Positions 1 to 64,000 of a DNA stretch of 64,000 nucleotides are shown piece after piece. The stretch is from contig JANQQE010000029.1 of assembly GCA_028285105.1 (NCBI GenBank), positions 40,256 through 104,255 of the forward strand. The letters run 5' to 3'. The position numbers and the translations under genes are program-made. The first letter of the stretch is position 1. The number at the start of each line of letters is the position of its first letter. Below the pieces are notes generated by a model, which made no database searches, had not been told where the DNA came from, and worked only from the letters and a program-made list of their open reading frames with translations. This DNA is from Alphaproteobacteria bacterium (lineage in GTDB: Bacteria; Planctomycetota; Phycisphaerae; UBA1845).

Positions 1-2
1 AC

Positions 3-1526
3 AAAGCCGAACCGAACAACTATGGCGGTACCACGTTGGACTTAAAAGGTTCGAGTACGCCGGCTGACATCACTGACGATCTCGAAGTCGTCGACGAAAT
101 CAGCTACGAAGGCGGCCGCGGTTGGGAATACGATCTTGATGACCGGACCGTCGATGTCGGCAGCAGTGACGGGTCGTTCCCGCAGCGAAACGTTCACGCC
201 CTTGACGATCCGAACGGGTTCAACCCCGACGCCTTGACCCGCGTGGATTACCGCACCAAAGGCGACGGTTGGGTTCCGGTAGCTGGCGCGACAGGTGAAA
301 TGATCAATGGCCACAACTGGCAGGACACCGCCACCGAGCAATGGATACGCGGTGAATCCGGTGTGTCGGCAACGATGGGCGTCGTTTTGGGGCCGAACAA
401 TTTCTATACGAACGTCGCAAACCCCGACCCCGACGCGGTTCAACCGTTCGAGGTCAACGTTCCGTTGTGGCTCGATGACGGTTTCGACATCGACTACGAC
501 TTCACGGCAATGATGACCTATCAAATCATGCCCGGTCGCATCAACCCTTTGGCTGTTTCGTTCATCCCGGGCGACGTCGATCGTGACGGTGACTGCGATA
601 CAGACGACATTGCGAAAATCGGGGTTGTATATGGTGACGATGATTGGATCTTCAGCAATTCTTACGACGCCGCGCCCGAGGGCGATGAAGGCGATCCCGC
701 GACGCAGATCCGTCCGTGGGATGTGGACGCGACCGGAACCAACGGCATCGAAGCCAGTGACTTGCAGTGGACGCTGAACTTCCAAGGCAACACCACCGGG
801 CAAATCAACGGTGTGACCTACGACAGCACCACACCTTCAACCACTGGCATCACGTTGAATTCCAACGCTGGTGTAGAAGTGACAATCACGACATCGACCT
901 TTGTACCCAGTGGTCGATCCCTTACCGCGCTGGAATTCGGCGATTTCGTCGAGTTGACCGTCAGCGGTGAAGTCACCAGCGGCGCAAATCTTACAAGCGA
1001 TGAAGAAAACGGAATCATGCAGTACATCCACGATGTCGTCATCGATACCGAAGATGTGCTTCGCGTGGATTCAGTTGATGCATTGAGCGCTTTCAGTAAG
1101 ACGCGGGCGTCCTTGGAATCTACCGTTGGCGCAAATGGCGACCTTGGTATGAACAACGTCAACGGTTTTGCGACAGGCTTCTCCGAAGGGTTGTCCGGTC
1201 CAGCGATGCTCTATCGCGTGACGCTTCGTGCAATTGGAGATGGTTCGACCGACATCAGCATCGCGCCCGCCGACATGGCCAAATTTGCAGCGACCACACC
1301 CGAAGGCATGAAGGTTGGACACACCGACAACAACGGAAACCCGACATCGTCGGTCTATCCGGCTGCGATTTCAGCAACGGTGGTACCTGTTGTTGATGAC
1401 GAATTCATCGACTGCGTGACGGGACCGGGCGGTGGAATCTTCTCGGGCTGCGAACAATTCAATTACGATCAGGACAATGATGTTGACTCGGAAGATTACC
1501 AGTTCTTCCAGACTGCGTTTGACTGA
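3..1526 (+). CDS. Exported protein, 5'-truncated, with an internal dockerin-like Ca-binding pair, a cohesin-like beta domain and a C-terminal dockerin-like tail
   Basis: Frame is open from base 3 (KAGPNNYGGTTL...) upstream of the called start at 36. Ca-binding motifs: GDVDRDGDCDTDD, WDVDATGTNGIEASD, terminal DCVTGP...C..FNYDQDNDVDSEDYQFFQ. Confidence 0.7.
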   Translation, partial: KAEPNNYGGTTLDLKGSSTPADITDDLEVVDEISYEGGRGWEYDLDDRTVDVGSSDGSFPQRNVHALDDPNGFNPDALTRVDYRTKGDGWVPVAGATGEMINGHNWQDTATEQWIRGESGVSATMGVVLGPNNFYTNVANPDPDAVQPFEVNVPLWLDDGFDIDYDFTAMMTYQIMPGRINPLAVSFIPGDVDRDGDCDTDDIAKIGVVYGDDDWIFSNSYDAAPEGDEGDPATQIRPWDVDATGTNGIEASDLQWTLNFQGNTTGQINGVTYDSTTPSTTGITLNSNAGVEVTITTSTFVPSGRSLTALEFGDFVELTVSGEVTSGANLTSDEENGIMQYIHDVVIDTEDVLRVDSVDALSAFSKTRASLESTVGANGDLGMNNVNGFATGFSEGLSGPAMLYRVTLRAIGDGSTDISIAPADMAKFAATTPEGMKVGHTDNNGNPTSSVYPAAISATVVPVVDDEFIDCVTGPGGGIFSGCEQFNYDQDNDVDSEDYQFFQTAFD

Positions 1527-1568
1527 TTATAGTTGCTTAAATCGAAAAGCGACTTGCGAAGCAAAATG

Positions 1569-3440
1569 CTAAACTGACGTTGTGTCTTGCATGTCTACAT
1601 CGGTAATCGAACCGGGCGGTGAGAAGGGGACGAGTACTCGGATGCTCGTCCCCTCGTTGATGGTACTCTTCAACTCAAGTCTTCCGCCCATCTGCTCGAC
1701 AGCATGGCGGACGATGGACAAGCCCAAACCAGTCCCGCGCTTAACGCCGCTGCGGGCGCGCGTCACTTGATAAAAACGCTCAAAAATTCGCGATTGGTCT
1801 TCGTTTGGAATTCCGATACCGGTGTCGGCCACGGTGAAAGCAAACTCGTTTTCCAGGCAAGTGGCATCGGCACTGATCACACCGCCAGCCGGAGTGAATT
1901 TAATGGCGTTGTCCACCAGGTTGTTCAGCACCATGTTGAGGAGTCGCACGTCGATCCGTAATTTCTGATCGCCGGCGTACTTGCAGGACTCCGTACTAAC
2001 GTTCCAGTTGATCTTCTGCGCCGAAAGCCGGTCCGCGAAACGCTCGCCCAGTTCGATCAAAACGTCATTGGGATCGACCGCGACGGGTATGTTGCGGGTG
2101 CTGCCCGATTCCAGCCACGAAAGGTCCAGCAAGTCCGCAACCATCATGCCAAGGCGGTCGCTGTGACGATCGATGATGTCAAGCAGCGGGGTATGTTCGG
2201 GCGACTCCTGATTGGAACTCATCGACATCAACGTTTCGATCGCCGCCCGAATCGCCGAAAGCGGTGTACGCAATTCGTGCGATGCATTGGCAACAAAATC
2301 GGCTTTAATCTGAGTCGCGCGGGTCAATTCGGTCACATCGGTGAGGACGAGAATTCGCCCATCCTTCGTCGTCGCCACATCGCCGGATTGCGTGTAGTGC
2401 GGTAGCGAAATGTTTGAAACGCGGGCAAGTAGAATGGACAGCGACTCACCTTCGCCAATGGTGATGCGTCGTTCGATTCGATGTTTTCCATCCTGGCCGT
2501 TATCCATCATCAGCAGTTTGCGAAGACCTTCGGGCAGGGTATCAATTGTGGGGTGTTCGTCCGAAGGCGTGTGCGGTTCTTCGATTTGCAGCAATTGCCA
2601 GGCGGCTGGGTTGGATAAGATGACGACGCCGTCAGAGTCTGCGACAACGACCCCTTCATCCAATCGGGTCAGTAAATATTGCAGCGTGCGACGTTGCCGG
2701 TCGATCATGTGCAGCTGCGTCGAGAGACTTCGACGCATTCGATTGACCGATCGTGCGAGCATGGCGATTTCGTCGCGCCCTTCGACGTTGATGTCGCTGG
2801 AAAGATCGCCGCGTGAAATCAAACGGGCGGCAGACGTGACCCGCTCGATGCGGCGACTCCAAAGAAGCGTCAAACCCAATGCCAATCCAACGGCGACGAA
2901 CAGGGCGATGCCTGCGATTTGCCAGATCAACGCCTGAGCCAGTTCTAGACGCGCGGCGATGCTGCGCTTGGGAAGGGCGACTCTGACGATTCCGCTCACA
3001 CCATTTTCATTCGCGACCGGAAGGGCGACGTACTTCATGTGCTGCTTGACGGTGTCGGACCAGCGTGTGCTTTCACCGAACCCGGACATGATGGCCTCGA
3101 CGACTTCTTCACGTTTGGCGTGAGACTCCATGGTACGCGGGTCGGCTTGGGAGTCGCCGAGGACCGTTCCATCGGACATGATGAATGTTGCCCGCAATTC
3201 GTGAACGCCATGATCCTTGGCGAGTTGATCGAATTGTTCGACCCGATTAAATCGAAATTCGGTCCCGGCTTGCTCGCGGAGCAAAATTGCGTACCCGCGC
3301 AAGTGTTCGGTCAGTTCAGATTCGTAGAAACGATCGACTTCGCCAATGATGAGCCACACGCATGCAACCAGCGCACCGGCCAGCAGCACAACGTGTCCTA
3401 TGAACAGCTTCCAGAAGAATCGGCTTCGACGTCGTTTCAT
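1569..3440 (-). CDS. phoR: PhoR-like sensor histidine kinase (2 TM, periplasmic domain, HAMP, PAS, HisKA, HATPase)
   Basis: ADFVANASHELRTPLSAI H-box; NLVDNAIKFT; DTGIGIP; RIFERFYQV; GTGLGLSIV. Lies directly downstream of an OmpR-family regulator. Confidence 0.8.
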   Translation of the reverse strand: MKRRRSRFFWKLFIGHVVLLAGALVACVWLIIGEVDRFYESELTEHLRGYAILLREQAGTEFRFNRVEQFDQLAKDHGVHELRATFIMSDGTVLGDSQADPRTMESHAKREEVVEAIMSGFGESTRWSDTVKQHMKYVALPVANENGVSGIVRVALPKRSIAARLELAQALIWQIAGIALFVAVGLALGLTLLWSRRIERVTSAARLISRGDLSSDINVEGRDEIAMLARSVNRMRRSLSTQLHMIDRQRRTLQYLLTRLDEGVVVADSDGVVILSNPAAWQLLQIEEPHTPSDEHPTIDTLPEGLRKLLMMDNGQDGKHRIERRITIGEGESLSILLARVSNISLPHYTQSGDVATTKDGRILVLTDVTELTRATQIKADFVANASHELRTPLSAIRAAIETLMSMSSNQESPEHTPLLDIIDRHSDRLGMMVADLLDLSWLESGSTRNIPVAVDPNDVLIELGERFADRLSAQKINWNVSTESCKYAGDQKLRIDVRLLNMVLNNLVDNAIKFTPAGGVISADATCLENEFAFTVADTGIGIPNEDQSRIFERFYQVTRARSGVKRGTGLGLSIVRHAVEQMGGRLELKSTINEGTSIRVLVPFSPPGSITDVDMQDTTSV

Positions 3441-3533
3441 ATAGAAGACTAGCCGTTAGCGGGTTGCGGATTTTGTATCGATGTTTCCTTAAGACGTATT
3501 GACGTGCCGACATTGTACCATTGATGTCGATAT

Positions 3534-4265
3534 TTACGACGTCGGTTCACGAAAGGTATAGCCCACTCCTCTTACGGTTTGAAGCCACTTTGCGGCATTG
3601 CCCAGCTTCTTACGCAGAGCGGTGATGTGAACGTCAATGGTGCGGTCGGTGACGATGACGTTTTCGCCAAACGCCTGATTGAGAAGTTGGCTGCGGCTGA
3701 AGACGCGCCCTTTTCCGCGAAGCAGTGCGGCGAGGATGCGGAATTCGGTGGCTGTCGGCGAAATCTCTTTGTCGTTGACTGTCACTTCGTAGCGAGTGAC
3801 GTTAATTGACACTGGGCCGACGTTGATGACAGTGTTTTCTTCCGTGCTGTTCTTCGGACGTCGAACGATCGCTGCAACGCGGGCAAGCAGCACCTTCATG
3901 GAAAACGGTTTGGTTACGTAATCGTCTGCGCCAAACGCAAACCCGACGAGTTGATCGTCATCCTCGGCTTTGGCGGTCAACATGATCACCGGAATTTGTG
4001 CAGTCTCAGGTTCGCGCCGAAGGGTAATGATGACGTCGTCTCCGGATAGACCGGGCAGCATGCGATCGAGGAGAATCAGATTGGGGGGATTCTTGCGAAT
4101 GTGTTCGAGGGCGACGTCGCCCGAATTTGCAACGGTACAACCGTACCCGTCGCGCTCGAGATTGAACTGAAGCATCTGGGCGAGATCCGTTTCATCCTCG
4201 ACGACCAGAATGGACGCCTGTTTTCCCAGTGCCGCTGATTTTTGTGAATTTTCGACCGCCACCAT
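3534..4265 (-). CDS. phoB: OmpR/PhoB-family response regulator
   Basis: ILVVEDE, LILLDRMLPG, VIMLTAK, GADDYVTKPFS, C-terminal winged helix RTIDVHITALRKKL...TVRGVGY; GAGG SD upstream. Confidence 0.8.
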   Translation of the reverse strand: MVAVENSQKSAALGKQASILVVEDETDLAQMLQFNLERDGYGCTVANSGDVALEHIRKNPPNLILLDRMLPGLSGDDVIITLRREPETAQIPVIMLTAKAEDDDQLVGFAFGADDYVTKPFSMKVLLARVAAIVRRPKNSTEENTVINVGPVSINVTRYEVTVNDKEISPTATEFRILAALLRGKGRVFSRSQLLNQAFGENVIVTDRTIDVHITALRKKLGNAAKWLQTVRGVGYTFREPTS

Positions 4266-4483
4266 GTCTTTTCGCCTCTCGTTTCAGTCGGACCAGCATC
4301 GAAATCAAGAACGACCTAAGAACCATATGGACAGAGTATATCAGGTGACGGATTGCAAAAAAGAAGATGACGCCCCGCAATTGCGAAGCGTCATTGAAAC
4401 GTCGCAGAGTCTCGAACTTTGAAGTTCATCGTGACACGCGGAATCCATGAAACTGCCTGGGCTTGGATGAAATCACGCATGTG

Positions 4484-4505
4484 ATCTTAGCGCAATCTTA
4501 ACGCT
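4484..4505. promoter_or_regulatory. Possible OmpR-family binding site (11-bp direct repeat)
   Basis: ATCTTAGCGCA-ATCTTAACGCT, with ATCTTA at 4484 and 4495, in the intergenic region upstream of phoB. Confidence 0.3.
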
Positions 4506-4527
4506 TCCATCCGTCGCATGATCGGCA

Positions 4528-7500
4528 TCATGGCGTTCCCAATAACTGCTGCATCACCTGGAAATCGCCCGCGTCAATGTCGCCGTCGGCGTCAAGGTCG
4601 AACTTCTGCAAACACGATGTGGAAGCGACGCCAAGCGGTCCATTCAAACAGTCGGCGAATGCTTCGTAGTCGTCCAGATCGACATCCCCATCGCAATCGC
4701 TATCGCCCGGGGCGCAATCGACCGTCACCGTGACGGTGTTCGTGCCGACCGTGATGGTGTATTGACCAGCCCCAACAACGTCACTGAATGTTCCGGTGAT
4801 ACTGTTTGCGGTGATGACGTCGAAAGTTTGACCGGTTTGCGGCATGAACCCGTCGGTACTCGTGAGCAGCAGCGTCCCATCCAACGTCAGTTCCTGTGTG
4901 ACCGCAAGGACGTCGTGTTCGAGTCCGGGTGCCAGTCCGCCCAACTCGATATCAAGAATACCGGCGGTGTCGTTGACGAACTCGCCATCGATCGTGAGCA
5001 GTCCCGGTGAGTTACCGGGCGACGTTGTGCCTTGATTGATGATCCGATCGCCATTGACGGTTCCCGTTCCTTTGAGTTTTCCCCGTTGGAAGAATTCTCC
5101 CGGGCCGCGGGTAAACGTTCCATCCACGGTGAGTGTTCCGTCGTTGTCGAACACGCCGATACTCAAGGTGCTGTTGGCAGACACCTTCGTCTCGCCATTG
5201 TTTTCGTATTCGCCACTTGTGAAGAATGTCGCGCCGGTCCCGCTGCTGTCGTCTTCGAGACAGAGCGTACCGTCGTTGGCGAAGAGAGCGGTTGTTGACC
5301 CATTGGGTAGATTGGTGAAGCTACCGGTTCCGATCAGCTTGATCACCGCGTCATTTTCGAGGATCGGACTCGACGCACCTCCATCGAGGCTAAGGGTCGC
5401 GCCCGATTCGACGATCCAGGTTCCTTCTTCCAACTGATCGCCGTCAAGCGTATCGCATTCTGTGATTGCCAGACTTCCCGCACTGACTTTGACGATTCCA
5501 CTGCTTTCAAAGATCGGATTCACAAGACTCAAGCCACCACTCTCGGCGGTTTTATGAAGCGTGCCATCGTTGGTGAAGCGCGCTCCCAGGAAATCCAATG
5601 CTGAAATACCGCGACCGAGGTCCTTGATTTGGAACGTTCCCCGATTGATAAAATCAATGTAACCATCCAGCTTGAGGTCCGACGTTCCAACCAGACACGC
5701 CGTTCGTTCTGCGCCCAGGATGAATTGCTGCCGGTCTTCACTTTCCGGACCACTCAAAACAACGCCACCGCCACTGCTGCTGTTGTCGAAAATCAAATCC
5801 GAATCTGCACTAAACGTTCCAACCGCCTGGTCGCGGAACAGATTGTACTTGGTATCTTTGAATGTCACCGTCCCGCCCGCTGTGGTCGCAGCCGCTGCAA
5901 TATCGAGCGTACCAGTCAGTTCAAACAGATTCGCATCAACGCTGGTGACCAGGTTGAATATACCACCGCCGTCTGGCGTTTGGGCGTTGGCAATGCGGGC
6001 GATTCCTTGGCCCGACGCGATCAATGTCGCATCGACTTCTGCATTGGCGTGTTCGACGACGCCGTTGGAATTCTGCAAGTCGTGCGTGATGGTACTCTGC
6101 AATTCGGCGAAGAATGTCCGAATCATGCCTTGAGCGGGTCTGAAGATGCCGCCATTGATGACGGGTTGGCCATCCTGATCTCCGATCGCGCCGTTGATGA
6201 ACAAGTCTCCGATGTCAGTGGTCTCGAACGTACCTCCCGTATTGGTGAATTTGACATTGATGCTGCTGTCAATGGAGCCGTCGTTGGCGATGGTGCCCGT
6301 GTTAGTCATGCAGGCATTGGTGGTTTGGCTTGTTACTTTTTCGATATTCGCGCCATCGCTGAATATGTATTCGCTGTCGGATGAGTTGATGAGTTCCGCG
6401 TTATCGCCGAGTTGCAAACGACCTTCGCCCGTATGCAGAATCTGGTTGCGGTTGTTTATTATTGCATTCGCTGCGAGCAGAACATCGCCGGTCGCGTCGA
6501 TGTCGAGAATACCGGTGACATCGTTGTCAAACTCCGTAGCGATGGTTCCGCCACCCCACGAGAAGATTCCCTCGTTGGTGAATTCATCGTGGACCGTTCC
6601 GCCATCCAATACAAAGTTGCCATCCGTCTGGTTAAAATATTCGCTGACAACATTCCCACCGGTCATCAATACATCGCCCATGTTGAATATACGTTTTCCG
6701 ACTTCGCCGAGCGTGCCGTTGGCTTGGTGAAATTCTGACGGTTCATCGAAGTCGAGGGTGACGGACGTCTCCCGAGGTCGCATGACGCCACCGGTAAGAA
6801 GAAGATCGCCGAGTCCGCTACCTGTAATCGTTCCGTCGATTTCGTGGGGCATTCCCGAAAGCGGTGTGGCGTATTCCGCGATGCCGTCCTGGGCAAACTC
6901 AAATGCGACGTTGATGGTTCGCGAGTCGTCCCCGACTTTGATTCGGGCTCCGTTGCTGTTGACCGATACGGTTCCGCCAAGCAGATCGATGGTATCTCCC
7001 AACAGGCGAATGGTTCCAGAGCGCGAGCGTATGGTGCCGGTGGCATTTTGGCGAAAGTCTGCATTGATCAGCGTCTCACCGTTGCCCGATACTTTCTCGA
7101 CCAAACCATCGTTACTGAACAAACCACCATCGTTGACGCGCGAGACGTCTTGATCGCCGGCGAACAAGACCTCACCGTCAGCTTCGTTCTCCAGGAAACC
7201 GAATGAATCGAGTTGAATGCCATCGAACAGATTCCCCGTCAGCCTGACCGTGCCATTGTTGGTTAAAGTTGCAAGCCCGCCACGCGACACGCGCATCACT
7301 CGGTCCACGTTGATGGTTGCGTCGTTGTCATTGATGACCATTCCGGTTCCGGTGACCGCTCCGAACGACCATTTGATGTGGTCTTTGTTGGTGATCGTTC
7401 CGTCGGCTTGCAGGTTGGCGTTGGCATGATTCATGTGGAGCGGAACGGCTTGATCAAATCGCAGGTTGACATTGGTCGAGTCTTCAGCCAACAGCGTTGC

Positions 7501-9075
7501 GCCGATGTTTTGAGTCTTGCCAACACCACCGCTGACGATTTCCCCGCCGATCTTGTGGATGCCAGTACCGGCCCATTGAAAGATACCGTTGCTCGACACG
7601 GTGATGCTGGCATTTTTAAGCGTGCTTCGACTGAGACTGTCGTTTCCGAGCGTAAACGTAGCACCGCTGCCATTGCCACCGTCAATGGCGATGATGTTTC
7701 CGTCCAGCACCATTTTGTTTTCAATGCGTTGGTTCAGACGCAACTCGCCATTTCTAATCTCGAATATGCCGCTGCTGGTCATCGGACAGGTGATGAACGA
7801 TGTAAAATTGCCCGGTGCATCAAGAACGATAGGAGCGACATGGGTGAACATTCCCGTCAGGTTTCCGCCGACCTGTGTGTTGATACCGGCTGATCCGTTT
7901 CGAAATGTCCATTCTCCACTCACGTGTTCGATCTTCCCATTGTCTCGAAGGCCGATGGTGCGATCGACGAACACGTTTCCGTTGTTTGTCAGCGTGGCAT
8001 CTTCGATGGTTGGCGTTCCGATGCCAGCGAACGCCGTCGATAACGTTGCGCCCGAATCGTTCGTCAACCCGCTTCCAATCACTTTGCCCAAACGCCATTC
8101 ACAAAAGCCCTTGTTGGTTAAGCCGTCAACCGTCGGTCCCTCGATGACGAATGGAAGGAGTTCCACCGACATGTTGATCGATCCGCCGGTGATGCTGCCT
8201 CCATTTTTGGCAATGACCGTAGCGAAATCGCTTCCCGATCCCGTGATTGATCCAAGCGTTAGGGTCGCATTGTCGAATTCGATTTTTCCAAAGTCGGTCG
8301 GCGTGAAATTGAGGGAGGATACTTCGGTCGGTCCACTGAATTGGATCGTCGCAGAATTGGAAGGGGAGACTGTCGAACCCATCAAAGAGGTGTCGTTGAA
8401 TTTGAGTACGCCGCTCGATGCACTGATCGTTCCGCCTGCGTCTTCAAATCGCACAGCGATGTTCGACAGATTGGTTCCGCCGGATTTCGCAAAGTTTCCC
8501 GAGTTTTGAATTTCGGGCGTTCCACCGAAATTGCGAATTTCGCCATCCTTGATCAGTTCAAACATCCCCTGCGATACCAGGGTCGCATTGTCCTGCATGA
8601 TGATTTCGCCATTCGGCGACCCGGTCCCAACGAAGATGTTGTCTGGACTCATCAACCAAGATCCGCCGAGCGAGAGCGATCCAGAAATGTTGACGTCAGC
8701 TGGCGAGAATAAACCGCTTCCCAAAAAGTCGACGTCTTCAGCGAGGGTGGGGCCTTCGACGGTCAGTGTTTGCCCTGAGCCGTTGACGAGAACGCCAGCA
8801 GCACCGCCTTGGTTGAGGTTCATGCTGCTGACCGTGATGTTCGATCCGAGATCGATGCTCGCGACATCGATGATCACGTCGTAACTGTTTTCGTCGTCGT
8901 TGTTCGGGACAACATCGGGATTCCAATTCATGGGGCTGTCCCAAGACTGGTCTCCGACTTGTCCGTTGTCCCAGGTCGCAGTGGTCTGGGCGACAAGGTT
9001 TCGTTCCGCAAGTGCGAGCGTTGCGACGATCGATATCGTCAAGTTCATGCGCTTGGAATTTCCGAATTTTTTCAT
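4528..9075 (-). CDS. Large exported beta-helix/passenger-like repeat protein (1515 aa) with C-terminal dockerin-like tail
   Basis: Signal peptide; N-terminal W..G..W...NW motif; G/N/T-rich beta repeats; SPGNSPGLLTIDG...LDIELGG...HDVLAV motif; C-terminus GDSDCDGDVDLDDY...C...FDLDADGDIDAGDF. Confidence 0.8.
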   Translation of the reverse strand: MKKFGNSKRMNLTISIVATLALAERNLVAQTTATWDNGQVGDQSWDSPMNWNPDVVPNNDDENSYDVIIDVASIDLGSNITVSSMNLNQGGAAGVLVNGSGQTLTVEGPTLAEDVDFLGSGLFSPADVNISGSLSLGGSWLMSPDNIFVGTGSPNGEIIMQDNATLVSQGMFELIKDGEIRNFGGTPEIQNSGNFAKSGGTNLSNIAVRFEDAGGTISASSGVLKFNDTSLMGSTVSPSNSATIQFSGPTEVSSLNFTPTDFGKIEFDNATLTLGSITGSGSDFATVIAKNGGSITGGSINMSVELLPFVIEGPTVDGLTNKGFCEWRLGKVIGSGLTNDSGATLSTAFAGIGTPTIEDATLTNNGNVFVDRTIGLRDNGKIEHVSGEWTFRNGSAGINTQVGGNLTGMFTHVAPIVLDAPGNFTSFITCPMTSSGIFEIRNGELRLNQRIENKMVLDGNIIAIDGGNGSGATFTLGNDSLSRSTLKNASITVSSNGIFQWAGTGIHKIGGEIVSGGVGKTQNIGATLLAEDSTNVNLRFDQAVPLHMNHANANLQADGTITNKDHIKWSFGAVTGTGMVINDNDATINVDRVMRVSRGGLATLTNNGTVRLTGNLFDGIQLDSFGFLENEADGEVLFAGDQDVSRVNDGGLFSNDGLVEKVSGNGETLINADFRQNATGTIRSRSGTIRLLGDTIDLLGGTVSVNSNGARIKVGDDSRTINVAFEFAQDGIAEYATPLSGMPHEIDGTITGSGLGDLLLTGGVMRPRETSVTLDFDEPSEFHQANGTLGEVGKRIFNMGDVLMTGGNVVSEYFNQTDGNFVLDGGTVHDEFTNEGIFSWGGGTIATEFDNDVTGILDIDATGDVLLAANAIINNRNQILHTGEGRLQLGDNAELINSSDSEYIFSDGANIEKVTSQTTNACMTNTGTIANDGSIDSSINVKFTNTGGTFETTDIGDLFINGAIGDQDGQPVINGGIFRPAQGMIRTFFAELQSTITHDLQNSNGVVEHANAEVDATLIASGQGIARIANAQTPDGGGIFNLVTSVDANLFELTGTLDIAAAATTAGGTVTFKDTKYNLFRDQAVGTFSADSDLIFDNSSSGGGVVLSGPESEDRQQFILGAERTACLVGTSDLKLDGYIDFINRGTFQIKDLGRGISALDFLGARFTNDGTLHKTAESGGLSLVNPIFESSGIVKVSAGSLAITECDTLDGDQLEEGTWIVESGATLSLDGGASSPILENDAVIKLIGTGSFTNLPNGSTTALFANDGTLCLEDDSSGTGATFFTSGEYENNGETKVSANSTLSIGVFDNDGTLTVDGTFTRGPGEFFQRGKLKGTGTVNGDRIINQGTTSPGNSPGLLTIDGEFVNDTAGILDIELGGLAPGLEHDVLAVTQELTLDGTLLLTSTDGFMPQTGQTFDVITANSITGTFSDVVGAGQYTITVGTNTVTVTVDCAPGDSDCDGDVDLDDYEAFADCLNGPLGVASTSCLQKFDLDADGDIDAGDFQVMQQLLGTP

Positions 9076-9386
9076 AAGTCTTCAGTCCTGTAGGTTTCGA
9101 ATGTCTTGATGATTTCTGTCGGCTGCATTGGGATTCGCCCGATCGACCTGAACGGATGAACTGAATTCGGTCCACCATCCCGCACCCTCCATCCCCCTCG
9201 ATAAACGCGTAAACGGTTCCGGCGGCGCCGGATTCGAATTCTTGAAAGCGTTTATGGGGATCGCATTCGGGGCTTGGTTGATCAAGATTTCTGGTATGAT
9301 TCAGAATGCAACGTCCAATGCTACAGTGGTTTATGGACCGGACGCGATTGCGTTTTACAGTTAGATGAGGTGGTGCATTTTCTGAA

Positions 9387-9953
9387 ATGGGCGCCGACAA
9401 AGAAGCCATCACGATTCTTCATGACCTTTCGGCCGGCGATCAGCGGGCGGCGGATCATTTGATGCCCCTGGTTTACGATGAGCTGCGAATGCTGGCGGCT
9501 CGGCATCTTCGGCGGGAAGCCGCCAATCACACACTTCAGCCGACCGCCATCGCCAATGAGGCCTACCTGCGGATGGTCGATCAGACAAGAGTCGATTGGA
9601 AAGACCGTGCCCATTTTCTGGCAGTCGCCGCGACGGCTGTTCGGCGAATCCTCATCGATCATGCAAGAAAAAGAAATTCGGCCAAGCGCGGTAACGACTG
9701 GCAACGCGTTACCCTGGGGGACATAGGCGCGAATGAAGATGTGGCCCGTCTTGATCTGTTGGCATTGGAGGATGCCCTGGAATCGCTTGCCAAACTCAGT
9801 GAACGCCAGTGCCGCGTCGTGCAACTTCGTTTCTTCGGCGGATTGACGAACGAGGAAATCGCTCATGTTCTAGGTGTAAGCCGCTCAACGGTGGTGGACG
9901 ACTGGACGATTGCAAAGGCTTGGCTGTCGAGTGAACTTTCGACGGAAGACTAA
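9387..9953 (+). CDS. ECF sigma-70 factor, TIGR02999 (kinase-associated) type
   Basis: LMPLVYDELRMLAARHL, TLQPTAIANEAYLRM, RAHFLAVAATAVRRILIDHAR, LRFFGGLTNEEIAHVLGVS...DDWTIAKAWL. Confidence 0.92.
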   Translation: MGADKEAITILHDLSAGDQRAADHLMPLVYDELRMLAARHLRREAANHTLQPTAIANEAYLRMVDQTRVDWKDRAHFLAVAATAVRRILIDHARKRNSAKRGNDWQRVTLGDIGANEDVARLDLLALEDALESLAKLSERQCRVVQLRFFGGLTNEEIAHVLGVSRSTVVDDWTIAKAWLSSELSTED

Positions 9954-9955
9954 CG

Positions 9956-12757
9956 ATGACACCCGCACAGTATCAACGCATTGGAGAGGTGTTTCTCGCG
10001 GCAACCCAACTAGATGCGAACCAGCGAGATGAATATGTGCGAAGTGCGTGCGGTTCGGATCTGGCGGTGCGCGACAAGGTTGCGGCGATGCTGGCGCAGC
10101 ACGATGCGCCGCAAATCGACCTGGAAACGCCGGCGCTGGAGGCATCCCTGGAGATTGAAGCGCTGTTGTCGAATCTTCCCGTACCGCACGCGGAAGCGAT
10201 ACCGGATCGACTGGGCAGCTATCACATCCTCGAATTACTGGGTCAAGGCGGCATGGGTGTCGTCTACCGCGCCGAGCAGCAGAATCCGAAACGAATCGTT
10301 GCGCTCAAGGCGATTCGACACGGTCTCTATGGCGCCAAGTCACTCCAACGATTCGCGCTCGAGGCTGAAGCATTGGCCCGACTTCAACATCCGGGCATCG
10401 CGCAGATTTTTGAAGCCGGTACCGATGGAGAAGTCGATGGCGCAGCGCAGCCTTACTTTGCAATGGAACTGGTCGAAGGCGAAACGCTTACCGATTTCGC
10501 GGAACATCAACAACTCACGATTCGTCAGCGCGTCAGGATACTGACCGACATTTGCGACGCAGTTCAACACGCGCATACCAAGGGCGTGATTCACCGGGAT
10601 TTGAAACCTGGCAACATCATCATTGATGCGGCAGGTCGTTGCAAAGTGCTTGACTTTGGTGTTGCGCGTATTCTGGACGTCGATGCACCTGCGCTGACTG
10701 GCGATACCGATTCGAGCCAACTCGTCGGAACCCTACAATACATGAGCCCGCAGCAAGTGTCGGGCGACTCGCGAAACGTCGATACAAAATGCGATGTGTA
10801 CGCTTTGGGCGTCATCGGATACGAACTGCTAGCGGGCCAACCCCCATACGACTTGACCGGCAAAAACATTCCACAAGCTTCGAGATTGATCGCCGAGGCG
10901 ATTCCGAAGCGAATGTCGCGAATGGACCGTCGGTTGGCGGGCGATCTGGAAACGATCGTTCAAAAAGCGCTCGAGAAGGACGCTGAACAGCGGTATCAAA
11001 CGGCCGGTGAGTTGGCCGCAGACCTCAGACGCTTCCTTGCGCACGAGCCAATCGTCGCCCGGCCCCAATCGCTTGCCTATCAGGTGCAGAAATTTGCCCA
11101 ACGACATCGCATTGCATTTGTTGCAACCTTGGCAGCTTGTCTTGCAATTGTCGTCGGTGTTGTCGGGGTGATCCACGGTGGCATGGTGGCTGAACAAGAA
11201 CGCATCGAAGCACAGCGACAGTTCAAAATCGCCAGTGCCATCAACGATTTTCTAAACGACGATCTCCTGTCGCTTGCAAACCCACTGGCAGAACCGGATG
11301 GCGATATTACCGTTCAGGAAGCGCTGGATCGCGCGTCGCGTTCGGTTGCGTCGAGATTCCCGAAACGCGATGAAGTCCGAGCCGCTATCGAGTCAACCCT
11401 GGGGCAAACATATATGACACTCGGCGTTTATTCAAAGGCAGAGCTTCATTTGAAAGAAGCGGATTCCATTTGTCAATCGCTCTATCGCGAAGACGATCCT
11501 CGAGCATTTGCTGCAAGCGCCCCCATGGTCGAGTTGCTGCGTCGGACGGGACGCCTCGATGAAGCCGAGTCGTTGGCCGAAAGATCGCTAGACGTCTTAA
11601 AGGTCGCCAAAGGGAGTCAGCATGTCGATACGTTGAATGCGATGGATGCCCTTGCCAGGGTGCAATTGGTGCGCGGCGAAGTCGAAGAAGCTGAATCGTT
11701 GTTACTGCAAGCGCTGGAGTCGATTGAGCAGATCGATCCCGATGGTGAACTCGCAATGCAATTGCGCAGCGGACTTTCCGATGCGTACAAAGAGCAGGGG
11801 CGCAATGACGAAGCCGCGCCACTCAACGAACTGTTGCTGGCTGATGCACGTGAGCGATGGGGCGACAATGACGCCCGCACGGCTATTGCGTTGAACAACC
11901 TGGCGACGCTCTATCTCCGGAAGGGCCTTTTCGATGATGCCCGCCGACTGCTCGAAGAAGCCGCTCAGATTGCCGAACCGATTCTTGGCGAAACGCATCC
12001 CGAAGTGCTGGCGATCAAGGGAAATCTCGGTACGACGTTCATGAACCTGGAGCGCTATTCTGAAGCGGCGGAAGTGCTGGCCATCACGTACGAACAGAAC
12101 AGGCGATTGCTAGGTGATGAGAACATGGATGTCATCATGAGCGGGCAGACGTTGGGAGCAGTGTACCGATACCTGCACAGGTACTCTGAGGCTCGGATCG
12201 TGTTTGAAGAAACGGTCGAAGCGGCTGATGCAACCCTGGGCGAACAACATCCACAATCGCTGTTTGCTCGGTCTTATCTGGGACTGACGCTTGTTGATTT
12301 GGAAGAGTTCGAGTCGGCTGAGGTGCTACTTCGGGCGACACTGAAACGCTATCGAGAGTCCATCGGGATTGGGCATCCCAACACATTGCATGCCGAGAAC
12401 GATTTGGCCAAGCTTTTGATGCTGCTGAAGCGATTCGAAGAAGCCGAAGCAATCTACCAGCGCATCCTCTCCGTGAAAATCGTCGATGCGCCGAACATTC
12501 AAATCCTTCGTGCCATCTTTCAGACCGGATACGGTCGCTGTTTGACTGCGATGGAAAGATACGAAGAATCTGAAGCGCAACTTCTATCCGCAGATGCTTT
12601 CCTGTCTCAAACCCAATGGGCCGAAAGGAAATACGGCCGCGATTCCATCGAAGCCTTGATCGAACTCTATGAAGCGTGGGGGCAATCCGAAAAACTTGGC
12701 GAGTCGCAGGCAAGGTTAAGCGGAATGGCCAACCCGTCCGCAGCGCAAGATCAATAA
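9956..12757 (+). CDS. Hanks-type Ser/Thr protein kinase with TM helix and kinesin-light-chain-type TPR array
   Basis: LGQGGMGVVY, VALKAI, HRDLKPGN, DFGVAR, GTLQYMSPQQ, TM (IAFVATLAACLAIVVGVVGVI), repeated HP..L....NLA TPRs. Starts 2 nt after the ECF stop. Confidence 0.93.
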   Translation: MTPAQYQRIGEVFLAATQLDANQRDEYVRSACGSDLAVRDKVAAMLAQHDAPQIDLETPALEASLEIEALLSNLPVPHAEAIPDRLGSYHILELLGQGGMGVVYRAEQQNPKRIVALKAIRHGLYGAKSLQRFALEAEALARLQHPGIAQIFEAGTDGEVDGAAQPYFAMELVEGETLTDFAEHQQLTIRQRVRILTDICDAVQHAHTKGVIHRDLKPGNIIIDAAGRCKVLDFGVARILDVDAPALTGDTDSSQLVGTLQYMSPQQVSGDSRNVDTKCDVYALGVIGYELLAGQPPYDLTGKNIPQASRLIAEAIPKRMSRMDRRLAGDLETIVQKALEKDAEQRYQTAGELAADLRRFLAHEPIVARPQSLAYQVQKFAQRHRIAFVATLAACLAIVVGVVGVIHGGMVAEQERIEAQRQFKIASAINDFLNDDLLSLANPLAEPDGDITVQEALDRASRSVASRFPKRDEVRAAIESTLGQTYMTLGVYSKAELHLKEADSICQSLYREDDPRAFAASAPMVELLRRTGRLDEAESLAERSLDVLKVAKGSQHVDTLNAMDALARVQLVRGEVEEAESLLLQALESIEQIDPDGELAMQLRSGLSDAYKEQGRNDEAAPLNELLLADARERWGDNDARTAIALNNLATLYLRKGLFDDARRLLEEAAQIAEPILGETHPEVLAIKGNLGTTFMNLERYSEAAEVLAITYEQNRRLLGDENMDVIMSGQTLGAVYRYLHRYSEARIVFEETVEAADATLGEQHPQSLFARSYLGLTLVDLEEFESAEVLLRATLKRYRESIGIGHPNTLHAENDLAKLLMLLKRFEEAEAIYQRILSVKIVDAPNIQILRAIFQTGYGRCLTAMERYEESEAQLLSADAFLSQTQWAERKYGRDSIEALIELYEAWGQSEKLGESQARLSGMANPSAAQDQ

Positions 12758-13025
12758 GGTGACAAGAGACAACTCGATTCGAGCGTTCGTAGGGTTGATT
12801 GTTTCGATCTGCGTCAAGATCGACAACAAAATTCGATGCGAATAGTCTGATTTTTTGAGAAGAATGCGTTGTGGGTGCGTCCACAGATTGCAAAACATTG
12901 GGATCTGAACCATTCCGTCCCGCATTGGCATGGCAGCCATCGGTTCTCTTGAGCGATGGGGATGTACCGATTACGATGCTGTCTGTCCAGGACCGGATAC
13001 CAAAGCACAACCAAGGGAGTATCGC

Positions 13026-15317
13026 ATGTCTGCCAAATCGATGGGCCAATTCTCGTTGATCGTTGCCGTTGTTTTTCAATTCGCCGTTTCGATTGTCTCG
13101 GCGCAGGAGAGTGTCGATCTTTCCCCGAAGTTCGAGGCTGACAGGACTGCCTACGTGGAACAGGATGCGGAGGTGATCGCCGAAAGCAAATCGCCGATGG
13201 GCCAGTTTGATATGACGCTCAATTTCAAGAGCGGCATTTTGAAGCATGTGAAGGCAGGCACCAAGGGCGCCAACGTCGATTTGACCATTGATCGGGCTGC
13301 AATGACCTTCGACAGCAGCATGGGTCCGTCATTTTTTGACTCGGACATTCCGGACGAGGAGCAATCGGCACAATGGGGACAGATCCTCGGACCGCAGGTC
13401 GGTTCGACGCTGGGGTTAGAAGTCGACGGAAGCAACAAGGTTGTGAAATGCACGGGCATGGAGGCGCTGGTTAAGAAAATCGACGCGGAAGCCACCGAAA
13501 ATATGTTCTGGCAAATGGAGCGAAAGAAATACGACGCCGCAGCCTATGCAGCGCAGTGGCAGAATCTGGCATTGAGCATCTTCCCTGAAAAAGAAGTCAA
13601 AGTCGGGGACACTTGGACCAAGCGATACATCGAAGACATGGCCGAGTTGAAAGACTTCGGTTTCGATTGCACCTACAAACTCGAATCGATTTCAAAGAAT
13701 AATGGCGAGACACTCGCTGAGATATCGTTTCAAGGAAAAGTCGCCGACAAGCAGGGCGATTACGAAGCCGACAGTTGGATGCCTGTCTCCGGTATCGAGG
13801 TTCAGAAAGCAACACTATCCGGAACCGCGACCATCAACGTCGATCGCGGAGAACTCGTCCGCCGCGAAGATCACGCGGAGATTGCTTACAGCGGAAGCAT
13901 GGGGCAGGGCGGCGACGAACCCAACATGAGTACGTCACGCAAGATCACCCGAAATTATGTGGTCAAATCAGTGGACGAACGACGCGCCGAGAAAGAAAAA
14001 AACACGCAGATTGCAGCAGCGAAAAAGCGAAAGGCGGAAGAAGCGCAAGCAGAACGCCGCCGTCGATTCGCAGACGCCAAGAAAGTTGACGTTTCTACTG
14101 CGTCGCGCGAAAACCCGATCGGTGTCGCCGAGTCCTGGCCGCAGTGGGGCGGACCGCACGGAGATTTCAAAGCCAACTCTGCTGGACTGGCGGACAAGTG
14201 GCCGGAAGGCGGACCCAAGATGCTTTGGAGTCGCGAATTGGGCGACGGGTATTCGTCGATCGTCTCTGACGGCAAATGGTTGTACACCATGTATCGCCCG
14301 GTTGACGAAGCGAAAAACAAGACCGACGAGATCGTTGTCGCCCTCGATCCAAAGACCGGCGAGACGATCTGGGAATTCAAATATGAGGCGCCTTATGTAG
14401 AAGGCACAGATGCAAGTTTTGGTCGTGGCCCGCATTCAACCCCGCTGATCGTCGGCGATCGGTTGTTCACGGTGGGGTCGATGGTCGATTTGTATTGCCT
14501 CGATAAAAACACGGGCAAAGTCATCTGGCACCACAATCTGATTAAGGAGATGGGCGCTTCGCACATGATGTACGGATACGGTGCGAGTCCGCTTGCACAC
14601 GATGGAAAAATCATTCTTCCTGTCGGCGGGGAAGGGAAAGCCGTCGTTGCCTTCAACCAAGACGACGGAAAAGTCGCATGGAAATACGCTGACTTCGGTG
14701 CGACGCATGCATCTGTGTTCGTGATCAAGCAGGAAGGCAAGGAACAACTCGTATTGTTTGCTGCCAGCGAAATTGCTGGAATCGACCCTTCTGACGGCAG
14801 CACCATGTGGCGTGTCGAACACCCGACACAATGGGGCGCCAACATCTCAACGCCGGTTTGGGGACACGACGGTTGGATGTTCGTTTCGTCGGCATATGGC
14901 ATGGGAAGTCGCGGAATCCGCCTGTCGGCTGACGGGGGCAAACCGGTCGCAAAAGAGATGTGGCACAACAACAAAATGAAAATTCACCACGGTAACGCGG
15001 TTCGTGTTGGCAATTTCGTGTACGGCGCAAGTGGTGATTTTGGTCCCGTGTTCTATGCGGCTGTCGATATCGAGACCGGCGAATTGGCGTGGCGAAATCG
15101 CGAAGTCGGTAAGGGTTCGAGCATCTTTGCCGATGGAAAGATGCTCATCCTTAATGAGAGCGGTACGTTGTTTCTTGCGAAGGTATCGCCCACTGAATTG
15201 AAGATCAAATCGCAAGTGCAGGTTTCAGACGGCCGAACCTGGACTGTGCCGACCTTGATTGGCAAGCGACTCTACTTGCGCGACCGCAAGGGAATCATGG
15301 CGCTGGACCTGGGATAG
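13026..15317 (+). CDS. Exported protein: N-terminal beta-rich domain (DUF6263-like), charged linker, PQQ-like beta-propeller
   Basis: Start reassigned to ATG 13026 (GGGAG SD; signal peptide MSAKSMGQFSLIVAVVFQFAVSIVSAQE). WPQWGGPHGD followed by repeated LD..TG...W propeller blades. Confidence 0.8.
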   Translation: MSAKSMGQFSLIVAVVFQFAVSIVSAQESVDLSPKFEADRTAYVEQDAEVIAESKSPMGQFDMTLNFKSGILKHVKAGTKGANVDLTIDRAAMTFDSSMGPSFFDSDIPDEEQSAQWGQILGPQVGSTLGLEVDGSNKVVKCTGMEALVKKIDAEATENMFWQMERKKYDAAAYAAQWQNLALSIFPEKEVKVGDTWTKRYIEDMAELKDFGFDCTYKLESISKNNGETLAEISFQGKVADKQGDYEADSWMPVSGIEVQKATLSGTATINVDRGELVRREDHAEIAYSGSMGQGGDEPNMSTSRKITRNYVVKSVDERRAEKEKNTQIAAAKKRKAEEAQAERRRRFADAKKVDVSTASRENPIGVAESWPQWGGPHGDFKANSAGLADKWPEGGPKMLWSRELGDGYSSIVSDGKWLYTMYRPVDEAKNKTDEIVVALDPKTGETIWEFKYEAPYVEGTDASFGRGPHSTPLIVGDRLFTVGSMVDLYCLDKNTGKVIWHHNLIKEMGASHMMYGYGASPLAHDGKIILPVGGEGKAVVAFNQDDGKVAWKYADFGATHASVFVIKQEGKEQLVLFAASEIAGIDPSDGSTMWRVEHPTQWGANISTPVWGHDGWMFVSSAYGMGSRGIRLSADGGKPVAKEMWHNNKMKIHHGNAVRVGNFVYGASGDFGPVFYAAVDIETGELAWRNREVGKGSSIFADGKMLILNESGTLFLAKVSPTELKIKSQVQVSDGRTWTVPTLIGKRLYLRDRKGIMALDLG

Positions 15318-15605
15318 CATGGCAGGTCCAGGTGAATTTGAGCGTCTGCTACTGGTGTTCCGGTGGATGGGGATCGCCAGCATCTGGGTGACAAGGATTG
15401 AGAAGGCGATCGACCGATCAGGAATTGCCGCGAGGACTTCTTTCTTGAACTCGATGTCGGACCGTTTGTACATGTGTAACTCAGTCAAATCACCCGAACC
15501 GAATCGTCACAAGTTCGCACTGCCCTAAAGCGTGTACAGGAAATCCTGTCTTACCAAGATTTGAAATTCTTGCGCCATTCAACGTGGAGTAGTGAACGAA
15601 TTCGG

Positions 15606-16469
15606 TTAGCTGGCCGACATTGGGTTTGTTAGAGTACCGTGCGAAAGATTGATATGACGTTGCAATTCGTTCTTGAGTTCCTCAAAGTCCATTGGCTTGG
15701 ATAGGAACGCAACCGCACCAAGGCTGATGAGCTCGCGTTCCAACGCGAAGTCTTTCTGATTTCCTATGCATTGGCCCGTGAGCACGATGACCGGAATGTT
15801 ACGGGTCATCGAGTGACTTCGCAGTTTACCAAGCAAGAAGTTGCCGTAACCATCCGGCATTCTAAAATCCATAACGATGACATCCGGCTGACACTTTAGT
15901 GCCGTCCAATACCCTTGCATTCCACTGAATGCCCGATCAACTTCGACTCCGTATTTGCGCAATCGAATCTTGATTGCTTTGGAAATGTCGGGAGCGTCGT
16001 CTACGACCAGAACTCTGGGCGCCTTCGTCGATTTCAACTCAGGTTCGACGGGATCGGAAATGGTCGCCTGTTGCTTTGTTTCTGAACTGCCAGTCTCGTC
16101 GAGGTCCAGCAACTGCCGTATAAGCGGTTTCAGATCGCCCCAGGTATCCAGTCCCTTCCAAACGTAATGCACGCCCAACTCTTTGCAACGGGCGGTGGTT
16201 TCGTCGTCGGACAGCCCGGTCAATAGAATGGCCGGAATGGGTTCGAGCGTTGAGTCCTTCGCAAGGTGTTCATGGAGGAACAGACCATCGCCACCCGGCA
16301 TGTTCATGTCGAGAATAAGAAGATCTGGCCGGTACTTGGCGATGGACTGACTGGCTTCCAACCCATCGGAACACGGAATGACCTCAAGCCCCAAACTCTT
16401 ACACCGCAGCGACAATGCAGCCACCAAAGTTTGATCGTCATCCGCCAAAAGGACTTTCTTCGCAACCAT
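15606..16469 (-). CDS. Tandem two-receiver response regulator without output domain
   Basis: VLLADDD...LILDMNMPGGDG and VLVVDDA...VIVMDFRMPDGYG...FLSKP; AGGAG SD. Confidence 0.9.
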   Translation of the reverse strand: MVAKKVLLADDDQTLVAALSLRCKSLGLEVIPCSDGLEASQSIAKYRPDLLILDMNMPGGDGLFLHEHLAKDSTLEPIPAILLTGLSDDETTARCKELGVHYVWKGLDTWGDLKPLIRQLLDLDETGSSETKQQATISDPVEPELKSTKAPRVLVVDDAPDISKAIKIRLRKYGVEVDRAFSGMQGYWTALKCQPDVIVMDFRMPDGYGNFLLGKLRSHSMTRNIPVIVLTGQCIGNQKDFALERELISLGAVAFLSKPMDFEELKNELQRHINLSHGTLTNPMSAS

Positions 16470-16625
16470 CCCTCACTCCTGTAGACCCATGCATCATCGA
16501 CGCAGTAAATTCATCAATCGCCGACGCAAACAGCGCTTGTTGTTGTAGCGATGCCTGAAGTTCGAATCCATGTTCAGGCACTGAACCTTACAATTCGTTG
16601 GGTGCAGTTTGCTCTGTCGATGCGG

Positions 16626-18374
16626 TTATCGGTACGAATGTGCTTCGGTGAGTTCACTCTCGTCGGTCGAATTCTTCTCGGCGGAACGCAAAGTGAACTT
16701 GAATGACGTGCCTTGCGACATGTTCGACTCTGCCCATATTTTTCCACCGTGGCGCTCCACAACCTTGCGGCAAATCGCCAGGCCAATTCCGCTGCCTTCG
16801 TATTCGGACCGGCCATGCAACCGCTTGAAGGGCGAGAATATCTGGTCCAGGTACTGATCTTCGATTCCAATGCCGTTATCGCTTACTGTGATCGTATGAC
16901 CGTCGTTCGTTGCCTCCGCCGTGACCTCTACAAAAGCATTTCGATCCGGGCTCTTGTACTTGATGCCATTGCCAATCAGATTCTGGAACAGTTGCGTGAG
17001 CAATCGGGCGTCTCCGAGTACTCTGGGCAGGTTTGAATGTGTGATCGTTGATTCAGATTCCTCGATACGCAGCGACAGTATATTCATCGCATCGGCGAGA
17101 CACGTTTGAAGTTCGATTGGTTCCAGTCGGGTCTCGCCCCGGCTTGAGCGCGACAACTCAAGCAGATCGTCAACCAGATTTTCCATGCGGTTTGCGGCGT
17201 CAGTGATGAATTTCAAGTCCGTGGCCGCATCTTCGGGCAGGTCTCCCCCCAGATCCATGGGCAGGAGTTTGCTGAATGATTGCAGTTTGCGCAATGGTTC
17301 CTGAAGGTCATGGCTGGCGATGTAGGTGAATTCATCCAGTTCCTTGTTGCGGGTGACCAGCGTTTCGTTTGCGCGATCCAATCGTTGCGCAAACTCTTCG
17401 GCATCTTGTTTGGCTTGCTCTGCGTCTTCCATCATGCTTAGCAGCGCTCGTCTCTGTCTGTAGAGTTCTTGGGTCTGCTTCAATTGCAGTCCGTTGACTT
17501 GCAACAGGTGACTTTCCACAACCGTTCGTTTCTCGATTTCGTTGCTGAGACGAGCGTTTGCTGTGTTCAATTCGGCGATGTTGGACCATGCATTGTCGAA
17601 TATCCTTCGCATGTCGGTCACCAGACCGACGAACAGGCAACCATAGCTCAATATCTTCAGCACATGGGCTGAATCGAACATGATGTCGTTCAGGGATCGT
17701 GACCTGGACATAAACAGGACTTGTGTGATGAAGCCCAAGATGAGCGAGATGACCAACCAATGTTCGAACGGGTCGTGTTTCCAGTGCCCCTTGCGATAGA
17801 ATCCAACCAATGCAATTAGGAAGGCAATAGCTGGTAAGAACTCCTGCGGTCTGGAAAAATATAGCTCTGGATACTGAGCACGCGGAAGCGGAACGAGCGA
17901 AAAAAACAACATTGTGGCGACAGTAACGATCCCAACAAATACGAACGCCCTGACCTCGCTGATGGACGTTTTCGTTCCAGACGTATTTCGCCTCCATACA
18001 AGCCAACTTGCCACCATCAACAGACTGAGAAAGCATCGGGGAGCATACCAACTCCACGGCAAAAGTGACGGCGGTGCGGATGGAATGAATGGATCGAATA
18101 AGGAACTGGTCAATGCGCAATGAATGCCATCTAGAAACGTCGTTCCAAGAAATCCGGCTCCCAACAGCAAGATTGCACTGTCTTTCTTGGAATAGTAGCG
18201 TACCAATGCGATCACGCCGATGATAAGAGATAGCAGCGTCGCCATCAGTTCCAGGCGCGTGTGGATTTCATCGGATCCAACCCAATCGTTCTTGCTGATC
18301 AGTACGCACCCGCATATTAGTGCTACGATCACGCACAAATACGTGACTTGCCGATTTCGCGCGGTTCTATCCAC
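16626..18374 (-). CDS. MASE3 membrane-sensor histidine kinase (Cph1-like DLQEPLR class)
   Basis: Multi-TM N-terminus (HTRLELMATLLS...FLGTTFLDGIH...HVLKILSY); ASHDLQEPLRK H-box; QNLIGNGIKY, DNGIGI, GSGIGLAIC. Confidence 0.9.
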   Translation of the reverse strand: MDRTARNRQVTYLCVIVALICGCVLISKNDWVGSDEIHTRLELMATLLSLIIGVIALVRYYSKKDSAILLLGAGFLGTTFLDGIHCALTSSLFDPFIPSAPPSLLPWSWYAPRCFLSLLMVASWLVWRRNTSGTKTSISEVRAFVFVGIVTVATMLFFSLVPLPRAQYPELYFSRPQEFLPAIAFLIALVGFYRKGHWKHDPFEHWLVISLILGFITQVLFMSRSRSLNDIMFDSAHVLKILSYGCLFVGLVTDMRRIFDNAWSNIAELNTANARLSNEIEKRTVVESHLLQVNGLQLKQTQELYRQRRALLSMMEDAEQAKQDAEEFAQRLDRANETLVTRNKELDEFTYIASHDLQEPLRKLQSFSKLLPMDLGGDLPEDAATDLKFITDAANRMENLVDDLLELSRSSRGETRLEPIELQTCLADAMNILSLRIEESESTITHSNLPRVLGDARLLTQLFQNLIGNGIKYKSPDRNAFVEVTAEATNDGHTITVSDNGIGIEDQYLDQIFSPFKRLHGRSEYEGSGIGLAICRKVVERHGGKIWAESNMSQGTSFKFTLRSAEKNSTDESELTEAHSYR

Positions 18375-19788
18375 CCACCGATCCTTGTTTGAATTGAGTT
18401 TCTACATCATCGTAATTGCCTTGAAACTCAGGTGGCCGATTCGTGTTTTCGAGCATCTCGTTGAGTCGCAGTTTGAGTTCGATGATTCGTTCCTCACGAC
18501 TTAACGCCAATTGATTAAAACGTTCGAGGTCAGAATTTGCCGACTCCAGTTCTAATGCGCGGTTTTGCAGTTCTGCGTACATCGCCACCCGTTCGCTGAT
18601 GTCCCGAATAACGCCGGTAAAGACCCTGCCTTCCGCAAGCTCGACTTCGCTGACGCCAAGTTCAATCGGAATGGTCGCACCATCTGAGCGCCTGGCATGA
18701 AGTTCGCGCCGCGCGCCGATGATGTGTTTCTCGCCGGTCTTGAGATATCGGCGCAAATACTCGTCGTGCTGGGTTGCATGCGACCCTTCCATCAGGATGT
18801 TAACGTTTTTGCCAATCACATCCTCTGCGCGATAACCAAGGATTTTCTCGGCTGCGGAATTGAACAGTTCGATCGTGCCTTCCTCGGAAATCGTAACGAT
18901 TCCATCGACGACCGTTCCAAGTACAGCTTCCAGCCTTTGCTCGCTGTCCGAAAGCGCACGCGAAACCCGTTGAATTTGTGCCGAACGCATCACAGTCAAA
19001 ACGACGAACCAAAATGCGACGGCATAGGCCATCAATCGAAGTACATGCCAACCCCACCAGGGCAAATCCCACAGCGTCGATTGTTCGAACATGATCGACG
19101 CCGCACCGAACAAAATACAATGAAGGGAAAACATCAGGTCGTCGACGAACCGATCTCGAAAGTAAACGCGAACCAGCGTCACTCCCGCAACCAGAAAGAA
19201 CAAACCACCGAAGATGTTCATCGATTTGGCTGCCGTCGTGAAACCGCCATCCATCGTCATTTTTGGAATTGCGGAGGGATTGGCAATTGACAGGAGTCCG
19301 AACCCCAGCGAAAACAGGGTCACCCCCCAGATCCATCGTGTGTTAAGTTTCGCCAATCGCTTCTTTGGCAAACAAACCAGGCAGAACAACAAGCCGCCGA
19401 ACAGGGTGGCTGCACTGTGAAGCCATACAAATATTTTGCCTGCATGAACTGCTGCGTGCAGCCCGTCCAAAATGCCCATCGCTACGAGCGCACATGCGAT
19501 TGGGATGTTAAAACTTGTTCCCTCATTGCGACGTTCGAGCGACACCAACATCATCGCCACCAGAATGGAAATCACCGAACCGCCGAATTCGGCGCAGGCA
19601 TGCAGCGGATAATGGACTCCCTTCCAACCAGCGAACACCGTATTGCCAGCCACCAACGCCAAAATATGAACAGCCAGGCTGACTGCAATGATGGCCCAGA
19701 TTGCTTTGCGAATCCGGGGCGATGCCGATGAGTCAATGGGTTTTGAGGTAGTGCCTTGCAATGTCGTGTCCCGTTTGGCGTGCTTCAA
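18367..19788 (-). CDS. MASE3 + FixL-like PAS sensor with C-terminal coiled coil and no kinase domain
   Basis: MASE3-type TMs (HACAEFGG, MGILDGLHA, WWGWHVLRL); PAS FNSAAEKILGY...QHDEYLRRYLKTGEKHIIGARREL; ends LERFNQLALSREERIIELK. Confidence 0.85.
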   Translation of the reverse strand: MKHAKRDTTLQGTTSKPIDSSASPRIRKAIWAIIAVSLAVHILALVAGNTVFAGWKGVHYPLHACAEFGGSVISILVAMMLVSLERRNEGTSFNIPIACALVAMGILDGLHAAVHAGKIFVWLHSAATLFGGLLFCLVCLPKKRLAKLNTRWIWGVTLFSLGFGLLSIANPSAIPKMTMDGGFTTAAKSMNIFGGLFFLVAGVTLVRVYFRDRFVDDLMFSLHCILFGAASIMFEQSTLWDLPWWGWHVLRLMAYAVAFWFVVLTVMRSAQIQRVSRALSDSEQRLEAVLGTVVDGIVTISEEGTIELFNSAAEKILGYRAEDVIGKNVNILMEGSHATQHDEYLRRYLKTGEKHIIGARRELHARRSDGATIPIELGVSEVELAEGRVFTGVIRDISERVAMYAELQNRALELESANSDLERFNQLALSREERIIELKLRLNEMLENTNRPPEFQGNYDDVETQFKQGSVGG

Positions 19789-20003
19789 TTGACTGGCTGC
19801 GAGTCAGTGGATGGATGTCTTTCGCAATCTGTGTCCTGCTCTGTGAGTGCGAAGAGTTTGTGGATACTGGATTCACTAAAGCGCCATTGGCCTCCAATCT
19901 TAGCACCGGGCAGTCGGCCTTCTCGTACCTCCCGATAAACAGTCTCTCGACTGACGCGCAAGAGCTTGCTGACTTCATTGATGTCGAGAAATCTGTCTGA
20001 CAT
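19785..20003 (-). CDS. Small HTH_17 (excisionase/MerR-like) DNA-binding protein
   Basis: MSDRFLDINEVSKLLRVSRETVYREVREGRLPGAKIGGQWRFS. Start reassigned to ATG 20003 (AAGGA SD); TTGA overlap with the next gene. Confidence 0.85.
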   Translation of the reverse strand: MSDRFLDINEVSKLLRVSRETVYREVREGRLPGAKIGGQWRFSESSIHKLFALTEQDTDCERHPSTDSQPVN

Positions 20004-20172
20004 TTGTGTCTGTTCCTTCGGACCGGTGACCAAGAGTAGCCAGTGTTGACCAGGTTCATCGGCATGAATGAAGACAAGCTTGATGCTTTCATTTGCCATT
20101 GCGACGGGTCGAATGCTACGCTACGCCTGCGGGAGATGAGGTTGAAATTCGTATCGAAGAGAGGGGAGAAAC

Positions 20173-20556
20173 ATGTCAAGGATTCTGGTTGCCGACGACG
20201 ATTTGATGGTACGGGCAGTTGTTGAAAAACGCCTTGCACACGCCGGACACTCCGTGGTTATCGCACGCGATGGCATCGAAGCGTTGCATCAATTCGAATG
20301 CGAAGATCTGGACTTGGCATTATTGGACGCATCGATGCCATGCATGAGCGGGTTTGACGTGTGTCGGGAGATCAGGACGCTGGACCCATACCGCAACTGC
20401 AAGATCGTTTTTCTTTCCGGAGCAACGATTCCTACCGAAGACTACGTTTCGCGATGCGTAGACGCCTGTGAAGCCGACGCCTACGTGCGCAAACCGTATG
20501 AGGCCACCGAGTTGCTTGGCGTCATTGAAAAGGTTCTTGAAGGGGAACCGTGTTAG
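20173..20556 (+). CDS. Single-domain response regulator (receiver)
   Basis: ILVADDD, LALLDASMP, IVFLSG, YVRKPY. Confidence 0.9.
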   Translation: MSRILVADDDLMVRAVVEKRLAHAGHSVVIARDGIEALHQFECEDLDLALLDASMPCMSGFDVCREIRTLDPYRNCKIVFLSGATIPTEDYVSRCVDACEADAYVRKPYEATELLGVIEKVLEGEPC

Positions 20557-20948
20557 GCGCTGGAACTGCCTGGAGACAATGCCAATAACGATTTGATCTT
20601 TGAAATCACCTTTGATCCGTCAAACGGCTTTTCAATAAAGCAGCGCGATCCGAGCGCTAAGGCCTCAACCCGCGATTTCTCGACAACGTTCGCCGAAAGC
20701 GTGATCACTGGCGTATCGTGCGTCGCGTCAAACTCCTTCAGCATTCTTAGAACATCAAAACCGTCCATGCCGGGCATACGCAAATCCAGCAAGATGAGAT
20801 CGGGCGACTCACTCTTGGCCAACGCTATTCCGGAATCGCCATTGTCTGCGCTGATCACATCGAATCCATTGGAACGAAGCCGAATGGAAAGACTCTGAAC
20901 AATACCCGGTTCGTCGTCTACAATGAGAATTCTGGGGGAGTTATGCAT
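20553..20948 (-). CDS. Single-domain response regulator (receiver)
   Basis: ILIVDDE, LILLDLRMPGMDG, FIEKPF. Confidence 0.9.
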   Translation of the reverse strand: MHNSPRILIVDDEPGIVQSLSIRLRSNGFDVISADNGDSGIALAKSESPDLILLDLRMPGMDGFDVLRMLKEFDATHDTPVITLSANVVEKSRVEALALGSRCFIEKPFDGSKVISKIKSLLALSPGSSSA

Positions 20949-22518
20949 GGACGGATTCCATCGCAGAGACGCATTCGTTGAACTGCTTCATGAATTCCTT
21001 GGTTCCAAAGCCTGCGTCCCATGTTCCAAGCTCTTCTATTAAGGGCTCTTGATTTGTATTGAGTTCAAGATGCGAATGCTCTCTGCTGAACTGTTTCTTC
21101 AAGCGATTGACGAGTGGGCTGTATTCCTTCGCATTTCCTGCCGCGACCAATAACCACTGGCCAGGACAATTCTTGATCAAAAGGTCGCTGCGACGAATCG
21201 AATGTGATAAGCGTCGCCCTATTGCCAGTTCATCCTCTTCATCGAGTTCGTTTTCGTACCGTATCTCAATAATTGAAAGGGTGAAAATGTCGTTGCGGAA
21301 GTGACCCACTCGCCTCAAGTATCGATTGATCAATGCCCTGCGGTTTGCGAACGGTAGTGTAAATGAAAACGTACTACCATGATTGAGTTCGCTGTGCGCT
21401 GAGATGTCGCCGAGATTCAGGTGAACGAGATCGCGGGCGATACTCAGTCCAAGCCCAAAACCCTTGTACCCACTCTTGGCCCCCTCTTCCAGTTGTTTGA
21501 AACGTTGAAAAAGCAACTCTAAGTCTTTTTGCGGAATGCCGCGACCATTGTCTTCTATAGAAATGCATATCTCACTCAGTTCATGGTTGGGCGAGACAAC
21601 CAGTTTGACGTGTCCGGGATTTCCGCAGAATTTCAATGCGTTAATGATGAGGTTTGTGATAACCCGCCCTGCTTTTTCACCGTCGCAGTAAACGGCTGGA
21701 ACGTTGTCCGGAATCTCAAATTCAAGAGTAGAACCGTTGGCTGCCGCCTTTTGGAGGAGCGGTTTTTCAAGCCGACCGATGATATCGCCAATCTCCAAAT
21801 CCTGGCGGTTGAATCCGAGGAGTCCGGCTTCCAGCTTGCTGGTGTCGAGCATATCGTCTACCAACACGCAGAGATCCTCGACACGATTTATGATGATGCC
21901 CAGATATTCGCACTGTTCTTCGCTCGGTTCTCCAGCCAACCCATCCCGCATGATCGAGGCAAATTCTTTAATCACCGTCAACGGCGTACGGAATTCATGA
22001 GACACATGATCCACAAACTCATGCGCTGTATTGCACAGATCGGCCAATCTGCGGTTCTTAACTGCCAGCACGTCATTCTGTTGACGCAAGTCGTTGGCAA
22101 GTTGCTTGTTGAGCGACTCAAGTCGTCTTTGATGAAACCGACTTCGCGCCTGTTCGATCGACCTTCGGAGCAAATCTGGAGTCAACTCGCGTTTAGTCAG
22201 GTAGTCATCGGCACCTTTTTTCATGAGCTCGCGGACGACGAATTCATCGCCGCGTCCCGTCAAGGCAATAATTGGAAGCAACTCTCCGGATCGCCTGAAT
22301 TGCTCAATAACTTTCACGCCATTTTCGGAACCGAGCATGTGATCCACGAAGATCAGATCGAAGCTGCGAGCCCTGAGAAGATCGCGCGCCATTTCTGAAT
22401 TCGGTACGTGCGCAAACTCGATCTGAAACATCGAAATCCCAACAAGGGCGCGGCGCAGCAAATCGGCATCACCATCATCGTCATCGATTGCAAGTATGGA
22501 AAGTTGTTCGGTTATCAT
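20941..22518 (-). CDS. Receiver-HisKA-HATPase hybrid kinase with extra C-terminal domain
   Basis: ILAIDDD...IFVDHML...LTK; VSHEFRTPLT; NLIINALKF; DNGRGI; GFGLGLSIA. Start reassigned to ATG 22518 (GGAGTAGGT SD). Confidence 0.88.
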   Translation of the reverse strand: MITEQLSILAIDDDDGDADLLRRALVGISMFQIEFAHVPNSEMARDLLRARSFDLIFVDHMLGSENGVKVIEQFRRSGELLPIIALTGRGDEFVVRELMKKGADDYLTKRELTPDLLRRSIEQARSRFHQRRLESLNKQLANDLRQQNDVLAVKNRRLADLCNTAHEFVDHVSHEFRTPLTVIKEFASIMRDGLAGEPSEEQCEYLGIIINRVEDLCVLVDDMLDTSKLEAGLLGFNRQDLEIGDIIGRLEKPLLQKAAANGSTLEFEIPDNVPAVYCDGEKAGRVITNLIINALKFCGNPGHVKLVVSPNHELSEICISIEDNGRGIPQKDLELLFQRFKQLEEGAKSGYKGFGLGLSIARDLVHLNLGDISAHSELNHGSTFSFTLPFANRRALINRYLRRVGHFRNDIFTLSIIEIRYENELDEEDELAIGRRLSHSIRRSDLLIKNCPGQWLLVAAGNAKEYSPLVNRLKKQFSREHSHLELNTNQEPLIEELGTWDAGFGTKEFMKQFNECVSAMESVHA

Positions 22519-22522
22519 GTAC

Positions 22523-23500
22523 CTACTCCACAACTGTGCCATGTTCCTGGAATAGATTGCAACATCGGTTTCGCCCGCAGTTCTTGGCTTCGTAAAGTGC
22601 CCGGTCCGCTTCCTCCTGGATAAGACTCAAATCGGAGGGAGATCCAATGGCGCATCCGATGCTGATGGTGACACGACCGAACGGATCGTTTCCGGCGTGC
22701 TCTTCTTCAAGTTCCCAGACGGCTGATCGAAGCCGTTCACCAAGCGCTTCCAGTTCAGCTTCTGACGAAATGCACGTGATCAAAACGAACTCCTCACCAC
22801 CGTATCGACCAAGGACGTCGTTACCGCGCACGCTTTCGCGAAGGGCGCTTGCTACAGTTTTCAGACAGATGTCGCCAGCCGAGTGTCCGTACATGTCGTT
22901 GAATCTTTTGAAATGATCGACGTCAATCATGAAAATTGCGATCGGTCTGCTCAATCCGCACGCCGCAGCGCATATTTGTTCAGCAGACTCTTCCCAGGCT
23001 CGTCGGTTGAACAATTCTGTCAATGGATCAACGCGGCTCGATTGTGCCAGTTGAAGATTGGCCTCAGCCAACTGCATATACGCAGCTTCTGAATTGGCTT
23101 CGGCAAGGCGTTGATCGGCTCTCATGCGAGCGACTCTGATGGAGGCTTCAAGCGTTTCATGGGTGATATCGGATTTGATGATGTAGTCATCCACTCCTGC
23201 GCGGACCAACTCGGCGGCGACGTACTCATTGCCTGCACCTGTCACGACAATGACTGGACGACGATCGCCTCTATTGCGCATTTCCATGAGGAGTTGGAGG
23301 CCTGTAGATGCACCAAGACAATAATCGAGGATCAGCAAGTCGAAGTCCTGCCAATCTGGTAATCGTTGCGCGTCAGAAGCACTTAGCGTATGGTGCAATT
23401 CTGCAGCGAAGTTGTTACATTGCGCCAGCGCGCGACGCAGCAGTTCTGCATCGCCCGGATCGTCGTCAATCAACAGGATTTTTACTGCTTCCCGACTCAT
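22523..23500 (-). CDS. Receiver-GGDEF diguanylate cyclase
   Basis: ILLIDDD...LILDYCL; DPLTELFNRR, DVDHFKRFNDMYGHSAGD, RGNDVLGRYGGEEF (RxxD I-site and GGEEF intact). Confidence 0.93.
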   Translation of the reverse strand: MSREAVKILLIDDDPGDAELLRRALAQCNNFAAELHHTLSASDAQRLPDWQDFDLLILDYCLGASTGLQLLMEMRNRGDRRPVIVVTGAGNEYVAAELVRAGVDDYIIKSDITHETLEASIRVARMRADQRLAEANSEAAYMQLAEANLQLAQSSRVDPLTELFNRRAWEESAEQICAAACGLSRPIAIFMIDVDHFKRFNDMYGHSAGDICLKTVASALRESVRGNDVLGRYGGEEFVLITCISSEAELEALGERLRSAVWELEEEHAGNDPFGRVTISIGCAIGSPSDLSLIQEEADRALYEAKNCGRNRCCNLFQEHGTVVE

Positions 23501-23955
23501 ATTTTTGCCCCAACCGGTAAAGTCACAAGTTCAAACCAATAGTGGCCTATCTCCGCGATGGCCGATACGAATTCGGTGGGATCGACGGGTTTCGTAATAA
23601 ACGAATTGCATCCCAATTCGTAGCTGGTACTGACATCAAGTTCGTGTTTGGAAGTTGTCAGCACGATCACCGGGATGCGCTTGAGTTGTTCGTCGGACCG
23701 CATGCGTTGCAATACCTGCCGCCCGTCCACCTTTGGCATATTGAGATCGAGCATGACCAGATCGGGCGTTGGTGCCGATTCATGTGTATACGCACCCTCC
23801 TGTTTCAGGTAATCGAGCGCTACGACTCCGTCCGAAACGATGGTAAGATTTGTATCAATTGCACCTTTGCGAAGCGCGCGACTTACCAATTCCTGATCGC
23901 CCGGATCGTCTTCGACTAATAGCACATTTGCCGATCTTGTGCGTTTTTGTTCCAT
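23497..23955 (-). CDS. Rcp1-like single-domain response regulator
   Basis: VLLVEDDPGDQEL, PDLVMLDLNMPKVDG, IPVIVLTTS, SFITKPV, YWFELVTLP. Start reassigned to ATG 23955. Confidence 0.9.
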   Translation of the reverse strand: MEQKRTRSANVLLVEDDPGDQELVSRALRKGAIDTNLTIVSDGVVALDYLKQEGAYTHESAPTPDLVMLDLNMPKVDGRQVLQRMRSDEQLKRIPVIVLTTSKHELDVSTSYELGCNSFITKPVDPTEFVSAIAEIGHYWFELVTLPVGAKI

Positions 23956-25832
23956 GACTTTGTCTCTTCTGAACAAGCAAGCGTAAACCTGAATTCCGAC
24001 CACTGGCCTGGTTTCGATTCGGCCCAGATTCTTCCTCCGTGCCGCTCGACAACCTTCCGACAAATTGCCAATCCGATACCGCTGCCTTCGTACTCCGCGC
24101 GTCCATGTAACCGCTTAAAGGGCGAGAATATCTGCTCCAAGTATTGTTGCTCCATCCCAATGCCGTTATCCCTCACGATAACCATACATTCTTCTGCCGT
24201 GCCTTGAGCCGAAATCTCAATGATGGGTCTGCGATTCTCTGCACGGTATTTGAGTGCGTTGCCAATAAGGTTCTGAAACAACTGTGTCAGGAGTCGCGAA
24301 TCGCCATAAACGGTCTTCATATCGCAGCAGTTTATGGTTGCTTGTGTCTCTTCAATTCGCATGGACATCGTCGTCAAAGCCTCATCGATGCATGACTGAA
24401 GGCAGACAGGTTCCATGTGCGTTTCTCCACGACCGGACCGCGACAGTTCAAGGAGGTCATCGACAAGGTGTTCCATGCGATTTGCAGCGTCCGTGATGAA
24501 TTTCAGATCCTTGGCGGCGTCTTCCGGAAGATCTCCTCCCAGGTCCATGGGGAGAAGTTTGCTGAAGGCCTGAAGTTTGCGCAGCGGTTCTTGCAGGTCG
24601 TGGCTTGCGACATAGGTGAATTCATCCAACTCTGCATTTCGCCGTCTCAAAATTTCTTCATGCGCGCGTAGTTCCTCTTCGGACTTTCGAGTTTGTTCGA
24701 GTAGCTTCTCGATCTGCTCGCTGCGCTGCCGAAAGACCTGGGCAGCCGCCGCAAGTTCCCCGATTTCATCACGCCGATTAAGAAATGGGATGCGATCTGT
24801 AGTGCTTCCGTCGGCAAGTCGTTTGAGCGTATTCGTGATGGCTTTGAGCGGAGGCGCGATGGTTCGACTGATCCAAATGCCAGAAATGATTCCCAGGAGA
24901 ATCGTTGTCACCGCAATGGTTCCGCTGATCTGAGCGAAGCGCTGCATGGAGGCGTCCATATCACGCGAAAGCGATTCGCTCGATTCGGCGATGAGCTTGT
25001 TGAACTGATTGGAGTGCCGTAGAAATTCTGCCGCCTCTCCGGCCATTGCTACATTGACCAGGTATAAGTATGTGCGTGTCGCCTGAACGATATCGATCAA
25101 GGATTTTTCGTAATTCTGAAGTGAGATATCCAATTTTTTGCTGACGCTGCTCGTAGCGGGCAGTCGATCGAATCCAAGTCGTTCAGTAGCCAGATCGATA
25201 TCACGAATTCGCGATTTCGCAATATCAACTTGATTTGCATCCGGAAGACGCAGATAGCTGAGCGTGGCAACCTGCGCTTCTTGAGCCAGCGTTTCGCAGC
25301 GCGCCAGATCGATAGCATCGTTGTTAGATACGTGTGGTGTTAATGTTGCAATGATCTGTAGAATGCGTTGATAGGCCGGTACAAGTGATTCGTCGTAGAT
25401 TTGATCGCGACGTCCTCGTTCCCTTTCAACAGAATCGAACAATTCGCGATGTTGCCCAAGATGCCCATGCATCTTTTGAACGTATTCTTCACGATCGAGG
25501 TCGGATACATTCTCCTCCAATGCGTCAAGCTGATGCTCAACGGTGTTGTGAAGGTCCGCGATTCGAACAACCGTTGATCTGTTTCCGGTCAAGACGAATG
25601 AGAGAACGCTTCGTTGCAACTCTTCGACGGATGTGTCCAACCTTGAGCTGTCCAGCATGACCTGTCGCAACAAGCGGTGTGTTTGCAGATCGTCCTCAGC
25701 TCGTTTCTGACCGATATGGGCAAAGACGGCAATACAGATGTGCAAGAGCAAAACAAGCGTGAAACCAAGCGTAATACGTGCGCTAACGCTCATGCTCGAA
25801 CCCGGCTCGGTTGGATTATTCGATGATGACAT
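23916..25832 (-). CDS. Sensor histidine kinase with helical periplasmic domain, HAMP and Cph1-like core
   Basis: TM1 ITLGFTLVLLLHICIAVF; TM2 + HAMP (IAPPLKAI...RRDEIGELA); ASHDLQEPLRK; GSGIGLAICRKVVERHGG. Confidence 0.9.
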   Translation of the reverse strand: MSSSNNPTEPGSSMSVSARITLGFTLVLLLHICIAVFAHIGQKRAEDDLQTHRLLRQVMLDSSRLDTSVEELQRSVLSFVLTGNRSTVVRIADLHNTVEHQLDALEENVSDLDREEYVQKMHGHLGQHRELFDSVERERGRRDQIYDESLVPAYQRILQIIATLTPHVSNNDAIDLARCETLAQEAQVATLSYLRLPDANQVDIAKSRIRDIDLATERLGFDRLPATSSVSKKLDISLQNYEKSLIDIVQATRTYLYLVNVAMAGEAAEFLRHSNQFNKLIAESSESLSRDMDASMQRFAQISGTIAVTTILLGIISGIWISRTIAPPLKAITNTLKRLADGSTTDRIPFLNRRDEIGELAAAAQVFRQRSEQIEKLLEQTRKSEEELRAHEEILRRRNAELDEFTYVASHDLQEPLRKLQAFSKLLPMDLGGDLPEDAAKDLKFITDAANRMEHLVDDLLELSRSGRGETHMEPVCLQSCIDEALTTMSMRIEETQATINCCDMKTVYGDSRLLTQLFQNLIGNALKYRAENRRPIIEISAQGTAEECMVIVRDNGIGMEQQYLEQIFSPFKRLHGRAEYEGSGIGLAICRKVVERHGGRIWAESKPGQWSEFRFTLACSEETKSWNKNAQDRQMCY

Positions 25833-25864
25833 CTTAATTGGGGATGCACCTTAATTAGACAAAA

Positions 25865-27115
25865 CTAGTGTGAGACGAGTTCGTACCACCGAACCAAACT
25901 GTATTCGTAAGTATTCATCACCGTGTTCCAAACAGCGATGTTACTCAGCCGCTTTGTGTACGAACCGCCACTTCTTTCCTCGCCGACTCTTGCGACGACG
26001 TTTCCGTCAGGACCGCTCAGATCCTTCGACGCAGGCTTCCCTTCGTACCAGAAGTCCCATTCGCTCGGATCGAGAAATTCACGTGATCGATCGGGATTCG
26101 AAATGTAATAGCCTTGTCGCGCAATCAAGGCGCCAGGCCAACCGGACAACCACCAATTCATGTACTCGTACGCAGCGTCTTTCGCGTGCCCCGATGCGGC
26201 TGAAGAGAGGCACATCACGCCATGCCAGGCACGGAATCCTTCACGCGGGGCTGCATATTGACACGGAATCCCCTGACCGCGCAGCATTGCGACAGCCGGA
26301 GAAAACATACTTTCAAGAACGACGCGACCGCTTCGCATGAATTCAGCCGATTGCGGAACGGAATTCCACAAGCCGCTGAAATGTCCTCGGGATTTAAATT
26401 TCAGAAGGATTTCAAAGAGCTCATCAACTTCGGATTTGGTCATGTTTCCGATGTCTTGAAACGTCATCAATCCTTTGGCCTGCACCGCCAGGGCGGCATC
26501 GAATAATCCAATGGTCGGTTCGTTGGCCAGCGCGACTTTGCCTCTCCAGGCGTCGTCGAGCAACCATCCCCAGCTTTCGGTCTTGTACGGTACGCCGCGC
26601 TCGACAACCGCGGAGTTGTAACCAAAGGAGTCGACGTTATGCACATAGGGCAGGAAGCTGATCAGATCGGATTGACTCGACGATAGCCGATCGTCGGATT
26701 GCACATACAACAACTTGTATGGAGCATCGCCAGCCCCCAACGGTGCGGACTCGGTAATCCTGCCCGTCTTGGTCAATCCGTTGATTTCATCCCAATGATC
26801 GATGCGGTTGCGTTCGATCGGTTGAATCGCGTTGGCCTGCCAAAGCACGTTGATGCTGTTAGACCATTGCTCATAAAGATCGAAGGATTCTGGGCGTGTC
26901 GAGGCCTTGTGGAGCAAGGCGGCATCGCCTTTGGGCTCAAAAACAATCTCAATTCCCAGATCGCGTTCGGCCCGTTCACGGATCGCTTCCTGAAGCGTGA
27001 CGTGCGTTCCAAGCACGCGCAGGCGACGGCGAGGGGATGCATGCACTGCGGGCGCCCCGATCATGCAGCACGCAGTTGCCGCACCAGCGGTTTTCAGAAA
27101 CTTCCTGCGATTCAT
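25865..27115 (-). CDS. Tat-exported solute-binding protein (PotD/PotF-like, ABC-type), orphan
   Basis: Twin-arginine signal MNRRKFLKTAGAATA (ATG 27115); VHNVDSFGYN, SWGWLLD..WRGKVAL, PREGFRAWHG, AAYEYMNWWL. Confidence 0.8.
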   Translation of the reverse strand: MNRRKFLKTAGAATACCMIGAPAVHASPRRRLRVLGTHVTLQEAIRERAERDLGIEIVFEPKGDAALLHKASTRPESFDLYEQWSNSINVLWQANAIQPIERNRIDHWDEINGLTKTGRITESAPLGAGDAPYKLLYVQSDDRLSSSQSDLISFLPYVHNVDSFGYNSAVVERGVPYKTESWGWLLDDAWRGKVALANEPTIGLFDAALAVQAKGLMTFQDIGNMTKSEVDELFEILLKFKSRGHFSGLWNSVPQSAEFMRSGRVVLESMFSPAVAMLRGQGIPCQYAAPREGFRAWHGVMCLSSAASGHAKDAAYEYMNWWLSGWPGALIARQGYYISNPDRSREFLDPSEWDFWYEGKPASKDLSGPDGNVVARVGEERSGGSYTKRLSNIAVWNTVMNTYEYSLVRWYELVSH

Positions 27116-27548
27116 CGAAAATCCTTGGTAATGATGGATTCCCCAATCGATCCACAAAACGTTGCGACTCAAAATAGGTGTGTCGAGTTGGCATAGACAA
27201 ACACGCTACGTCCAATTCTCGTCGATCAATGCATCGACGCATGTGGATAGGGCCTTTAAGGGCAATCCGTGTCACAACGATCGCGATTTACCAGCCCTGC
27301 ACATAGGACCGATAAACGGTCCCTTTTCATTCGCCATCGAGTTTGTATCAAGCCCGATCGTATTGAAGGATTGCATTCCCGATGCCGTTATGGAAGTTAA
27401 ACTGAAATAGCATGACATCTGATCTGTGCGCGCAAGTCGTTGGCATCAGGGGATCAATTGGAACGGAGAAAGGACTGGAGATGTTCGGTCTAAGCGGCAA
27501 CAGACATTGGGCTGAATCGTCGTTCTATCGCTACAAAGGGAGTAAATC

Positions 27549-27974
27549 GTGTCCGTGAATTCATCGAGAGCGACGATAATGGTCATCGATGACGATGAGG
27601 CGTTGCTTGAAGTCTTGCGGCTGCGGCTTGGTGAAGCGGGATTCGAGGTCATAGCGATCAATCATCCGACTGAAGCAATGTCGCGCGTGCTGACTGAACG
27701 GCCCGACCTGATTATCCTTGACATCGAGATGCCATATTTCAACGGCTTGGACTTTCAGGAATGCCTGTATTCAACGGAACGCGGCCAGCAAATCCCGATC
27801 ATCTACCTGAGCGGCGCGGACAATTTCCCAAACTTTGAGGACTCGATGAAATTGGGGGCTGAGGCTTTTATATCCAAACCTTACGATCTTGCAGAACTTC
27901 TCGAGACGATCGACCAGGTACTCGCGCGCCGCGGTGTACGCCGACCGGCCAATTCGAAGTTGGCAAGTGGGTAG
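27549..27974 (+). CDS. Single-domain response regulator (receiver)
   Basis: IMVIDDD, LIILDIEMP, IIYLSG, FISKPY. Confidence 0.9.
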   Translation: MSVNSSRATIMVIDDDEALLEVLRLRLGEAGFEVIAINHPTEAMSRVLTERPDLIILDIEMPYFNGLDFQECLYSTERGQQIPIIYLSGADNFPNFEDSMKLGAEAFISKPYDLAELLETIDQVLARRGVRRPANSKLASG

Positions 27975-28022
27975 ACGGCGTTGAGCATATCGCGCCATTG
28001 CGTTTTGCCTTGTCGTGTATCG

Positions 28023-30509
28023 TCATTCTCCAGCAGGCTGGCACTGCGCAAGGTCTTCAACAAACGCACTGGGAAACGGGTCTGTCGCGCCATTCAGATG
28101 GCTGAAATAAGACTCTGACTTGCGCAGAGCGGCACATCCTTCTGCATTCCAGACGGGTTGATCGGACTCGAGGCTTGCCTGACGCATCAGAATTCTTCCA
28201 TGGAGCCAATGTGCGTCTGCAAGGATTCGCTGCAAGCCTGGGAGCATGGATTCCATAGACACGCCCGCTTCATAATCTCGATAAAGTATCTCAAGTTCTT
28301 TCAGGGCTTTGTCCGGGCGACCCACATCGAAGAGCGATTGGGCGATCAAGCCGGTCAGTTGTGCGACACCCAGATGGGCGGTCAGATTGCTGGGGTCGTC
28401 GTCGGATAATTTGCCAATGATCTTCCGCGACGACTCGAAAGCGGCCAGCGCTTCCATGGGCTTTCCATGTGTTGTCAACGTTTCCCCGAGCTTGAGATAA
28501 CCGACCGTCGCATCCATCCGAGCTTGGCTGTTGTCGGGCTGTTGCTTCAACCGCTTAAGCCGCCTGTCAAGCGACAGTTCATAATGGACCAGTGCCTCAT
28601 CTATACGATCGAGCGCAACTAGGACGTCGGCGAATCGGCTTATACCGACGGTGTAGGCGCGTTGGATAGAATCGTTGTCCGGCGAGGCGTCGGCTAACTG
28701 CTTGCGAATTTCGAGACTGTTGGAATACATCTCATATGCGTCGTCTTGTCGATCGATCTGGATGAACACGTCGCCAAGTTTGCTGTAGCTGTAGGATAAA
28801 TTGCGTTGACCGGTCACATCCTCGTCGGCGATTTTCAGTTTGAGTTTGTGACTGCGTTGATACCACGACAGTGCCTCGTCGAAATCGCGATGGGAAAGAT
28901 GAATGTTTCCAACCCGTTCGCAGGCAATTGCCAATTCCCGTTTGAATCCAGGGTTGTTCGGATCGCGTCTGACGACGTCTTCGTTGATGGCGACGGACTT
29001 TTGGTAGTTTTCCAGTGCAGCGTCGGCGTCGCCAAGGTTCGAACCGAAAGGGCGACCTTGCACGTCGCCGATGGCGGTGTACGCCTTGGCAAGGTCGGCA
29101 AGCACGCGAAGATTCAGACCCTTGGTGTCACGGGCCATCTCGTCGAGGTATTCCTGGGCCATCGTACTTAAGTACTCGCGGGCTTTGGTTTCCCCCTTGG
29201 CTCGTTGCATGTTTTGATAATCGACGATGACCTTCTGCGCGAAATTGCGAAGATCCTCGAAGCGTCCTTCGGCGATCGAACGCTGTTGATCTGCGCGATA
29301 GGCATAAATCGAAGTCGAAACCAAACCAGCCACCAGCGCAACGACGAGCCCACAAAGTGCAGTCGCCAATCCGCGATTGCGCGCCGCGAACTTCTTGAGT
29401 TGATACAACGTCGTTTGCGGCCTCGCAACGATCGGTTCGTTTCGCAGATACCGCCTGATGTCGCTCGCCAGGTCAGCCGCCGACTGATAGCGACGCTCCT
29501 TCTCTTTCTCCAGGGCTTTTGCGACGATGGTTTCGACATCGGCAGGCATTGCCGAATCGATGTGTCTTAGCCGCGAAGGTTCATTGTCTTGAATCATCCG
29601 CGCCGCTTCCGGGATCGATCGATCGCGCACGATCAATGGCAACCGCTGGCTCAACAATTCAAAACAGATCACACCCAGCGCATACACATCCGATCGCGTA
29701 TCAATGTCAGCCGACACACCCGTCACCTGCTCCGGACTCATGTATGCGATGGTGCCGATGATCTGGCCGACATTGGTTTGCATCGTCATCAACTGTGTGT
29801 CGGAGTTGGTCGCGCGGGCGACACCGAAGTCGAGGATTTTCGGCTGGCCCGTTTCGTCAACGAGAATGTTGCCCGGTTTGAGATCGCGATGAATCACGCC
29901 TTTTTGATGGGCGTATTGCACGGCGTCGCAGATGCGGGCCATCAATTCCAAACGTTGATTCGTCGAGAGGTTTTGTTCGCGAACATATTGAGCGAGCGGT
30001 GGTCCTTCGACGAACTCCATCGCGAAGTATGATTGCCCGGCTGAATCGGTACCCGCCGTTGAGGCTTCATAAACATGGGCGATGCCGGGATGATGAAGCT
30101 GACCGAGTACCTGAGCCTCGAATTCGAATCGTCGCAACAATTCCCGCGAAAGCAGTCCCGGCCGAATCAGTTTGATCGCGACCGACCGGCGCGGTTGATC
30201 CTGCTCTGCAAGGTAGACGACGCCCATACCACCGGTACCGAGCTTGCGAATGATGCGATAGCTTCCGATTGATTCCGGAATCGTTTCGACTGGATCGCCC
30301 GCACTTTCGATACCAGCTCGCAGATTGACCGCCGCTTGCTCCATGAATGCGTCGCCATCGACATCGCTTCGCAGCATCGCCTCGATTCTTGCGCGTTGGG
30401 TCGCATCGTTCGCGCAGGCCTTGTCGAGAAATGCGGTGCGATCGTGCCCGTCGCGCTGACAGGCTCCGGCGAAAATCTCGGCGACCTTTTGATACTCCTC
30501 GGGCGTCAA
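28023..30509 (-). CDS. Hanks-type Ser/Thr protein kinase with TM helix and TPR array
   Basis: LGTGGMGVVY, VAIKLI, HRDLKPGN, DFGVAR, GTIAYMSPEQ, TM, TPRs (RNLSYSYSKLGD). Start reassigned to TTG 30509 (MTPEEYQKVAEIF, parallel to the other kinase; GGAG SD; TTGA overlap with the ECF). Confidence 0.92.
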   Translation of the reverse strand: MTPEEYQKVAEIFAGACQRDGHDRTAFLDKACANDATQRARIEAMLRSDVDGDAFMEQAAVNLRAGIESAGDPVETIPESIGSYRIIRKLGTGGMGVVYLAEQDQPRRSVAIKLIRPGLLSRELLRRFEFEAQVLGQLHHPGIAHVYEASTAGTDSAGQSYFAMEFVEGPPLAQYVREQNLSTNQRLELMARICDAVQYAHQKGVIHRDLKPGNILVDETGQPKILDFGVARATNSDTQLMTMQTNVGQIIGTIAYMSPEQVTGVSADIDTRSDVYALGVICFELLSQRLPLIVRDRSIPEAARMIQDNEPSRLRHIDSAMPADVETIVAKALEKEKERRYQSAADLASDIRRYLRNEPIVARPQTTLYQLKKFAARNRGLATALCGLVVALVAGLVSTSIYAYRADQQRSIAEGRFEDLRNFAQKVIVDYQNMQRAKGETKAREYLSTMAQEYLDEMARDTKGLNLRVLADLAKAYTAIGDVQGRPFGSNLGDADAALENYQKSVAINEDVVRRDPNNPGFKRELAIACERVGNIHLSHRDFDEALSWYQRSHKLKLKIADEDVTGQRNLSYSYSKLGDVFIQIDRQDDAYEMYSNSLEIRKQLADASPDNDSIQRAYTVGISRFADVLVALDRIDEALVHYELSLDRRLKRLKQQPDNSQARMDATVGYLKLGETLTTHGKPMEALAAFESSRKIIGKLSDDDPSNLTAHLGVAQLTGLIAQSLFDVGRPDKALKELEILYRDYEAGVSMESMLPGLQRILADAHWLHGRILMRQASLESDQPVWNAEGCAALRKSESYFSHLNGATDPFPSAFVEDLAQCQPAGE

Positions 30510-31096
30510 GGGATCTCTCCATCCACCAACGTCGTGCGCAACCATGCCCGCGCGGTCCGCCAGTCCATCTCGATGGTACGCGGCGACACTTGAAGCACCT
30601 CGGCAACCTCGTCGTTCTTAAGCTCTGCAAAGAATCGCAGCTCAACAACCTTGGCTTGACGCTCGTGCAATTGCGCGAGTTTGTTCAGTGCATCGTCCAG
30701 ATCAAGCACGTCGATTTCCTGCTCCGGGTTTTCTACCGGCGCTTGCGAGAGCGTGATTCGTCCCCAACCGCCACCGCGTTTTGCCGCATTGCGCCGGCGG
30801 GCGTGTTGAATCAAAATCTGGCGCATCGCGGTGGCTGCGACAGCAAAAAAATGTGAGCGATTCTTCCAATCGACTTGCGTTTGATCGACCAGATGCAGGA
30901 ATGCTTCGTGGACGAGGGCGGTCGGCTGAAGCGTTTGATCGGACGACGGACGGGTGAACCACTTTGACGCAATCCCCCGAAGTTCGTCGTAGACAATCGG
31001 AAAAAGTTGGCCCGCCGCCTGCTTGTCGCCATCGCTGAGTTGCGTCAGGCATTGCGTGAAATGTCGCGTGTCGTCCGAATGCAATTCAAACCTCAT
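30506..31096 (-). CDS. ECF sigma-70 factor, TIGR02999 (kinase-associated) type
   Basis: LFPIVYDELRGIA, TLQPTALVHEAFLHL, RSHFFAVAATAMRQILIQHAR, VELRFFAELKNDEVAEVL...MDWRTARAWL. Start uncertain (31084-31144). Confidence 0.92.
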   Translation of the reverse strand: MRFELHSDDTRHFTQCLTQLSDGDKQAAGQLFPIVYDELRGIASKWFTRPSSDQTLQPTALVHEAFLHLVDQTQVDWKNRSHFFAVAATAMRQILIQHARRRNAAKRGGGWGRITLSQAPVENPEQEIDVLDLDDALNKLAQLHERQAKVVELRFFAELKNDEVAEVLQVSPRTIEMDWRTARAWLRTTLVDGEIP

Positions 31097-31376
31097 CTGC
31101 CAGATATGATTGACTGGTTCGTCCCTCAATAGCATACCAACCAACCACCGCCGTCGAGGTATTCAACGCCCGTTTCGATACAGAAATCAACTATTTCGCA
31201 GTTTTTCAGCGAATTCTTTGCGCCTCGATCACGCAGTTTGCATTTCTCTCTTTAGAGGATGGTCCGATCGGATCGTTGCTGCGTAAGCAAGCCGCCGGGC
31301 CATTCTCCCGTTAGTCGATCGCCGGGGCGATATCCGCTTCATCGGCGATCAGCGTTTCGTATCTGGAGAACCTGCG

Positions 31377-34277
31377 ATGACAATCCGCCGAACTGCCAAC
31401 TTAGCATGGGTCTGGATAACTTGCGTTTGCTTTTCATTGGCATGCGTGCCTGACACCATGGAAACCGACGGCGGCGAGCAACCCGATGACTCGATGCAGC
31501 AGCCCGACACGCCGCAGCCAAACGAGCCACCGGCACCACCGGCAGATTTAATCGCACTGGCTTGGCCGGCAGTTGAATCGCTCTGCGAAATTGACGAAGA
31601 CTGCGCCAACGGTCTGTTCTGCGACTCGCTCGATCAGGAAACCATCGACGCGTTTCTTGCAACGGTCAACATCGAAGACCTTCCGGCGAACACACCGCTA
31701 ACCGTCGATGAAAACGTTTGTCAATTCGGTTGCCGCATTGATAGCGAATTTGTACCCGCAGGTGAAACCGATCCAGATGCCAACGGTTGTCGATCATGTC
31801 GGCCGGAAATCAGCGCAACAAATTGGTCTCCCGTCGCGGCGGGAACGTCGTGTGAAGATGGATTGTTCTGCACATCAGCAAGCGGTGCGGCTGGTGATGC
31901 CGATGCATGTGACGGCACAGGTGCGTGTGCGGGCCAAGCCGTCCAATGCGACGACGGATTATTCTGCACGGGCGTAGAATCCTGTGATGAAGGCGCGAAC
32001 GCTTGCGTATCTTCCGGCGATCCATGTCCGGCAACCGAGTGCAACACGTGCCAGGAAGATACCGACAGTTGTTTCGATCCTGCCGGTTCGGCATGCGGCA
32101 GCGACAAGGACACGACCTGTGATAATCCCGATACTTGCGATGGTGCGGGAACCTGCGAATCCAACATCGAGTCGCCAGGGTTTGTGTGTCGCGAAGCTAC
32201 CGGACCCTGCGACGTGCCCGAAACGTGCAGTTCCGAAGGCAAGTGTCATTCCGACGTCTTCCGGCAGGCGGGCTTCGTTTGCAACGCGGGCTCGGGCGAT
32301 GCTTGCGACCCTGACGAAGTGTGCTCTGGCACGTCGGCAGAATGCCCGGAAGATACATTTGAGCCAGGCAGCACCGTATGCAATGCCGGAACGGGTGACG
32401 TCTGCGACCCCGATGAATTCTGCCCCGGCGTTCCGGACCAGGGTTGCCCAGTGGATCGCGTCGAATTCACGTCAACGGTTTGTCGAGCTGCCGTCGGCGA
32501 TTGCGACGAAGCAGAAATGTGCCCAGGTGTGGCTGACATTGGATGCCCGGCCGACGAGAAGAAATCCGCAAGCGTCGAATGTCGCCCGATAGTGGGGGTC
32601 TGCGATGTAGCCGAGTCCTGCGACGGGATCAACAACGATTGCCCACCGGACGCGAAGCAACTGAGCAACTTCGAATGTAATGCAGCCGAGTATGCATGCG
32701 ATGAACCTGAAACTTGCGATGGAGTCACCAACGATTGTCCAGTCGTCCCCCCGACAATCTGCACCAATGGTGCACCGTGTACCGCAGATGAACAGTGTCA
32801 GTCGGGTGCATGTATCGGGGAGGCGTGTTCTCCGATTGCGCTATTAAGCGAAGGATGCGACTCGGATGGCGACTGCGATCCCGCGCTGGTTTGCGACGCC
32901 GGTTCCTGCAAGTCGGACCGGGACGGATTCTGCATTGAAACAGAAAACTGTGCGGAAGGATTGGTCTGCGATCCGTTCGAGAGCGGTCGTTGCAAGCTGG
33001 ATGTCGGGGCGGCTTGCAGCACGATTGACGACTGCGGTCCCGGTCTGGGGTGCGACGCCAGCGGGGTATGCAAACCGTCGATCAACAGTGGGTGCTTTCA
33101 GGATGACGACTGTGCCGGCGACTTGGTTTGCGGATGCCAGTCGATCGTTTGCGTGGAATTCGACGGACCGACCTGCATCAAGGAGGCGTGCGATCCGATT
33201 GGGATTTGCAAGGTGCGGATACTCGGCGATTGTACCGCCGACGAAGAATGTTTTCCCGGTTTTCATTGTCCCACAGGCACCTGCGTTCCGGACTTGATCG
33301 CCCTTGGCGATGTATGTGAAGTTGATCCACCGGGTGGTCCACCCGCACCCGTCATCGGCGATTCGCCCAACGATTCGCGCTGCGCCACTGGGCATTGCTT
33401 CCGGCCCTACGGAGGTACGGGTGGTCCGTTGAATCCGCCAGATTATGTATGTTGCAAAGACGTTGGGGAGTCCTGCCGTGATGATCTGGACTGTTGTAGC
33501 GCCTTTTTGATGCGGGCCCGTGGTTGCAGTTCAGACGACACGTGTCAACCGCTGTCTATCGCGGGTGAGGCATGTACGACCGACGCAGACTGCCTTCGCG
33601 GTGGGATTCTAAGTTGTGTTGCGGGCACCTGTGAGGCGCCCGTTGTCACCCCTGTGTTGGGTATCGGTCGTGAGTGCGACCCTGCCAATTCGAACGGGTA
33701 CTGCGACACCGGTCTTCAATGTCTGGATTGCAGTCCTGAAGGGCGAGGCTACCGATGTGTGGACGCAGCGAACCCATGCTGCAACAGCGGTAGGGGTGAT
33801 CGTTTCTGGTGCGGGGACACGGACGTTCCGATACCGGGAATCAGCGGGGCTACCCGTAGCGAAGACAACCTTTGTTGCGGTTACACCTGTTACGACTTTG
33901 ACGATCCCGAACATTGCGGGAGTTGCGACAGAAATTGCAACGAACAAGAGAGTCCCTGTTTCGATCATACACAAACGGAATGCGTACCCGTCGACATCTA
34001 CGACATGGAGTGCGTATTCGAGGACATCTCCGGGTGCGACCTGTTGACCGATCCGGATGACGAAACCGTATGCTTTGAGTGTGTAGCCACTTCGGATACG
34101 GAGTTCACTTGCGACCCGTTCTTCGGGTTTGGGAAACAAGTCTTCAACAATAGTTGCCAGAACGGGGACCAGTGCAGTTCCGACTCGCAGTGCGAAGGAG
34201 ACGCGTACTGCGAATTCGACGACTGCCTGTTCCCATTGGCCTGTGACACCACGGGCAAGTGCAGGGGCTGCAATTAA
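31377..34277 (+). CDS. Cys-rich lipoprotein with tandem disintegrin-like and Dickkopf/EGF-like repeats (966 aa)
   Basis: GGAG SD; signal ending in SLA-C lipobox; Pro/Gln linker; more than 100 Cys; repeats such as CRAAVGDCDEAEMCPG and CSTIDDCGPGLGC; DDPEHCGSCDRNC motif. Confidence 0.82.
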   Translation: MTIRRTANLAWVWITCVCFSLACVPDTMETDGGEQPDDSMQQPDTPQPNEPPAPPADLIALAWPAVESLCEIDEDCANGLFCDSLDQETIDAFLATVNIEDLPANTPLTVDENVCQFGCRIDSEFVPAGETDPDANGCRSCRPEISATNWSPVAAGTSCEDGLFCTSASGAAGDADACDGTGACAGQAVQCDDGLFCTGVESCDEGANACVSSGDPCPATECNTCQEDTDSCFDPAGSACGSDKDTTCDNPDTCDGAGTCESNIESPGFVCREATGPCDVPETCSSEGKCHSDVFRQAGFVCNAGSGDACDPDEVCSGTSAECPEDTFEPGSTVCNAGTGDVCDPDEFCPGVPDQGCPVDRVEFTSTVCRAAVGDCDEAEMCPGVADIGCPADEKKSASVECRPIVGVCDVAESCDGINNDCPPDAKQLSNFECNAAEYACDEPETCDGVTNDCPVVPPTICTNGAPCTADEQCQSGACIGEACSPIALLSEGCDSDGDCDPALVCDAGSCKSDRDGFCIETENCAEGLVCDPFESGRCKLDVGAACSTIDDCGPGLGCDASGVCKPSINSGCFQDDDCAGDLVCGCQSIVCVEFDGPTCIKEACDPIGICKVRILGDCTADEECFPGFHCPTGTCVPDLIALGDVCEVDPPGGPPAPVIGDSPNDSRCATGHCFRPYGGTGGPLNPPDYVCCKDVGESCRDDLDCCSAFLMRARGCSSDDTCQPLSIAGEACTTDADCLRGGILSCVAGTCEAPVVTPVLGIGRECDPANSNGYCDTGLQCLDCSPEGRGYRCVDAANPCCNSGRGDRFWCGDTDVPIPGISGATRSEDNLCCGYTCYDFDDPEHCGSCDRNCNEQESPCFDHTQTECVPVDIYDMECVFEDISGCDLLTDPDDETVCFECVATSDTEFTCDPFFGFGKQVFNNSCQNGDQCSSDSQCEGDAYCEFDDCLFPLACDTTGKCRGCN

Positions 34278-34283
34278 CGACTC

Positions 34284-34943
34284 GTGACCGCAGGCAGTAA
34301 CGCGCCTTTAATATCAATTGGGCGTTGCGATTTCTGCGGCGCGTACCGCATCTCCAATCCATCTCGATGCGATGCCTCAGAATTCGTCGTAGACGACTGG
34401 GAAGAGCCGGTCAGCACCGTATGCAATGCAGGCACCGGTGACCTGACAGTTGGCCTCGCGATCGGCTGCGACAATGGCGACAATCCGTTGTGCTGCGATG
34501 ATCGATGTACGGACGCATCGTTCGATCCGGAGAATTGTGGCGAATGCGGTACGGATTGTTTGGCGATCGCCAACGCCAACGTCTGCCTTGAGTTCGTCAG
34601 TTGTGGTGGGGGAACAACGCCCGGCGAATGCCAATTCACGTTACCATGTCCCGCCCCGGCGGCTGGCAATTATGCTGTGTGTACCAATTCGCGCTTTTTG
34701 TGCAGCGAAATCTACTTTCCAGGTACACCTGAATATGACGACTGCCTCGCCGAGCCCGCAGTCGCGGTTTGCGAAGAATTCGAAAGACAGTCTGACACCC
34801 TCTGCGTGGAGGGCTGCAATACCAACGCCGACTGCGAACTGGACGAAATATGCCGATCCAGGTGCGGAGGTGCACCTTACGCAGATGTTCTGGGCTGCAT
34901 CGATGGCACCTACTGCGCCGAAACGGCAGGCCAATGCGATTGA
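34284..34943 (+). pseudogene. In-frame Cys-rich continuation or relic of the upstream gene
   Basis: Same frame as 31377-34277, separated by one TAA; no SD or signal peptide; contains STVCNAGTGD (a copy of an upstream repeat) and DPENCGECGTDC. Confidence 0.5.
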
Positions 34944-35481
34944 GCATTCGGGTGACAATCGCTATCCAATGGATAGCGTAACTTGTTGTATCAAATACAT
35001 TTAAGCGAACATGCAAATCGCAAGCGCGGAAGCAAACGTGGGATGCCGCAAAAGTTGTAACGCACCGTTGCTACCGGTTCGACTCAGAAACGTGGTTTTG
35101 AGTGAAATTCATTCATGGCTCGTCCCATATGGGGATCAAACAGGCGTGCAGGCAAGCGGCGACTACGATGGTTTTGGCTGTTCCTGCGCGTCTTTTCGGC
35201 AAAGCCAATCTCAGATTTCGAAGGCATTCGATTTGAGCAGTTCTTGCCCTGCAACCCAAACACATCGCATCATCCATCCGTCAATTATACTTGCTCCTGC
35301 ATTTCCCTTGAGGCAAGATGACTGCACCGAGGAAGCTGAAGGGTAGGCTGCACACACGACTGCAGGTTTGCTTGCGTCGTCCAAGCCTTCACCTGATCCC
35401 CAACTGCTTGCTTGTACTGACTGTCGACAGCCATCGCGTGGTTGTGGACGATACCCACCTTGAATTCAAAGGAGAAATCGA

Positions 35482-36051
35482 ATGGTCTCAGTAGCGGAGC
35501 TTTGGATGCCGATTCTGGTCTCGGCAGTCGCTGTGTTCATCGCCAGTTCGATCTTTCACATCTGCATTCCCATCCACAAGTCAGACTACACGCGGTCTCC
35601 GGGCGAGGACAAACTATGCGAACTTCTTCGTGGCGAGAACATCCAACCCGGCAGTTACATGTTTCCGCATTGCGACGACATGAAGCAACTCCAATCGGAA
35701 GAGATGATGCGCAAGTTCACTCAAGGGCCGGTTGGCTTCATGACGATTCTCCCCAGCGGACCGCCGGGCATGGGCAAAAATCTGATGCTCTGGTTCCTGC
35801 AATCGGTGCTCATAAGTGTCTTGGTCGCGTACATCGCGGGGATCGGGCTTGGGCCTGGAACCGAGTACATGAAAGTGTTTCGGTTGACTGCCACCGCTGG
35901 AATCATGGCGTACACGATGGGCGCACTGACCGACTACATCTGGAAGGGACAACAGTTAAGCGTGGTGTTCAAGTTCATCTTCGACGGTGTTGTCTACGGA
36001 TTGTTGACTGCGGGCGTTTTCGGGTGGCTATGGCCCAACGCGATGTCGTAA
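35482..36051 (+). CDS. Conserved hypothetical integral membrane protein (about 4 TM)
   Basis: AAGGAG SD; hydrophobic helices LWMPILVSAVAVFIASSIFH, LWFLQSVLISVLVAYIA, FDGVVYGLLTAGVFGWLWP. Confidence 0.75.
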   Translation: MVSVAELWMPILVSAVAVFIASSIFHICIPIHKSDYTRSPGEDKLCELLRGENIQPGSYMFPHCDDMKQLQSEEMMRKFTQGPVGFMTILPSGPPGMGKNLMLWFLQSVLISVLVAYIAGIGLGPGTEYMKVFRLTATAGIMAYTMGALTDYIWKGQQLSVVFKFIFDGVVYGLLTAGVFGWLWPNAMS

Positions 36052-36308
36052 ACGATTAATCAGACGCCAACAAGGCTGCATCCAACAACCAAGCCTCCGT
36101 GAATTTCAATATGCAGTTCTACTCCAAAGCTTTGAATCTGTGTGCGGTTTGCGGGCGAATATCAATGAGACAGGAGGGTGCCAGCCGCGCCGTTTCGCTG
36201 ACAAGTCGATCCACTTGGACGCATGAGGCGGACTTGTCGAAGATTTAGCCCCGACGTCGCCAAACGCTTCGTTGAAAAGTTCGTTATCGATAACATCTTG
36301 GAAGATAA

Positions 36309-37262
36309 ATGGTTACGACTCTTCGATTCATTGCCAGCCTACTCGGTCCGTCGCCTGTTGTGGATTCGGTCCCAGAAAAACGTGCCCAGCAGACGCGCCT
36401 GTCCTGTTGGTTTCCGTATCTCTTTCTTCATGTCGGCTGTCTTGGCGTGATCTGGGTGGGGTGGAGTTGGATTGCTGTGGCAGTGGCTGTGGCGCTCTAT
36501 TTTGTCCGGATGTTTGCGGTCACCGCGTTTTATCACCGTTATTTTTCCCACCGCACGTTTAAGACTTCGAGGTTTACCCAGTTTGTTTTTGCCGTCTGGG
36601 CGAATTCAGCCGCTCAACGCGGACCGATCTGGTGGGCTTGCCAGCACCGTCACCACCACCAACATTCCGACGATGAATGCGATGCCCATTCGCCCGATCA
36701 GCATGGCTTCTACTGGAGTCATATCGGTTGGCTTACGGCGCCGGACAACCTTGTGATTCATGCGCGACGTGTCCCGGACCTGCTTAGATTTCCTGAATTG
36801 CGATTTCTGGATCGATTCAGCGTGCTTGTGCCGTTGATCCTCGCAACTGTTCTGTATGGACTGGGCGCAGCGCTTGCGCACTTCACACCGAGTTTGGGCA
36901 CCAATGGTTGGCAGATGGTCGTGTGGGGATTCTTCATTTCGACGGTGGTCCTTTTTCACGGAACCTGCACGATCAATTCGCTCGCACATTTGCTGGGTTC
37001 GCGAAGATTTCGTACGACGGACAGCAGTCGAAACAGTCTATTGCTCGCAATGCTGACGCTGGGTGAAGGCTGGCATAACAATCATCATCGATATCCTGGA
37101 ACCGTCAAACAGGGTTTCTATTGGTGGGAGATCGATCCCACCTATGTCGGTTTGCGGTTCTTCGAGTGGATCGGTTTGATCTGGGAACTCAATCCCGTGC
37201 CCGAAAAGATTCTTGCCGAAGGTCAAGCCCAAGTGCATCGACCGTTGTCGGAGAGCAACTGA
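36309..37262 (+). CDS. Acyl-CoA/acyl-lipid delta-9-type fatty acid desaturase
   Basis: Three His boxes HRYFSH, HRHHH, HNNHH; TINSLAH; WEIDPTY. Confidence 0.93.
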   Translation: MVTTLRFIASLLGPSPVVDSVPEKRAQQTRLSCWFPYLFLHVGCLGVIWVGWSWIAVAVAVALYFVRMFAVTAFYHRYFSHRTFKTSRFTQFVFAVWANSAAQRGPIWWACQHRHHHQHSDDECDAHSPDQHGFYWSHIGWLTAPDNLVIHARRVPDLLRFPELRFLDRFSVLVPLILATVLYGLGAALAHFTPSLGTNGWQMVVWGFFISTVVLFHGTCTINSLAHLLGSRRFRTTDSSRNSLLLAMLTLGEGWHNNHHRYPGTVKQGFYWWEIDPTYVGLRFFEWIGLIWELNPVPEKILAEGQAQVHRPLSESN

Positions 37263-38506
37263 TGCAAATCGCTGTAATCGGCACGGGAATCTCCGGTTTG
37301 GTCGCGTCATACCTGCTTTCGGATCAATACGATCTGACCGTATTCGAGGCAAACGATTACGTGGGCGGTCACACCCATACGATTACTGTCGATGATCCAA
37401 CGGGCCCGACCAACGTTGACACCGGTTTCATCGTTTACAACGAATCGACCTACCCGAACTTCTGCAAACTGCTTGATCGCCTTGGTGTCGAAACCCAGCC
37501 GAGCAGCATGAGTTTCAGCGTTCGCGATGACGCTGCCGACATCGAATACAAGGGCGACAATCTCAATACCCTGTTCGCCCAGCGGAGCAACCTGCTTCGG
37601 TGGGGTCATTACCGAATGCTTTACGAAATCCTGCGGTTCTACCGGCAGTCGCGGCATCTTCTGAATGCACCGGCAGAACGATTGACCATGGGCCGCTACC
37701 TGCGGGAGCAGCGTTACTCGACGGAATTCATCGAGCGTCATCTGATACCGATGGGTGCAGCGATCTGGTCGGCAGATCCCGAGCAGTTCTATGACTTTCC
37801 TGCCGGGTATTTCGTCCGCTTTTGTTACAACCACGGAATGCTCAACATCCTCAAGCGCCCGCAGTGGCGGGTGATTCGCGGCGGGTCGAAGCAATATGTA
37901 CGCAAGATGATCGCGCCGTTTCGCGATCGCATTCGATTGAGCACACCCGTATCGGAGATCAAACGGCATGAAGATGGCGTGGAAGTTGTGTCGAAATCGT
38001 ATGGCGCGGAGCGATTTGATCAGGTGATCATTGCGGCGCACAGCGATCAGGCGCTGCGCATGCTCGCCAATCCGACGACAGCCGAGTCCGAAATTCTTCG
38101 GACGATGCGATATCAAGAAAACGATGTCGCCCTGCACCACGACACATCACGTCTGCCCCGACGTCAAAAAGCGTGGTCAAGTTGGAATTACCACATCCCC
38201 GAAAGACGGCAGTCCTCTGCGGTCGTCACGTACAACATGAACGAACTTCAGTCGCTGCGCACCGAAAGAACGTTTTGTGTGACGTTGAATTCGACGAATG
38301 ACATCGATCAAAAGAAATGCATTCGCCAACTCCGCTACGACCATCCCGTCTACACGACCGAAAGCGTTCTGTCGCAGAAGCGGCACGGAGAAATAAGCGG
38401 CAAAAACCGCACGCATTATTGCGGGGCATACTGGGGATACGGTTTTCATGAAGATGGGGTCAACAGCGCGCTGACGGTTTGCAAGGAATTCGGCAAGGAA
38501 CTTTGA
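37262..38506 (+). CDS. FAD-dependent oxidoreductase, UfaD/RSP_1091-like
   Basis: ATG 37262 overlaps the desaturase stop; IAVIGTGISGL dinucleotide fold; GGHTHT; VDTGFIVYN; CGAYWGYGFHEDG. Confidence 0.88.
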   Translation: MQIAVIGTGISGLVASYLLSDQYDLTVFEANDYVGGHTHTITVDDPTGPTNVDTGFIVYNESTYPNFCKLLDRLGVETQPSSMSFSVRDDAADIEYKGDNLNTLFAQRSNLLRWGHYRMLYEILRFYRQSRHLLNAPAERLTMGRYLREQRYSTEFIERHLIPMGAAIWSADPEQFYDFPAGYFVRFCYNHGMLNILKRPQWRVIRGGSKQYVRKMIAPFRDRIRLSTPVSEIKRHEDGVEVVSKSYGAERFDQVIIAAHSDQALRMLANPTTAESEILRTMRYQENDVALHHDTSRLPRRQKAWSSWNYHIPERRQSSAVVTYNMNELQSLRTERTFCVTLNSTNDIDQKKCIRQLRYDHPVYTTESVLSQKRHGEISGKNRTHYCGAYWGYGFHEDGVNSALTVCKEFGKEL

Positions 38507-38508
38507 CC

Positions 38509-39300
38509 ATGCACAGCGCGATTTACAAAGGTCGGGTTCGCCATCAGCGCTTTACACCCGTTCATCATGAATTCGATTATGCGTTGTTCATGATGTACCT
38601 CGATCTCGATGAACTACCCAATCTCTTTGATAACACGCGGTTGTGGTCGAATGGCGGCTGGGGCCTTGCGCGTTTCCGACGACGCGACCATCTCAAAGAC
38701 CACGCTCCGCCCACTCAGGACTTGCGCCAAGCCGTCCGCGATCTGGTCAGAGCGCGAACCGGTTCGACACCGTCCGGTCCCATTCGATTGCTAACGCATC
38801 TTGAATACTTCGGGCATCGATTCAATCCTGTGAGCCTTTTTTTCTGTTTTGACGATCGCAGCGAACACCTTGAAGCGATCGTTGTCGAAATCAACAACAC
38901 ACCCTGGGGCGAGCAACACTGCTACGTCCATCCTACCCATGACCGATCCAGACGCGGAAAAGCACTTTGTTTTGAGTTCGAGAAGGAATTCCACATCTCT
39001 CCATTTATGGCGATGAACATGCAGTACATCTGGACCTTCTCAAAACCTGCCGAACATTTTGCCGTTGTCATGGATACCATGAACAATGGCGAGAAGCACC
39101 TCAACGCTACGATGCAAATGCAACGCACAGAGTTGACCGCTGCCTCACTGAATCGCGCTCTTTTTCGCTACCCACTGATGACCACCCGGGTCCTTGCCGC
39201 CATCTACTGGCAGGCGCTGCGCCTGAGGCTGAAGGGTTGCCCGCGCTACACGCACCCCGCAACGCTCGCCCGAAAAAATCGAGGGGCCAAGACATGCTGA
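38509..39300 (+). CDS. DUF1365 protein, UfaO/RSP_1090-like
   Basis: IYKGRVRHQRFTPVHHEF, FNPVSLFFC, EINNTPWGEQHCY, KEFHISPFM, IYWQALRL. Confidence 0.9.
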   Translation: MHSAIYKGRVRHQRFTPVHHEFDYALFMMYLDLDELPNLFDNTRLWSNGGWGLARFRRRDHLKDHAPPTQDLRQAVRDLVRARTGSTPSGPIRLLTHLEYFGHRFNPVSLFFCFDDRSEHLEAIVVEINNTPWGEQHCYVHPTHDRSRRGKALCFEFEKEFHISPFMAMNMQYIWTFSKPAEHFAVVMDTMNNGEKHLNATMQMQRTELTAASLNRALFRYPLMTTRVLAAIYWQALRLRLKGCPRYTHPATLARKNRGAKTC

Positions 39301-40571
39301 GTAAAACGATCGTTCCGGTCTCGCAGCCTGCACCGCACGCGAGCCAGCCGGGCCTCTTGGATCGGATTGCCCGAAGGATGGTGGTTGCAGGTTTGCAACG
39401 CATTACCGCGGGCCGCTTGACTCTGACGGAAGGCGATGCACAGTCTCATTACGGCATTCAGAATACAGGTGAATCGACGGTACATATCCAAATCCATGAC
39501 CCGCGATTTTATCGATCCGTCGCATGGGGCGGAACACTGGGAGCCGGGCAGGCGTACATCAACGGGTGGTGGACATGCGACGATCTGACTCGCCTGATCC
39601 AGCTGGTCCTGCAAAATCAAGAATCGTTCGCCCAACTCAATGGGGGGCGAACGCGTTTTTCTGGAGCGCTATTGCGAGGGTGGAATCTGCTTCGGCGCAA
39701 CACGCTGAATGGAAGCCGGCAAAATATCGCAGCACACTATGACCTGAGCAACGAGTTCTACGAATTGTTCCTCGATGAATCCATGACCTATTCATGCGGT
39801 ATTTTCGAGTCAGAAAACGCGACGTTATACCAGGCGTCCGTCGCAAAACTCGATCGGATTTGCCGGAAACTCGAACTCAAGCCCGAAGATCATGTGATCG
39901 AAATCGGTACCGGGTGGGGCAGTTTTGCCATCCATGCAGCCAGGAACTACGGCTGTCGTATAACAACGACCACCATCTCGCAGCAGCAGTTCGATCTGGC
40001 AACCAAACGCTCTAAGGATGCAGGCCTGTCAGACCGAATCACGTTGCTGCAAACGGACTATCGTCAACTGACGGGCCAATACGACAAACTCGTGTCAATC
40101 GAAATGATCGAGGCCATCGGCTGGCAGCAATATCCCCAGTATTTCAGAATGTGCGGTGAACTGCTCAAACCGGAAGGCGTCGCTTGCATCCAGGCTATCA
40201 CGAAAGCCGACCGATTCTACGAAGACTCGAAACGGGCGGTCGATTTTATCAAACGATTCGTTTTTCCCGGAAGCTGTATACCATCCATCGGCGCGATGTC
40301 CGGCGCTGTCGCTCGCTCGTCGGATCTAACCATCGCGCATCTGGAAGACATCACACCGCACTACGCGACTACCCTTAGATGCTGGCGCGATCGGTTTAAC
40401 AGGCAGTTGCAAAACGTCCGCGCCCTCGGTTTCTCAGACGCATTCATCCGAATGTGGGAGTACTACCTTTGCTACTGCGAAGCCGGATTCCGCCAGCGGG
40501 TCATCGGAGACGTGCAGATGGTTTTGACCAAGCCTGGTTTCAGAGGGCAACTGCCATTGGGAACCCTATGA
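39294..40571 (+). CDS. cfa: SAM-dependent fatty-acyl-phospholipid methyltransferase (Cfa/UfaM family)
   Basis: NIAAHYDLSNEFYELFLDESMTYS, VIEIGTGWG, SIEMIEAIG, DFIKRFVFPG, HYATTL, MWEYYLCYCEAGF. Confidence 0.9.
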   Translation: MLSKTIVPVSQPAPHASQPGLLDRIARRMVVAGLQRITAGRLTLTEGDAQSHYGIQNTGESTVHIQIHDPRFYRSVAWGGTLGAGQAYINGWWTCDDLTRLIQLVLQNQESFAQLNGGRTRFSGALLRGWNLLRRNTLNGSRQNIAAHYDLSNEFYELFLDESMTYSCGIFESENATLYQASVAKLDRICRKLELKPEDHVIEIGTGWGSFAIHAARNYGCRITTTTISQQQFDLATKRSKDAGLSDRITLLQTDYRQLTGQYDKLVSIEMIEAIGWQQYPQYFRMCGELLKPEGVACIQAITKADRFYEDSKRAVDFIKRFVFPGSCIPSIGAMSGAVARSSDLTIAHLEDITPHYATTLRCWRDRFNRQLQNVRALGFSDAFIRMWEYYLCYCEAGFRQRVIGDVQMVLTKPGFRGQLPLGTL

Positions 40572-41149
40572 ACGAACCACCGAACATGTGGAGAATTGCA
40601 CTCGAAGTTGCCGGGTATCAGGTGGCTTGGTGGAGTTGCGTGCTGTCGGTTCGCGCCGAAGCGATATGGGTTGGCTTAACTGTGACAGTGGTCGTGTTCG
40701 CCATTCATCTTTCCTACTCGCCGAACGTTCAGGGCGAGCTTTGGGCCGTTCCCGTCGCTGCGGGAATGGGCTTCCTGACTGACATCGTGGCGACGTGGCT
40801 TGGCGCATTGAAGTTTGAATCGGCGACGCTGCCGCTGCTACCGGCACCGCTTTGGATCGCAGCCATGTGGTTGGCGTTTGCAATGCTGATCGTTCCATGT
40901 TTTGCCTGGCTGGCCGACCGCCCTTTGGCGGCTGCGTTGATGGGGGCGACGAGTGGACCCACCGCCTACGGTGCCGGTGTCGCACTTGGAATCGTGGAGA
41001 TGCCGCACCTTTGGTGGAGCGTTCTTACGCTCGCCGTCTTGTGGGCGATCGTTGTGCCGATTGCGATCAAGTTTGTTGTCGCATGTACGCTGGAATCGAT
41101 GACGGGCGAAGCATGTGTCGCAGCTCAACCGGAGACGCTTTGTGAATGA
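40568..41149 (+). CDS. DUF2878-like membrane protein
   Basis: ATGA coupling to cfa; YQVAWWSCV, APLWIAAMWLAFA, SGPTAYGAG; position typical of cfa clusters. Confidence 0.75.
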   Translation: MNEPPNMWRIALEVAGYQVAWWSCVLSVRAEAIWVGLTVTVVVFAIHLSYSPNVQGELWAVPVAAGMGFLTDIVATWLGALKFESATLPLLPAPLWIAAMWLAFAMLIVPCFAWLADRPLAAALMGATSGPTAYGAGVALGIVEMPHLWWSVLTLAVLWAIVVPIAIKFVVACTLESMTGEACVAAQPETLCE

Positions 41150-41933
41150 TTGGCTTCAACATCTCGGTTGGGGTTTGGGCGGTGCGGCCATCATGATGTT
41201 TGCCCTTTGGCTGATGCAGCGACGCACGAAGAATGCGGGGATTGTCGATGTGGGGTGGACTTTCGGAATCGGCGCGCTGACGCTTGGGCTTGCGGTATTT
41301 TCAAGCGGTGCGCTTTTTCGACGGGTGTTGGTTGCAACCATGACGATCGTCTGGTCGATGCGATTGGGTTACCACTTGGTGCGTCGCGTTTTCAGCGAAC
41401 CGGAGGACGGCCGCTACCGCAATCTCCGCGAATGGGCTGGCGATCGGCAGCAAATCGTGTTGCTCATATTCTTTTTGCTACAAGCCAGCTGGGTCGTTCT
41501 GTTCGCGATGCCTCAGTACATCGCCATGCAGAACGCGCGTCCGTTCGCCTGGTTCGACGCCGCGGCCATCGGCATATTCGCCGTTTCATTGATCGGCGAA
41601 TCGATCGCGGATCGACAGCTGGCCGCGTTTCGCGAATCCTCCGACAACCAAGGCAAGGTTTGCAAAATCGGATTGTGGCGTTACTCGAGGCATCCAAACT
41701 ACTTCTTCGAATGGCTGCATTGGTTCGCTTATCCGCTGTTGGCCGTCGGTATGGGCTGGCTCGCGTGGGTGACTTTGGTCGGTCCCGCATTGATGTTGCT
41801 GTTTCTGCTCAAGATTACCGGTATCCCTCCAACCGAGAAGCGTGCCCTTCAAAGTCGCGGCGAAAGATACCGAGAGTACCAACGCACCACCAGTGCATTT
41901 GTTCCCTGGTTTCCAAGGGAGAGTACGACATGA
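41142..41933 (+). CDS. DUF1295 (steroid 5-alpha-reductase-like) membrane protein
   Basis: NAGIVDVGW, EDGRY, ESIADRQL, GLWRYSRHPNYFFEWLHW, YREYQRTTSAFVPW; GTG 41142 with GGAG SD. Confidence 0.88.
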   Translation: MNDWLQHLGWGLGGAAIMMFALWLMQRRTKNAGIVDVGWTFGIGALTLGLAVFSSGALFRRVLVATMTIVWSMRLGYHLVRRVFSEPEDGRYRNLREWAGDRQQIVLLIFFLLQASWVVLFAMPQYIAMQNARPFAWFDAAAIGIFAVSLIGESIADRQLAAFRESSDNQGKVCKIGLWRYSRHPNYFFEWLHWFAYPLLAVGMGWLAWVTLVGPALMLLFLLKITGIPPTEKRALQSRGERYREYQRTTSAFVPWFPRESTT

Positions 41934-43054
41934 AAAGCGATTACAAATCATATGGACCGACTGCCCTGGCAGAACGTGGCTGGATACCGGAATTTTTGAT
42001 TCGCTGGGGCATTCGACGTCTGCTCAGCGCCCGCTTGCAAAAGGAATTGGGCGCCGATTGTGAGGAGCGCCACGAATCACAGCAGCGATTTCTTGAATCC
42101 ATGCATGACAGTCCGGTCGCAATCGTTCCGGAAAAAGCCAATGAGCAGCACTATGAAATCCCCGCAGCGTTTTTCGAGTTGGTACTCGGTCGCCATCGAA
42201 AATACAGTTGTTGCCAATGGACGGACCAAACGCATTCGCTTGACGACGCGGAGGCTGCGATGCTTTCCCTGACCTGCGAGCGTGCTGAACTCAAGGACGG
42301 CCAATCGATTTTGGAACTGGGATGTGGCTGGGGATCGCTCACGCTGTGGATGGCCAGACAGTATCCAAACGCCCGCATCACCGCGATCTCCAACTCGGCG
42401 AGTCAGGGGAGTTTTATTCGAAACCAGTGCGAGCAATCGGGTTTCAACAATGTCCGAGTGATGACGGCGGACATGAATGCATTCAAGCCGGACGGCGTGT
42501 TCGATCGGGTGATTTCCGTCGAGATGTTCGAGCACATGCGGAATCTAAGCGCACTGCTTCGCCGAATCGATGGTTGGCTGACCGAGGAAGGCAAGCTGTT
42601 CGTACATATTTTCACCCATCAATCGTGTTCCTACCCGTTCGAAACGACGGGAAAGGACGATTGGATGGGGCGATACTTTTTTTCAGGTGGCATGATGCCT
42701 TCCGACCACTTGCTGCTGTACTTGCAGGATACCTTGAAACTCGATCGCCACTGGTGCGTCAACGGTAAACACTATGAAAAAACGGCAAACGCATGGCTCA
42801 ACAATATGAATTCCCGTCGTTCGGAGATTCTGCCTGTCTTGCAACAGACGTATGGAGTAGCCGATGCCGAACGATGGTACCACCGCTGGCGAATGTTCTT
42901 CATGGCATGCGCCGAACTTTGGGGGTATCGCGATGGTAATGAATGGCGCGTTGGGCATTATTTGATGAGCCGTCGGGTGTCCACGGACTTGAAGTCGACG
43001 GGGGGCGATTCATTGGATTTTGTCAAAAGAGATACGCTATGCACTTCCGTTTGA
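41930..43054 (+). CDS. Second Cfa-like SAM-dependent methyltransferase
   Basis: ATGA coupling (ATG 41930); KANEQHYEIP, ILELGCGWG, SVEMFEHMRN, WMGRYFFSGG, WRMFFMACAELWG. Confidence 0.9.
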   Translation: MKSDYKSYGPTALAERGWIPEFLIRWGIRRLLSARLQKELGADCEERHESQQRFLESMHDSPVAIVPEKANEQHYEIPAAFFELVLGRHRKYSCCQWTDQTHSLDDAEAAMLSLTCERAELKDGQSILELGCGWGSLTLWMARQYPNARITAISNSASQGSFIRNQCEQSGFNNVRVMTADMNAFKPDGVFDRVISVEMFEHMRNLSALLRRIDGWLTEEGKLFVHIFTHQSCSYPFETTGKDDWMGRYFFSGGMMPSDHLLLYLQDTLKLDRHWCVNGKHYEKTANAWLNNMNSRRSEILPVLQQTYGVADAERWYHRWRMFFMACAELWGYRDGNEWRVGHYLMSRRVSTDLKSTGGDSLDFVKRDTLCTSV

Positions 43055-43668
43055 ATATTGCACTGGGCATGCTGGCGATGCTCTCCGGTTGCGAACGCCA
43101 ATCCGCGACTCCCGTTTCGACAGTGGATACGAATTCGGTTACACCGTCATCAAAGTTGGTGTCGGGTGATTCACTAAGAAGTCGCAGCAACAAAGCACTC
43201 AAGACCGTTGACGAAGTTGACCTCGATCGCTACCTCGGCAAATGGTATGAGTACGCCCGGTATCCGAACGCATTTCAGAAGAACATCGTAGGCGTCATTG
43301 CGGAGTATCGACGGCGCGACGACGGTCGTCTCGATGTCATCAACATGGGCAAGGTTCGGAAACTCGATGGCAAAGATGATCGATCCGAATCGATCGGATG
43401 GGTGGTTGAAGGGACCAAAAATACCCGCTGGCGGGTTCAGTTTATTTGGCCGTTCAGTGTTCCCTATTGGATCATCGATCTGGATGACGACTACCAATGG
43501 GCCGTCGTCGGTCAACCGTCCCGAAAATACCTGTGGGTCTTGAGTCGAACGCCACAACTCGATGACGAAATTTTCAGCGCAATCTGCGATCGATTGAAAG
43601 AGCAGGGCTACGATCCAGCGCGACTCAAGAAAACGCCCCAGCCTCAAGGAGACTCAAAGCCGAAATGA
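43039..43668 (+). CDS. blc: Lipocalin lipoprotein (Blc family)
   Basis: Lipobox LSG-C; VDLDRYLGKWYEYAR; QFIWPF; YWIIDLDDDYQWAVVG; YLWVLSRTP. Confidence 0.88.
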   Translation: MHFRLNIALGMLAMLSGCERQSATPVSTVDTNSVTPSSKLVSGDSLRSRSNKALKTVDEVDLDRYLGKWYEYARYPNAFQKNIVGVIAEYRRRDDGRLDVINMGKVRKLDGKDDRSESIGWVVEGTKNTRWRVQFIWPFSVPYWIIDLDDDYQWAVVGQPSRKYLWVLSRTPQLDDEIFSAICDRLKEQGYDPARLKKTPQPQGDSKPK

Positions 43669-43799
43669 AAGTTCCCTCCGGATGAGGAAATTCGTTGTAC
43701 TGAAGCGCTGCAATGCCGACAGCCGTTCGACAACCTTGTCTGTCGATGAACCCTGCGTTTTCACGCCAAGAATTCGCAGGAAGTGCAAGGCTTGGTTTA

Positions 43800-44642
43800 T
43801 CACCCGGTAGAGCAACTGGCATCATCGAAAAATGTTCCCGTTGCTTGCCAGAGCGATTCCAGGCGATCGATACGCTCCCGAGCATCATCACCCAGCAAAA
43901 CAGCGGCGCGGGCGACGATGAGTTCGGCTGCTACGACTGCGGGCACGGAACTGTCGAACGGTCCGACTGCCGGAATCTTCAGGTGCCCCCATGCATGCGA
44001 GATTTGCGCAATCGGGGAAAGTGGTCCGTCGGTAATCGCGAGGATCTTGACGCCTTCATCGGCCAATGCCCTGGCTGCCGTAATCGAGTGACGCCGGTAG
44101 CGACTGAAATCGAACACGACCGCAGCTTCGCCGGCGCGGGCCCCGGCCAAATCCCTGCCCATTTCGTACTCGGTGACCAGTCGAACATCCGACCTGAGCA
44201 TCGACAATCCCGCATACAACGTGTGTGCCCCCGCCAACGAAGTCTCGCCGGAAAGGATCCAGACATGAGCCGCTTCGACCATCGGTTGAACCAGTGCGTC
44301 AAGTCGCCGATCGGTGAGCGACTCGAACACGTCGTAGACGGCTTCGAGCACCGATCGACGAAGCGGACCGGCTTCCTGCTGTTGCCGAATGCGATGGCTC
44401 GGTCTTGAGAGTTGATCTGAAACTTGGTCTCGTTCTTGCGCCTGGAGGTCCGAATACCCTTCGAATCCCAACTTCATCGCGAACCGCACGATGGAAGGCC
44501 GACTGGTGCCAACACGGTCGGCCAACTCCGAGACCGTCCCAAACGCGAGCAACGTCGGATTTTCCATTACTGCTTCGGCGATTCGACGTTCGGTCGGGGT
44601 GAGGCGGTCGCCCGCAGTCGCGATGAGATCCTGGATGGACAA
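43800..44642 (-). CDS. MurR/RpiR-family transcriptional regulator (HTH + SIS)
   Basis: LTPTERRIAE...TVSELADRVGTSRPSIVRFAMKLGFEGYSDLQ; SIS motifs VFDFSRY, ILAITDGPLSPIA. Confidence 0.92.
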   Translation of the reverse strand: MSIQDLIATAGDRLTPTERRIAEAVMENPTLLAFGTVSELADRVGTSRPSIVRFAMKLGFEGYSDLQAQERDQVSDQLSRPSHRIRQQQEAGPLRRSVLEAVYDVFESLTDRRLDALVQPMVEAAHVWILSGETSLAGAHTLYAGLSMLRSDVRLVTEYEMGRDLAGARAGEAAVVFDFSRYRRHSITAARALADEGVKILAITDGPLSPIAQISHAWGHLKIPAVGPFDSSVPAVVAAELIVARAAVLLGDDARERIDRLESLWQATGTFFDDASCSTG

Positions 44643-44665
44643 TCAAAGCCCCTTTGGTCATTTTG

Positions 44666-44703
44666 TTGCATAAACTTATTCAAAGTGTACACTATGTTAC
44701 ACT
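44666..44703 (+). promoter_or_regulatory. Sigma70-type promoter overlapped by a palindromic operator
   Basis: TTGCAT(44666)-N16-TACACT(44688); perfect inverted repeat AGTGTA-N8-TACACT (44684-44703) in the 101-bp gap between the RpiR gene and the operon. Confidence 0.6.
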
Positions 44704-44743
44704 GAGGTCCACAAGAATTTGGTATCGACCCGGAGTTCTTCTC

Positions 44744-46210
44744 ATGATCCAGAAGCTGAAACACATCCCGACGGCGCGCGAACAGGCTTTTCTCGACACC
44801 GTCGAGGATACGCAATACCAGCGCGACATCATCAACGGACTCTCACCATTTTTCGATGAAAAAGCGCCTGCGGACATGCTTCAATTCTATTCCAAAGGCG
44901 AAGTCGCCTCGCTCCGCGTTCTCAAGGGGACCGACCGCGATGTCGAAGATCGCATGCCGGTCAAGATTACACGTCACTATTACGAGTTGGCGAAGAACTC
45001 AGAACCGATCAGCCGAATCGTCAAAGCCAGCCCGGACGAAACGGACAACCTTCAGGGTTCTGAAGACCCCGGTTTTCAAATGGACTATGCGCCGGTCGAA
45101 GGGCTGCTCCACAAATACGAAATGGGCTTGATGTACGTCATCTCGACATGCTCTGCACACTGTCGATTTTGTTACCGCGAAGAACTCATCGCCCGAAAAG
45201 ATATTGAACGGCAGGACGGGACCGTTGCCAAGAAGGGTCTGGCACAGATTCCCGAGATCATCGCATACATCAAAGAACACAATGACGCGGTGGAAGCCAA
45301 CGGTGGTCGTCACCCCGAAAGCGGACGCGAGAAACTCCGAGAGATTCTCCTGTCGGGTGGTGACGCCATGGTCCTTGGCAATTCCAAACTTGCCGCATGG
45401 TTCGGTGCGCTTGCCGAAGCCGGGATCGAATCCATCCGCGTCGGAACCAAGGAGATGGCGTTCTACCCCCAGCGCTTCGACCGCACGCTGCTTGAAATGC
45501 TCGACCGATTCCATGAAACGTACCCGCAGGTCGGGATGCACTTCATGCTTCACTTTCAGCACCCCGACGAAATTCTTGCCAAGGATGCTGACGGAAACTA
45601 CATCGAGGATGAAAAGGGCTTCAAGCAGTGGATTCCGGAAACCGGCGAAGCAATGCGCGGGCTGGTCTCGCGCGGGTGGCTGACTGTTGAAAATCAGGCA
45701 CCGATCATCAAAGGCATCAACGACGATGCCGATGCACTTCGCATTCTCCAGCGAGAATTCAAACGCGCTGGCGGAGAGAACCACTACTTTTTCTGTGGCC
45801 GCGATATCGTCGCATACAAAGCGTTTAACATTCCCATCGAAGAGGCGTGGAGTATTCTCAACACGTCCCAGAGGGGTTTATCCGGTGTAGAATGCCACGC
45901 CAAACTTTCGATCACGCACTACAAAGGCAAGACCGAAGTGGCGGCAGTGACCAACGAACCGATTCCGGGCCTTGCCGGTTCCGAAAACGGTGTCGTGATT
46001 TTCAAGATCCTGCGTAATGCCGGTAGCGCGCCAGACAAAGGAAAGGTCTGCATCGTCGGCCGCAACCCCAATGCCGTCTGGTTCGACGATTACGAAGACC
46101 GTGTCCTCTTCGATGAAGCCGGTTTGTATAATTACGACCGAGTGAAGAAATCGGGTGAAGCGCCGAGTAGTTGTTCGGCTTCCGCCGGCAAACCAGGGTG
46201 TGCGGGATGA
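44744..46210 (+). CDS. KamA-family radical-SAM/PLP amino acid 2,3-aminomutase, probably non-lysine substrate
   Basis: EGLLHKY, CSAHCRFCYR (CxxxCxxC plus Arg), LLSGGDA, HFQHPDEI, NQAPIIKGIND, GKTEV (PLP Lys); ATG 44744 with GGAG SD. Confidence 0.85.
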   Translation: MIQKLKHIPTAREQAFLDTVEDTQYQRDIINGLSPFFDEKAPADMLQFYSKGEVASLRVLKGTDRDVEDRMPVKITRHYYELAKNSEPISRIVKASPDETDNLQGSEDPGFQMDYAPVEGLLHKYEMGLMYVISTCSAHCRFCYREELIARKDIERQDGTVAKKGLAQIPEIIAYIKEHNDAVEANGGRHPESGREKLREILLSGGDAMVLGNSKLAAWFGALAEAGIESIRVGTKEMAFYPQRFDRTLLEMLDRFHETYPQVGMHFMLHFQHPDEILAKDADGNYIEDEKGFKQWIPETGEAMRGLVSRGWLTVENQAPIIKGINDDADALRILQREFKRAGGENHYFFCGRDIVAYKAFNIPIEEAWSILNTSQRGLSGVECHAKLSITHYKGKTEVAAVTNEPIPGLAGSENGVVIFKILRNAGSAPDKGKVCIVGRNPNAVWFDDYEDRVLFDEAGLYNYDRVKKSGEAPSSCSASAGKPGCAG

Positions 46211-46917
46211 TCGACAAGCGTGTGAACACGCCGCATGAAGTGGTCGCCGACATCTTCGACGGTGCGACCATCATGATTGGCGGGTTTGGGGAAGCGGGCA
46301 GTCCGGTCGAGTTGCTCCATGCGATCATCGATCAAGGTGCATCCGACCTGACGATCATAAGCAACAACACCGGTTCGGGCGAAGTCGGTCTCGCGGCGCT
46401 CATCAAAGTCGGGCGGGTTTCAAAAGCGATCTGCTCCTATCCGCGCACTGCCAACTCGACTGTTTTTGCAGAACTCTATCGAAGCGGTCGCATCGAACTC
46501 GAACTTGTTCCGCAGGGTACGTTGGCTGAACGCATTCGTTGCGGTGGTGCGGGGGTGCCGGCGTTTTATACCGCAACGGCCGTCGGTACCCCGCTGGCTG
46601 AGGGTAAGGAACTGCGCGAGTTTGAAGGCAAGCAATACGTACTAGAGCGGGGCCTTCGAGCAGACTTTACGATCATCAAGGCCCGCACTGCCGACGTTCA
46701 CGGTAACCTTTTATACAACAAGACGGCCCGCAATTTCGCGCCGATCATGGCGACGGCATCGAACTGTACGATCGTGCAGGCGCAGGATGTCGTTGAGGCA
46801 GGCGACATCGATCCGGAAACCGTTGTGACGCCCGGTTTGTTCGTAGATCGTGTTGTTCAAGTCGCAGAACCAGCCCACGAATCCGAACTTGTCGCCGCCG
46901 GAGCTTCCTACCCATGA
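46207..46917 (+). CDS. pcaI: 3-oxoadipate CoA-transferase subunit A-like
   Basis: IMIGGFGEAGSP, SNNTGSGEVGLAAL, CSYPRTANSTVFAELYRSGRIELELVPQGTLAERIR, ARNFAPIMA; ATGA coupled. Confidence 0.85.
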   Translation: MIDKRVNTPHEVVADIFDGATIMIGGFGEAGSPVELLHAIIDQGASDLTIISNNTGSGEVGLAALIKVGRVSKAICSYPRTANSTVFAELYRSGRIELELVPQGTLAERIRCGGAGVPAFYTATAVGTPLAEGKELREFEGKQYVLERGLRADFTIIKARTADVHGNLLYNKTARNFAPIMATASNCTIVQAQDVVEAGDIDPETVVTPGLFVDRVVQVAEPAHESELVAAGASYP

Positions 46918-47597
46918 CCAGCAAAGATTCGAAAGCGGGTTGGTCGCGCGAGGAGATGGCTGCCCGTCTTGCTCAAGACATTCCCAACGGGTCGTATGTG
47001 AACCTTGGCATCGGTATTCCTGAACTCGTTGCCAGATTCGTACCCGAAGACAAGACGCTCATCTACCACACCGAGAATGGCTTGATTGGAATGGGCCCTT
47101 CACCGGAAGCGGGACAAGGCGATCCTGAACTGATCAATGCAGGCAAGCGTCAAGTCACGGCGATGCCCGGTGCGGCATACTTTCATCACGCCGACAGTTT
47201 CGTCATGATTCGTGGTGGACACATCGATCTGTGTGTCCTCGGTGCGCTTCAGGTCGCGCAAAATGGCGACCTCGCAAATTGGTCCACCGGTCAGCCCGAC
47301 GCAATACCGGCGGTCGGTGGTGCGATGGACCTCGTCGCAGGGGTCAAGTCCATCTACGTCATCACCCAGCACACAACCAAGCATGGCGATCCAAAACTCG
47401 TCGAATCCTGTACGTATCCACTGACCGGGCTTGGCGTGGTCGATCGCATTTACACGAACCTCGCCGTCATCGAAGTGACGCCGGATGGGTTTGGCGTCAG
47501 CGAACTCAGTCCGGGTATCGATTTCCAAGACGTGCAAAACCAAACCGGCGCTCCACTCAGCGATATCCGCGAAAGCGCGACGGCAAACAACCCATGA
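46914..47597 (+). CDS. pcaJ: 3-oxoadipate CoA-transferase subunit B-like
   Basis: YVNLGIGIP, HTENG (catalytic Glu), LINAGK, YFHHADSF.MIRGGH, IPAVGGAMDL, CTYPLTG; ATGA coupled. Confidence 0.85.
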   Translation: MTSKDSKAGWSREEMAARLAQDIPNGSYVNLGIGIPELVARFVPEDKTLIYHTENGLIGMGPSPEAGQGDPELINAGKRQVTAMPGAAYFHHADSFVMIRGGHIDLCVLGALQVAQNGDLANWSTGQPDAIPAVGGAMDLVAGVKSIYVITQHTTKHGDPKLVESCTYPLTGLGVVDRIYTNLAVIEVTPDGFGVSELSPGIDFQDVQNQTGAPLSDIRESATANNP

Positions 47598-48916
47598 ACA
47601 CACGAACCGATCTCTCGCGTTGCGCCGATCTTTTTGCTCGGGCGCAGAAAGTTCTACCGGGTGGCGTTTCACGTAACACAGTCTTACGTTCACCCTATCC
47701 CGCGTATGCAGACTACGGAAAAGGTTGCCACGTCACCGATCTTGACGGGGTCACACGCATCGACTTCTCCAATAACATGGCCTCCCTCATCCACGGGCAC
47801 GCCCATCCCGAAATTGTCCGGGTCGTCAACGAGCAGATGGCCCGCGGCTCGGCATTCATGCTGGCGACTGAGGTTGAAGTGCAGTATGCGGAACACCTGT
47901 GTTCACGCTCGCCTTCGTTCGACATGCTGCGATTTGTAAACTCCGGGACCGAAGCCATCATGGTCGCGATCAAAGCCAGTCGTGCATTTACAGGTAAATT
48001 TAAAGTCGCAAAGGTGGAAGGTGCCTACCACGGAGGGTACGACTACGCGGAAGTCTCGCAAGCGCCGACACCGGAGACATGGGGCAGCCACGACAAACCG
48101 CACTCAGTGCCTCTGGTGCATGGCACGCCAGAGTCTTCGCTGCGCGACGTCGTGATCATTCCCTTTAACGACACCGACCGGGCCATCAAGATCTTAAACG
48201 AACACGCCCACGAGGTTGCCTGCGTTCTGCTCGATCTCATGCCGCACCGAGTCGGATTGAATCTCGTCAAGCCGGAATACATCGAAGCAATACAGAAGTG
48301 GGTTGCCGATCACGACGCCCTCCTGGTACTCGACGAAGTTATTACCTTTCGTTCTGAGTACGGCGGACTGCAAACTCGCTATGGCATCAAGTCTGACCTC
48401 ACTGCTCTTGGCAAGATGATCGGCGGCGGTTTTCCAGTCGGCGCCGTCGCGGGCCGGGCCGATGTCATGGACGTCCTTAATCCCAAATCGCACCGGTTCC
48501 TGTTCCCTCACTCCGGCACGTTTTCGGCCAACCCGATTTCGATGTCGGCGGGTTTGATGGCGATGGCGTTATTCGACCAGAAGGAGGTCGCGAGACTGAA
48601 CGCCCTGACCGATCGTGCGATTGACGGTATCAGAAAAGCCATCGACACCACGGGAGCCTGCGCGTGCGTCACGGGCGGTGGATCGATGTTGCGCGTTCAT
48701 ATGAAAGAAGAACCACCGCACAATTTTCGCGAAGCATTCAATACGGACGCCGAGAAAATGCGATTGGCCACGCTGCTCGATCACCTGTTCTCCGAGGGCT
48801 TTATCATGATCAACACCTGCTCGGCGACGCTTTCAACGCCCATGACGGAAATCGAAATCGATGCGCTCGTTGCGGCCATGGAATCAGGACTCGCAAAGAT
48901 CGCGTCAATGCCTTAG
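47594..48916 (+). CDS. Class III PLP aminotransferase (HemL-like fold, not HemL)
   Basis: ATG 47594 with ATGA coupling; LPGGVSRN, RFVNSGTEA, GAYHGGYD, LDEVITFR, DLTALGKMIGGGFPVGA, HSGTFSANP. Confidence 0.9.
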   Translation: MNTRTDLSRCADLFARAQKVLPGGVSRNTVLRSPYPAYADYGKGCHVTDLDGVTRIDFSNNMASLIHGHAHPEIVRVVNEQMARGSAFMLATEVEVQYAEHLCSRSPSFDMLRFVNSGTEAIMVAIKASRAFTGKFKVAKVEGAYHGGYDYAEVSQAPTPETWGSHDKPHSVPLVHGTPESSLRDVVIIPFNDTDRAIKILNEHAHEVACVLLDLMPHRVGLNLVKPEYIEAIQKWVADHDALLVLDEVITFRSEYGGLQTRYGIKSDLTALGKMIGGGFPVGAVAGRADVMDVLNPKSHRFLFPHSGTFSANPISMSAGLMAMALFDQKEVARLNALTDRAIDGIRKAIDTTGACACVTGGGSMLRVHMKEEPPHNFREAFNTDAEKMRLATLLDHLFSEGFIMINTCSATLSTPMTEIEIDALVAAMESGLAKIASMP

Positions 48917-50118
48917 GCCTTCGAGAAAATCGTGGCAAGACCTTGCCCAACGCCAACACACAATGAAGCGATTCCTCGTTCAACGCCTCGTCGACTCATC
49001 TCGTGGATCAGCGTTGTCGCGATCCGTGTACCGCTGCATCCGAGCGGGTGTCCAATTGCAATTGCGCCACCGTTTACATTGAGTTTGTCGTCAGTGATCT
49101 TGAGGTCGCGCTGACAAGCGATCGACTGCGCGGCAAAGGCTTCGTTGATTTCAACAAGTCCGACATCGTCAAGTGTAAGCCCCGCCCGATCCAATGCCTT
49201 GCGGATCGCCGGTACCGGTCCAAGTCCCATGTAAGCCGGGTCAACGCCGGCTGACGCACTGCAACCGACGAATGCGATGGGTTTCAAACCCAGCGCCGCT
49301 GCTTTTGATTCTTCGACGATCAGCAAGGCGGCTGCCCCATCGTTCACGCCCGAAGAATTCCCAGCCGTCACAGTTCCTTTGTCATCCTTTGCAAACACGG
49401 GGCGGAGTTTGGCCAACTGCTCCATGGTCACGTCGGGCCGGGGATGCTCATCTGTATCCACGACCAGCGCCGGTCCTTTTCGCTGAGAAATTTCAACCGG
49501 CACGATCTCATCGTTAAATGCGCCTTGCTTCTGCGCTTTTGCCCACTTCTGTTGGCTCGACAACGCAAATCGATCCTGCGATTCTCGATCGATTCCGTAT
49601 TTGCGTGCCACATTCTCCGCTGTCTCACCCATCGGAAACGGGTGATGCTTCTCAGCCAACTTTGGATTTACAAAGCGCCACCCGATGGACGTGTCGTAGA
49701 TTTGTTGTGTCCGACCATATGCATTCTCGGACTTGCTCAGCACGTATGGGGCACGGCTCATCGACTCGACTCCGCCAGCCACAAACACATCGCCGTGATT
49801 CGCCTCAATCATGCGGGCTGCGATGTTGATGGCTTCAAGCCCCGAAGCACACAGACGATTGACCGTTGACCCCGGAATCGTCTCGGGGAGTCCGGCGAGC
49901 AATGCGGCCATCCGCGCGACATTGCGGTTGTCTTCACCAGCCTGGTTGGCGGCACCGAAGTAGACATCGTCGATCAGCGAAGACTCGATGCCTGATCGCT
50001 GGATGACAGCGCGAATGACGGTGGCAGCAAGATCATCGGGCCGAACCGTAGCAAGCCTTCCACCAAATCGTCCGACCGGCGTGCGGACAGCAGCAATAAC
50101 AGCAGCTCGACGTTTCAT
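48913..50118 (-). CDS. pcaF: Beta-ketoadipyl-CoA thiolase-like (PcaF/PaaJ family)
   Basis: VRPDDLAA, ANQAGEDNRNVARMA, TVNRLCASG (Cys), TSIGWRFVNP, NEAFA, GGAIAIGHPLG, SLCVGVGQG. Confidence 0.85.
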   Translation of the reverse strand: MKRRAAVIAAVRTPVGRFGGRLATVRPDDLAATVIRAVIQRSGIESSLIDDVYFGAANQAGEDNRNVARMAALLAGLPETIPGSTVNRLCASGLEAINIAARMIEANHGDVFVAGGVESMSRAPYVLSKSENAYGRTQQIYDTSIGWRFVNPKLAEKHHPFPMGETAENVARKYGIDRESQDRFALSSQQKWAKAQKQGAFNDEIVPVEISQRKGPALVVDTDEHPRPDVTMEQLAKLRPVFAKDDKGTVTAGNSSGVNDGAAALLIVEESKAAALGLKPIAFVGCSASAGVDPAYMGLGPVPAIRKALDRAGLTLDDVGLVEINEAFAAQSIACQRDLKITDDKLNVNGGAIAIGHPLGCSGTRIATTLIHEMSRRGVERGIASLCVGVGQGLATIFSKA

Positions 50119-50700
50119 TCAAAATCCGGCACGCTTTCGCTGCCAGCCTCGTTTATTCGGTATGTCAGAACAGCCGTCACAAGTTACGCAGTTCGATGCG
50201 CAATCTTGAGTAGCATCATGATCGGGCTAACCGGAAGCCTTGATTTGATGATCGTATGTTTGAAAGCACATATACACTAAGTCGTTCATTTCTTGCAACT
50301 CGCCCGAGTATCGACCGCCCCAACGTAGCATGCGCATATGAACCAATCGCTACAACGAACAATCGCCAGTTAAGGCAGTATTGTTACACAAGCATCCTCA
50401 GCTAAACGTGTACCTCCAAGCCAAATGAATCGGGACGGTGACGGTACACAAAAATTCGCGATTGATTGTAGTCGATTCGCCCACGCGATTCGACTTTATC
50501 TGATAGACTGCGTCGCGTATTCGGAAAGCGTTCGCTGATGTTGACTGCAAAGGTGCAACGATCGGCCGATCAACCGATTCTGGTTTCTGGTGCTGGAGAA
50601 TGTGTTGAAGAATCGAGCCAAATCCATTGACATCGTGGCAGTGACATTGGCGGTTTGGTTGGCTGTCGTTGCAACCGGTTGAGGCGAACTGGCGCTGACC

Positions 50701-51600
50701 ATGGAAGATGTCGTTTATCTTCCTGGTGAGCAGTCCATTTTTGTGGCCCAGCTTGAAAAGGATTTGCCGGTAGGTCTTCCCGATGCGCTGGAGGGCACGA
50801 CAGTTACATTCTGGAACGGAAGTCAGCATATCGGATCGGCGACGACCGACGATGAAGGCCGCGCTCAGATGGTTGCGGATATTGGCGGGGCTGTCCCCAA
50901 ATACGTGAAAGCCAGGGCGCGAAGCGGCTTGCAGCGCGTTGAGGTCGAGCAGCCCGTACGGCGCTGGGAACGCAGCCGTGTCATCATCGCCGTCGATGTC
51001 GATCACACGATCGCCGAAACCGACTACGAAGGTGTACTGATCGATGACATTGACACAAAGTCGAAGCCTATCCCGGGTTCGATTGAAGTACTCAATGCGA
51101 TGAGTCGGAAGTACCATCTGATGTACGTGACGGCTCGGCCGATTTTTCTGTTCGACGAGACGCGGCAGTGGTTGAAAATGCACGGGTATCCGCAGGCTCC
51201 GCTCGTCATGGGTCCGAGTGCGTCGGCACTGGTGGATCAAGCCGAGTTGAAAGAAAACCTGCTGAGTTGGCGACGCGACCATTTGCCGAATTTACTGATC
51301 GGAATCGGCGACAAGGAAACCGATGCGGAAGCGTATGCTGCGGTCGGCATGTTGAGTCTGATCCTTGCGCCGGTCGAAGATGAGTCGGACGTGAACCAAG
51401 TTTTTATCGTGAAGGATTGGGTTGGAATCGAGTCATTCTTCAACTCGAATGCGGGTGTGTTGAGTGATGCGGGCCGCCTTGAAAATGTTATTCGGCGCGG
51501 AGCGATCGATGAGTTGGAAGCATCTGAAGATCGGCAGCGTTTCCGGTTGCGCGCAGTCGATGTGGACGATGACAAAGACGATCATAAAGACGACGATTAG
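50701..51600 (+). CDS. HAD-superfamily (LNS2-like) phosphatase; lipoprotein signal upstream is interrupted by TGA
   Basis: AVDVDHTIAETD (DxDxT), YVTARP, IGIGDKETDAEAY. The in-frame signal peptide from TTG 50605 ends ATG-[TGA 50680]. Confidence 0.75.
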   Translation: MEDVVYLPGEQSIFVAQLEKDLPVGLPDALEGTTVTFWNGSQHIGSATTDDEGRAQMVADIGGAVPKYVKARARSGLQRVEVEQPVRRWERSRVIIAVDVDHTIAETDYEGVLIDDIDTKSKPIPGSIEVLNAMSRKYHLMYVTARPIFLFDETRQWLKMHGYPQAPLVMGPSASALVDQAELKENLLSWRRDHLPNLLIGIGDKETDAEAYAAVGMLSLILAPVEDESDVNQVFIVKDWVGIESFFNSNAGVLSDAGRLENVIRRGAIDELEASEDRQRFRLRAVDVDDDKDDHKDDD

Positions 51601-51641
51601 CAGTTGCGGGATCAGAAGACTTCGCCGCGGCTATTGTGAAT

Positions 51642-52157
51642 TCATCGTGCCGCGTGGCAGATCAACTCAAGCGTGTTGCCTTCAGGATCATTGAAGAAAA
51701 TCGCCTTGGCGTTCATCGCGGGAAATCTTGAATAAGTCGGATTGAACCCGCGTTCGATGAGTCGCTGCTTGTGAGCATCGTAACTTTCGGGCGGAATCTC
51801 GAAGGCGAGGTGGTTCAATGTCGAGCGGCGTACGTCGTGCCCGTCGAATCGCGGTCTCGCAAACACATGGCGACGATGATCGATCAGTGCAAGCAGTTGT
51901 GGATGACCATTTCGACCCAAGGGAGTTTCGATGTCGCGAATGGTCAAAAAGCTGATCGTCGGTTCACCGCCCTCGGTTGGTCCGGATTCTGATTCGTAGC
52001 ACCCTTCACTGAACAACTCGAACCCAAGCACCGAGCGATAAAACCCGCGCATAAGCGGCAGATCGCGTACGCTCAAGACGATCTCTGCAACGCCCGAAAT
52101 GGGAGGAGCATGACGTACATCTGCCGGTCGAGCATTCGGGTTGTATTCTGAATTCAT
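51642..52157 (-). CDS. VOC/glyoxalase-family protein
   Basis: VAEIVLSVRDL..MRGFYRSVLGF, LNHLAFEI, AIFFNDPEGNTLELI. Confidence 0.88.
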   Translation of the reverse strand: MNSEYNPNARPADVRHAPPISGVAEIVLSVRDLPLMRGFYRSVLGFELFSEGCYESESGPTEGGEPTISFLTIRDIETPLGRNGHPQLLALIDHRRHVFARPRFDGHDVRRSTLNHLAFEIPPESYDAHKQRLIERGFNPTYSRFPAMNAKAIFFNDPEGNTLELICHAAR

Positions 52158-52396
52158 TTGCAAAGCATTCCTTCTCGCGGACGACCAGAAAATTAACGAC
52201 GCATAAATCCTACAGCGAATCAAGCGGTCGCAGGTCCGGGTAGCCATTCAACGCATTGTTTTAGTAAGTCTGGCACGACTCGAATCTTGTGTCCTCATAC
52301 GTTGCGTGCCATCGTATGTCGCCGAGTTTGACCGGTCATCAGTTGCAAGGGTTTGTCGAAAAACAAAACTTCGGAAACACTCGCGACACATCGCGT

Positions 52397-52456
52397 TGCT
52401 ATAATTCAATTTTGCGTCAAGTCAAATCTTGCGTCAGGTCAATTTGCGGTGGTCAA
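52397..52456 (+). promoter_or_regulatory. Extended -10 promoter followed by three direct repeats
   Basis: TGcTATAAT at 52397-52405; TTGCG-N3/4-GTCAA at 52412, 52429 and 52444. Confidence 0.55.
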
Positions 52457-52505
52457 GAGATATCAACCATGCGCATTTATCAGCGAATGATCGGGAAGGG
52501 TGAAG

Positions 52506-55500
52506 ATGCATAAGAAGCAATGCGGTGATCGTTTTGTCGTTGGATTTTCGGTATTGGTTATGTTGGCGGCTGGCGGATTGGCAAACGGGCAATCGGTAGG
52601 GCTGCAGTCTGCGGATTCGGTTTGGACAACGGCGCTGCGCGCGGCGGTTGAGGGTGAACTGGCACAGGCGTGGGTGCGTCCGCAGCAGTATCAAGCCGTC
52701 ACATTTGACGAACGACAAATGAGTCTGCTTATCAAAGGCGCTCCGCTTGAAGATGAGATATCGGTTCGCGACACGTCGTCTGTCATCGAACTTCCAATGC
52801 CCGACGGCTCGTTCTCACGGTTTCGATTTGTAGAAGCTCCGGTGATGGCCCCGGAACTGGCCGCCCGTTTTCCAGAGATTCGAACGTTTTATGGGCAGGG
52901 CATCGACGATCCGCATGCACAAGTGCGGTTCGACAAGACTCCGGCAGGCTTCCACGCTCAAATCTTGAGCCCCAACGGAGCCGTCTACATTGACCCGATC
53001 AACAGAGGCGATACGCTGAATTATGCCAGCTATTACAAGCGCGACTTGGCCCAGCCAAACGAACTGCCCAAGTGTCAACTCTTCCCGAATCCCGATGCCG
53101 GACATGCCGGCAATTCAACTGACAATGCGCGCGGGGCGGAACGCGTTGCCGAAACGCTCCGAACGTATCGTTTGGCTGTCGCAACAACGGCAGAGTACAC
53201 ACAGTTTCACGGTGGAACGGTTCCTTTGGGGATGGCCGCTGTCGTAACGGCAGTTAATCGTGTGACCGGTGTGTACGAATCAGAGGTCGCAGTTCGCTTT
53301 GAGCTCATCGCTAACAACGATTTGCTGATCTACACATCCAACCCCGACCCGTACTCAAACGGCGACGGAATTGCCATGCTGGGGCAGAATCAAAGCAACA
53401 TCGACAGCGAGATCGGAAGTGGGAACTACGACGTCGGACATGTTTTCAGCACTGGTGGCGGTGGTGTTGCAAGTCTGGGAGTGATCTGTTCAGGATCGAA
53501 AGCGCGGGGAGTGACTGGACAGGGCAGCCCCATCGGCGATCCGTTCTACATCGACTATGTTGCTCACGAATTGGGGCATCAATTCGGCTCCAACCACAGC
53601 TTTAATGGTGTTGGCGGCAATTGCGCCGGTGGTAATCGAAACGGTTCAACCGCCTACGAACCTGGCAGCGGTTCGACAATCATGGCTTACGCTGGAATTT
53701 GCAGCAGCGACAATCTGCAATCCAACAGCGATCCGTATTTTCACCACGACAGCTTCCGCGAGATTCGCAATCACATAACCGGCGGATCGGGTAACAATTG
53801 CCCGGTCACAACCGCGACGGGAAACAACGATCCGGCTGTGAACGCCGGCGCGAACCACACAATTCCGCAGGGCACGCCTTTTGAATTGACGGCAAGCGGT
53901 TCAGATCCAGACCTCGATCCGCTTACCTATTGCTGGGAAGAACGCGACCTGGGTCCGGCACAATCGATCGCGTCTTCCGACAATGGCAGCAGCCCGCTGT
54001 TTCGATCGTACAACCCGACGGTCAGCCCGACACGTACGTTTCCGCGTTTGCAGGATTTGATCAACAACACGACCGCGCCGGGCGAGCAGTTGCCATCAAC
54101 GAACCGCGCAATGAATTTCCGCTGTACAGCCCGCGACAACCAAGCCGGTGGCGGCGGAGTCGATTTCGATGATATGGTCGTCACGGTCACGACGAGTTCA
54201 GGTCCGTTCATCGTTACCTCACCCAACGGCGGGGAAACGTGGTCCGGAGTCGCAACCGTTAATTGGAACGTCGCAGGCACGGACAGCGCCCCAGTGTCGG
54301 CTGCGACAGTTGACCTGCTTCTTTCGACGGATGGCGGTTTGACCTATCCGATTGTATTGGCAAGCGGAACGCCCAATGACGGAAGCGAGTCGGTGATCGT
54401 GCCCAATGCGCCAACAAGCACTGCCCGCGTCAAGGTCAAGGGCAGTGGCAATGTATTCTTCGACATTTCAAATGCGGACTTCACAGTAGACCAACCCGGC
54501 GCTTTGGCCATCGTGCTTCCTTCGGGGCCTCCGAGTGAAGTGCCGCCAAGTGTCACTACCAATATCGACGTTCAAGTGATTCCCATTGGTGAGAACATCG
54601 TGCCCTCGTCGCCAACGCTGCATTATCGCCCGAATATCTTCGTGTCGTTCCAGACGATCGCATTAAATCCTGTAGGTGGCGATCTCTACGAAGCACCGTT
54701 GCCCGGTTTCACCTGTTCGGATGCTGCCCAGTTCTACTTCAGTGCTCAGGGTGACGGTGGTACAACCGTGACGACGCCTGTCGATGCGCCTTCCTCATTC
54801 TTTATTGCCAATGTCGGACAGAACGAGCAGGTCTTTGCAGATAGTTTTGAAACCGATTTGGGATGGACAGCGACCGGTAACGCATCGGAAGGTCAATGGG
54901 AGTTGGGCATTCCGGTGGACTTCGATCGCGGCGACCCAACCGCTGACTTTGACGGATCGGGTCAGTGTTACCTCACCGAGAACGATCCTGGTGACAGCAA
55001 CTCGGACGTCGACGATGGTACGGCTACGCTGACGTCGCCAGTATTCGATCTATCCAATGGCGGCACGATCAACTATGCCTACTGGTTAAATGACATTCCA
55101 ACAGGTCCTCTGGGGTCAGAGGATTCGATGGAAGTCGAGTACGCCACCAATGTGGCTGGCACGAATTGGCAGACGATTCGCACTTACACGTCAGCATCGG
55201 GCAGTTGGCGAAACGACAGCATCGAAGTCGGTTCCGAGACGGCGTCAAGTTCAACATTTCGAATTCGTTTTTCGGTCAGCGATCTGTCGCCAGGCGATGT
55301 TGTCGAAGGCGGTCTCGATGCGTTCGAGATTACTGCTTTCACCTGCACGGACATTGGCAACGGCGATTTCGACCTGGATGGCGATGTGGACCTGGCCGAC
55401 TTCGCCGAAATGCAGGCGTGCTGGGGAGCGACGAGTCCACTGGGTGTTTGCGCGCCTGGCGATTTGGACGGCAGCGCATCGATTGGTATCAATGACTTGC

Positions 55501-55538
55501 CAGTGTTTGTTTCTCTGTTGACAGACCCGACGCCGTAG
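52506..55538 (+). CDS. Secreted reprolysin-like (M12B) zinc metallopeptidase with Ig-like/beta-sandwich domains and dockerin-like tail
   Basis: Signal peptide and propeptide; RTYRLAVATTAEY; VAHELGHQFGSNH (HExxHxxGxxH); EPGSGSTIMAYAG Met-turn; GDFDLDGDVDLADF tail. Confidence 0.92.
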   Translation: MHKKQCGDRFVVGFSVLVMLAAGGLANGQSVGLQSADSVWTTALRAAVEGELAQAWVRPQQYQAVTFDERQMSLLIKGAPLEDEISVRDTSSVIELPMPDGSFSRFRFVEAPVMAPELAARFPEIRTFYGQGIDDPHAQVRFDKTPAGFHAQILSPNGAVYIDPINRGDTLNYASYYKRDLAQPNELPKCQLFPNPDAGHAGNSTDNARGAERVAETLRTYRLAVATTAEYTQFHGGTVPLGMAAVVTAVNRVTGVYESEVAVRFELIANNDLLIYTSNPDPYSNGDGIAMLGQNQSNIDSEIGSGNYDVGHVFSTGGGGVASLGVICSGSKARGVTGQGSPIGDPFYIDYVAHELGHQFGSNHSFNGVGGNCAGGNRNGSTAYEPGSGSTIMAYAGICSSDNLQSNSDPYFHHDSFREIRNHITGGSGNNCPVTTATGNNDPAVNAGANHTIPQGTPFELTASGSDPDLDPLTYCWEERDLGPAQSIASSDNGSSPLFRSYNPTVSPTRTFPRLQDLINNTTAPGEQLPSTNRAMNFRCTARDNQAGGGGVDFDDMVVTVTTSSGPFIVTSPNGGETWSGVATVNWNVAGTDSAPVSAATVDLLLSTDGGLTYPIVLASGTPNDGSESVIVPNAPTSTARVKVKGSGNVFFDISNADFTVDQPGALAIVLPSGPPSEVPPSVTTNIDVQVIPIGENIVPSSPTLHYRPNIFVSFQTIALNPVGGDLYEAPLPGFTCSDAAQFYFSAQGDGGTTVTTPVDAPSSFFIANVGQNEQVFADSFETDLGWTATGNASEGQWELGIPVDFDRGDPTADFDGSGQCYLTENDPGDSNSDVDDGTATLTSPVFDLSNGGTINYAYWLNDIPTGPLGSEDSMEVEYATNVAGTNWQTIRTYTSASGSWRNDSIEVGSETASSSTFRIRFSVSDLSPGDVVEGGLDAFEITAFTCTDIGNGDFDLDGDVDLADFAEMQACWGATSPLGVCAPGDLDGSASIGINDLPVFVSLLTDPTP

Positions 55539-55562
55539 TAGTTTCGTTCAATAGGATGGTAC

Positions 55563-58256
55563 ATGATTGAGAAGTTCACCAAAGCGAGCGGATTAATGAT
55601 GACCTCGGCTGACCGTTTCTTTCGGCGAAATATCAGCGCTATCGCTGAGTTACCGCTTCTGGCAGTAGTGGTTGTGACATGCGTGGCGGCGGTCCCTTGC
55701 GGTTTGCGCGGCGCAGTCGTTTCAATCGGCGCTGTCAAAGACAACACCATCTTTGGCGAATCCAACTCGTTGAGTAATGGTGTTGGGGATCACTTTTTTT
55801 CGGGCACCACAAGTGTCGGAAATGTTCGCCGCGGACTGGTGGCATTCGACATCGCGGGAAACATTCCCGCCGGTTCAATCATCAACTCTGTGACCCTGAC
55901 TCTCAATATGTCGCGGAGTACCGGTTCACCGGAATTTGTGTCCCTTCATAGGGTGCTTACGGATTGGGGCGAGGGAGCCTCTGACGCAAGCGGAAACGAG
56001 GGCGGCGGGGCGTTTCTTGCGAACAATGATGCGACTTGGCTATACGCTCGATACAACAGTTCGAGTCCTGTTTCCTCTGACTTTTGGGTAACGCAAGGAG
56101 GTGACTTTGAACCATTTCCGAGTGAAACGCAGACGATTATTGGAAATGCGTTTTACACCTGGGGCAGTTCCAAAGGTATGGTCGCAGATGTGCAAGGGTG
56201 GCTCGACAATCCTTCCGTAAATTTTGGTTGGATTCTGATTGGCAACGAGAAAATCGGCACGTCGTCGAAACGCTTCGATACCAAGGACAATCCGAACCCA
56301 AGCGTTCGACCGGACTTGGCCATCGACTTTACACCGCCATCGGCGCAAGGCGCGTGTTGCGACGGTGTCGGATCGTGCTACACGACAAGCATGACTGGCT
56401 GCAACAATGCAGGCGACTCATATGAAGGCGATGGAACGACGTGTTCGCCGAATCCATGCAGCACTGCAACGGGGGCATGCTGCGACGATAATGGATCTTG
56501 CACACTGGAAAGTGAAAGCAATTGCACGACTTCGGGTGGAACGTATCAAGGTGATTTCACTATCTGCACAAATGGATTGTGCCCCGTCGTCTTAGCGCCA
56601 TTTCTCGATCCACTACCCATTCCTCCAATCGCAACGCCCACGACAGGCACTGCTGGTCAAGCGGCAACGTACGACATCGAAATCGTGCAGGTCGAGCAGC
56701 AACTTCACAGGCATCTGCCGCCGACAACTCTGTGGACCTATGACGGTGTTTTTCCGGGGCCGACGATTCTCGCCACGCGCGACCAACCGGTAACGGTCAA
56801 TTGGATCAACAATCTTCAAAACGCAAACGGCACACCGCGAACCGATCACTATCTCGATGTCAATCTCTGCCCACATGGCGCAGAGGACGTCCCAAAGACA
56901 GTGGTTCATCTTCATGGCGGTCATGTCCCGGCCGATGTCGATGGTTATCCGGAGGATGCTTATCTGCCTGGGGCCATGTTGAGTTACCAATACCCAAACA
57001 AGCAACTTCCGGGCCTGCTTTGGTACCACGATCATGCGCTGGGTATCACGCGCCTTAATGTATACATGGGTCTTGCAGGTGCCTACATCATTTCCGATGC
57101 ATTTGAAGAAGCATTGAATTTGCCTTCAGGTGAATTCGAAGTGCCGCTGATTTTGCAGGATCGAAGTTTCCATCCCGACGGCTCGCTTAAATATCCTTCT
57201 GGTCTACCGGATCATTTTTTCGGCGATACGATGTTGGCCAACGGAATGGTCACGCCATTCATGGAAGTCAAGAAGGGCAAGTATCGATTCAGAGTGCTCA
57301 ATGGTTGCAATTCGCGCACATTGACTTTGTCGCTTTCAACCGGGCAGAGCTTTCAACAGATCGGTACAGATGGAGGACTGTTGCCTGCACCAGTGACGCT
57401 TTCAGAAGTGACGTTGGGACCGGCGGAACGTGCTGACCTCATTCTCGACTTCGCCGAGAACCTGGCCGGTGAAGAAATCATACTTGAGAATTCGGCGCCA
57501 GCACCGTTTCCTGGAACGCCTGGCCTGGGTGTTTTACCGAACGTGCTGAAGTTCGTTGTCACCAATGTTGCTGACTCAACCGATCCGTTACCGGCAACGT
57601 TAAGACCTATGGCAGAACTCGACCCAGACGATGCCGTGATCAACCGCGACTTTGTCTTGCAGAAGATACCGCACCCATGTTCAGGGACAGCATGGAAGAT
57701 CAACGATTTGCACTGGGGCGACATCGTCGAATTCCCGCGTTTGGGTACGACCGAAACGTGGACGTTCATCAATCGATCCGGAATCTCTCACCCGATGCAC
57801 GTTCACCTCGATTTTTTTCAGGTGTTGTATTCGCAGGACTTCATTGTTGTGGGCGAGAACATCACCACGAACGGTCCTAGAATTCCGCCTGCCCCCAATG
57901 AATCCGGTTGGAAAGACACCGTCATGGTTCCCCCGTTCAAACTCGTCAAAGTGGTGACGCGATTCGAAGACTACTCGGGACTGTTTCCATACCACTGTCA
58001 CATTCTCGAACACGAAGATCACGACATGATGCGTCAATTTCGGGCAGTTCGCTTCGGCGATGCAGATGTTGATGGTGACATCGATCTTGCCGACTATGGC
58101 GTCATGTTTGAATGTCTCAACGGACCGGATCTCGCACCCAGCCCCAATTCTCCGCCTCCGACGTCAGCCGATTGTCTAGAGGCGTTCGATGCTGATCAGG
58201 ACGGCGATGTCGATCTCGATGACTTCAAAAACATGCAGTTGAATTTCACCATGTGA
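55563..58256 (+). CDS. Secreted multicopper oxidase (CotA/bilirubin oxidase-like) fused to DNRLRE-like, GACC Cys-repeat and dockerin-like domains
   Basis: VHLHGGH, WYHDH, HPMHVH, YHCHILEHEDHDMM; N-terminal VKDNTI...RRGLVAFD; two GACC repeats; GDADVDGDIDLADY tail. Confidence 0.92.
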   Translation: MIEKFTKASGLMMTSADRFFRRNISAIAELPLLAVVVVTCVAAVPCGLRGAVVSIGAVKDNTIFGESNSLSNGVGDHFFSGTTSVGNVRRGLVAFDIAGNIPAGSIINSVTLTLNMSRSTGSPEFVSLHRVLTDWGEGASDASGNEGGGAFLANNDATWLYARYNSSSPVSSDFWVTQGGDFEPFPSETQTIIGNAFYTWGSSKGMVADVQGWLDNPSVNFGWILIGNEKIGTSSKRFDTKDNPNPSVRPDLAIDFTPPSAQGACCDGVGSCYTTSMTGCNNAGDSYEGDGTTCSPNPCSTATGACCDDNGSCTLESESNCTTSGGTYQGDFTICTNGLCPVVLAPFLDPLPIPPIATPTTGTAGQAATYDIEIVQVEQQLHRHLPPTTLWTYDGVFPGPTILATRDQPVTVNWINNLQNANGTPRTDHYLDVNLCPHGAEDVPKTVVHLHGGHVPADVDGYPEDAYLPGAMLSYQYPNKQLPGLLWYHDHALGITRLNVYMGLAGAYIISDAFEEALNLPSGEFEVPLILQDRSFHPDGSLKYPSGLPDHFFGDTMLANGMVTPFMEVKKGKYRFRVLNGCNSRTLTLSLSTGQSFQQIGTDGGLLPAPVTLSEVTLGPAERADLILDFAENLAGEEIILENSAPAPFPGTPGLGVLPNVLKFVVTNVADSTDPLPATLRPMAELDPDDAVINRDFVLQKIPHPCSGTAWKINDLHWGDIVEFPRLGTTETWTFINRSGISHPMHVHLDFFQVLYSQDFIVVGENITTNGPRIPPAPNESGWKDTVMVPPFKLVKVVTRFEDYSGLFPYHCHILEHEDHDMMRQFRAVRFGDADVDGDIDLADYGVMFECLNGPDLAPSPNSPPPTSADCLEAFDADQDGDVDLDDFKNMQLNFTM

Positions 58257-58615
58257 CCCTCTCAGGGGTGATCTTCGATAGATGAATCGAGAAATCGGGG
58301 GCTCTTCACTGCAAATTGGTTTCGAAGAATGCTGCACGAAGGGACCCAAGACATGCCGATCAAGTCAGAAATTGCGGGTTATGGCGGTTTCAACGTTTAT
58401 CGAGCTGGCGTGTGGCGCAGGAAGTATCGAAAATGAGTCCAAAAATAGGACCATTGACGCCGGCTGGCCGATTTCGATATGCTCCAATCTAGGTGTAATA
58501 GTTTCATACGAATTCGCCCTTTGGATAATCCGCAGGGTGTTGAAGAATTCTGCGCCACTCTCTCAAATTTCTCGATTTCGTGGCGGCTCTTGCTCTCTTT
58601 AAGGAGGTACAATTC

Positions 58616-59389
58616 ATGAAGAAAGTTCTCGCGTTGTCTGCGTTGGTGGGGATGCTGACTGTCCCAGCAATGGCAGACTTGATTCCCAACAGCACGGAAA
58701 TGCAAGTCAGCACGGAATTGTATTCCGGCGACGTTAGTCGTTTGCTTGAGAACCGTGTTCCTGTCGGTTCAAACCGTGCGCTAACCGGCAACGCCTACGA
58801 TGCCCGTTATCTCGGGCAATCGACTGGTGGCGGAGCCGGATTCCTGGAAAACGGTTCCGGAGCTGGCTCAATCTTTTATGACGGTAACCTGGCAACTGTA
58901 GGAACCAGCCTTCTTCCTCCAGGGACCGATACCTTGTCTGTTCAGGAATTCGAGGTAGTGAATCCCGCTTCGCAACCCTTGGCTGCATTGCAGATTCAAA
59001 TTCAGCTTTCGACTGACGGTGCTGATATCTTGCCAAGCGGCTTTCAGTTCGGCCCAACCCAGCCGATCGATCTGGTGCGCTTCGACTCGGGCGGTTTCGC
59101 TGCGGGCACAACTGCCATCGACCCTGCCAACGGCACCTTCGATGTCATCGACGCCTTCGCGGTCGGTCTGGACTCGGGTGGAACCGTCGTTTCCGGTCCG
59201 TTCAACATGGTCAATGGTGTGGTCGCCGGAACAACTGGCGTAAATACTCTTTTTGACGCTTCGATTTTCCCGGGCGATGGTCTTGGCATCACCAGCATCG
59301 TTCAGGTCTGGAACATTACGCCAGAACCCGCTTCCATTGCTTTGTTGGCATTGGGCGGCTTGGCGATTATTCGTCGTCGTCGGGGTTAA
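58616..59389 (+). CDS. PEP-CTERM sorting-domain protein
   Basis: AAGGAGG SD; signal MKKVLALSALVGMLTVPAMA; C-terminus ITPEPASIALLALGGLAIIRRRRG. Confidence 0.92.
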   Translation: MKKVLALSALVGMLTVPAMADLIPNSTEMQVSTELYSGDVSRLLENRVPVGSNRALTGNAYDARYLGQSTGGGAGFLENGSGAGSIFYDGNLATVGTSLLPPGTDTLSVQEFEVVNPASQPLAALQIQIQLSTDGADILPSGFQFGPTQPIDLVRFDSGGFAAGTTAIDPANGTFDVIDAFAVGLDSGGTVVSGPFNMVNGVVAGTTGVNTLFDASIFPGDGLGITSIVQVWNITPEPASIALLALGGLAIIRRRRG

Positions 59390-59432
59390 TCGCTTATAGG
59401 CGATGAACTCTTTGTAAAGAGTCCAAATACAC

Positions 59433-59471
59433 AAGGCGGGTGTCGGGTTTTCCGACATCCGCCTTTTGTTT
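59433..59471 (+). terminator. Rho-independent terminator, possibly bidirectional
   Basis: 14-bp stem AAGGCGGGTGTCGG / CCGACATCCGCCTT (one G:U pair), loop GTTTT, T-rich tail; lies between convergent genes. Confidence 0.85.
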
Positions 59472-59566
59472 GTCTAACATATCCGTTCGATGGACAATCG
59501 AATCACGGCAGCCTTCGCCAATCTTGATACAAATGAAGGGCATGCACGATTTGTCTTGAATGCCAG

Positions 59567-60043
59567 CTACATTTCGCTGGCTAGCACGACGAATATCAAC
59601 GTTGCGATTGCAGCCGCCAGCAGGATCATCGAGCGTTCTGCCCCTTCGCTAAATGCGTAGGTTCGTTCAAGTCGGGCGTGACGGTGTTGGCGTCGTCTGG
59701 TGCGTCGTCTTGCGTGAACCTTCCCAACGACCGGACCAATTGCCACCGGGACGCGACAATGCGTGCAGGCAGCCGAATGGCCGGCCAGCGTATGACCGTA
59801 ATCGCTTTCCGCACCGCATGCCTCGCACGTTGCCTGTATCGTTGCGGGCAGCGTCATCCGGCGAAAACAGCACGGACAGATCATTCGCACCGAGTCGGTC
59901 GCCACATCGTGGGCATTGGTCGCGTTGCATGCCCCGCAGCGCACGTGGTAGACCTTGGTGTGTGGCAGCGACGATTTGATCGACGTGCGCAGCGGTTCGA
60001 TGGCATCGACGATGGACGCGTCAGTCTTGGTTGTCGTTTTCAT
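59567..60043 (-). CDS. Zinc-ribbon protein with C-terminal membrane anchor
   Basis: Four CxxC pairs (CGAC, CPCC, CEAC, CTHC), Arg-rich stretch, terminal TM ILLAAAIATLIFVVLA. Confidence 0.75.
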   Translation of the reverse strand: MKTTTKTDASIVDAIEPLRTSIKSSLPHTKVYHVRCGACNATNAHDVATDSVRMICPCCFRRMTLPATIQATCEACGAESDYGHTLAGHSAACTHCRVPVAIGPVVGKVHARRRTRRRQHRHARLERTYAFSEGAERSMILLAAAIATLIFVVLASEM

Positions 60044-60097
60044 GTCTGATTTCCAATTTGGCGATCTCTGAATTTAACGATCTCTGAAATCGTCCCC

Positions 60098-61465
60098 TCA
60101 AACGCTTCCGACCATATCGAACAAGCCCGCAGCTTCTGAAACCACGTGGCGGTATTTTCCCGAACCGGCGACCGCAATGTCTTTGACTGACCGCACGTTG
60201 ACAGGCAGTGGACCAAGTCGCCGTCGCAGGTGGCTGACGATCCGTTCGCAATTCATCCGATGGCCCATCCCATCGTCGACAACTTGCACATCGATCGAAC
60301 GGTCGCAGTTTTGATGTATCTGAAATTGCTTAACGCCGTCCAATTCGCGCATCACGTAAATCGCTGCCAAGGGATGCGTCAACGTTCCATCCGCGCCGAC
60401 CAGATGATCGCCGCGACGGCCGTCGATAGGTCCGATCAAACTCAGCCCCCGTCCGCATTCGCATCGCCCGGTTGTTTGGGTGGCCATGTCGCCGGTGCGG
60501 TATCGAATCAGTGGAAGGGCAAAAGCATCGAGATGGGTGAGAACGATCTCACCGCTTTTTCCTTGGGCGACGGCGTATCCGGTTTCATCGAGAATCTCGA
60601 CGATGACGTTTTGATCCATCACGTGCATTGAACCCGCCGGGCACTCGTGGGCAATGAATCCACCGTCTCGGCTGCCATATCCGTTGACGATGGGAACGCC
60701 AAAGTAATCGCTAAGGGTACGTCGCTGTCGAACGTCTACGACCTCACCGGTGACAAAGACGGCTCTAAGATTGCGGGCGTGGTATGGCTTGTTCGACTGT
60801 ATGCAGAATTCTGCGAAACGAGTCAGGCTGGACGGGTATCCGAATATGCTCGCCGGGTCGAATGCATCGATCTGTCGATGGTAATGCGACATTGTTTCGG
60901 GATTCAGCCGAAATGCGGCCAGCAACAACTCGTTCGTCATCCGATCGCGCATTCGTTTGCAACGATCCTGCCCGCGAATCTCGAGCGGTGAGCCCCAGAG
61001 GTAGACTTCCCGATCGCCGTGCTGCACACCGAACCAGGCGTGGGTCATGATTCGGGCGGCTTTGTCGTAGGCGATGCGCCGTCGATCGACCATGAACGAC
61101 AGGGGCTCGCCGGTCGATCCACCAGTGTTAAACGGAATCGGACCGCCATCGACCGATGCGTTGGTCATGTCACGCTGATTGCTGCGAATCGTGTCCTTGT
61201 CGATGCAGGGCAGCGCTTCGAGCATGGCGAACGGATCGTCGCTTGCTGCTTCGAGGCCGAGTTCGGCGAAGAGGTTGCGGTACCAGGGGCAGTTCGATTG
61301 CGCAAGGATTAGAAGCGACCGCAGCTTGCCGCGTTGTAGCGTGCGAAGTTGGCCGGGCGCGTGCCATTGTGCCGCATCGCATTCGCGCGCATATGCAAAC
61401 GTTCGCCTGCGCAGCAAACGTTCGAGCAGCGGTGAAATGAGATGTCGTACGATCCGCGGATGCAC
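60098..61465 (-). CDS. PaaK/CapK-like adenylate-forming ligase family protein
   Basis: NTGGSTGEP P-loop, GYPSSL, VNGYGSRDG, PLIRYRTGD, IDGRRGD, GSGKYRHV; start probably GTG 61465. Confidence 0.85.
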   Translation of the reverse strand: MHPRIVRHLISPLLERLLRRRTFAYARECDAAQWHAPGQLRTLQRGKLRSLLILAQSNCPWYRNLFAELGLEAASDDPFAMLEALPCIDKDTIRSNQRDMTNASVDGGPIPFNTGGSTGEPLSFMVDRRRIAYDKAARIMTHAWFGVQHGDREVYLWGSPLEIRGQDRCKRMRDRMTNELLLAAFRLNPETMSHYHRQIDAFDPASIFGYPSSLTRFAEFCIQSNKPYHARNLRAVFVTGEVVDVRQRRTLSDYFGVPIVNGYGSRDGGFIAHECPAGSMHVMDQNVIVEILDETGYAVAQGKSGEIVLTHLDAFALPLIRYRTGDMATQTTGRCECGRGLSLIGPIDGRRGDHLVGADGTLTHPLAAIYVMRELDGVKQFQIHQNCDRSIDVQVVDDGMGHRMNCERIVSHLRRRLGPLPVNVRSVKDIAVAGSGKYRHVVSEAAGLFDMVGSV

Positions 61466-61925
61466 GTTAGACCCTTTATGTTCGGATGACGAATGCGCAA
61501 TTTGCGCGCAGCTTCTCTCATACAATCGTCTGTTTACTCAATCGACGGTTTCAGACCGCCCCTTGCGATCCGACGCCCGAAAATAATGCTGTCGATGACA
61601 CTGCAAACCGACGTGCGTATCGTGCGACTGCCAAAAACGACGGGCGAACCGCAGACAAACACTGCAAATCGCCCAAATGTTCAATCCGGTTGAACGACGT
61701 TCAATGATGCGGCGATCAGTGCAGAAGTCGACAAATCAACCCTCGGCAGATACGTTTCAATCGATGTAAAATGTCTGGCTTGCAATTGAGTCGAGTTGGA
61801 ACTCGATCGGATTCGCGTGTCATCGATGACACACGATGGCTAGTTCGATGAAGCGGGCCCATGGGCTCTTAATCGCAATCCGGTTTTTGTTCGGACGTCT
61901 GTCGCCAAATCGAGGAGCGACCCCT

Positions 61926-63602
61926 TTGGATCTCTGGATCATACTCCGCGACATCGTTGTTCTCCTGGGAGCATCGCTTCTGGTTGGAGGCGTATTCTCT
62001 CGGTTCGGTCAGAGTCCAATTGTTGGGTATCTCGTCGCAGGGATGGCGTTGGGTGGCCCTGGAAGTCTTCAAGCGGTTCAATCGGAACACGAAATCGAAG
62101 CCATCGCTGAACTGGGCGTGGCGCTGCTTCTGTTCAGCCTTGGGTTGGAGTTTTCAATCCAGCGATTGAAGGAATTGGGCACCAAACCGCTGCTCGGTGG
62201 CGTTGCCCAAATCGTACTCACCATCCTTCTGGCATTCATTGGTGCGAAGTTATTCGGTTTGCAAACAAGGGCGGCGATCGCATTCGGTGCGATGGTCGCG
62301 CTGAGCAGTACGGCTGTCGTGCTTCGCATCCTGGGCGAACGCGGTGATATTGAAATGCCGCACGGTCGCAACAGCTTGGGTGTTCTGCTCACGCAAGACA
62401 TGGCCGTCGTCCCGTTGGCCTTGTTGATGACCATCTTAGGTGGTGACGGAAACCCCGGTGAAGTCGCGTGGAACGTTGCGAAATTGTTGATGATGGCCAG
62501 CGGGTTGATCGTCGGATTGTATCTCATCAATAAAGTTGCGACGTTGGCATTGGGGACGTTGACCCTTTATCGCAATCGTGAATTGACCGTGATCTTCGCG
62601 GTCGTGATGGGGTTGGGGGCGGCATGGGCGGCACATGCGGCGGGCATCTCGCCGGCGCTTGGGGCGTTTGTAGCTGGAATGCTTCTGGGCAGTTCGGCGT
62701 TCGCGACGCAAATTCGCGCAGACGTGTCCCCACTTCAAGTCGTTCTACTCACATTGTTCTTCGGAGCGGCAGGAATGGTTGCCGACCCGATCTGGATTCT
62801 CAAAAACTGGCACATCGTCGGCGCGGTGGTGGTTGCGCTGACGATCGGAAAGTTGATCGTCATCTGGGTGATATTCCGGGCATTCGGGCAGGTGACGCGG
62901 GTGGCGGCTGCGACTGGATTGTGCCTCGCCCAAGTTGGCGAATTCGCTTTCGTGCTGGGCTCGATCGGCCGTAAAAGTGGTGTTGTTTCGGAGGATACCT
63001 ATGCCCTTGTCGTCTCTGCCGCCATTGTCTCGTTTTTTCTAAGCGCGTTTCTTGTACCGCTCGCGCCTAGGTTTGGCGATTGGATGGCGAGGCTGTTGGG
63101 TTCTGAACCTTCGTCGGCAGACGATTCGACAAGGGCGAGCGAACCGCCGGATGTGGTCATCATCGGCTTTGGGCCAGCCGGTCAAATCGTCGCACGTGCT
63201 TTGGTAGACAAGTCCATTCGCGTGACGGTTTTGGAGCTAAACCAGGCAGGCGTTAAGAAGGCTCAGCAGTTGGGTTTTCGTGGTGAACTTGGCGACGCAA
63301 CGCAGCGTGAAGTGCTGGCCCACGCTCAATTGAATCAGTGCAAGGTCGTGGTCATCACCGTACCGCATCACCAATCCGGCTTGACGATACTCGAGCATGT
63401 CCGAGATCATGCGCCGCATGTGAAAGTGATTGTAAGGTCTCGCTATGAACGCCATGTAGAAAGTATGTACGCGGCAGGGGCGCACGTCGTCGCCGGAGAC
63501 GAGCAGCAAGTCGGCGAATCGTTGGCCAATCATCTGTGCAATTGGCTCGAAGCCCAGATGAATTCGACATCTTCTATCCGGCCTGAACCTACGAAGATGT
63601 AG
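61926..63602 (+). CDS. CPA2 cation:proton antiporter with TrkA-N (RCK) domain (KefC/YbaL-like)
   Basis: AELGVALLLFSLGLEFS, ALSSTAVV, GVLLTQD, LAQVGEFAFVL, VIIGFGPAG; TTG 61926 with GAGGAG SD. Confidence 0.92.
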   Translation: MDLWIILRDIVVLLGASLLVGGVFSRFGQSPIVGYLVAGMALGGPGSLQAVQSEHEIEAIAELGVALLLFSLGLEFSIQRLKELGTKPLLGGVAQIVLTILLAFIGAKLFGLQTRAAIAFGAMVALSSTAVVLRILGERGDIEMPHGRNSLGVLLTQDMAVVPLALLMTILGGDGNPGEVAWNVAKLLMMASGLIVGLYLINKVATLALGTLTLYRNRELTVIFAVVMGLGAAWAAHAAGISPALGAFVAGMLLGSSAFATQIRADVSPLQVVLLTLFFGAAGMVADPIWILKNWHIVGAVVVALTIGKLIVIWVIFRAFGQVTRVAAATGLCLAQVGEFAFVLGSIGRKSGVVSEDTYALVVSAAIVSFFLSAFLVPLAPRFGDWMARLLGSEPSSADDSTRASEPPDVVIIGFGPAGQIVARALVDKSIRVTVLELNQAGVKKAQQLGFRGELGDATQREVLAHAQLNQCKVVVITVPHHQSGLTILEHVRDHAPHVKVIVRSRYERHVESMYAAGAHVVAGDEQQVGESLANHLCNWLEAQMNSTSSIRPEPTKM

Positions 63603-63637
63603 CTTTCCTGCAACCGAAACTGAGGTAGCCTTTGGGA

Positions 63638-64000
63638 TCATGGAGACGGAGAGATGGCCATCATCTCCAAAAGCTTCGCTCTGACGTCGGGCCAGTCTTT
63701 ATCGATAATGCTGTAATAGACCGAATCGCGGAAGTGCCCGTCGGGCATGATCATGTGCTGGCGGTGGAGTCCTTCGCGGGTAGCTCCGATGCGTTCGAGG
63801 GCCCGCTGCGAACGGAGGTTGCGGTTGTCGGTCTTGAACTCGACGCGGATCGCCCCGAGCGTGTCGAACGCATGCGACAGCAGCAACCATTTGCAGTGCG
63901 TGTTAATCGGCGTCCGCCGAGCTGCAGCCCCCAGCCAAGTGTAGCCAATCTCCAAAGAGCGATGCGGCCGGCGAATGTTTAAGAACCGAGTCGAACCGAC
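63638..64000 (-). CDS. RimJ/RimL-family GNAT acetyltransferase, 5'-truncated
   Basis: Frame open to the window end (VGSTRFLNI...LEIGYTW); RVEFKTDNRNLRSQRALERIGA..EG; RDSVYYSII..DWP. Confidence 0.9.
   Translation of the reverse strand, partial: VGSTRFLNIRRPHRSLEIGYTWLGAAARRTPINTHCKWLLLSHAFDTLGAIRVEFKTDNRNLRSQRALERIGATREGLHRQHMIMPDGHFRDSVYYSIIDKDWPDVRAKLLEMMAISPSP

Follow-up and report, generated by a model that had tools for sequence, protein, structure and literature searches.

Judged from its sequence, the 440-residue protein P0001 is a class-III PLP aminotransferase and not HemL (glutamate-1-semialdehyde 2,1-aminomutase, GSAM), and we predict it to be a beta-amino (di)acid:2-oxoacid transaminase. 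It would act as the second enzyme of its operon, in a route through free beta-amino acids with 3-aminoadipate to 3-oxoadipate as the likeliest conversion, a reading to which we give a probability of about 0.55. In the window (the whole stretch of DNA analysed, 64,000 nucleotides), P0001 and its neighbours are arranged as follows:

43800..44642, minus strand: divergent RpiR-type regulator (HTH_6 + SIS), from profile search and locus comparison
44744..46210, plus strand: KamA-family radical-SAM aminomutase-like gene, 488 aa from ATG 44744, with a CxxxCxxC motif
46207..46917, plus strand: 3-oxoacid CoA-transferase subunit A, pcaI/scoA family (336 bits, cut-off 128.5)
46914..47597, plus strand: 3-oxoacid CoA-transferase subunit B, pcaJ/scoB family (293 bits, cut-off 243.6)
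47594..48916, plus strand: P0001, HemL-like class-III PLP aminotransferase, 440 aa, from ORF translation, profiles, structure and residues
48913..50118, minus strand: convergent thiolase, closest to 3-oxoadipyl-CoA thiolases

The plus-strand frame at 47594-48916 translates into 440 residues without a stop. It begins with an ATG at 47594 that shares bases with the TGA ending the CoA-transferase B gene upstream, and it closes with a TAG (48914-48916) that runs into the stop codon of the thiolase gene, which is convergent. The ATG of CoA-transferase A (46207) overlaps the stop codon of the aminomutase gene (ATGA), and CoA-transferase B has an ATGA overlap at both ends. In all, three successive ATGA overlaps join the four plus-strand genes of the window (aminomutase, CoA-transferase A, CoA-transferase B and P0001), which form a translationally coupled four-gene operon. 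The KamA-like frame is open from TTG 44654. An antisense frame at 43713-44408 was rejected as a gene, being a shadow of the RpiR gene.

Orthologues of P0001 occur at 80 loci (64-87% identity) in Planctomycetota, Verrucomicrobiota and a few other phyla. The gene order at these loci is nearly always KamA-like aminomutase, CoA-transferase A, CoA-transferase B, aminotransferase. Besides the aminotransferase (80/80), the aminomutase is present in 69/80, CoA-transferase A in 72/80, CoA-transferase B in 74/80 and the thiolase in 48/80, and in about 70 of the 80 loci the aminotransferase is operon-locked with the KamA-like aminomutase and the 3-oxoacid CoA-transferase. The RpiR gene is kept beside the operon in 35 loci, every one labelled Planctomycetota. 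No further conserved neighbour (transporter, dehydrogenase) was observed at the 80 loci besides these five genes and RpiR. The insertions seen in verrucomicrobial loci are defence and restriction islands; at one such locus (L046), peptidoglycan-peptide recycling genes lie upstream but are not a conserved neighbour. The module is found in 6 of 201 sampled Planctomycetota. A Mesorhizobium plasmid carries a KamA-like gene (65% identity), fdxA, the aminotransferase (54%; L085:8992-10320, WP_244731024.1) and a GctB-like (glutaconate-type) CoA-transferase; among the annotated plasmid matches, the outgroup aminotransferases (44-46% identity) stand in unrelated gene contexts. In the tree, the KamA-linked aminotransferases form one clade (SH-aLRT 99). 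In the literature, we found no paper describing this aminomutase/CoA-transferase/aminotransferase module.

P0001 matches PF00202 with 178.3 bits (gathering score 30.5), and the Schiff-base lysine K274 and the PLP-N1 aspartate D247 are invariant in its family, which places it in class III. Its best NCBIfam match is hemL (TIGR00713), at 320.8 bits against an equivalog cut-off of 527.3, or 206 bits short. The first-pass annotation had expected automated pipelines to use the hemL label, and JGI does call the orthologues 'glutamate-1-semialdehyde 2,1-aminomutase'; the NCBI name for the family is 'aspartate aminotransferase family protein'. This best match, the JGI name and the common fold could suggest a genuine second HemL (a GSAM isozyme), which is scarcely conceivable in view of the sub-cut-off score, of the operon-locking of P0001 to unrelated enzymes and of what follows. 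P0001 is not the only hemL of its genome: a canonical hemL scoring 606.3 bits with TIGR00713, above the cut-off, lies on another contig (contig 24, G000:C24:129853-131115), so that, of the two cases in which the first-pass annotation was to be abandoned, that of a sole hemL does not arise. Canonical hemL is above cut-off in 17 of 21 related genomes, among which the P0001 paralogue is patchy. Neither is there a hem context; profile searches over about 36 to 59 kb of the window found no hem genes near P0001, in agreement with what had been noted at first pass.

The residues point the same way. GGVSRNTVL (residues 23-31) and YHGGYD (145-150), the two motifs on which the departure from HemL had been based, are present in the translation; aligned with them, the canonical HemL of the same genome reads GGVNSPVRAF and YHGHAD. 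Over the 80 orthologues, GGVSRN, L31 and R32 are invariant, so the first motif stands; the second does not hold as quoted, with residue 148 variable (mostly G or V), and the family signature is YHGxYD where HemL has YHGHAD. In the alignment of the 80 orthologues, GSAM S29, R32, N217 and E406 correspond to R27, V30, R219 and A/C411 of P0001. GSAM R32 is one that we take to be a substrate or catalytic residue. The GSAM substrate and catalytic residues are thus replaced in P0001 (the GGVNSPVRAF segment, Asn217 and Glu406); roles of GSAM Ser163, Asn217 and Glu406 are discussed for GSAAT in PMC6927412. P0001 and HemL (e.g., 2GSA) have in common the fold, the PLP lysine (K274), Asp247 and the overall length, with 30-33% identity, but P0001 has a 7-residue insertion where the active-site lid of GSAM aligns, and in the tree HemL is far from the clade of KamA-linked aminotransferases. 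P0001 as a true HemL was ruled out by the sub-cut-off score, the canonical hemL, the residue losses and the patchy distribution.

The AF2 model of P0001 (pLDDT 93) matches 6k8h with a TM of 0.95 at 42% identity. Among the top PDB sequence matches, 6k8h scores 368 bits and ForI 317, with the GSAMs lower (~230). The beta-phenylalanine/beta-amino acid aminotransferases MesAT (2YKU) and VpAT (4AO9) are further members of this HemL-like subgroup (185-191 bits, TM 0.86). The placement among HemL-like beta-transaminases proposed at first pass is therefore borne out, with 6K8H/StoTA and ForI nearest to P0001, then MesAT and VpAT. StoTA (Sphaerobacter thermophilus omega-transaminase, PDB 6K8H/5D95), the closest solved structure, accepts both beta- and gamma-amino acids, with R36 proposed as the carboxylate binder (PMC10589169). 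VpAT R41 and MesAT Arg54 form a salt bridge to the carboxylate of the beta-amino acid (PMC9850050, PMC6698932). P0001 has this arginine in its N-terminal GG-x-x-R segment: R27 aligns with StoTA R36 and ForI R23, where HemL has Ser, and it is present in 79 of 80 orthologues (the exception is an alignment gap) and in 15/15 near outgroups. By analogy, P0001 is predicted to deaminate a beta-amino acid with its carboxylate bound by R27. P0001 has no Arg in the C-terminal stretch 406-416, where an Arg412 is expected by analogy with class-III enzymes (MesAT falls outside that alignment).

P0001 is like StoTA in its GG-x-[ST]-R-x-T segment, with R27 at R36, and in its helper Asn (N61 at N70), which is not Glu. 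It is unlike StoTA at the Tyr of the latter, which is M62 in the family, and at its Y-S, which is L31-R32; the 'PRS' segment of StoTA aligns with 'PHR' in the P0001 family. StoTA, the nearest characterised enzyme, was assayed on aromatic and aliphatic substrates only (non-acidic beta-amino acids), and its 42% identity is under the 64-87% band of the KamA-linked orthologues (StoTA itself is outside the tree). The Crismaru motif for aromatic beta-amino acids (roles from PMC9850050 and PMC10589169) is V43, E75 and Y76 of VpAT. The P0001 family has T/A29, N61 and M62 there: the aromatic-binding pairs V43/Y76 of VpAT and Ile56/Tyr89 of MesAT correspond to T/A29 and M62, the helper Glu75 is Asn, and position 62 is M or V in place of the aromatic residue. 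P0001 is therefore not of the aromatic subtype, which agrees with a different side chain on its substrate.

Three basic residues, R32, H218 and R219, are invariant in the P0001 family and in the Mesorhizobium orthologue and are rare in the outgroups. In the AF2 model, R27-L31 is a short helix with R32 directly after it. ForI (PDB 6SSD) has R23 for R27 and Y141 for Y145, and its pocket pair W206-R207 corresponds to H218-R219; by the alignment to W206/R207, R32, H218 and R219 would belong to the pocket of P0001. Both enzymes are without an equivalent of GSAM Glu406 (PMC6927412). Unlike P0001, ForI is biosynthetic, aminates a heterocycle and belongs to a natural-product cluster, with Trp for His in the pocket and no R32. 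Together with the PcaF-like thiolase, R32, H218-R219 and M62 point to an acidic side chain on the substrate of P0001. The basic residues could equally bind the phosphates of CoA.

The latter possibility belongs to another order of events, in which the CoA-transferase first activates the beta-amino acid and P0001 turns the beta-aminoacyl-CoA into 3-oxoacyl-CoA for cleavage by the thiolase. The precedent, Kat (3-aminobutyryl-CoA aminotransferase, CLOAM0809), is compared here by description (Perret et al. 2011, PMC3149608). Like P0001, Kat is HemL-like and class III, is misannotated as hemL and adjoins a thiolase; as is predicted for P0001, it acts on a beta-amino group and stands in an amino-acid degradation pathway begun by a 2,3-aminomutase, there lysine fermentation with KamDE, Kdd and Kce (PMC3149608). 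An active-site clustering placed Verrucomicrobium B5JCU4 and Gemmatimonas C1A9A5 in the Kat cluster, with acyl-CoA transamination proposed (PMC3149608), and the phyla of these two also hold P0001 orthologues. The order would leave the net pathway unchanged, R32, H218 and R219 would be its CoA-phosphate binders, and the GctB-like transferase of Mesorhizobium comes from a family acting on plain dicarboxylates. On the other hand, the substrate of Kat is a CoA ester made by Kce and not by a CoA-transferase (PMC3149608), and the CoA-transferase of the window is well over the 3-oxoacid (pcaIJ/scoAB) cut-offs and under that of AtoD (215 against 315), with the SCOT entries 3rrl and 3cdk as the structures nearest to subunit B. 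Moreover, R27 is invariant, and its counterparts in MesAT, VpAT and StoTA bind a free carboxylate. The lysine-fermentation source of 3-aminobutyryl-CoA is missing: BKACE/Kce has no match in the genome (97.8% complete), which goes against a Kat role in lysine fermentation for P0001, and none lies within the operon across the 80 loci. We consider CoA activation ahead of transamination an unlikely order, at perhaps one chance in five.

With P0001 acting on a free beta-amino acid, we infer the following course, including which reaction occurs and in which direction, whether transamination precedes CoA transfer, which acceptor is used and what the substrate is. The KamA-like radical-SAM enzyme would act on an acidic alpha-amino acid and move its amino group over from C2 to C3. 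P0001 would pass the beta-amino group to a 2-oxoacid (2-oxoglutarate or pyruvate) and leave a free 3-oxoacid, with the C1 carboxylate held by R27 in the manner of MesAT, VpAT and StoTA, and with R32, H218, R219 and M62 (replacing the aromatic ring-binder) accommodating the carboxylate-bearing side chain. The SCOT/PcaIJ-type CoA-transferase would then form the 3-oxoacyl-CoA, and the PcaF-like thiolase would split it. The likeliest net conversion would be 2-aminoadipate to succinyl-CoA and acetyl-CoA via 3-aminoadipate and 3-oxoadipate.

The evidence for a diacid is indirect and comes from the PcaF-like thiolase, the GctB-like CoA-transferase of Mesorhizobium and the extra invariant basic residues. 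The thiolase scores 564 bits with PRK09050 (cut-off 605) and 559 with pcaF TIGR02430 (cut-off 597); its nearest PDB entries are 1ulq, 8gqh and PcaF 6pca, and PcaF-type enzymes are some 70-100 bits above acetoacetyl-CoA thiolases. A second CoA-transferase of the pcaI/scoA family elsewhere in the genome suggests that the one in the operon is dedicated to another substrate. No pcaD (of the upper, aromatic beta-ketoadipate pathway) is above cut-off in the genome; the PcaIJF-like genes are therefore not obviously for aromatics. Our best guess for the substrate of P0001 is 3-aminoadipate, with 3-oxoadipate as product. The more specific proposal that P0001 and its orthologues are 3-aminoadipate:2-oxoacid aminotransferases, linking a new radical-SAM 2-aminoadipate 2,3-aminomutase to the PcaIJ and PcaF steps of the beta-ketoadipate pathway, is put forward tentatively, with the odds somewhat against it. 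We found no description of such an aminotransferase activity in the literature, and no enzymology in that on 3-aminoadipate (beta-aminoadipate), beta-glutamate transaminase, or 3-oxoglutarate with an aminomutase. If the substrate is 3-aminoadipate, this would be a route disseminated by horizontal transfer through Planctomycetota, Verrucomicrobiota and further groups. For Mesorhizobium and Chthoniobacterales, which are aerobic, a radical-SAM step comes as a surprise.

The same mechanism with another substrate is doubtful, and slightly more so than prior CoA activation. Candidates are beta-glutamate, formed from glutamate and converted to 3-oxoglutarate; C7 acids, for instance diaminopimelate or 2-aminopimelate in the form of a 3-amino derivative; and beta-amino acids of neutral or basic character (3-aminobutyrate, beta-lysine). 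Chain length is fixed by no test run, and C5 and C6 substrates are told apart neither by the thiolase nor by either subunit of the CoA-transferase; the PcaIJ and PcaF pair is nevertheless exactly what 3-oxoadipate needs, and the thiolase is closest to 3-oxoadipyl-CoA thiolases. In the formycin pathway, the substrate of ForI is a glutamate-derived dicarboxylate. For ForI, second in the ranking of structures, amination of a heterocycle with L-Glu or L-Asp as donor has been proposed (PMC6927412), and the GctB-like CoA-transferase of Mesorhizobium recalls C5 diacid chemistry, both of which would favour another substrate. Against glutamate, the KamA-like protein, the sole KamA-family gene product of the genome and far below all curated KamA subfamily cut-offs, is remote from the known glutamate 2,3-aminomutase (77 bits, cut-off 650). 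A neutral or basic substrate fits poorly with the extra basic residues of P0001 and with the Arg that the KamA-like protein has, in a weak alignment, at Asp293 of LAM. The peptidoglycan-peptide recycling genes of L046 could hint at another substrate, but such genes are not conserved beside the operon. Another substrate might also be argued from the route from lysine to 2-aminoadipate, which was not found in the genome (no LAT above cut-off); two saccharopine-dehydrogenase-like genes adjoin ispD, a cystathionine-beta-synthase-like gene and an adenine deaminase gene, have no catabolic partners and are absent from the 80 loci by tblastn. In our assessment, this upstream search bears neither for nor against 2-aminoadipate.

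A biosynthetic module is improbable, far more so than either of these alternatives. The thiolase and the CoA-transferase would make a 3-oxoacid and P0001 would aminate it, with the aminomutase yielding an alpha-amino acid as the last step, or with the beta-amino acid released as product. The four reaction types are all reversible in principle, and the close relative ForI runs in the aminating direction (PMC6927412). The module is, however, patchy and accessory, as its occurrence in the sampled Planctomycetota shows; it has no conserved NRPS, ligase or exporter nearby, and in Planctomycetota it has a divergent repressor-type regulator, typical of catabolic operons.

With the hemL label on the P0001 family, haem-pathway calls come out too high and a catabolic module goes unnoticed. 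If deamination of a free beta-amino diacid by P0001 is correct, the enzyme would provide the deamination still lacking in an undescribed pathway that starts with an aminomutase, beta-amino dicarboxylates would be a new substrate class for HemL-like beta-transaminases, and a physiological role would be at hand for a clade that has chiefly come up in biocatalysis screens. With 3-aminoadipate as substrate, the operon would constitute an undescribed lower route of lysine catabolism, bypassing 2-oxoadipate dehydrogenase and glutaryl-CoA dehydrogenase. The plasmid copy in Mesorhizobium sp. 113-3-3 offers a cultured, genetically tractable host, and a beta-transaminase taking acidic side chains might be of use in making or resolving beta-amino diacids.

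P0001, a HemL-like class-III PLP aminotransferase, is encoded by the last of four plus-strand genes, all joined via ATGA overlaps:

44744–46210 (+), KamA-like radical-SAM protein, first of the four genes
46207–46917 (+), CoA-transferase A, ATGA overlap
46914–47597 (+), CoA-transferase B, ATGA overlap
47594–48916 (+), P0001 aminotransferase, uninterrupted ORF of 440 residues

The ATG of P0001 and the TGA of the preceding gene overlap in an ATGA (47594–47597), and the TAG of P0001 overlaps the stop codon of a thiolase gene convergent on its 3′ end. A divergent RpiR-type regulator lies upstream. The ORF at 43713–44408 (+, 231 aa) is antisense inside the RpiR gene and was rejected as a shadow ORF, with cross-locus "matches" due to the conservation of RpiR.

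P0001 contains a single Aminotran_3 domain (178 bits in Pfam). Its top NCBIfam model is hemL, yet with 320.8 bits vs. a curated cut-off of 527.3. The first-pass annotation expected automatic annotation as hemL and, indeed, close homologues carry the JGI label "glutamate-1-semialdehyde 2,1-aminomutase" (at NCBI, "aspartate aminotransferase family protein"). Both motifs by which it set P0001 apart from HemL are present, GGVSRNTVL at residues 23–31 and YHGGYD at residues 145–150; in the family alignment, the latter is a YHGxYD signature (residue 148 varies among orthologues), with YHGHAD as the HemL counterpart. The canonical hemL to be sought elsewhere in the genome (4.8 Mb, 36 contigs, 97.8% complete) occurs on contig 24 (129853–131115; 606 bits, over the cut-off) with GGVNSPVRAF and YHGHAD, and P0001 is thus not the sole hemL. 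Among 21 related genomes, hemL is over the cut-off in 17, with two further copies cut off by contig ends, and a 320–330-bit paralogue is found chiefly in the window's own genus. In the alignment, S29, R32, N217, and E406 of glutamate-1-semialdehyde aminomutase (GSAM) correspond to R27, V30, R219, and A/C411 in the P0001 family, which has seven residues inserted where the GSAM lid aligns. The sub-cut-off score, the replaced GSAM residues, and the hemL on contig 24 make it very unlikely that P0001 is HemL; with a probability of roughly 85%, it is instead the β-amino-acid transaminase of this operon, a predicted activity.

The best solved relatives by sequence are 6k8h (368 bits) and ForI (6ssd, 317 bits), followed by GSAMs (~230 bits) and the β-transaminases 4ao9 and 2yku (~185–190 bits). 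The AlphaFold2 model of P0001 (from a 40-sequence alignment; mean pLDDT 93.2) gives TM 0.95 with 6k8h (42% identity), 0.89 with ForI, and 0.86–0.89 with GSAMs, MesAT, and VpAT. 6K8H is the structure of StoTA; this enzyme deaminates β-amino acids of the aromatic, branched, and aliphatic kinds and one γ-amino acid, with the substrate carboxylate proposed to be held by R36 (PMC10589169). The same arginine forms a salt bridge with the β-amino-acid carboxylate in VpAT (R41; PMC9850050) and MesAT (Arg54; PMC6698932) and, in ForI (R23), blocks the GSAM gabaculine site (PMC6927412). R27 of P0001 aligns to it; in the model, residues 27–31 form a short helix with R32 immediately after.

In a scan with one genome per species, 80 loci contain P0001 orthologues (64%–87% identity), in Phycisphaerae and other Planctomycetota, in Chthoniobacterales and other Verrucomicrobiota, and on single contigs labelled Gemmatimonadaceae, Dehalococcoidia, and Pyrinomonadaceae. 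Since the next full-length clusters in a 50%-identity representative library reach only 40%–48%, the family is, at the sequence level, a discrete orthogroup. Residues (near-)invariant in the 80 orthologues are G23-G24-V25-S26-R27-N28, L31, R32, and N60-N61-M62 in the N-terminal part, and Y145-H146-G147, Y149-D150, M216-P217-H218-R219, D247, and K274 further on. The 15 near outgroups all have R27 as well; two of them carry R32 and one H218. Position 62, mostly Tyr or Phe in the same 15 outgroups, is Met where VpAT and MesAT have the ring-binding Tyr76 and Tyr89. H218-R219 align with W206-R207 of ForI, which line the pocket beside the cofactor and shift upon ligand binding (PMC6927412). Met62 in place of the ring-binding Tyr, together with the family-specific R32 and H218-R219, predicts, at the alignment level, a pocket of higher polarity and basicity than that of aromatic β-transaminases.

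By tblastn, 69 of the 80 loci have the KamA-like gene, 72 have CoA-transferase A, 74 CoA-transferase B, 48 the thiolase, and 35 RpiR; the gene order is constant, and contig ends explain most absences. All-against-all clustering of every ORF at these loci gave no further widely conserved neighbour, and spot checks around the module found unrelated genes only. In verrucomicrobial loci, restriction-modification, TIR, and AbiEii-type genes fill the aminotransferase–thiolase gap, which looks like an integration hot spot within a metabolic module. Its variable contents (L046:9298–14328, L052:9500–10738, L058:9289–14626, L068:9488–12565) include C-5 cytosine methylases, an Eco29kI-type nuclease, a TIR-domain protein, HATPase_c_3, and an AAA_21/AbiEii-like ATPase with DUF4276. 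A small "23S rRNA-intervening sequence protein" gene (PF05635) lies between CoA-transferase B and the aminotransferase at L058:7598–7978 and some 10 other verrucomicrobial loci, and at L063:3673–4908 (−) and 10 others, another thiolase-like gene, of the SCP-x type (Thiolase_N + Thiolase_C_1), is divergent upstream of the KamA-like gene. At one verrucomicrobial locus, the stretch directly upstream of the module (L046:690–3792) encodes an NlpC/P60 peptidase, a member of the Mur-ligase family, and a dipeptide-epimerase-like enzyme of the MR/MLE type; these genes look like peptidoglycan-peptide recycling and are not conserved across loci. In the window, a co-directional lipid-modification cluster is found upstream (36309–43668: fatty-acid desaturase, flavin amine-oxidase-like protein, DUF1365, CFA-synthase-like methyltransferase, DUF2878, DUF1295, a second long CMAS-domain protein, and a Blc-type lipocalin). 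At 52500–58256, outside the module, lie genes for two large proteins: first a metallopeptidase of the reprolysin type (M12B; 1012 aa) that carries a PKD domain, then a multicopper oxidase of 897 aa.

A cultured rhizobium, Mesorhizobium sp. 113-3-3, has an independent variant of the module, five consecutive genes on its conjugative plasmid MesoLj113b2:

L085:7169–12020, plasmid NZ_AP023244.1, Mesorhizobium module variant, adjoining a BREX system

It comprises a "hypothetical protein" with 65% identity to the KamA-like protein, fdxA, an aminotransferase with 54% identity to P0001 that retains R27, N28, L31, R32, and H218-R219, and two CoA_trans genes. The transferase β subunit is closest to glutaconate CoA-transferase GctB (1poi) rather than to SCOT/PcaIJ enzymes; the linkage of aminomutase, aminotransferase, and family-I CoA-transferase thus persists despite non-orthologous replacement of the transferase. 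The PLSDB gene table lacks the α subunit of this glutaconate-type enzyme. Plasmid homologues at 44%–46% identity have other neighbours: hydantoinases, FAD oxidoreductases together with an aldolase, or a BKACE enzyme. A quick maximum-likelihood tree unites the KamA-linked aminotransferases, Mesorhizobium included, in one clade (SH-aLRT 99), with the verrucomicrobial sequences nested within Phycisphaerales (SH-aLRT 100) and HemL distant. This nesting and the patchy occurrence (an orthologue in only 6 of 201 sampled Planctomycetota) point to horizontal spread. The aminotransferase on the 1846-bp Pyrinomonadaceae-labelled (Acidobacteriota) contig, L065, is near-identical to Chthoniobacterales copies (branch lengths of 0.013–0.03 vs. 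L045, L057, and L061), probably through mis-binning or very recent transfer.

As to the substrate, the CoA-transferase subunits, at 336 and 293 bits, exceed the cut-offs of the pcaIJ/scoAB families and fall short of that of AtoD, with SCOT as nearest structures; another pcaI/scoA-type transferase is encoded elsewhere in the genome. For the thiolase, the closest models are those of 3-oxoadipyl-CoA thiolases, with scores below the cut-offs (564 vs. 605 and 559 vs. 597 bits), and the closest structures 1ulq, 8gqh, and PcaF (6pca, 447 bits), with acetoacetyl-CoA thiolases at ~370 bits. The KamA-like protein, the only KamA-family member in the genome, retains CxxxCxxC and an Arg aligned to R134 of LAM; the lysine-binding Asp293 of LAM is replaced, in a weak alignment, by Arg. 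Together with the extra basic residues of the aminotransferase and the GctB-like transferase of Mesorhizobium, this evidence favours a substrate with an acidic side chain. The most economical reading, put forward tentatively, is 3-aminoadipate to 3-oxoadipate, since PcaIJ- and PcaF-type enzymes would then give succinyl-CoA and acetyl-CoA. No route from lysine to 2-aminoadipate was found in the genome (97.8% complete), and β-glutamate or a C7 acid remain candidates.

P0001 would transaminate the free β-amino diacid before CoA transfer, an order toward which we lean slightly on two points, a CoA-transferase of 3-oxoacid type and an invariant R27. The same two features speak against action on a β-aminoacyl-CoA, a conceivable alternative with a precedent in Kat, itself HemL-like (PMC3149608); verrucomicrobial and Gemmatimonas proteins cluster near Kat by active site (PMC3149608), and are only candidate kin of the P0001 family. 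BKACE was not found in the genome (97.8% complete), which speaks solely against P0001 serving lysine fermentation as Kat does and not against the CoA-ester route. Searches of the full-text literature for 3-aminoadipate, β-aminoadipate, β-glutamate aminotransferase, and 3-oxoglutarate with aminomutase found no enzymology. β-Transaminases of the HemL-like clade are already known; what would be new, if the assignment of P0001 holds, is its class of substrate, the signature of the family, and a physiological role in the step after a radical-SAM aminomutase.
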